This document shows positions 1 through 64,000 of a stretch of DNA of 64,000 nt, piece after piece. The translations under genes and the position numbers were made by a program. The DNA is from Selaginella moellendorffii (taxonomy: Eukaryota; Plantae; Lycopodiophyta), in the NCBI RefSeq assembly GCF_000143415.4, contig NW_003314316.1, positions 936,669-1,000,668 of the forward strand, given 5' to 3'. The notes beneath the pieces are model-generated. The model was not told the DNA's origin and ran no database searches. It saw only the letters and a program-made list of their open reading frames with translations. Position 1 is the first letter of the stretch; each line of letters opens with the position of its first letter.

Positions 1-622
1 TCTTCTCCTTGTTCTATCAGATTTCCATAGAAGAATTTCAGGGAGAATCGAGAGAATCGAATGTAGCCACACTTACGTGCATCCATTTGGAGGTGTGATC
101 CAGATCCAGCGCAGTGGAGATGCTGCGCGTGGACGCCCTTGAACTGCGAATGAATCTCGCGCACAGCGCCATAGCCATTTCGCCCAAGAACCCTAGAAAT
201 GGAAAGACCTGAAAGAGAGAAATATTCTGTTAGTTTCACGGAATGTTCTTTAGAAGTATAGGGCAGATTCTGTTAGTCGGTGCGATAATAAGTGGCGGCA
301 TCTTTGTATTCTTTGAATGTTTGCATGGAATTTACAATGTTGTATCGCCACATTGCGGCCTTTCGTCTCAGTCTCTTCATTTCGCCAGATTAGGGTTTCC
401 ACGATCGATCCATCCTTCCAGCGGGAGCTCCTCGTCGCGGCGCATGCCGCCCTCCCTCGCTACTCTCTCGTCGCCATCGCTGGATTGCACGCGATCGCCA
501 TCGTACTCCCGAAATATAGGGTTCGTGGAGGAGAGCGATGGAGCTCGCCGCGGCGATCGGCGCTGCAGCTGAGGAGGAGGATCAAGCGCGAGCGTCGTGA
601 AGAAGCAAAGAAATCTTCCTCG

Positions 623-2066
623 ATGGGGAACGGTCCCAGCAACAGGAGGAATTCTCGCAGCTCTCAGCAGCAGCAGCCGCATCCAAGGGTAGGATCTCCT
701 CCGCATGGCGGCGTCCTGCCGATCGCTGGAAGCTCTGGCCCGGCATCGCTGGGGCCATATTTCTATTCTCCCAGCTACCATGGACCTCTTCCAGCAGCCA
801 TGGGCCCGCAAATCTACCAGCAGGGATTCATGCCCAGCAATGGGCAGTACATGATGAACGTTCCTCCTCCAGGCTATCGTCCCGTGAGTCCGGTGGGAGT
901 TTCTCCTCAAATTCCTGGCAGCGCCACCGCCGCCGCCGCTATCCCAGTCGCCCATCACCAGAAAGCAAACACGATTCGCAACGACGTCAATCTCCGCAAG
1001 GCCACCTTGAGAATCGAGAAGGACGAGGAAAATCCGGGTTTTTATCTCGTAGCTTTCTCGTTCGATGCCACGGTTCCTGGCAAGTAAGTAAAAGCTCTTG
1101 TTCTTTTCTTCTTTAGAAACTTCGTTTTGGTATCACTTTGCTAACTTTGTTTGTGTTTGCTATGCAGTATATGTATTTTTTTTGTGGCCAAGGAAGGTGT
1201 GAATTGCAGCTTGACACCCATGAAGCCGCAAGTGTTTGATCCTGTCAAGGTCCCCTTTGACAAAGGTCTGGGACAAAAATTCCGGCAAGCACCTGGAACA
1301 GGGATAGACTTGTCTCTTTTCGAGGACGAGGACTTAGCTCACGAGGGACAGGACGAAACTTATGCCCTCGTTGTGCGAGCCGAGACTTATTCCAGAGATC
1401 CACCGGCTGATGCTCCATCCCGAGACACCGAGCCGCTGGGTGCTCCTCTGCCAAAATGGGTCCATTCCCAGACGACTCATGCCGTTGTGGAGCGCAAAGA
1501 TGGTGGAGAGTATGGTGTCCGGGTGATCAAGCAGATCATCTGGGTGGAGGGTGTGCGCTACGAGCTCCAGGAGATTTACGGGATCGAGAATAGCGGTGGT
1601 GGCAGCGGGGCCAACTTTGACGACTCGGGAAAAGAATGTGTGATTTGCATGTCTGAGCCCAGGGACACGACAGTTCTTCCTTGCAGACACATGGTAGGCT
1701 GGCTATATACTTCTGGTTTTCATAGCTCTTTTTTTTTTTTTTTTTTTCTTCTTGCAGTGTATGTGTAGCGAGTGCGCCAAAGTGCTGAGGTTCCAGACGA
1801 ACCGCTGCCCGATTTGTAGGTGCCCTGTGGAGCGACTGCTCGAGATCAAGGTTCCAAAGAATGATGCGGAGCAGCAAAGTAAAGAACCGGTTGAATCGAG
1901 CTATAGAACGTCAGCTAGCAAGTCCGAGGAGGACAGTGACGAAAGAGGAGGAGGAGATGCTAGCGCGGAAGTTCCAGCTCCAGCTCCAGCTCCCACAGAG
2001 AACACTTGCGATAGCAGTACCAGAGAAGGAGAAGCCACGTCCAAACCACACGACACAAGATCCTAG
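623..2066 (+). CDS. LOG2: LOG2/LUL-family (Mahogunin-like) RING E3 ubiquitin ligase, 3 exons (~623-1083, 1168-1693, 1758-2066)
   Basis: N-terminal MGN (myristoylation-type) start. DAR2-type region ([13 protein letters not shown]...[28 protein letters not shown]). RING motif [45 protein letters not shown] introns at 1084-1167 and 1694-1757. Confidence 0.93.
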
Positions 2067-2401
2067 TCATGTAAGCCTATGTTGCTTCATTCAAAGTCCG
2101 TTACTATTTCGTTCTGGTTTGAGAGCTGTGATGATACACAGAACACGAACCATCGTTTCATATAAATCTCGGTACATTGCCAGCATTAAAGCTTGTGTCT
2201 CTGGCAGACGAAACGATTCATAGAAACGATTCATACTACTCCACTTAACTTGGGTTTTTCATGTACAAGGGAGGTGGTGACGAGCGACCTTTGCGAAGAG
2301 AACGACGCTCCGCAAGATCACAAAAAATTGCCAGGGAACTTACCTCCATGCAGCCACTCGTTCGATCATCGGCGGACGAAGCCTTCTGGAGATTCATTCG
2401 A

Positions 2402-3696
2402 TCAGCCATCGGAAGTAGAGCTGGAAACCGGAGTAGACTTTGGCCTTCGTCGCTTGCTGGATCCGTCCTGTGACGCCGAGCTACCATTCCTGTGCTTCTT
2501 CCTTTGTTCCCTTTCGTTTCCATCGTCTTTATGCTTTCCATCGTCTCGCTGGTGCTTCCGGCTCTCTTGCTTCTCTAGAGCATCACCACTACCGTGTAGT
2601 TCCGCTGGTGGTGGTGGTGGCGGAGTTCTATCTGGCTCTTCGCAAACCATCTCCGCTCTCTCATTGCTTCCTCTGTGCCGGTCAGCAGACTTTGGAAGGA
2701 AAGGAGACCTCAAACTTACCTCTGGAGAAGCCATCGTTTCCTCGTCAGGAGGACCTCCTGTGCTTGCTACCACTTTCGGATCATCGTCCACTTTCCCTTG
2801 GAGTTCTTCGTTCCCGATCGTCTCATCGCAAGTCACTGGGTCCTTTCGAGGAGAGTCGGGCTTTCTCTCATTGTTCTCCACCTCTTCTTTGTCTTTCAAG
2901 GGAGGACTTTTGCGATCCTCTGGGCTCACAGAACGGTGCCTCCGCCTCTTGCCATCGTCTCTCCTGTGCGGTGGCGACACACTCCTCCGGGACCGCCGGT
3001 GGGACGTAGAAGCCCGCTGGTTATAGTCCCTGTCCCTGGATGGTCTATACGAAGAACGACTGCCCCTGTAGTGATCCTCGCCACCACCTCTATGATACGA
3101 GTACCTTCGATCACTACCGCGGTAGCGACCACTCCTTCCGAAACGCTCGCTTCGGTACCTCACTGGAGAACCCGAGAGTGATCGTCGCCTGTGACGAGGC
3201 GGCGGCGAGTTTCTTCGGTGGTGGTGCCGAGCAGGAGACCGAGACCTCGATCTGGAACTTCTAAACGAATCTGGAGATTGCCTGTGGAAACAAAAAATTT
3301 CTTTCCCCGGTTAGTCCTCGAAGAACAAAGGAAGGAAAAATCGAGAGAGGGAGAGAGAGCTTACTTGGATTTGCTCGCAGCTGCGGCTTTCTCCTCCTCA
3401 TCGCCAGCGCTAGGGTCGTCGGATTTGAGCTGCTTGCTGATCAATGCCGCTCGAGCAACCGCAAGGTCCGAGGCTACCTTGAGATTGGCGGCGCGGACGG
3501 CGGCTTGCTGCGATGCCATCATCTGCTGGACCATGAGCGCCTGCTGGAATTGGAACTGCTGCTTGGCGATGGCCTGGACCGCGGCCGCCGACGGCGAGGG
3601 CTGCTGCTGCGCGCTCATGGCGGCATTCATCGACGCGGTCGCCTGCATCAATCGCAGCACCTCGCTGCTAAGATCCACATTCTGATTGGCCGCCAT
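2402..3696 (-). CDS. Q/A-rich helix plus Arg/Ser-rich protein, probably splicing-related; 2 exons (3696-3365, 3281-2402)
   Basis: A GT-AG intron at 3364-3282 joins MAANQNVDLS...ASDLAVARAALISKQLK in frame to an RS/RD-rich C-terminus (SRSRSPARHHHRR..., RSRRSVSP). Confidence 0.75.
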
Positions 3697-3932
3697 AGCC
3701 AGCGCGCGATTCTACCTAGAGCTCTCCCCACCTCACTGTCGCCTGGATTGCGCCATGGAGGAAACCCTAGCAAGGAAAGAACCCTAACTCCTAGTTTGTA
3801 GCTAACAAAGGCGTTTAGCAACAAACGATTAATTAAGGTTTTGATTGATTTCAAGACAAATTAGTACTTATTTAGCTTTAACTCTAATTACTTAGATTTC
3901 TTGGCGTGAAAACTTCCGGAGTTCTTGAAAGA

Positions 3933-5123
3933 ATGTATCACCCCGAGCCATCCAGGTACCAAAAGCTCGAGAGTTTTATCTCTTTCTCCGCGAGCTCGCT
4001 CAAGATTCGTCGCGTTTTTCCAGAGTCCAGGAGGTGAATAGAGCTGACGGCGATGCGCTCAAGCCGCCATCGCATGCTGTACCGAGTGCTGGAGTGGATC
4101 TCGAAGTTTTCGGCAAGGCCGCCACTGGAACTGGGAATCCTAGCACACAGCGAGGCGATTGTAAGCTCTTCGATTTTGATACTTAGTTCTCGATCGTTTT
4201 TGATGGATTCCAGGCCCCTTCTCGCAGCGAATCTACATGGAGTTGGAAGGTAAGCATCGAAGGAGAAGAGATATAAACAGGCTTGGTTTTTCTTCTTCTT
4301 ACCAGAGAAGAGGCTGCCTTACAAAGCCACGTACATTCAAGAAGGTCCTGACAAGCCTGCATGGTACACTAGAATTTGCAGCTTCACCTTGTTTAGTTAG
4401 ATCGTCGTGGCCAACAGGTTCATGGAGAAGAACCCCTCGGGTCTTATGCCTGTTTTGCGAGATGGCTCCGAATGGATCCAAGACTCGGAGAGGATCTTCG
4501 AGCACTTGGAGGCCAAGTTTCCAAATCCTGCTCTAAAGACTCCGGACGAGTTTAAAGACGTGTAAGTTCGACTGCCACAATGATACATTCTCACCGCATA
4601 TTTTCTCTTCTCGCAGAGGATCGGGAATCTTTCCTACGTTCGTCGAGTGGCTCAAGTCCAAAGACCAAGCTCATCCAGCCAAACAGGATCTGATAAAAGA
4701 ACTCCTATCGTTTAATCAGCACCTGCAAAAGCATGTAAGTAGTAAGTTGATGAAATCAAATCTTTTGGGAACACTTACATGGATCGAGTGGTGAAAGGGT
4801 CCATACATTGCTGGAGAAAAGCCAACAGACTCGGATTTCACTGTAGCACCGAAGCTCCGACACGCTCGAGTAGCACTGGGCCAGATTATGGGATTCGCTT
4901 TCCCTGAAAAGCTTGAAGCACTTCACAAGTATATAGAGGTTTGTAGAACTTTTCACCAGGAAAAACTCACGGGACTTGCAAGCTTTAACTGGATTGGTTC
5001 GATCAATCTTCACAGCTTATGGAAGCTCGTTCAAGCTTTATCCACACGGACTCTCCCGACGAGATGATAATCTGCGGGTGGAGGAAAAAGTTCAGCTTAC
5101 CTGAGAAACTAGATTACGAATAA
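3933..5123 (+). CDS. DHAR: Dehydroascorbate reductase (GST superfamily), ~7 exons
   Basis: Spliced translation gives LEVFGKAATG...GD-CPFSQRIYMELEEK-LPYK...NPSGLMPVLRDG.EWIQDS...PNPALKTPDEF..VGSGIFPTF..WLKSKD...GPYIAGEK..D...APKL. The active-site CPFS motif spans an intron. Confidence 0.92.
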
Positions 5124-5322
5124 TGTTGGACTAGCTGAATGTTAGTGAAGCTCTTTCTTTTCGTTCTTAGAAGAAAAGCGTCAAAGAATCGAAACTGAGA
5201 CACTTGCGCTATGAAGACAAAAATCAAAATATGAGAAAAAAATCAGCTTGCCTGAGAAAATCGATTACGTATGTATACAAGTCGCGATGATGCTGGAAGA
5301 GTACATGGTAAGTTAAGAAACT

Positions 5323-6325
5323 TCAGAGAATCTCTTTCCTTATTTTTAGTTGAACGGAGATCATTCCGGGTCGTGGCTCCGTGTATCTGTAGCTGTGAGA
5401 TGAGAAAAGGTGTGAAAAGATACAAAGAGCTGGTGTGGTGCGAGGGTGATACTTGTTAGTGATGAGAAAGTTGGTCACGGCAGTGGGAATCGCAGGCCCA
5501 TCGCGACTGTGCGATCCAGTTCCTGGAAAAGAGAGAGAGAACCAAAAAGAAAGATCAATGGATGCAAGAGAACGAACAAGCTATTAGAAAGAAGTAACTT
5601 ACCTGTGATGACTGTGAGATGGCTCCTGTGTAAGGAGGAAGAGATTTGATCCTCGAGCTCCGCTAGCCTTTGCTGGAGAACAGCCACTGCCTCGCGAACA
5701 TGGAGCCCGTGCAAATCGATCGTCCCTGCCGGAAGCGCGGCCTCCTGGTTCCGGAGTTTCATGATCTCCGCGGCGGCCTCCAAGTTGAGCTTCTCTGCGA
5801 GCGCGCGTTCTTGCCGGCTCTGCCGTGACAGCTCCTTGGCCCTGTGATGATCGCCGCGCTGGAATGCAGTGGCGGCGGATCGCGCGTGCCGGCTCATCAG
5901 CCTGCTCGATCCAATCCAAGAACACATCAAAATATTTCGAGTCGATCGATCCAGAATCTAGAAGCGGCATCGCTCTACCTTGACGCTTTGATCGCATCCT
6001 TGCGAAGCTGGTGATAAGAATCGCCGCTGCTCGACGCCATAGCCAAATCGCTGGTGGAGCTGGAGGAGCTTGCAGCCGCGCCCTGCGAATCTCCCACCGC
6101 GAGCTCTTCCTCGCGCAATGGCGCGGATTCTCCATCGCTGCCGCGATTGAAAGGATCCACAGCGCTGGCGTAGCTCGCTGGAATCTCCTCTGCTTGGCTC
6201 GCCCTAGAATGTGCCGTACCTAATGGCGGGAATGGATCAATGGCAGCCTGGTCGATGCCCATACCGTACATCGTTTTCGTGTAAGAAGACCATCCTTGTG
6301 GTCGATGGTGCCCATCATCGGCCAT
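5323..6325 (-). CDS. DUF1771 + Smr (small MutS-related) domain protein, ~4 exons
   Basis: SAATAFQRGDHHRAKELS (DUF1771-like), IDLHGLHVREAV, LTVITG|..G.HS.G, final exon EPRPGMISVQL; GT-AG introns. Confidence 0.85.
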
Positions 6326-6388
6326 AGCCAAATTACTCTGTTTCTAGGGCTTTTTTTCTTTTGCCCTAGATTATCGAGCGCGATCGTC

Positions 6389-8155
6389 ATGGCTTCCTTC
6401 GGCGCACTCCAGGAGGAGGTTTTCGCTCGCCAGCAACGAAAGCAGTGAGCTCGATCTTATCTTGCTTGTTTCCTTGATCTATTCCGGCATTCTTTGTTCT
6501 AGGCACTTCGATTCATACATCAAGGGATTGAATGCTTACGAGCGGCACAAGAAGTTCATGCGCGATTATGGTATGTTCTTGGGAATTTTTTTCCTTGCTC
6601 GTGCTAGAGTCCCTCGATTGTTTTCTTCCTTCGTATAGTGATGTGCTTGTGATTTAAGTTTCGATAGAGATTATGATATGTTCTTGAGATTTCTTTTTTC
6701 CTTTCTCGTGCTAGAATGTCTCGATTTTTTTCTTCCTTTGTAGATGTGCTTGTGATATAAATTTCGATAGAGCTATACTTGCGAATGTTTTTCAATGTGA
6801 GAACTATGGTTGCGCTGGCTCTTCTCGTGAAGTTTTACGAGAGAGTTAGATGAGAGATACTTTAGAAAGAGCTCCTGAGCTGTGAGCTCTTGTTGTTCTT
6901 CTCATCTCAACACTTGGTCACTGGAGTTGGAACAACGCTCGCCAATATTGTTTTGGCAGAGGGCTACACATCTCCGAAAATTCTGTTCATATCAATTTTT
7001 CTTAGTGTTTAATTCTCTTGCTTTTGCAAAACAGTTCACCATTATGGAGCTCCATCGCAGCAGCCCATCCGGCCGATAAAAACCGATGCAGACACTTTGC
7101 GAGAAACTTACAGGTCTCTTCACATTTTTCTTTTCAGTGCAGGTATCAGAACTCACTGTTGCTTGCTTCCATGGCCTGTAGATTCATACGCTCGGAAGAA
7201 GACGATTCGGAAAGAAGCTGGGAGCAGCGGCTTGCTAAACGCTACTATGACAAGCTTTTCAAAGAGTATGTTTGCTGAATGCGTTTTCGCTGGCTAATCG
7301 TGACCATTGCCTTAGATATTGTTTAGCAGACATGTCCCGCTACAAAGAAAGCAAGGTTTGTTTTACTTCTCTTGCCAAGCAAAAAAAATAACACAGCTCT
7401 ACAATCACAGGTGGGCTTGAGGTGGCGGACTGAGAAAGAAGTCATCGCTGGGAAAGGTAAGCAAACATTCGAAGTAGAACCTTGTTTAGCTAATATCTTC
7501 ATTTTGTACTATCCAGGCCAGTTTATCTGTGGAAACAAGGATTGCAATGCTAAAGAGGAGCTTTGCAGCTATGAGGCACGTCTAGCTCACCTTTTGGAGA
7601 CCTTTAGGTAGCAGCCTTCTTGGGATTTGTCATTGTGCTTGATCCGATCACACTTTGCTGTTGGTTTTCTGGTCCTCTAGTTTTCTGGATATCGACCATT
7701 TGTTTGGCAGGTGAATTTTGTCTACAAGGAGGCTGGTGAAAGCAAGCAAGCACTGGTAAAATTGCGTCTCTGTCCGGGGTAAGATAAGATGGTTTTTAAT
7801 CTTTTGATACCAGCTAAAGAGTGCATTTCGTGTGCTCAGCTGTGCGTACAAGCTTAACTACAAAAAGGAGAAGGAGAAGAAGCGGCAGATGAGAAAGGAG
7901 CAGAAAGAAGAAACCAAGAAGAAAAGAAGGTGAGAAGCTCGCTCTTCAATAGCTAGTCATTAAGATACATTGTCCTTGCAGAGTTTCAGAAGAGGAAGAC
8001 ACTCCCGGAAGAGCTCCTCGCGGCGATGATCAAAACGTTGCTCAAGGTACGCACGAGTTCTTTCTATTTTTCCAATCCCCCATCCTCGCACAGGCCCATC
8101 CGAGGAGCGAGACAAAGACGAGTACGCCGAGTACTTCAAAGGCATGTTTTCATAG
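6389..8155 (+). CDS. FRA10AC1: FRA10AC1 homologue (folate-sensitive fragile site protein / spliceosome-associated), multi-exon
   Basis: GLNAYERHKKFMRDY, WEQRLAKRYYDKLFKEY, DMSRYKE, GLRWRTEKEVIAGKG-QFICGNKDC, SYE-VNFVYKE, ALVKLRLC..CAYKLNY, and C-terminal EYFKGMF. Confidence 0.92.
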
Positions 8156-8256
8156 AAACTGGTTAACTGACTATTGTTTTTGCATCACTGTACACTTGGA
8201 AGAAGAAAGAACCACCAAAATTGGGTGGAAGAACAAGAAAAAAGAAGCTCCCGACT

Positions 8257-11200
8257 CTAGCAAAGTTCCGGCTCCTGCGTCACGCAAATCCCCCGCGAGC
8301 TTATACCCCACGAGTTCATGTCTTCCAATCCTTTGCTTCCATCTTCCTCGGCCAGAAGCGTCGCAACGCTCGTCCCCCAGCTCCTCCTCGTCGATCCATA
8401 GTTTTGTATACTCTCCTCCACCTTTGCTATCCTCTCCTGGATCTTCCTCCCGTGGACCAGGCACTCGTCGGCTTCTTCCCTCACGGCCATCTCCAAAGAC
8501 TTGGAATCCGACGTCGACAGCCTCAGGTTCGTCTTCTTCACTTCCCTCGCCTTGACCACTTCCGAGGATGGCAGGAACTCGAGCGAGCCGTGGAGGATGG
8601 TGGACGCTGCTCGCTTGCACGAGTCGCACGCAAAGTGTGGACGCCGCACGGGGCTGCTGGATTCCTTGGACTTGGTGATGCTGGATTGCCTCTCGGAGTT
8701 GTCCTTCTTGAACGACGCTAGCACCCGGAACACTTTGACGAGCTCCGCCCCGAGCGCTCCGCATTTCCTCTCCGCGACCGAGGCGCCCTCCAGCGCCGAC
8801 TGAGCGCTGACGCTTACGTGCTCCACTTTCGTGTCGAGCATCCTGTTCGAAGAGCTTGTGAGATTCTTGCAAAGAAATAGAGAAGATTGTTCTTTCTCGT
8901 ACCTGATGTTTGCGTACGTCGCTGAAGCTACGTGTTCTAGATGGCTTTCCAAGCTTGTGACTCTCGTATCCAGCCGGAGTTCTTCGTTCTCCAGCCTTCT
9001 CTTGGTCGTGCTCGAGAGCTTTCCTTTCACTTGCGACTTCGCCACCTTTTCCTTCTCCACAGGCGCAGCGCTCTTGCTTCTACTCGACTGCTCCAGCGCG
9101 TCCATCCTCTTCTCCAAGTCCGTCAAGAGCTTCGCGGTTTCGTGCGTCCGGTCGCTGTCCATATGATCACTGCTGGTGTTCTCGGCCAGAGTTTTCCTCA
9201 TGCCCGCCATCTCGTCCAGCAAGTCGCGAGCCTCGGACGAAACCGAGGACGCCTTGGCAGCAAACTCGGCAGCCATGCTCCTCTGCCTATCAACTTCACA
9301 CACGGCGTCCCTGAGCCGCTCCTGGAGCTCCTCGGCTCTTCGCTTGGCCTCTGCGGCTGCCTCAACCGCCGACTCGGTCTCTCTCGTCATGTCGATGCTG
9401 GTTCTCCTAAGCTCGCACGCCGCCGCCGAGAACGAGTCCCTCTCCATCGCCAGGCTCTCCTGGAGTCTCCCAGTCCGCCTGTATCTGCTGCTCGTGAGTG
9501 AATCGTCGGAGTGCTTCAAAACTTCCGAGAGAGCTTCCTCGGCCTTGATCGCTGCTGCTGCTGCGTCCGACGCTGCTGCCGATGCTAAACGTTTCTCCTT
9601 CTCGGCGATCGCCACCGCGTCCTCGAGCATATATCTGTGCGTGTCCTGCTTCCTTTCCATGCTCGATAGCCTCGACTCCAAGTCGTCGATCATGATGTCC
9701 CTGGAAGTGTTCCGGCTTGCGGCGGGAGAATCTATCGAGCGTCGCCTCACTTCTTTCAGCTGCTGCTCGATCGCCTCGATCTTGTCCTGGCACTTCATGT
9801 CGAGGTTGAACAGCGCCATCCTCGACTCCTCCAGCCCGGCCATATGCATGAGCTCCTGTTTGCTCTCCAAGTGAGCCATCCTTGACTCAACCTCCTCGAA
9901 ACTCGCGGCTCCTCTGGAAGAAGATCTAGAGCACGGAACGCTCTCCTGCCTCTGCTTGAATTCCCTCAGCTGGTCCTCCAGTTCCTCCACCTTGTCCTGG
10001 CACTTGATCTTGACGTTCAACACGTCCATTCTCACCTCGTCCAGGCCGCCGAGGTAGAGCTTGGACAGATTCTCGACTCGGTCCATGATCAGCATCTTCT
10101 CCTGCGAGGCCTCGTCCCGGATCCTGTCAGCCGATCTTCTCATGCTCCCCCTGTCGACTTTGAACGTCTCCTCCAGGCCTTTCAAGCCTTGGAAGTCGAT
10201 TTTCATCTGCATGGCTTCGTCCTTGAGCTTGCCGAGGACGTGCTTTAGCTCGTCCATGTCCGACTCACATCCTTTTCGAAACTCGTCCGCCTCCACTCTT
10301 GCCTGAAGTCCCTCCTTCTTCATGCTCTGGAGCTGTTTCCTCAAGTAGCCATTCTCGGTCCTGATGTTTATCTGCTCCGTGCTGATGGTTTCCCTGTCGT
10401 TCTCCACGATTTGAGCGATCTGCTCAAAGTGACTCTCGAGCTCCACCCTTCCTCTCGAAAGTAGCTCCACCTCCGCCTTGAGAAGACGGAGCTCGTCTTT
10501 CAAAGGCTTCTCTTTCGTCTCCGTCCTGTCAGAGAGACACTTCTCCACCGTCTCCTTGATCACATTTTCCATCCAGTGCCTGTCACCTTTCTTCGAAATC
10601 TCCACTCTTAGCCCGTCCATGTCCTTCACTATACTCTCCTCAAGAGCATCCACCGAATTCACCAGCTTGTGCGAGAAGTTCTCGCGCTTCTTGGCTTCCT
10701 CCTGTACGTTCCGCCGAAGAACCACAAGATCGCCTTCGGTCTCATCCCTCAAAAACTCTATCTCTTTCTCCAACGCATTAACTCGTCCCCGCCATCTTTT
10801 CCCTTCTTCCTCGAGACGTATTCTAAAACCATCTAGCGAGCCTCGGAGATCTCTAACAATCTTGACGTTCCCATTCTTGCTCTCATCGTAAAGAACAGTG
10901 CGACTCTCTGAAGTGTCAGCACCATCGTATGACAACGAGAGTGACTTGTCATCCGAAACCTTCCCTGGAGGAGCTCGAGCGTCCAGCTTCTGGCTTTTCT
11001 CATACACGAAGTTGTCCCAGACTCTATCTTCTCTTGTATTCCCTGATCCTCTGTCCAAAAAACCTCTTTTCAACCCCGAGTTCCTGCGGCTTCTTTGCAA
11101 GACTGGCTCGGACTCCTCTGTCCTGCTTCTGTAGTACTCGTCAGTATCATCTAAGAGCTTGTGACGATCACGGCGTGCGCTGCCGATATCGTCGTAACTC

Positions 11201-12319
11201 TTTCGGAGATCAAACTGGCCGGATCTTTCTTTCCTCTGATCCGCGGCATCACTGAAGAGTTTATCCGACTTCCCTGGATCCAATCCCACGTTAAAAGGCA
11301 ACAAAACTTGAATGGAAGAGTGAAGTACCTGTCGGCAAAGAACGCGTCGAGTCCCGGACTCCAGAAGCTGGAAGCCTCGCAGGAGGAGCAGTCCCAGACT
11401 CACTGCTCTCAACCGTTCTTCGATTTTTCTGAAGAGCACTCGGTAGTTTCTTTGGCAAGTAGTAAACCGGCGGCTTCTCGTCAGCAAACGTGTAGACATC
11501 GTGTAGCTTCGCCTCCCAATCCTTCAAGGCCGTTCCCTTGGGCCTCTTCCTGAGTTTCGAAACATCCACGGTGGCCTCAGTCTCCTCGAACTCTAGCTTA
11601 CCACCATTTTCACCTGGTGGCGATGGTGGCGAGTGATCAGTCTTCTTCTTTGGAGAGCCAGGCCTCCTCTTCCCCGGCGACTCTGCCCGCTTCGCAGCGT
11701 TGGTTTGCTTCGAAGCTTGCTGCTGAGGCTTGAGCAGTGGTGTCTCTCGAGGCGACTTAACTGGCCGCGAGAGTTTCTTCTCCACCGTGGTTGCTGCCTT
11801 GGGCCGGCTCGGAGCTCTCGACGAGGACGACAACTTTCTCGGAGAGCCAGGCCGGGATTTCTTCGGAGAAGAACCAGCGAGCTTTTTCGGAGATCCAGCC
11901 TTCTTGGTCGGAGAAGCCGCTCGCTTTGGAGACGCTGCTTTCTTCGTAGGCGATGTCGACGATGATACAGCCTTCTTCTTCTGTGACTGTGACTGCGACT
12001 TCCCAGATTTCTCTCCAACGCCCTCCAAGAGCTCCTGGATTCTTCGCCGTGCCTCTACCAATCCAACATGGAGCTCTCTCACCGCCTTGTCACCACGTCT
12101 CTCGCAGTACTCCTTGTGTGCCGGCAAAGCGCACGCTACCAGAGCCTCAAACCTTCTCAAATGCTGGAGCTCCTCCTCGCTGCCACCGCTGCTCTCGGGA
12201 GAATTTGGCTGGAGCCGAGCTAGCGTCGCCTTTTTCAGGCACAATCTCGCGCTGCGGATGTAGAAGCTGAGCGGCAGACCACCGGACGAAGATCTCTGGC
12301 CCTGCTGATCCACCTCCAT
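8257..12319 (-). CDS. Large (~1300 aa) orphan protein: N-terminal helical domain, SPKK-rich basic region, long coiled coil
   Basis: ORFs 12319-11291 and 11499-8257 join in frame through a GT-AG intron at 11328-11274 (PTG|KSDKLF). A probable second, in-frame 60-nt intron lies at 8902-8843. The central part is heptad-rich E/K/R/L sequence. Confidence 0.75.
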
Positions 12320-12737
12320 TCGCGCCTAAGAGGATAGCTCCATCAATCCGCGACTACTCACCAAGAACTTACCTCGATCACATCCTTCAACGAGCTGGAT
12401 CAAACCCTAGACAGGCCCTGCCGATCTCCATGCGCGAGAATCCGGAGCTCCTAGTGTAGTGATGGCCAAGGAGTAGTCGAAAAGAATCCAGCTCCCGAGC
12501 TCCATCGCCCTGCCACATTGCTTCTTGACCGTTTGTAGGGTTCCAGTTAGTTACAATAGAATCTTTTGAATTTATTTTAGAATCTTCTGGTAATAAAATT
12601 TACATTGATATTATGTGTTCTTAAATGAGCTTCTTCATTTACTTCTCGTGCAATCTGGTAAGAACGGAAGAACCCTAATTCTTGTCCCAAGAACCCTAAA
12701 CCCACCCGCGCCGAGAATATCCTTTAAGACGATTTTT

Positions 12738-12980
12738 GGTTTACCTAAAAGAAAAATCAAAGGGAATTAAGGTATATTTAAAATATGCTTGATTATTTTA
12801 GAATACTTTACCAAGGGTCCCTTAACTCACTATACTATTATTCATTAAGATTAATTTGTATTATAAATTAAAATATGAAACCCTCAAATTCCTTAATCTT
12901 GATTTATAAATTATAAACATATTGATCAATTAGATTATTTTAAAATACTAAATAAAAATAACACTACTATTAAGCAAACT
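12738..12980. mobile_element. Degenerate MITE, inverted homologue of the MITE at 43216-43539
   Basis: Ends GGTTTACCTA...TAAGCAAACT. Internal blocks (aatatgcttgattattttagaatactttacca; tataaattataaacat; ttgatcaattagatta) match the reverse complement of 43216-43539. Confidence 0.55.
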
Positions 12981-14095
12981 AAGTGCAATGCACAATAATT
13001 TTTCTAAAAATGAATTTATATAATTTTTACTCTAACAAAACCCATTGGTTGTTTCAAAGTTTTAAGAGATCATCTTCCATTTGATTGAAAGATGTTTTGG
13101 ATCAACTTTTTGGGGAGAATTTGCTGCTGCTGCTTTTTTCGTTGCTAGACAGCTGCTAGTACACCAAGCAAAGGCTAAGGGCACATGAATCCAAATGTGT
13201 TTCCCACACTCGAGAATCGCTAGGATAAGTATAATACACTTGAATTATATTTCGTATTTCAGGCTGGCCATGATGGAAAAGTAATGCAAGCAATCTCTAC
13301 CTGCCCCCTCTCTTACATGGCTACCCCTTTACACGCTAACTCCTCCTTCCATGGCACACTAAATTAATAACATTAAACTTTAATTAGTAGATGTTGTTAA
13401 CAGATATGTTAATGACTATAATTTTATAATTAAGTGAATGAACGGCTATAATTTATAAGTATTTAACTTACACTTGGTTTAGGTTTTCCCTTTAGTATTA
13501 TGGCTAGATTGGAAAATGTAGATCATGCTTAAAATAGTAATTTTTCTTTTTCTGATCTTATTGAGAGAACTAATAGTAAAGTAAATTCTTTTACTTTTTG
13601 TATTACAGTTGGTCTTCTTCCAGAAGAGAGAGAATGTGAAAAATGTCATCAGCCAATAAGATATCAATCTAATAATCGAGGTTGTAAAAATGGTCTGAAG
13701 TGGAATTGTAAAAATTGCAATACCACAAGATCTCTTAGAATTAGTATTTGGTTTGCAAATAATAATTTCACATTTGCTCAAATTCTTAGAATGATGTATT
13801 ATTAGTGCATTAAAATGCCACAAGATCAAACTCATATTAAGTGTAATATTAAAAGTGAGCATATAATAACAAATTGGTACAACTTTTGTAGTGATATTTG
13901 TGTTATCACATTACAACAAGGTAATCAAAAGATTGGTGGTCCAAGAAGAATTGTGGAAATTGATAAAAGTACATTTAATAAGTGGAAATATAATTGTGGT
14001 AAAGAGTAGAAGGTCAATACACCTTTGGAAGAATTGAGCATGATTCAGATTAAATATTTATGGTTCTGGTGGCCGATCGTATCACAAACTTTAGT

Positions 14096-14227
<132 letters not shown>

Positions 14228-14366
14228 TAATATTAGCGTAGTAGATTTTGGTAGCCGTCGGATTGGTTTCAATCCGGACCACTCGCTCCTGTATATAAGC
14301 TAGGGTTTTTGGGCTAATTGATATGCACATTTCTGTATTCCCTTTATATATTCCATGCACTCACAT

Positions 14367-14382
14367 TGGTGGAGATGAGGGG
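14367..14382 (+). promoter_or_regulatory. Primer-binding site complementary to tRNA-Ala 3' end
   Basis: TGGTGGAGATGAGGGG directly after the 5' LTR. It is complementary to ...CCCCGCATCTCCACCA of plant tRNA-Ala with one mismatch. Confidence 0.8.
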
Positions 14383-14599
14383 CACCTTTGATTGTCCTTG
14401 GGGAGTGCTTGGATTTGGGATTTCGGTTTAAATCTAGCTTTTGCATCGTCTAGATCTAGCTTTTTCCATTTTCTTTCTTTTGTTCTTTCCTTTCAGGATT
14501 TTGGTTTCGATCTAGCTTTTTGCATTGTCTAGATCTACCATTTCTTTCCAGCTTTTTTGTCATTTCTCTTCTTTTGCTCTTTCTTTTTCGTTCATCTTC

Positions 14600-15538
14600 A
14601 TGGCCGATCCGCAATCTCCTCCTTTGACTCTAGAGCAGCAGTTGGTTCAATTGCTTGATGCTATGCGCTTGCAATTGAACAACCAAACTCAGTTGATGGC
14701 GGCGTTCACGGCACATGGTACAACTCCTCCTGCTCTTGGTGCCAATCCTCGCGTTCGGCCAGAGTTCTTTCGCGGGAATCCTGGGGATGATGTGTACCAT
14801 TGGTTCGATCACTTTACGGTGATTGCCACATATCATTCTTGGGATGATGCTCGACGGTTGCGTGAGTTTCCCACGTGTTTCCAAGGGACGGCATTGCAGT
14901 GGTACAATGGTTTGAGCGCAACTACTCGTGGGGATTGGAGTGTTCTCCCGGACGTCTTCAAACGCGCCTTCGGACATGCCGATGATTGTGATGATGCTTT
15001 CCAACAATTGCATCGTCTTCGCCAAGGGCTATCGGAGTCGGTGATGCAATTTGGCGTTCGTTTCCGAAGTCTTTTGCTTCGTGCGGAGCCAAATATGTCG
15101 GAGCGGATCAAGCTAGGAATGTTGTGGCCAGCACTTCGTCAAAATCTTGTCGGACTTGTGCATGCACTTGCTCCTGCCACCCTTGACGATGCTCTTCGCT
15201 TGGCACAACATTATGAGACGTCGCCTCTTCCACTTCTCGCTGCACGTCCTTCCACTCCACTTCCTATGGGTGATGGTCCTGTTCCAATGGAGGTTGATGC
15301 TGCTGCTACTCGAGTCCAAGGACAAGTGCGAGGACGTGGTCGTGGTCGTGGCCGTGATGTTCGCTGCTGGGCGTGTGATGAAGTTGGTCATACTTATCGG
15401 CGTTGCCATCGTTTTCCGGATTGGCGACCTCCATTTCCTGGGTGGAGACCTTGGCGTCAGCAACGTCCCCTGGGTGCTGCTACAGTGGAAGGTCTGGACA
15501 CCGAGATGCATCAGGGAAACGAGGAGTCGCGCGAGTAA
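14600..15538 (+). CDS. gag: Retrotransposon gag with CCHC zinc knuckle
   Basis: Open ORF with a retrotrans-gag core (LRQGLSESVMQF), the PVPMEVD motif and the knuckle CWACDEVGHTYRRC. Confidence 0.9.
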   Translation: MADPQSPPLTLEQQLVQLLDAMRLQLNNQTQLMAAFTAHGTTPPALGANPRVRPEFFRGNPGDDVYHWFDHFTVIATYHSWDDARRLREFPTCFQGTALQWYNGLSATTRGDWSVLPDVFKRAFGHADDCDDAFQQLHRLRQGLSESVMQFGVRFRSLLLRAEPNMSERIKLGMLWPALRQNLVGLVHALAPATLDDALRLAQHYETSPLPLLAARPSTPLPMGDGPVPMEVDAAATRVQGQVRGRGRGRGRDVRCWACDEVGHTYRRCHRFPDWRPPFPGWRPWRQQRPLGAATVEGLDTEMHQGNEESRE

Positions 15539-15577
15539 TGGAGGGACCTTGCGCGAATAAATCAGTGACCCCTCCAT
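15514..15577 (+). promoter_or_regulatory. -1 programmed ribosomal frameshift signal (G GGA AAC + H-type pseudoknot)
   Basis: Slippery heptamer at 15514-15520 in the gag frame, then a 6-nt spacer. Stem 1 is TCGCGCGAG/CTTGCGCGA and stem 2 is ATGGAGGG/CCCTCCAT. pol lies in the -1 frame. Confidence 0.85.
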
Positions 15578-18500
15578 CTTTCTTTCGGGAGTATCATCAA
15601 GGGGTTCACTCGGCACCAGTTCATCCAGTGTTTACTTTCCAAGCTCGTTTTTATAACAAGAAGTCTCCTATTATTCTCTCCGTGTTGGTTGATACAGGTT
15701 CGAGTTTATCTTCTATTGCTCGACCTGTTGCCACACGTTGTCGTCTACACTTGCGTCGTGCGGCAGAACCAGTTTTCATTCTTTATGGCAACGGCCGTAC
15801 ACATGCATGTGCACGGGATGAGGTGGACCTGGTTGTGCGTGTGGGCGATCTCGAGCTTGAGTTGCAGTCGTTGTGGGTGGTGCCGAGTCAAGCTTTTGAC
15901 CTCATTCTTGGTATGGATTGGTTGCAACGCAATCATGCCAAGTGTGATTTTGAGGCTTCTCCCCCTTGTCTCATACTTCCTTATGTTTCATCCATTCCTC
16001 TCACTTCCATACCTTTTCGTCCCTTTACTTCTACCTCTGCTTCCATTACTTTTGTTTCCCCACTCTTTCCTTCTGTGTTTCCATCTTGTTCTGCTTTTCC
16101 CTTTTCCGATCCCTCCGACGATCTTTGTGTTGCAGCAGTTGATCGGCTCATGAAGGAGTATTTTGATCTCTTTGAATTTGACCTATCGTCTGGGGCCAAG
16201 ATTGCCACACGTCATCCAATTCCCACCGGGGATGCTCGTCCAATCAAGGTTCCTGTTCGTCATCGGTCACCTAAGGAGATCAAAATTTTACGAGCAAACG
16301 TCAAGGAAATGTTGGAAAAGGGTGTTATTCGAAAGTCGCGGAGTCCTTGGGCATGTGAACCTCATCTTGTGACGAAGCTTGATGGGAGTATTCATTTCTG
16401 CATCGACTATCGTTCGTTAAAGGAAGTGACCATACCAGATGTGTATCCTCTTCCTCACACTGCTGATCACTTGGATCGTCTGGGGCGAAGTCGTTGGTTC
16501 ACTAAGCTAAATCTTGCTTCTGGGTATTGGTAAGTACCAATGGCCGAAGAAGATATTCCTAAGACTGCTTTTCGTACACCATTTGGTTTGTACGAGTTCT
16601 TGGTGATGCCGTTTGGTTTGAAAAATGCTCCAGCAACTTTCCAGCAGATGATGGACGAGGTTCTTTGCAATATGCCGGAGGTGACTGCTGACTTCATTGA
16701 TGATGTCTTGATCCACTCGGAGGGGACGTGGGAGGAGCACGTTCTTGATGTTTGTAAAGTGTTGGATTGGCTACATGACGTTGGTTTAAAGCTGAAGCGG
16801 TCGAAGTGCGTGTTTGGGTCCAAGGACACAACTTATCTTAGGTACCGTATTTCTCGTGAGGGTTTGCAAGTTGATCCTGACAAACTTGTGGCTGTTTTAA
16901 AGTTCCCTACTCCGAAGTGTGTGAATGATGTGCAGCGCTTTTTGGGTAAGGTGCAGTATCTTGGTCGTTTTGTGGATCATCTTTCCGATCGCACTACACC
17001 ATTGCGAGCGTTGCTGAAGTCATCAACGTCATCTTTCATCTGGTCTCCGGATTGTGAGCGGGCGTTTGTGGATCTCAAAGAGCTATTGACAACTCCTCCG
17101 GTTTTGGCATATCCTGACTACACTCGACCTTTTATTTTGCGCGTGGATGCTTCTGACATTGGTCTTGGAGGTGTGTTGATGCAAGAGAGTTCAAGTGTGC
17201 CTGGTCAGTGCCATCCCATTTCATACATAAGCCGTACATTACAACCAGCGGAGATGAACTACTCCACGACAGAGAAGGAGTGTTTAGCAGCAGTCTGGGG
17301 TTTCGAGAAACTTCATGCATATCTACATGGTTCTCGGACGTTACTTGAAGGTGACCATGCTGCTGTTACTTCATTATTGAAGCGGAAGAACCTGGTTGGT
17401 CGTACGGCTCGATGGGCTTTGAAGCTTCAGATATATGATTTCGATGTTGTTCATCGCCCAGGGAGTTCTATGGCTGATGCTGATGCCCTTTCTCGAGCTC
17501 CTCTTCCTTCTTCACTCACTTCTCATCATTCTGATGAACCTGTTGTTCCAGCATCTGTGGATTTTCTAGATGAGGATTCTGTGCCATCGGCGGTTGCTGC
17601 CCTTGACGTTCAGTGTCCACAGGGTGCAGAGCAAGATCTGCCTTCTCTTGAGGAGGTTCGCGAGGCTCAGAAGATTGAGCCGTGGATTCGAAGGCTTCGA
17701 GATGGGTTTGAGAATCCTGCATCATTTGCTGATGACTTGCCTTTTCGGCATTTATATTCTCAATATCGCCTTGAAGATGGCCTTCTTTATTTTGTGGGGA
17801 CGGATCCTGATGATCATTTACGATTGGTGGTACCTTCAGTGTTTATTCCGCGGTTTCTCCATGCTTACCATGATTCTCCTGTTCTAGGTGGGCATATGGG
17901 ACACCGTCGTGTCACCGAGAAGCTGCGCAGGTCTTTCTATTGGCCGGAGATGCGACGTGATATTATCCGGTATATGCGTAGCTGCGTTTGGTGCCAAGCT
18001 CGTAATACTCCCCCTTGTGCTGCGGAAGGACGGTTGGAGTCAATTGCAGTTTCCCGTCTGTTTGAGTTGGTGGTGTTTGATTTTATGGGACCTTTTCCAC
18101 GATCGACTGCTGGCAATGAGTATGTTACTATTGCTTCTGACTACTTGACTCGTTGGGTGGAAGTTGGTGCTCTTGCTAGTGCCTCTGCAACTGCTGTTGG
18201 ATACTTCCTCCTCAATCAAGTGGTGTTCCAGCATTCTTGTCCAGAGCGGATTCTTTCGGATAATGGTCCTGCATTTATGGCTGAGGTATTTCATGTTTTG
18301 ACATCTCGGTTGGGGATACGCCACACTTTTACGAGTGCTTATCATCCATAATCAGACGGTCTGGTGGAACGGCTCGTTCGGACATTCAAAGGGATGATTT
18401 CGAAGTATGTGAACTTTCAGCATTCGGATTGGGATGGTTATTTGCCGTCTCTTCAATATGCCTATGTCACAGGGGTGCAGAGTTCTGTTGGTGCTTCACC

Positions 18501-19002
18501 ATATAAACTTTTATATGGTCATGATCCAATATTACCAACAGAGTTGGGTTTACCTTCGCGATTGCCACGAGCTCCTGATGCTAGGTCATGGGATCAGTAT
18601 TTGACAAGCATTCTTCCACTTGTCCGAGCAGAGTCTGCTGAACACTTAGGCCGCGTACAAGTGGGACAACAACGGTGCTACAACTCCTATCATCGTCCAT
18701 TTGCGGAGTACAAAGTGGATGATTTGGTGTTAGTCTGTTTTCCCCATCTTACGGTATGTGGTTTATCTAAGGGGCTCCTTGCGCAGTGGAAAGGACCGTA
18801 TCGGGTGTTGCGGCAAGTTGGACCGCAAGTTTATGAGGTTCGGCATGACGTTCAGCAGGCCAATCCTCCGGAGATTGTGCATGTGCAGCGGTTAAAACGC
18901 TTCATACAAAGGGATCAGGAACAGTTAATACCGTCTACAGATCCGCCGATGCCTCCTCCTGACGTTCCTCCAGATCCCGGCCCATCTACAAGAGAACCCT
19001 GA
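15520..19002 (+). pseudogene. pol: pol (protease, RT, RNase H, integrase) with two in-frame TAA stops
   Basis: VDTGSS protease, FCIDYR/MPFGLKNAPATFQ/FIDD RT, VDASD RNase H, HHCC and SDNG integrase. Stops at 16531 and 18349 fall at normally Gln positions (SGYW*V, YHP*SDG). Confidence 0.92.
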
Positions 19003-19759
19003 CGGCCTTCCATTATTCCGAGAGGAGGGGATGATGTGAGGGCCAAGTGTACGGTTACGATGCCGTATACTAATATTAATGTAGTGGATTTTGGTAGCCG
19101 TCGGATTGGTTTCAATCCGGACCACTCGCTCCTGTATATAAGCTAGGGTTTTTGGGTTAATTGATATGCACATTTCTGTATTCCCTTTCCATATTCCATG
19201 CACTCATATAATTAATTTTTTATAATGTTTGTTGGGCTGGTTATGATTCATAGTGGTTGAATCAATTGAACTTTACTTATTATATAGTCAACCACTCTTA
19301 GAATTTTATTGATCCCATGACTAAAATTCATATAAATCATATTGAATTGATATGGAATGCAGTGAAAAGATCCCTTCCTTGCTATGATACAATAAAAGGA
19401 TTATACAACTTTTACTTTCAAAAATATATTTGGCGAAAAATATATTTTGAAATAAAAGAAACTACATTTAATATTTATATAGTCATATTAAGATTCATAA
19501 TCAGGATAATGCTTTATAGTAGAATAAATAGTATAATTGATTTTGTACTTTTAAATACTTAAAAATAATTAACATTAATATATTAGAAGAGGTGATATAA
19601 ATCCAAATAAGCAAACCGGGTGCTGTGTTATGCATTCTAACCCAGCAGAACTGATTCGATCTGCGACGCATCCGCAATCGCCAGGATCGCCACCGCCGCC
19701 TTCCCAGTAGCGCAAAGGCTAAAAGGTTTCTTGCACTACACCCAGGTCGCCAAGATCCG

Positions 19760-20709
19760 GATCAAAGGCATGCTCCCCTGAAATCCCTCTCCGTGAAAGA
19801 CGACGTCAAGGTGGAGCCATTCAGTTCGATGCGGTGGTGGAACCTCTCCAGTGTTACCCCCTCGCTTGTGCCAGAGACGGGCCAGCTACACCGAAGGAGC
19901 GCGTCGTCTTTGTCACCGCCAACGCCTCCGGTTTCCATCTCCTGCGAGCAAAGCTTGCGGGCGCTGAGCGTGCTCATAGAGGAGAGCTTTCGGCCGCTAG
20001 CTAGACACGGTGGTGCGGACTTCTACAGATGCCCACGTCCGTGCTGGACTCGTTTGTCTGCGATGTCACTGCGTATGCCTAGATCAATGCGACGCCGGCG
20101 GCTGGAGAGGATCGCTTCTTGCGCCGGATGGTGGTGAGAGCTGCGCAGTTTTACAAGCTTTCCCCCACAGAGAGGCTGGACAACGAGTGGAAAGTTTGGG
20201 TGAAATTGAAATCAAAGGGCTTTTTTTTATCAAAAAATTGCCTCTTCCTATAACGGCATTCCAAGCCTGGGGGAGCTCAAGAAAGCTGCCAGGCGGTGGC
20301 GATGGTCAGCTGCAGCGGCTGCTTGAGCCGTCGATGCTGGAGAGCTTTGGAGACTTTGTGTGCTTGGATAAGAGGGAGGACGACGAGTACCCGGTGGTGG
20401 TGAAGCAGCTCGTTATCTTCTGCACCGGGAACTCGGAGTCTTTCCGCGAGTTTTTTGGTTGACACTATCAACTGGAGGCGACTGGTGAGGGTGGTGAAGG
20501 ATGTCGTTGGTCGTCGCACAAGTGCCCAGGAGCGGATGTTTGTGTTTCGAGCCTGGGACGTGAGCTCGTCACTTGATTCCAGGGATCAAGTGTTCCTTGA
20601 GGATCCAACCAGGCTTCATGTCTTTCAAGCGGCTCCGAGTAAGCACGCTTTGGCCATAGTGATGATGGCGCTGGGCATGCATTCTTCGTTACGATGTTCC
20701 CATAAGTGA
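19760..20709 (+). pseudogene. GC-rich, coding-like fragment of unknown family, probably a frameshifted pseudogene
   Basis: Coding-like composition with overlapping short ORFs in successive frames (19793-20137, 20010-20462, 20455-20709). No recognisable motif. Confidence 0.3.
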
Positions 20710-21172
20710 AAGCATTTCTTTCACGCTAATGCCCTTGAAGATTGCTGCAGTTGTTGAGCGATCCATTTTCTTGGTTGTAGAGAAACTGCAGACCGGCGTT
20801 ACAATCAAGACGCAAAAAATATTATACCACTCTGCTTTGAACAACAAAAACAGACAATTGAGATTATAACTTACCCATCTCAGCTTTCACGGACAGTCCA
20901 GTGCATTATTTACAATCACACAAACCTCGCCAGCTTTTCAGTCCTACATATGGATTGCTGTCGTTTGAGACGTCTTAGCTACCTTGGCGCAAGAACAAAG
21001 AGCCTTCTTTTAATCATCCTCAAGCGAACTGCAACGATATTTTTATTTCAATTATTTTGTGTAATATTTAGTGAATAACGATAGGCTACAAGTTTATTGT
21101 TTGTTTAGGTAGAATCTAAGTCGCTCCCGATATGCTCAATCACGCTCTCATAGTTGCAAAGCTAGTTTTAAA

Positions 21173-22035
21173 TTATTCTAGGCTTTCAAAGAACCTTTTC
21201 CATCCGACATAAACGCCCTCTACAATGAGTGCCGTGAGATCTGCGGGGTCGCAGGATAATCTAGCCCTCTCAAAGCACCTCGAGTAGACTTCCTTCTCCA
21301 CGAACGGCGGCTCCACCCCACTCGACTTATCCACAAACAAAATATTGGGAGCCAAGATGGTGATGCTTCTCAGTACGTGCGCCAGCATTATCCTTCCCGT
21401 CCTTCCGTTGCCATCCTCAAAGGGATGGATGGACTCGTACTCCCAGAAGAAGCGCCCGGCAAACTTGACAAGGCGCTCCACCCGCTCCAAACCTCTGGGC
21501 ATCGCAAAGATGTCCCGCAGCTCCTTGTTGGATCGATTCATCAGCGCGATGAGGGCGCTCTTGATCTTGTCCGGCTCCAGGAAGTAGTGCTTGTGACCAT
21601 CAATTGTGTACATGTACACTCGCTCACCTCGCATCCTTCCAGCGATCTCGGGATCCACAGTCTCGAGCATGCACTTGTGGGACTCGAGCAGCTTCTTGGT
21701 GCCCAGCCCGGGCATCTCTCGCTCGGTGGCGGACGCCGGGAACCAAGCTCGCAATGCCCGGTGGAGGCAAGAGACATGCTCCAGCCGGTCATCGTCCTGT
21801 TTCCAGCCGCCTTCCTCCTCTTGCAAAGCTCCATTCGCGATGGCCCGCTGCGTCTCTTCCAGCGTCTCAAACCCCTCGCCCTCGATGTGGTTGACTTGGT
21901 AGAGAAACTCCGCCATAGCCTTGCCCAGGCTTTCTTTTCGGGCGCTAGAGACTCGTACCGCCTGAGAAAGGCGTCAATCTCGACCACCATCTCCCTCACG
22001 CTCGGTCCACCACTCCTCCAAAACGGAAGCTCCAT
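21173..22035 (-). CDS. Intronless Fic/DOC (Fido) domain protein, putative AMPylase; either frameshifted near 21930 or starting at ATG 21916
   Basis: Canonical Fic motif HPFEDGNGRTGR and an upstream VNHIEG helix resembling the (S/T)xxxE(G/N) inhibitory motif. The upstream ORF MELPFWR... (22035) is out of frame by one base. Confidence 0.85.
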
Positions 22036-22091
22036 GTCACAAAGAAAGGGAACCCTAAACCGCTTATAAAGCGCAAAAAGGTGGCAGGCAC

Positions 22092-23302
22092 TTAAATATT
22101 CAAAGGATATTCTTTATACCCATAGTTAATGACAGCCTCTCCTCGCATTAAAACACGCATACTCTCCCAGTTGACTTGCAAATCAAGCTTACCACCACGC
22201 TCAGATACCTGGATTTGTTCAACATTAGCAATTGTTTCAGCATTATCCAGTGTTGTTCTTACTTGACAAGCCGAGAGCGTGTTCTTGAGCAGCTTCTTCG
22301 CCCAGTATGGAGCTAATGCGCAGTGAGCACTTCCACAAACTGGATCCTGCGAGCAAAACGCTTTTTACTAAAGAGAACGGAAAACTTCTCTTGTGGGAAG
22401 AGCACGATGTTGATGCTGTACCTCGTTGATGGCAAATCTCGGAGCAAAAAACCGCGAAACAAAATCATACGCTGAATGAGCGCTGGCTTTTGCTGTCACG
22501 AGAAGTCCAAAATCAGAGCAAGCCAAAACCTCGTCGAAGTCTGGTTTTAAGCCCCGTACGTGCTCTTCGGACGAGAGCTCTAGCTGGAAAAATAGCGACA
22601 AACAAACACATTGTTGATACGTATCAGGAAAGAAGCCTTTACTTGCAATGAGATCTCCCCGTCCAGACGTTGAAACGGCGACAACCGAGGCACCACCCAG
22701 AGTTTCAGTCAAGACGAAGTTGGCATTGTCGCAAGGAGAAGTTGTCATGACGGGAAAATCCAGCTCCACTTGGAAACTTTCACTGGACGACGTCCCGATC
22801 TTGCGAGCGGGCAACACTCCAGACTTTGTATTGAATCGAATCAAGTCGCCCTTCACAGCCTTTGTAGCAAAGAGGTAATAAGCCGAGGCCAAAGTTCCAT
22901 GACCGCATAGAGGCACCTATAGGAAAGAAAAGAGTTAAAAAGCACAATGATAAGCTTGATTTAAAGTTACCTCGCATCGAGGAGAAAACCAACGAAGCTC
23001 ATAGTCGAAAGGGGAAATCTCTTCCTCGCTGCTGTTCTTCACAAGGAACGCTGTCTGGGAGACATTGAGCTCCGTCGCTACGCGCTGCATCGACATGGGA
23101 TCAGCTTCACAGGAGAGAACGCAAACCGCCGCTGGATTCCCTCTCAGACCCTCGCCAGTGAATGCATCCACCTGATCAGAGAGAGAGAGGGAGAGAGGAG
23201 AAGGAAGAAGAGGAGATAATCCACCGAAATTTCGATCGAGCGGTAGCTTACCATCACGCATTGGTTGCCGCTGCCGAGATCGGAGGACTCCGCGGGCGCC
23301 AT
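22092..23302 (-). CDS. PhzC/PhzF-like phenazine-biosynthesis/diaminopimelate epimerase-fold protein, ~7 exons
   Basis: VDAFTGEGLRGNPAAVC, ELNVSQTAFL, LRWFSPRCE|VPLCGHGTLASA, FVSRFFAPRFAINE|DPVCGSAHCALAPYW, RGGELDL. Confidence 0.88.
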
Positions 23303-23837
23303 AGCTAGATCGACAAGAAATTCAAAGAACTTGGAGAAAGAAATTAGGGCAGAATCATTCTTATCCCTCCTTTTTGACTTTTTTTCACTGTAGAGATAAA
23401 AGAGTTAAAGCAGATTTATTCTTTTGCCCCTTTGCCCTTTCCTTTCACTTGAAAAGCTTTCGCACCGGACAAAACGACAGCGCAGCTGGAGCGTATCTTA
23501 TCGTATCCAAACCGTATGCTGGAAGAACATACGCTTTTGCACAGCAGCCACTCAAAGCCTCTCCTTCGCCAGACCTTCCTCATCTCAATCCGAGAAAACT
23601 AGGAAAAATTCCACTGCCATCACATTTCCTCGTTGATCCTAGCACAGATCCGAGAGAACTACGAAGAAACTGGAGAAAGAACTCCCAAATTCCTCCAGAT
23701 CTCTCATCCGAGAGAAGGAAGCACACGATTGTGCACGAAAGAATAGGAGTCTTTTAGATGTACAGGCGAAAATTCGGTTCTTCCATCGATGGAAGAACTT
23801 AAAATTCTTGATCGATCGATCGATCGCAATGAGCTAC

Positions 23838-24615
23838 TCACGAGCACAAGCTTGATCCCTGGAGAACATCCGTGACAATCGCGTAGGCCGAGCGAGGAGG
23901 GGGCGAGCTGGGTCGCAGAGCCACGCCCGGTGGATCCAAATGGCTCGTCCCAAATCCAAACGCGTGAAGCCCATCCGGGTGATGGACGCTCGCTTGGCGA
24001 TGCAATCGCTGCAGCTGGCGGCCGAGCTCCGACGCTTGCAAGCGAAGGAGCTGGTTGTCATGGCTGATCTGCGAGAACTGCTGCGATGCCACGCTCAGCT
24101 TGCCAAGAATGTGGCTGTTCTGCGCTCGCAGATCCAGCAGCTGGGATCGCAGCTCCTCCATATGCTGCTGCTTCCTCAGCCTCGATCGACGCGCGGACTC
24201 GCGGTTGGAAAGCATTCGCTTTTGCTTCTTGTCGTCCACGCCCAGGAGCTGCTGGTCCTCTTCCGAGGTGGAGGTCGACGGAGGAACAGAGTGATCCAGA
24301 GCTGGAAGAGCCGGACCGGGAGCGAAATCCCTCTCTGGGCCTGGAACATTGATCACTCTCGATCAGAGCTTGTAAAAACAGTGGATCTTTCTTACCCCCG
24401 GCTGGGAATTTGGGGACGCGATCGACGCTCTTCCAATTCGCTGCGCCGAGATCTTGGATCTGACCTAGGCTCTGCTGCTGGACCTCCAATCTCCACAATG
24501 GGGCAAACAGATCATCCACCGACGGCGTCCTCGGCAGCGCCGATTCCTTGCTAGATCCAGCGCCGCCGCCGTAGATCCCCGCAACACCAGCCTCGGCATC
24601 GTCCCAAGCGCCCAT
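23838..24615 (-). CDS. bZIP transcription factor (C/S1-like), 2 exons (24615-24395, 24341-23838)
   Basis: Basic region KKQKRMLSNRESARRSRLRKQQH followed by a leucine zipper. A GT-AG intron joins exon 1 (LPRTPSVDDLF) in frame. Confidence 0.88.
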
Positions 24616-25118
24616 TCTTCTTGCGTGAAAATGTGGACAAAAGCGAAGATTAGGGTTCTTGTAGCTAGCGCTTTTGTGGACAGGTGGACGTCGCGCAGCC
24701 GTCGGTTAATGGACGGCTGTAGAATGGATGGGGCTGTCGTGGTTGCGTGGCCGAATCGCGGCCGTTGGAGTGGTGGCGTACTCAACTGACAGCACTTATC
24801 CACTCCTCACCTTTTGGATCGTCCATGTGGAATGGATCCAATTAATTTCTCTGGATACTTGTTGCCTTGCTATGGATTCTTATTAAATTTTATTTAATCG
24901 CGTTCGCCGTGGTTTCGTCTATAGATGGGATTCCTTTAGCAAGCCCGCCAGCCAATGGGAGGCATTTTTTACGGGGAACAAAAAAGATGCCCTTCGCCGG
25001 CATTTGCGTCGCGATAGTTACTCAAAGTCTTAGTCAATAGTAGGCAACAACGATTTTTAAACCAACGAAGATTCCATGGCAAAGATACCTGCAAAAAAAC
25101 GTGTAGAATTCAACCTTT

Positions 25119-27020
25119 TCAATTCCACTGGCATATGCTTTCCACTTGGAAAGAACTGACGACTTTTGTTTTTATGCTTGAGGACAAAATGTAGGCAGCT
25201 CCATGCCTTGGGTCAATGCTTATCAGCTTGTCTACAGCTAATCTAGCATAATCTATCGCATCTTCATGGTTTTTGCAAGATCCAAGAAAGCACACCCAGT
25301 CTACAGTGTCTGGAACAAAGGGCATTGTGTTTATAAGGCCCAGAGCATCATCTAGATATCCAGATCTTCCAAGCAAATCGATCATACAAGCATAGTGTTG
25401 TTTCGTTGGATTGTGAAGATAATCTTGTCTCATAGAAGAAAAGCAGCATTTCCCAGTGTAGAGCTCTCCATCGTGACTGCAAGTGATTAGCATCGAAACA
25501 AAGCAAGTCTCTTCAGGATCAATCACTAGCTTCATCTCCAAAAACATTCTTTTGGCATCTTCCGTATGCCCTTTGTGGGCATATGCGGCAAGCATAGCAC
25601 TACAAAGAACTGCGTCTTGCAGTGGAATCCCATCAAACATCCTTTTCGCTAATCTAATTTCTCCATTTTGAGTAAACCCACCTAGCATACAGGTCCAAGA
25701 CACTAGATTTTGCTGTGGCAACTCATCAAAAACTCGCTTTGCTGAAAATACATGCCCGCATTGGGCATATGCCGTAAGCATACATGTTGCCGATATTATA
25801 TTCCTCTGGGGCATCTGGTTGTGCATCTGCTCGGCCTCGTCGACGTGGCCGTTCAAAGCATATGCTGCCACGATGGCATTCCACGTCACCAGATTCCTTT
25901 GGGGCATCTCATCAAACAGCCGCTTTGCTTTCTCCACATGCCCCTTGTGGGCATACCCAGTCAGCAGGGAGTTCCACGTAACCACGTCGTGGCGTCGCAT
26001 GGACTCAAAGATTCGCTCGGCATCTCCTAGATGCCCACTCTGGGCATATGCCGCGACAATAGCGTTGCAGGATACTAGGGACTTCTCTGGCATTGTGTGA
26101 AAAAGATTCTTTGCTCGGTCCAAATGCCCGTGCTGGATATACGCTGCCACCATGGAGTTCCACGTCACTGTGTTCCAGCTTGGCATGGAATCAAACATTG
26201 ACTTTGCGCGGAAAAGATGTCCATTTTGGGCATATACCGCAATGGCGGCATTCCAAAGAACACCGTCCCACTCGGGCACCTGTACGATTATGAGACCCAT
26301 TTCTTCGATTTGGCCACTGCTTCCGTAGGATTTAAGCATTGATGCCCAAGAGAAGAGATCTCTCTCCGGCATTGTATCAAATGTGTTCTTGGCCTCCTCC
26401 AAATGCCCATTTCGCGAGAATGCCGCGAGGATCGAATTCCAGGAGACGATGTCTTGGGTGGGCATGATCTCGAAAATGTGCCTGGATCGATCGAGCTCTC
26501 CGTTCTTGCAAGCGCAATCCAGGAAGGAATTCCAGGAGACGAGGTCCCAGGCGGGCATCTCGGTGAAGAAGCGCTGTGCTCGATCGATCTGGCCGCTGTG
26601 AGCGTAGGCCGCGAGCATCGAGTTCCAGGAGATGAGATCGCGCTGCGGCATTGCAGAGAAGACTTCGATGGACTCCTCGATTTGCCCCTTGCTGGAGAAT
26701 GCCGCCAGCATCGCGTTGTGCGAGGGGAGGAATGGATTGGGCATCTCGCGGAAGACAATTCGCGCCTCTTCCACGAACCCATTCCGGGAGTAGGCATGGA
26801 GCATGAGCATCCAGGAGAAATCATCGCGCCGCGCGAGGGAGTCGAAGATCTCTCGGGCATGATCCACCCGTCCAAATCTACCGTACACCTCGAGCAGCTT
26901 GTTGGAGACGAATCCCTCGCGCGGAAGATCGAGACGAGATTGGAGGAGAGAATGCGCTCTCTTCACATCGTTGATCGATCGGCAAGATTGGATGAGCTCT
27001 ACGCATTCCTGGTGTCTCAT
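25119..27020 (-). CDS. PLS-class pentatricopeptide repeat protein (tandem ~31-aa S/SS motifs, E domain, no DYW)
   Basis: Repeated SWNSMLAAYA..G....A...F..MP..D motifs, then HYACMIDLLGRSG...MPFVPD...W..FLGSC (E domain). Intronless. Confidence 0.93.
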   Translation of the reverse strand: MRHQECVELIQSCRSINDVKRAHSLLQSRLDLPREGFVSNKLLEVYGRFGRVDHAREIFDSLARRDDFSWMLMLHAYSRNGFVEEARIVFREMPNPFLPSHNAMLAAFSSKGQIEESIEVFSAMPQRDLISWNSMLAAYAHSGQIDRAQRFFTEMPAWDLVSWNSFLDCACKNGELDRSRHIFEIMPTQDIVSWNSILAAFSRNGHLEEAKNTFDTMPERDLFSWASMLKSYGSSGQIEEMGLIIVQVPEWDGVLWNAAIAVYAQNGHLFRAKSMFDSMPSWNTVTWNSMVAAYIQHGHLDRAKNLFHTMPEKSLVSCNAIVAAYAQSGHLGDAERIFESMRRHDVVTWNSLLTGYAHKGHVEKAKRLFDEMPQRNLVTWNAIVAAYALNGHVDEAEQMHNQMPQRNIISATCMLTAYAQCGHVFSAKRVFDELPQQNLVSWTCMLGGFTQNGEIRLAKRMFDGIPLQDAVLCSAMLAAYAHKGHTEDAKRMFLEMKLVIDPEETCFVSMLITCSHDGELYTGKCCFSSMRQDYLHNPTKQHYACMIDLLGRSGYLDDALGLINTMPFVPDTVDWVCFLGSCKNHEDAIDYARLAVDKLISIDPRHGAAYILSSSIKTKVVSSFQVESICQWN

Positions 27021-27060
27021 CCAAGAACACGAAAAGTATTATCGTTAATCTAACCTTAAC

Positions 27061-27515
27061 TTTCAAAGCAAGGGGATGTAGCTCAAATGGTAGAGCGATA
27101 TAGCCATAGGTACCCATTTTTTCTTCCTTTAAGATTTTTCTAATCCTCTATTATTTAATTTTATGTTGAACTATTCTTAATTTTCAAAGCTCAAATTAGA
27201 GCGATGGTCGACGATACCTCCCATTTCCATTTTCTTTTTCCTTTAAGATTTTTATAATCATCTATTATTTTATGTTAATCTATTCTTAATTTTCAAGCAA
27301 GGGGATGTAGCTCAAATGGTAGAGCGATGGTCGACGATAGACATAGGTAGGAGGATCGATACCTCCCATCTCCATTTTCTTTTTCCTTTAAGATTTTCTA
27401 ATCCTCTATTATTTTATGTTAGTCTATTCTTAATTTTCAAGCAGCTCAAATGGTAGAGCAATGTCGGACGATCGGCGTAGGTAGGAGGATCGATACCTCC
27501 CATCTCCATTTTTTT
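27061..27515 (+). repeat. Tandem array of four tRNA-Ala-derived units (~115-145 bp each: tRNA-like body, T-rich terminator, AT-rich spacer)
   Basis: Repeated spacer cctttaagatttt.taatc.tctattattttatgtt..tctattcttaattttcaa separates bodies at 27072-27116 (deleted), 27188-27229 (deleted), 27301-27374 (full) and 27443-27508 (5'-truncated). Confidence 0.9.
27301..27374 (+). ncRNA. tRNA-Ala-like RNA with non-canonical anticodon arm (full-length copy)
   Basis: Acceptor GGGGATG/CATCTCC+A (G3:U70), D-arm GCTC-AAATGGTA-GAGC, 18-nt arm ATGGTCGACGATAGACAT, variable loop AGGTA, T-arm GGAGG-ATCGATA-CCTCC. CAA upstream and TTTT downstream. Confidence 0.75.
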
Positions 27516-27542
27516 AGGTTTTAGGGCTACTTGTTATCGCCA

Positions 27543-30500
27543 ATGGCTTTGGCGCTCGGCTATGGCGCCATGCCATTGCCGAGGCGCTGCTGCTTCAATG
27601 CCGCCTCTTCTTCTTTCAATCGGTGAGCTGAGATGTCAATCTCTTGTGTAGCACTGAGCATTTGAGCTGAATCGGATTGCGCATTTCATGGATTGAGCGT
27701 TCGTTGCGCAGGGTTTTGATCGTGAGAGCTGCTGCGCGAATGAGCGCTGCGCAAGAGACTCTCGAGGTGCTGGAATGGAAGAGACTGTCCAGTGCTGTTT
27801 CGAGCTTTGCTAGCACTGCGCTGGGAAGGGAACGCCTCCAGGTTCCTTGAAGGAAAATTTCTAGCTTTTGCTGATACTTTGAGGCGTGCGTTCTCTCCAG
27901 GTTCTCGAACTGCCCAGCACTGAGAGTGCCAGTGAGATGCTTCTCTCGGAGACTCATGGCGCATTGGAGTTTGAAGCTCTTCGTGGGAATTCTTGTGACC
28001 TTGGAGCAATCCAAACAGATGTGGTAACACAAAGTTTGATACGATTGCTGTAGGAATTATTTTTCTTCTTCCCTGCAGGTTAAAGTTGGATTGACTCGTG
28101 CTAGCAAAGGAGTTGCTCTATCGGGCAAAGAAGCTGCTGCCCTTGCCGCTATGCTTGAAGCAGCTCGTTCTCTCAGGCATGCTGCTTTCTCTTCGTTTCA
28201 AGAAAACAAGGAGAAACAAGAGATTTTGCGTCCTATCTATGATATGGTAAGCATGGACACACTTTTCTACAAGCTAACTGCGACGTTTTGCTTGTCAGCT
28301 TTGCTCCATTGATGCCGACGTTGATACTACAAAGACGATCTGGAACGCTGTTAACGACGATGGTTCGGTGAAAGATTCAGCGGTATAATGATTGAACTAG
28401 TGTTCCTTGCTGCTGACGTTTATATTGCAGAGCCCCGAGCTACGAACTGCGAGAATGGAACAAGCCTCGTGCGAGAGAAAGGTACTACTGATTGAATGCT
28501 TTTGGATACCGTGGAGAGGATGTATGATTTATAACAGCTTCAAGAGCTTATGACGAGGATTGTCATCGACAGGCTTGCTGGCGATCCTAATGGTCAGGTT
28601 TGTTTATTACGCTGTCTTCAGAAGGTGAAAATCATGTTGAATGTTATCAGGTTGCCAGCCTTGATGGAAGGCTTTGCGTGGCAGTTTCTACTGAAAACAA
28701 TTCGAAAGTGCCGGGTCTACTCTTGCAAAGGTAATCTTGTCTTGCAACGACTGCTTTCCATATCACATCTTTTGCAGTTCTGCTGGAGGATTAGTTTCCT
28801 ACGTAGAACCTTCTGCAGCTGTTGCATTAAACAACAGTTTGTCGCAGGCTAGAGCAGATGCTGCTCAAGCTGAATATCGTGTTCTGGATGATCTCACGAC
28901 GAAGGTCTTCCTTTCTTACATCTCCGCTGTTGCTATAGCTTCCTGAGTCTGGTTTTGTGGATACTTCAGTTGCGACCTTTTCTCAGCAATTTTTCTTTCA
29001 CATTGGATATTGTTGCAGATTTTGATGTGGTAAGCTTCACTGCCTTGTTATCCTTAACTTGTTGGATCTGTGTAGGTGCTGGCTCGTGGAAGATACAGCT
29101 CTTCTATTGGAGCGACCAGACCTTCATTTGTACATGCGGAAAGAGACGAATCGGAGAGTACATTGGACGAGTTTCTAGTTCTTTTGGAAGGGGCCAGACA
29201 TCCTCTGTTACTAGAACAACACCGTGGAAACTTACGTGACGCGAAAGCAAAACTGAACACGAAACGGAAGGTTGACATATTTGCCTTTTATTTTGCACAC
29301 TCACCACAAAGCTTCTCCAGATTCTTAACAGGATGAAGTCACGGGCTTTCACCAGTGCTCAGGACTATCAAGCGGCAGAGGAAGCTATTACCAAAGCTGA
29401 AGAAGAAGTAATCATCGATTTCAGATGCTGTCTCTAACTTTTACATTCAATCAGCTAGGTTGCGGAGCTGGAGGCCTCCGTACCCGTTCCCATTGACTTC
29501 CTTATCAAGAGAGAAACAAAAGTTGTCACCATTACTGGACCGAATACGGGAGGCAAGACTGCTGCTATCAAAACGCTTGGATTAGCTGTGCTAATGGCCA
29601 GAGCAGGTAAGCTTCAGTGTTTATGCCTATTGTTCCTTAGAAAAATTCCTTTTCGCAGGACTTTACGTTTTAGCCAAAGAACCAGCTCTAATTCCATGGG
29701 TTGACAGAGTTCTTGCTGATATAGGAGATCAACAATCGTTAAGCCAGTCTTTATCAACGTTCTCCGGACATTTGCTCAGAATCAAGGTGTGTATGGGAAG
29801 GCGGCCAGAGTTTTCGAGCTTACACATTTTTGCAGCGCATCAAAGAGGAGTCAACGAGCTCTTCTCTAGTTCTTTTGGACGAGGTCGGTTTGCTGCAACA
29901 TTTAGCTAGTGCTGGATAAATGTTCGAAGGTTTTGCAGGTTGGAACTGGTACAGACTTTGTGGAAGGCGCGGCTTTAGGAATGGCAATGCTGGAGTCATT
30001 TGCAGCTGGTAGTCTTCTCACTTTGGCCACAACACATCATGGAGAACTCAAGATGCTCAAATATAGGCAAGTGCTATTCAACAGGCATTTTATAAGCGCC
30101 TCAGTTGTGGTTTTTACTTTTGTTACAGTGATGATAGATTCGAGAATGCATCAGTAGAGTTTGACGAAGAGAAGCTCAAACCAACTTACCGACTTCTTTG
30201 GGGGATTCCAGGTGAATAGTAGTAACTCATGGAGCGTGTAGTATCGTACTGTTTGGTTTGCAGGACGTTCGAATGCTCTAAACATTGCAGCACGGCTGGG
30301 CCTGCCCGAAGAAATCATAATGGAGGCCCGAAGCTTGCACGGAGCAGCCAATGCCGAGTTAAACGAGGTATGCTCCCAGAGTTTGGAGGTGACAATCCGC
30401 AAGTTTTACGTGTAAACTCCAGGTGATCATGACGCTGGAACAAGCTCGGCAGAAGTTTGAGCACGATTTGTCCAAGAGCCAGAAACTCTTGGGGTAAGCA

Positions 30501-30693
30501 AGCACGCTTTCCTGATCGATCAACCTGGTATCTTGGTGTTTGCAGGGAAACCAGAAGGCATTATCGTGCACTCTCGATTGCTCAGAAAGAGATTGAGGAG
30601 TACAGAAAGACGGCTGCGTTGGATGCCAACGATCAGCTCGCAGTGGCTGAAGCAGCGGCACGAAGCGACCTTAACAAACTCTATCATTCGTAA
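27543..30693 (+). CDS. MUTS2: MutS2-family ATPase (probably plastid-targeted), ~20 exons, no C-terminal Smr domain visible
   Basis: [22 protein letters not shown], Walker [36 protein letters not shown]|[34 protein letters not shown]|RSNALNIA. Transit-peptide-like N-terminus. Confidence 0.92.
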
Positions 30694-30776
30694 CGCTCCC
30701 TGGAAATGGAATTCCAAGCGAAGAACACTTCCTATTATCCTTGTTTAGACTAATCTAATTCTAATTGTCAAAGCAA

Positions 30777-30850
30777 GGGGATGTAGCTCAAATGGTAGAG
30801 CGATGTACGACGATCGGCATAGGTAGGAGGATCGATACCTCCCATCTCCA
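30777..30850 (+). ncRNA. tRNA-Ala-like RNA with non-canonical anticodon arm (second full-length, dispersed copy)
   Basis: Identical to 27301-27374 except the arm ATGTACGACGATCGGCAT. Shares a homologous ~25-bp upstream flank ending CAAAGCAA, and has a T8 terminator 4 nt downstream. Confidence 0.75.
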
Positions 30851-30990
30851 AATGTTTTTTTTAGTGCCTACCATCCACAGATTTCTCCATTACTATCTCA
30901 AAAAAAGAAGGAAAAAACTATTTAACTCAAAGAAAGAAAAAAAAAAACTAGGCTTTATCAAGAGTGATCGAATGAACGAACGAAGGAATA

Positions 30991-31746
30991 TCAATAGCTC
31001 CAAGTTTTCTCCATCATCAGCTTTGGCGGCTTGGAGCTCTCTCTCGCGAGTGGAATGTCCGCATAGATCTTGAAAGGCCCAGTTCCATCCTTGCTCGCTC
31101 TCGACCAGTCCACGGCAATGCTCTTGTCCAGCCCCTTGTACGTCGCCTTGATGCTATCCTCCTTGCTCACCTTCCTCGACACTCCAAAATCCCACGTCTT
31201 GGTTCCCAGGTGGAATGCCGGCTCCAAGCAAGCCCCAGATCGATCGTGCACGAACGAGTACCTCACTCTCCCCGCCTGGGACGCGAAATCGTAGCTCAGG
31301 CCGAGCTTGTTCTTGGGATCCAGCGTGAGCGCCGCCTCGACCGCGGTGGAGGATGGATCGCTCTGGTGGTGGGTGTAGCAGAGATTGAGCGTCCTGGAGC
31401 CCATGACACTGGCGGTGCTGGAGAAGTGGAACTTTGGGGAGCGCGAGCCCAGATCGTAGTCGAAGAGGAAGGAGCCGGGCTTCTCGACGCCGAGGGAGAG
31501 GCCGTCGAGGGATGGGCCGCTGGCGAAGGTGTCGTCGGTGCAAGAGGCGCGGAGGAGCAAATCGCCCGCCTCGACCGTGAGGACGCCCACCGCGGACCTG
31601 GATGCCGCATCGATTCGCGTCTTGAAACACGCCCGTGGGAAGCGAATGCCGCCGCCGCCGCCTTCACCGCCATCGCTGGTGTCGGTGCCGCTGCTCGCGG
31701 CCTTTCCCCACGCCATTCTCTCGCTCCCTAAAGCCCTAGAGCGCAT
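30991..31746 (-). CDS. OEP24: Chloroplast outer envelope pore protein 24 (start may be ATG 31716)
   Basis: AGDLLLRASCTDDTF.SGPSL.GLSLGVEKPGSF..DY, LNLCYTH, EPAF.L.TKTWDF.VSRKV...D.IKATY, GPFKI, PKL..EKTW.Y. Confidence 0.88.
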   Translation of the reverse strand: MRSRALGSERMAWGKAASSGTDTSDGGEGGGGGIRFPRACFKTRIDAASRSAVGVLTVEAGDLLLRASCTDDTFASGPSLDGLSLGVEKPGSFLFDYDLGSRSPKFHFSSTASVMGSRTLNLCYTHHQSDPSSTAVEAALTLDPKNKLGLSYDFASQAGRVRYSFVHDRSGACLEPAFHLGTKTWDFGVSRKVSKEDSIKATYKGLDKSIAVDWSRASKDGTGPFKIYADIPLARESSKPPKLMMEKTWSY

Positions 31747-34427
31747 GCCTAGGGTTTAAACATTCATTCGTAACGAATATCCGATTGGTTCGCTGAATAT
31801 TCTCAGATTATTAGTTTTATCCAAGATGGGACACTGGATTTCCTCCTGGATTTCTCCGGCCAAGTTCGCCATCCTCCCCGTCCTCCCACTAGGGTTTCCT
31901 CCTGGATCAACGCTTGCAGTAAGCATTGAAAGAGCGAGAGAGAAATTTTCTCCCTCTTCACATCCTGGCCTCGTTCTCCACAAGAACTATTTAGTCCCAT
32001 CATAAATCTCTTTAGAGAGATCTCCTTGGCAAAGTTATCAGGGAGAAATGTGACCTAATAACTTACTAATGTGATTGATTGATACAACCATGAAACATGA
32101 GAAGGATTACAAGGATGTGATTGCCAGTTTGGACTTAACCAGGTAATCAATCTTGAGGGACTAAGGAAGAAAGAAGAGATAAAGCAGAATTGCAAGGCTT
32201 TTGAAAAGTTTTTGATGGCCTTTGTAGTAATTTGTTCAGTTGGACAAATTTCTTTATGAGTAGTCACTTTTAAATGACCTCTTCCTTTCAAGTTTTGAAT
32301 TTAAAAAATTAAAAAGGATCCAAAACACAATAGAAACTCCAAACTTTATAGCTATTGGCAAATGAAGTATACAAATTAAAAGCAAGTATAAAGTTTTTAA
32401 GAAACTTCATGAGGATGGATAATTATTTTAACTTGTACAACCAGTATTACATAAAGATCAGAAAGTTAGTTGATATATATTGCTTTTTGAAGCAATATAA
32501 CTTTTAAAAGTAGTCTATGTTAAATAACAAATAACAAATTACTTGTTGTAGTATGTAAATTAATTAAATAAAAAAAAATTTAGTTGATTTTATATTCTCT
32601 TTTATTACCATATGATGTAACATTTTATTTAATATATATCTCACCTTATTCAGAACTAATTTTAATTAAGGATAAAAAATAAAATAATACATCCTTTTAA
32701 TTTATCTCACTGTTGCAATAAAAAAGAATAGTAGTGCCATAAAAAATATTTTTATTGTTCTTAAAACTATTTTAAAAATTCCTATGTATTTTAATAAGTG
32801 GACTTGGGATTCAAAGACATAATTAATTGCTAATCAAGATTTTTTTTTTTTTTTTTTTGATAAATAATGTAGGAGATGAAACTCTTATGGCAACCAAAAA
32901 GGAGGATTTAGTATTTAAATGTTGGAAGTATAAATTTTAGAATGTAAAATTCACATAATAAACCCTATTAATTACCATTTCTTTAATAACATTTAGTTCT
33001 TTATGAACTTTATTTGTAAAAGTATTTATTCTAAAACAATAAAAAATTATTTAATTTATCATATAGGTATTTTTATCAATTTATTGGATATATAATTGTA
33101 TTATTTTTTTTTAACACTGGGTCACCAAAGTGAAATATTAGTTATAAATATTAAAAATAATAAATAATAACATAAATATTTGAAATATATATATTGTAGT
33201 TTAATTTTAATCAATCCTCTTTTAAATTTTTTATTATAGTATATTTATATCTTATATATTCACAACTTGAAATAATAAACAATAGAAATGATCATTTACA
33301 TTATAATAGTGTTTAGAAATAAATAAATAAATAATATTATAAAAATATAATACAATTAATTTACATTTAAATTGATTTGCTAGAAAGATATAATCAACTT
33401 TTAAGTCATTAAGTTTTTAATTTATTAAAAGACAATAGAGTATGTCCCACTTAGAATAAATTTCAAAGTAGTTATTTTTAAAAAAAATTTATTTAGAAGT
33501 GAAAAATTCAAGATAATAACTTTTAAATAAGTAAAAATTTTAAATTTTAAATAGATTTTTATTTATAGTTAATTAATTTAGTGAAAACTTATTTAATTTA
33601 GTTTTGAACAAAAGAGTGTAAATTGCTTGATATTTTAAAATAGTGGAATAAATTTTATTGCATGTATCCAAAATGCTATTTTATAATTAATATAGTTATA
33701 AATATTTCAACATTCAATTTCAGTATCTAAAACTTTAACCGAACCAAGTTATCATTTTTAAATTTGTGGTAAAGATAAATGGTATGACATAAGTTTTTCA
33801 TAAATATTTTAATTTTTTTAACTTAGCTAAATTAGAACACAAATAAATAATATATATCTAGTTTTTAGGAAAACATGAAATTTTTTAGATATTCTGCTAA
33901 ATTATATTACACTATATGTGCTCAAAATATAGGAATAAATATATTATTTGGCTGCTTATATATAGAAATGGATGGATTAAATTCAATTCTAAATAGACAG
34001 TACATATGTTATAGTACTATAATTAATGTATTATTAAGGTAGAGTAATACAACTCTCTCTCTCTCTCTCTGACTCTATATATATGTATGTATGTATGTAT
34101 TTAAAAACTTGATATCATCCTCCCCTCTAGAAGATGAAAAAAGTGATAAAAATAAGTCAGATGGAATATTTAGAGCTTCTGCTAAGTGATTATAAATTAC
34201 TATAAGAATTTGAAGCTCCCACAAAACCATTAACAAAGTTTTTGACAACCATGATTGAAATAAAATCTAAAGCTATGGCATAAGCATCAGTTGACTATAA
34301 ATCTCAATGAATTAATTGTAATTTCATATGCAACTGCTAAATGTTTAAACCAACCTCAAATCCATAATTTTAAATAAAAGCAAAAACTTTAAGAACTGCT
34401 GTAGTCCATGAAATATCATTGCAATAG

Positions 34428-34739
34428 ATGATACATCCCGTGTTTAAGTCTTCTTGCTAATAATCTTCCAAGACCACTGTTAACTCAAACTTATGACCAT
34501 AAGTAGAATTTGCCTCTTTGTCTTTATCTAGCACTATATATAAAAGATTGGACTCATTCCACTTGTCCACCACATCCTTTTTAATGATACATCCCGTGTT
34601 TAAGTCTTCTTGCTAATAATCTTCCAAGACCACTATTAACTCAAACTTATGACCATAAGTAAAATTTACCTCTTTGTCTTTATCTAGCACTATATATAAA
34701 AGATTGGACTCATTCCACTTGTCCACCACATCCTTTTTA
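34428..34739. repeat. 156-bp tandem duplication in an AT-rich intergenic/relic region
   Basis: Near-identical copies start at 34428 and 34584 (atgatacatcccgtgtttaagtcttc...cacatccttttta). Confidence 0.9.
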
Positions 34740-36576
34740 TCCCCTCTTTGAAGGAAGATTTTTTTTTAAGCACTAGCTCTGTTCAAATTCTCATCCTCAT
34801 TCTAAAGCCTCACTGTAAGCTTTTGAATTTGAACTTCTTGGGAAGTCACCTAGCTCAGTACTATTCAAACCCAAGGATGCTTAACCTCAAATATCCCAAA
34901 ACCCTTAATCAATTAAAAAAAAAGGTGCACTTTTGTTCATGGGCCCTTTCCCTTTATATTTGAACCCCTATGGATCGTCTCTTGAGTCGTTCCCTTTAGT
35001 TGATTACACTCACTTCACTATCACATTTGTATAGCCTCACTACATTAGGGTTAGATGTTTCATTTGAATTTATTATATTCATCCTTATCCCACAATCCAT
35101 GTCATTTACATTTGCTCCACTATTATATTTATTCATCATTACTCTATCATCAAGCCAGACACCCATCTGCCCCCTTTACCCTCTCCTTTGAAAAAAACAT
35201 TTTTTGAAGCATCAGGGCAAAGAGGAGAAAGAAATAGTGTAGAAGAAGAAAAAATGGATAAAAAAGCATTGGAAAAGGAATTTACAACAATTAACAATGC
35301 AAAAATAGGGAAATCAAAGAAAGATATATGCTTAAAGCTTGGAAAATAAAGAACTTCATATCATAAAATACTTCTATTACCACAATATAAACAAAAGATT
35401 TACACTGCTCAACCTCCTCAACACATAACTCAATTATTGAGACAAGAAAATTAATAATAATATTCACACTCTCAAGGGAATACATAAATTCCTCAACATT
35501 AATGGAAAAATAAAAGCTCTCAATATCATTAACAAATGAGGACACACACTCAACCCAAAACTTTGGCTAAAGTGACTCAACCTTTGGAATAAAAAAATAT
35601 TCAACACCAAAATTGATCAAAGACTTTGCCAACAAAATAAAAACAAAAATCTCACCTTCATGCATATATTTAACATTTAGGCTAAGAAATAAAAAAATGT
35701 TGGAAAAAACAGAAGGTAAAGATAAAGGATCAAATGGTAAATTGAAAGATTGATACCTACCTTATGAAATCTCTATTTCATCTCTAAAGCTATCTCCATA
35801 ATAATTAGACTTGTCAAAACGATTTGGAATCCACCCAAGCTCATACATATCATCTTCCTATAAATTTGATCCTTGAACATTCTCTAAGAACCAAATTACA
35901 TCATCCATAGCTCACTAATTGATATCACAATCATGAGAGATGGCATAATACCAAGAACAAAATAAGTCATATAATCACATCTCACAAAAGTTAGAGACTG
36001 TAACACACAAAGGATGGGTGCAATATCAACATGATCATACCTCACTGCACCAAAAACTTGATCTAACAGAGCACCATTAGCAGCCTTAAGTGACATACTC
36101 CTTGATTGATGACAACATAGTTGGTAAGAGACAAGAATGCAATGAAGATTAAAAAAAAAAAGTAGATCTAAACAAGCAATAACTAGTGTTCTAGATCTTG
36201 CAAAAAGTTGATACAAATCTAGATTTAAAAGAGAATGAAGAAATAAGAATAAAAAACACAATTTCAAACACTAGAGCAAAACATTACCAAAAAAACTTTG
36301 CTTTTCAAGGACAAATTATAATGCCTTTCATTTCCACCAATGTAAATGATATAAGAATAAATATATTAATTAGAGTTTAAATTTTTACTTATATACAATA
36401 ATGGATGGATTAAATTCCATTCAAAATAGACAGTCTATATGTTATAGTATTATAATTAGCATATTACTTAACCAGTGTAATATATGTATCTACAAACCTT
36501 ACAACATTTTATTTTAATTTAATTTGAATTTAGTAGTCAGTAAGAATTTTCTTTACTGGAAGGTGACATACAATTC

Positions 36577-61135: not shown

Positions 61136-61138
61136 AGT

Positions 61139-62687
61139 TGTAAGCGACTAAATTTTTCCATTCTACTTTAGTCACTTAACCATACCTCCAACCACTTGGA
61201 GGAGTCTCATTCACAACCTCTATAAATCCAATTCCGGACTTGGGGCTTGCTCGCCCCGAGAATGGCATCCATGCCACTCAACCTTTGCACTTGGTCCAAG
61301 TGCTCCACGTGTCCGATCCCATGACTAACACTCCAAGGTACCACCAACATATCAGCCCGTTACGCTAATGCCATGCCCCTTCACCTTGGTCACACCAGTG
61401 GTCTAACACCACCTGCATCATAGTTCTGTCTCTCAAAGACTGGCTCATCCATCCATGAGTGATCGTCCCAGATCCACTCCTTAGCATCCTTAGGATGCCC
61501 ATAGACTTGGGGAATATTACCTTCCCTATTATCTCCTTTCCGGTCCTCACCAAGTCCCTTTCTGTGCATGGCCAGGCTCGTCAACACTGCCACTGGATCA
61601 AGGCCCACAGGCCCGACCATTAAGTCCCACGGTCCTCTGGGACTTCCTCACCATGTGACTGTGTCCTTGGTCACCACAGTAGAGGGCTACTCCTCTTCCT
61701 TTCCACAGTCTGGGACTTTGGGACAACATTTCAGAACACCGTGGCCCTATGCGGGCCTCATGGGTACTCTCCCCGCCTTCTGCCTTTGGGTGCTCTAGCC
61801 ATGGGCTTAGAGCGAGGTTCCATTGAGCCATGCCTGGTATCCAAGTAGGTAGTGCCACCCACACTTGGACTGGGAGCATTAACCATTCGATCTCTCGGGG
61901 GAACTAAAGCCAGCTCTTGAACACTTCACCAAGCTACCCCGCTTGTCGATCCATATTCACTCTAGTCTTGGACTTCCCAGTGGTCAGCTCATCACCTAAC
62001 ACTAGGTATCATGGCCTTCTTGGGCCAAATTGGCCTTTCCTAGCCAAACTGGCTCCACTGAGCTCCAACCCCCACACTCTCCTTACTATACTTTTGGAGC
62101 CCCCCCCCCCCCCCCCCCTAGGGGACGATCGCTTTGGGCTTTCACCCAACTACCTGTATTAGTATTCGGACTCGGTCTCGGTCTCGGTCTCAGTCTCAGT
62201 CTCGGTCCTGGTTCCATCTCAGACTCCATCTCGAGTCCATCTCGGACTCCATCTCGGGTCCATCTCGGACTCCATCTCGGACTCCATCTCGGACTCCATC
62301 TCGGGTCCATCTCGGACTCCATCTTGAGTCCATCTTGGGTCCATCTCGGACACCGTCTCGGGTCCACCTTGGACTCCATCTCGGACTCCATCTCAGACTT
62401 CGTCTCGGGTCCATCTTGGACTCCGTCTCAGATCCATCTTGGGTCCACCTCGGACACTTCCATGTGTCATGTTTTGGTCCTCTTGTGTCCCTTTTCTAGA
62501 GGCTCACTCATTGCTTGCTTCGTGCTTGTTCCTTGAGCACTTCGTTGGGAGTTCCACTCCCGCTCTTGACCTTTCAAGTCGGAGTTTTTAGTCCAAACGT
62601 GTTACGCTCGTTTGGTTTTCGCTTCGGCCACTACCACATGGCACCCCTCTAGCTCCACTTTGGGGCCTAGGGATTTTGTGTCTCACA
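61139..62687 (-). mobile_element. 5' LTR of family-A LTR retrotransposon (~1.55 kb)
   Basis: Reverse complement of solo LTR 46062-48765 (without its insert), with an adjacent PBS. Inserted into the RT region of another element. Confidence 0.88.
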
Positions 62688-64000
62688 ATCTTGATCTGCC
62701 ACCCGTATCTAATGATAACTGGACCGCAAATCAAGTCGTGTAAAATACTTAGCCTTTAAGAGTTGGTCAAACAAGTCATCAATGCGAGGGAAAAAATAAC
62801 TATTTTTGACCGTGATCTTGTTGAGTGCCTAATAGTCGATACACATCCTCATGGTTCCATCCTTTTTCATAACAAAAAGGACTAGTGCTCCATAGGGTGA
62901 CTTGCTTGGTCGGATATGACCTTTGTCAAGAAGCTCCGTGAGTTGCTTCCTGAGTTCAGCCATCTCCTTGATGTTCAAACGATACGGAGCTTTCATAGGT
63001 GGTTTAGAACCCGGAATAACCTCAATCCGATGATCAACCTCACGGCTAGGAGGTAGCCTTGGTGGCAAATCCTTGGGGAAGATATCCTGATTCCTCGCCA
63101 ACAACTCCAATATCTTCTTTGGTACAGGATCAACCCCATCGCCGATTTGAATTAAGTCACCAACACTCTCAGCTTCCATCACTTAAACCCAAAAGGTCCA
63201 ACATCCCTTCTTAGTTGCTTTTTGAGCGGCCCTCGCAGTCAAGAACTTAGCATCCCAATCCTTTGAGGAACGCTTTGGCAACTGAAAAGACACATCGGGA
63301 CGTCCTTCTGACTTCAACATGATACGACTTTGTCTAGCACCATAAATCCTTTTTATATATTTGTTGAAGAAGTCCATACCAAAGACCATATGAAAATCTG
63401 GTATCTTCAACATTACCAAGTCCACTCTTTCTTTCCACTTGGATATTTTTATTGGAACATCACTCATAAACTTTCTAGCTACTTGCCCACCTTTCGCAAA
63501 CTGGAAGTGCATAGGTGACATTTGCTCAGCATTCAATCCTAACAACTTAACTAAGTCTTCAAATATCACGTTGTGCGTAGCTCCTATGTCAATCATCACT
63601 CGGATTTGGTGTCCGCAGACAAAGCCTACCAAAAACATCAATGGATCAGTGTTTGCATTAATTGCAAGAAAAACTTGAGGAAAGCAATGAAAGTAACTCA
63701 CCTCCTCTTCCTCATAGTCTGCATTGACCAACTCGTCAACCCCTTCAGCTTCACCACCACCGTCTTCCCTCATGACATTAACTTGAGACCTTGTCTTATG
63801 CTTGTTGGGATATTCTGAGGACTTATGTCCTGACTCTCCACAATGGAAGCAATGACCCACACTACCTGTTCCACTAGGAGCAGGTTTTGCAAGTTGTTGC
63901 TGCTTGTACCCACCAAGAGGAGGAACAGAGAGCCTACGACCAGAAGAAGTTGCTGGTGGTCTCCAACCACCACCACCTTTGTTAACTGTTGCTTGTAAGC
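62688..64000 (-). pseudogene. Degenerate Ty3/gypsy gag-pol (knuckle, protease, RT N-terminus), interrupted by LTR A
   Basis: [64 protein letters not shown]...[16 protein letters not shown], cut at 62688. Confidence 0.88.

Follow-up and report, generated by a model that had tools for sequence, protein, structure and literature searches.

tRNA-Ala-like units with an aberrant anticodon arm, intact and decaying, around a MutS2-like gene of Selaginella moellendorffii

The 64-kb stretch of Selaginella moellendorffii DNA analysed here (the window; scaffold GL377620.1) contains five tRNA-Ala-derived units, all on the + strand. Most units are decaying, and two, c3 and c5, retain an intact tRNA body around an abnormal middle arm. 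Between these two copies the body is unchanged and the arm and flanks have diverged. Anatomy, decay of the duplicates and this contrast are all directly visible in the DNA. We give even odds (a probability of about 0.5) to the reading that c3 and c5 are non-decoding tRNA-like Pol III genes that have been maintained while their duplicates die out. Close behind, and nearly as likely, is a relic that is neutral throughout.

The units and their surroundings

Four of the five units form a tandem array (27040 to 27515, +) flanked by a PPR gene on one side and a MutS2-like gene on the other; the fifth, c5, lies 3′ of the latter. The PPR gene (25119 to 27020, −) is intron-less, encodes 633 aa and is divergent from the array. 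The MutS2-like gene (27543 to 30693, +; 700 aa, MutS_V domain, small introns) is defined by a gene call and a Pfam label and is bracketed by the array on its 5′ side and c5 on its 3′ side. The array wholly occupies the 523-bp divergent PPR/MutS2 intergenic region, each intact repeat unit (~134–145 bp) comprising an AT-rich spacer and a tRNA-like unit. An OEP24-like gene (30991 to 31716, −; 241 aa), convergent with MutS2 and c5, has an allele, P0122, on the second haplotype. A protein search with its product for the locus in other species recovered only its own allele, and paralogues of at most 37% identity dominate the corresponding PPR search.

The sequence-only reading listed five copies, two of them full 74-nt units, and all five are present on the + strand. 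Unit c1 (27072 to 27116; 31 bits with covariance model R1) has an intact 5′ half, an arm short by 8 nt and a deletion of most of the T arm and the 3′ acceptor strand; a T-run follows directly at 27117–27122. Unit c2 (27188 to 27229) is without the 5′ acceptor strand and the GG of the D loop, carries T at C71 and has a 22-nt deletion between two CGATA repeats. The intact 74-nt c3 (27301 to 27374) has arm type A (ATGGTCGACGATAGACAT), CAA upstream and TTTTCTTTTT downstream. Unit c4 (27444 to 27508; R1 70 bits), with arm type B (ATGTCGGACGATCGGCGT), has lost its 5′ acceptor strand by deletion and carries A in place of G26; this is the last unit of the array, and the MutS2 ATG is 34 nt further on. 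The second intact 74-nt gene, c5 (30777 to 30850), has arm type B′ (ATGTACGACGATCGGCAT) and starts 84 nt past the MutS2 stop codon, between the convergent genes, with T8 beginning 5 nt downstream. Since c5 lies in or just past the MutS2 3′ region, it may also be released from a read-through transcript.

The Rfam tRNA model (RF00005) matches c3 with 46.1 bits and c5 with 46.4 bits against a gathering score of 29; in the middle arm its alignment treats 12 nt as a local insertion and passes over them. ARAGORN at default settings calls no tRNA at any unit. A body match combined with an unusable anticodon is what the sequence-only reading had expected from a covariance model. The cloverleaf is the MFE fold of both genes, with ensemble frequencies of 45–61%. 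The first 25 nt of the unit are those of a wheat tRNA-Ala-UGC 5′ fragment, and AGGTA followed by ATCG agrees with wheat tRNA-Ala-AGC, whose T-stem 5′ strand is CGGGG where the units have GGAGG (PMC8722339 Table 1). Wheat tRNA-Ala fragments were also the only return of a literature search with the exact unit sequence. Compared with angiosperm tRNA-Ala, the body shows two paired T-stem changes only, with 0 unpaired changes in 56 nt; the two compensatory T-stem pairs reported earlier stand in this comparison, although angiosperm tRNA-Ala may not match the canonical tRNA-Ala of Selaginella. The PBS of a retrotransposon in the window suggests that the 3′ end of Selaginella tRNA-Ala is CCCCU-CAUCUCCA. 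Among relatives of the window's gypsy element in the protein collection there are no S. moellendorffii copies and one 52% relative, on a contig without an LTR.

In plants the core Pol III elements are the A and B boxes, poly(T) and, upstream, an AT-rich stretch with CAA (PMC13578239). The same type-2 signals are recognised by sequence in c3 and c5: A and B boxes, an AT-rich upstream region with CAA, and a T-run. The alanine identity set G3:U70, A73 and G2:C71 is complete in c3, c5, u3, u4 and u5; u2 is without G3 (G3A). The tRNA-Ala body with its boxes, G3:U70, A73, CAA and T-run, as first described, is thus present in both intact genes. These features support the view that the units are derivatives of a cytosolic tRNA-Ala, and that the intact ones hold everything at the sequence level that Pol III transcription and AlaRS recognition (G3:U70, A73) would need.

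The other haplotype (GL377616.1) has 6 array units where 4 are seen here, and 7 units in total instead of 5. Both c3 and c5 are identical in it (L002 14696–14623 and L002 10939–10866, respectively). This allelic identity is weak evidence, because local haplotype divergence is only ~1% around c5 and ~1.4% in MutS2; P(0/74) for an intact gene is 0.35–0.6, which is not significant. Damaged units and spacers differ by ~4% between haplotypes, with independent deletions. The array units of the second haplotype carry the body substitutions A5T, G1A, G3A, G10A, G18T and T-loop A>G. With both haplotypes pooled, damage or a mutation at a conserved position (G10, G18, G3) affects 8 of 12 units, and so protection does not extend to the entire locus. 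Unit number differs and matching units bear different deletions, and hence most units are decaying.

No further copies turned up in ~150 kb of other S. moellendorffii DNA. The remainder of the window and of L002 gave none, and three other loci (69 kb) hold no tRNA and no related unit. Metagenome scans with the whole unit and with the T arm plus acceptor gave 0 matches. The 'family' of the sequence-only reading is borne out as several related units, but as seen here it is a single local cluster of 5 and 7 units per haplotype and is mostly in decay.

Body, middle arm and flanks compared

The middle arm is 18 nt long and departs from the canonical arrangement of a 5-bp stem, 7-nt loop, U33, purine 37 and NGC anticodon. 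At an 80% threshold the cloverleaf that ARAGORN proposes has one mismatch in its 5-bp stem, a loop of 8 nt and acga as a 4-nt 'anticodon'; in this relaxed register G occupies position 33, and the standard register has no purine at 37. Judged by its sequence, the arm of c3 and c5 is incapable of decoding, in agreement with the earlier description of an 18-nt, non-decoding arm without U33 and purine 37. A tRNA intron was also considered; 18 nt is too small to accommodate both an intron and a 17-nt arm, and with introns permitted ARAGORN gives nothing sensible.

When c3, c4 and c5 are compared, 7 substitutions fall in the 18-nt arm and 1 (G26A) elsewhere. The claim that substitutions lie mostly in the arm holds for these three units; in the second haplotype, array units are mutated in the body as well. 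Of the arm's base pairs only the 3 basal ones (AUG/CAU) are constant, and the distal pairing shifts register between variants. Among the arm variants compared there is no compensatory change, that is, no pair altered on both sides, and the check for covariation of the arm is accordingly negative. Hairpin stability is unexceptional, with 29–47 of 200 shuffles folding as well (z-scores −0.5 to −1.1). Of the pairable stem described earlier, the basal pairs are retained, but the hairpin as a whole is no more stable than shuffled sequence. The six inner loop bases GACGAU are identical in all arm variants; a run of 6 unchanged sites is expected by chance 37% of the time (P = 0.37), and the motif loses the significance once attached to it. 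Showing neither covariation nor excess stability nor a significant invariant motif, the arm looks unconstrained rather than 'variable by design'.

The comparison of c3 with c5 reveals 0 differences in 56 body positions and 4 in 18 arm positions. Their upstream flanks show 4 mismatches and 4 gaps in 38 positions, a divergence of at least 10%. Fisher's test gives p = 0.003 when the body is set against the arm, and 0.0002 when the flank, with its gaps, is added to the arm; these values are to be read as post hoc, the locus having been chosen for exactly this body/arm pattern. For the body sites outside the A and B boxes, P(0/33) is 0.03–0.001 at 10–18% divergence. On a tree of arm types, 7 events fall in the 18 arm sites versus 2 in the 56 body sites (p = 0.0005). 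That the body is kept while arm and flanks diverge in two intact copies fits constraint on the body and not on the arm.

A plausible history would begin with an ancestral cytosolic tRNA-Ala gene that lost its usable anticodon arm. Unequal crossing-over and a single short segmental duplication would then have multiplied the gene and its AT-rich flank locally, leaving an unstable tandem array on the 5′ side of MutS2 and one copy on its 3′ side. Most array units are by now dying pseudogenes, with c3 and c5 intact. TFIIIC would be expected to bind the intact A and B boxes, with initiation set by the upstream AT-rich/CAA region and termination by the T-run. The predicted transcript has the acceptor, D and T arms of an ordinary tRNA in its fold, which would make it a substrate for RNase P, RNase Z and the CCA-adding enzyme, and AlaRS could charge it via G3:U70 and A73. 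The 8-nt loop without U33 is unable to read a codon. Selection would act on the tRNA body and the first 3 bp of the middle arm, and the distal 12 nt would drift. We infer transcription, processing, charging and any cellular role of c3 and c5 from these features.

Competing explanations

The closest competitor is that a tRNA-Ala pseudogene with a broken arm was amplified by unequal crossing-over and that c3 and c5 are as functionless as the rest. It accommodates an array of 4 versus 6 units, the differing deletions in orthologous units and the substitutions at G1, G3, A5, G10 and G18. Units u4 and u5 have identical flanks (45/45) and arms that differ at 6 of 18 positions, which is the signature of unequal-crossover mosaics. 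An arm devoid of covariation and excess stability, the lack of copies elsewhere in the sampled DNA and the non-significant allelic identity of c3 and c5 are equally in keeping with neutrality, and plant genomes commonly carry tRNA-like sequences and pseudogenes (PlantRNA 2.0 preprint). Under neutrality the identical bodies may result from chance, from short gene-conversion patches or from rate differences, given a CpG-rich arm and low-complexity AT-rich flanks that may be prone to mutation and misalignment. However, CpG decay fails to explain the divergence of the arm, because only 2 of its 7 changes are transitions, and a conversion tract would need to skip the 18-nt arm twice. The c3/c5 contrast (0/56 in the body, 4/18 in the arm, at least 10% in the flank; p ~0.003–0.0002) also speaks against a relic, as does the restriction of changes from angiosperm tRNA-Ala to two T-stem pairs, with 0 unpaired changes among the 56 nt.

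It is considerably less probable that the units act as DNA, their A and B boxes being kept as TFIIIC/Pol III sites that form boundary or promoter-proximal elements, with any RNA a by-product. Such elements would serve tightly packed neighbours, divergent PPR/MutS2 and convergent MutS2/OEP24, and units do lie on both sides of MutS2. The array takes up the entire 523-bp intergenic interval, stopping 34 nt short of the MutS2 ATG; as it spans the whole PPR/MutS2 interval, the Pol II promoters must lie within it. TFIIIC sites are established barriers or insulators in yeast (work cited in PMC13578239). Yet the 33 body positions outside the boxes are conserved as well (P 0.03–0.001), and TFIIIC binding requires no such conservation.

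A tRNA-derived mobile element, either a SINE or a small LTR element of the Helenus type, is very improbable. A tRNA-related sequence does occur in several copies, and S. moellendorffii has a tRNA-bearing TRIM, Helenus-1_SMo, with a 120-bp LTR that has TG..CA ends and a tRNA-like core, and an 85-bp internal part with a PBS (PMC10886601). The units, however, share flanks of ~45 nt upstream and ~22 nt downstream, have a terminator directly after unit position 74, and show no tRNA-unrelated body, tail or TSD. For these reasons we reject a SINE, and the sequence-only reading had likewise argued against a simple one; the failure to find copies elsewhere in the window, elsewhere in L002 and in 69 kb of three other loci is in line with this. 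Nor do the units correspond to Helenus-1_SMo, whose published LTR has another tRNA-like core (GGGCAGG... GGTTCAATCC), acceptor stem and T arm (PMC10886601); the array, with its ~134–145 bp period, has no internal part, TG..CA termini or PBS.

Least credible of all is an Ala-charged decoder with an 8-membered loop that reads quadruplets or misreads Arg or Ser codons as a frameshifter or mistranslator: the relaxed ARAGORN loop with its acga and the shared GACGAU would suit it, but position 33 is G and not U, 37 is no purine in the standard register, the stem is mismatched in 2 of 3 variants with distal pairs not conserved, the loop-closing bases vary, the invariant run is within chance, and an Ala-inserting decoder would be toxic, yet the copies are freely duplicated.

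Comparison with known systems

Several known systems resemble the units in part. The 'tRNA-like' class of PlantRNA 2.0 comprises true pseudogenes and, perhaps, divergent tRNAs with no known function (PlantRNA 2.0 preprint). Like its members, the units are tRNA-derived, match the tRNA covariance model and fail as decoders; unlike them, the lesion is limited to the distal anticodon arm, and two copies have an otherwise perfect tRNA-Ala body and all Pol III signals.

In tandem tRNA gene arrays, gene and spacer are repeated head to tail, undergo unequal crossing-over and accumulate mutations (PMC7544208, PMC13578239). The present array likewise consists of gene-plus-spacer repeats whose copies gather mutations, but it has only 4–6 units, none able to decode, and is itself the spacer that separates two protein genes, within a gene-dense region. 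Even if c3 and c5 are not expressed and selected, the locus offers a clean example of the birth, shuffling and destruction of tRNA gene clusters, and the two haplotypes of one individual show such turnover under way.

The mascRNA from MALAT1 is cloverleaf-like with an abnormal anticodon arm, is processed by tRNA enzymes and does not decode. The Arabidopsis GUT15 tRNA-like molecule is described in the same terms (PMC6152437). Both are excised from Pol II transcripts and have no autonomous transcription, whereas the units have their own predicted Pol III promoter and terminator. Rodent BC1 RNA and the ID elements are Pol III RNAs with a tRNA-Ala-derived 5′ domain that has lost tRNA function; BC1 carries an extra 3′ part, A-rich and unique, takes up no cloverleaf fold and founded a SINE family. 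The units resemble BC1 in their tRNA-Ala origin and loss of tRNA function, but its 3′ part and SINE spread are not seen here.

The tRNA-like domain of tmRNA has an Ala-type acceptor with G3:U70 and a T arm, no functional anticodon arm, and is charged by AlaRS. The units share the G3:U70 acceptor, the T arm and the missing function of the anticodon arm, but they are 74-nt eukaryotic nuclear genes without an mRNA-like tag region or pseudoknots. They are not tmRNA genes themselves: ARAGORN finds none, and Rfam cyano_tmRNA matches only the T arm, at 11.2 bits where 70 is the threshold. A bolder proposal, which we think unlikely, is that the c3/c5 RNA is maintained, made by Pol III, CCA-tailed, charged with alanine and never decoding, a eukaryotic nuclear equivalent of the tRNA-like domain in tmRNA. 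The alanyl group of this RNA or its 5′ GGGG-headed half could then be used outside normal translation, for example in non-ribosomal alanine donation, as an AlaRS/EF1A or nuclease decoy, or as a dedicated source of 5′ tRF-Ala. AlaRS ignores the anticodon, so a tRNA-Ala body with a dead arm is the simplest route to a charged non-decoding RNA. If c3 and c5 are expressed and selected, they would represent a rare eukaryotic RNA of this kind and an entry point to non-translational uses of tRNA scaffolds in plants.

Composition of the tRNA-Ala-like units

Reading of the region and pattern searches both recover the five plus-strand tRNA-Ala-derived copies described in the sequence-only reading, two of them full. 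The third (c3, 27301-27374) and fifth (c5, 30777-30850) are complete 74-nt units; deletions have damaged c1 (27072-27116), c2 (27188-27229), and c4 (27444-27508). Because nucleotides 1-25 of the unit match the 5' fragment of wheat tRNA-Ala-UGC exactly, and its AGGTA variable loop followed by ATCG agrees with wheat tRNA-Ala-AGC (PMC8722339 Table 1), the unit is a plant cytosolic tRNA-Ala body carrying a foreign 18-nt middle arm. These matches back the earlier assignment of a tRNA-Ala body with G3:U70 and A73, both of which the unit carries. The 5' strand of the T-stem is GGAGG in the unit vs CGGGG in wheat tRNA-Ala-AGC (PMC8722339 Table 1); the two paired T-stem changes claimed previously are present, the reference being an angiosperm sequence rather than a canonical Selaginella tRNA-Ala.

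An indirect clue comes from a compact LTR retrotransposon of ~5 kb in the window (14223-19209; LTRs 14223-14366 and 19066-19209). Its primer-binding site at 14367, TGGTGGAGATGAGGGG, is complementary to a tRNA-Ala 3' end and implies that the primer tRNA-Ala would end in CCCCU-CAUCUCCA-CCA, differing from the CCUCC of the unit. The two LTRs are 95% identical. In the protein collection, the Pol ORF (16540-18348) is closest to metazoan 17.6/412-type gypsy elements (35-40% identity), with plant chromoviruses absent from the top matches, and one Logan contig shows 52% identity to it.

Genomic setting and array decay

The first four copies form a head-to-tail array (27040-27515, plus strand) whose intact repeat measures ~134-145 bp. 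It occupies the entire 523-bp gap separating an intron-less PPR gene on the minus strand (ATG at 27020) from a divergent MutS2-like gene on the plus strand (CDS 27543-30693), the latter identity being the Pfam MutS_V label of a called gene with unjoined exons. Both Pol II promoters must accordingly sit within the tRNA-like repeats; the end of the last array unit is separated from the MutS2 ATG by 34 nt. An exact match of the PPR protein assigns the window to scaffold GL377620.1 of assembly GCA_000143415.2. Between MutS2 and a convergent OEP24-like gene lies c5, which begins 84 nt past the MutS2 stop. This unit and the last one of the array have ~45 nt of upstream and ~22 nt of downstream flank in common, and MutS2 is thus bracketed by direct repeats composed of spacer, tRNA-like unit, and ~22 nt of downstream flank (27040-27515 and 30721-30875). 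Either end of the MutS2 transcripts may include tRNA-like units.

An OEP24 allele (P0122, 98% identical) led to scaffold GL377616.1, the other haplotype of the locus, where the array has six units (u1-u6) vs four in the window. Neither u3 nor the c5 allele differs from its window counterpart (c3 and c5, respectively). An additional full unit, u4, scores 36 bits and differs by G10A and a T-loop A>G; u5 is a full unit with the c4-type arm (type B) and G18T and G26A, and only a stub is left of u6. Corresponding units are damaged differently: c2 and u2 have both lost GG from the D loop, with different large deletions and further G1A and G3A changes in u2, while c1 has an additional 12-nt deletion and u1 an A5T change. 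The upstream flanks of u4 and u5 are identical (45/45) and their arms differ at 6 of 18 positions, a mosaic that would be the exact expected product of unequal crossing-over within the conserved body. Given the difference in unit number and the haplotype-specific lesions, the array is unstable, and the majority of its units are dying.

Short direct repeats, CGATA...CGATA and CAT...CAT (27212-27216/27357-27361; u2, u6), mark the ends of deletions within units, and a CGAT(A/C)G motif is common to the arm and the T loop. These features point to replication slippage as the cause of the frequent deletions. Between haplotypes, divergence is ~1.4% in MutS2, ~1% around c5, and, by hand count from the alignment, ~4% in array spacers and damaged units. 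Across 21379-37500 it is very uneven, with many indels: ~0.7-1.4% in and around MutS2 and ~3% on the PPR side, with only 85-89% identity at 34076-36428.

Proposed origin and tests of constraint on body and arm

We propose that the anticodon arm of an ancestral tRNA-Ala gene was lost, that local copying of the gene followed, and that two of the copies, c3 and c5, survive as tRNA-like Pol III genes that do not decode, a reading to which we assign a probability of about one half. An intact acceptor/T-arm stack is enough for RNase P, RNase Z, and CCA addition, and G3:U70 with A73 is enough for AlaRS; transcripts of the units would be processed, receive CCA, and be recognized by AlaRS through these same features. 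Plant tRNA genes have internal A and B boxes, an AT-rich/CAA upstream region, and a T-run as cis-elements (PMC13578239). All are present by sequence in the intact units and would suffice for Pol III transcription.

Between c3 and c5, the 56-position body shows 0 differences and the arm 4/18; the upstream flanks show 4 mismatches and 4 gaps over 38 aligned positions, and the best array-spacer match to the c5 flank is still ~11% divergent by hand count. The contrast of body vs arm has p = 0.003 by Fisher test and that of body vs arm plus flank with gaps p = 0.0002, both post hoc, as the locus was chosen for the same pattern. Across the three arm types (A in c3, B in c4 and u5, B' in c5), the 18 arm sites have 7 changes and the 56 body sites 2 (p = 0.0005), in line with the reported concentration of substitutions in the middle arm. 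Such a pattern would arise if purifying selection held the body, including the first three middle-arm pairs (AUG/CAU; CGU in arm B), in two or more copies and the distal arm drifted at a roughly neutral rate. Signs of selection are absent from the arm itself: no middle-arm base pair is altered on both sides among the arm variants, and the hairpins are no more stable than shuffled sequence. The invariant GACGAT is likewise within chance, since an untouched six-base run is expected 37% of the time.

Somewhat less probable is a purely neutral relic, which would accommodate the dying array and the drifting arm and would leave the unchanged body to chance, differences in mutation rate, or short patches of gene conversion. 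The identity of c3 and c5 between haplotypes is weak support for constraint because local divergence is low (P(0/74) = 0.35-0.6). A role at the DNA level, in TFIIIC binding or as a boundary, is improbable; it would call on the A and B boxes, and the 33 body positions outside them are also unchanged between c3 and c5 (P = 0.03-0.001 at 10-18% divergence).

Decoding and mobile-element readings

That the units are decoding, frameshifting tRNAs is very unlikely. Their tRNA-like shape is evident: c3 and c5 score 46 bits each against a threshold of 29 with the Rfam general tRNA model, and the minimum-energy fold (ViennaRNA) is a cloverleaf for all three arm variants. Its acceptor, D, and T arms stay the same throughout; the hairpin in the middle is weak, with a register that changes from variant to variant, and Rfam treats 12 nt of the arm as a local insertion. 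ARAGORN calls zero tRNAs across the whole window and draws c3 and c5 as cloverleaves only at the 80% threshold, with a 5-bp middle stem containing one mismatch, an 8-membered loop, and G at position 33, as anticipated from the claimed lack of U33. The Infernal-type check suggested earlier recognizes a tRNA body with its arm bypassed, and ARAGORN is silent at default. Rfam and ARAGORN also reject a tmRNA.

A mobile element, which would explain the multiple copies, is similarly improbable. The terminator directly follows the unit, flanks are common to the copies, and neither tail nor target-site duplication is present, which rejects a SINE and upholds the earlier argument against one. A search with a covariance model of the full units yielded no further copy in the 64-kb window, the rest of the stretch of GL377616.1 examined, or three other S. 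moellendorffii loci (69 kb together); metagenome scans gave zero matches. Helenus-1_SMo, a published tRNA-bearing TRIM, is also rejected: the core of its LTR is tRNA-like and differs from the tRNA-Ala-like unit (PMC10886601, whose Table S1 lists GCA_000143415.2 as Selaginella moellendorffii v1.0).
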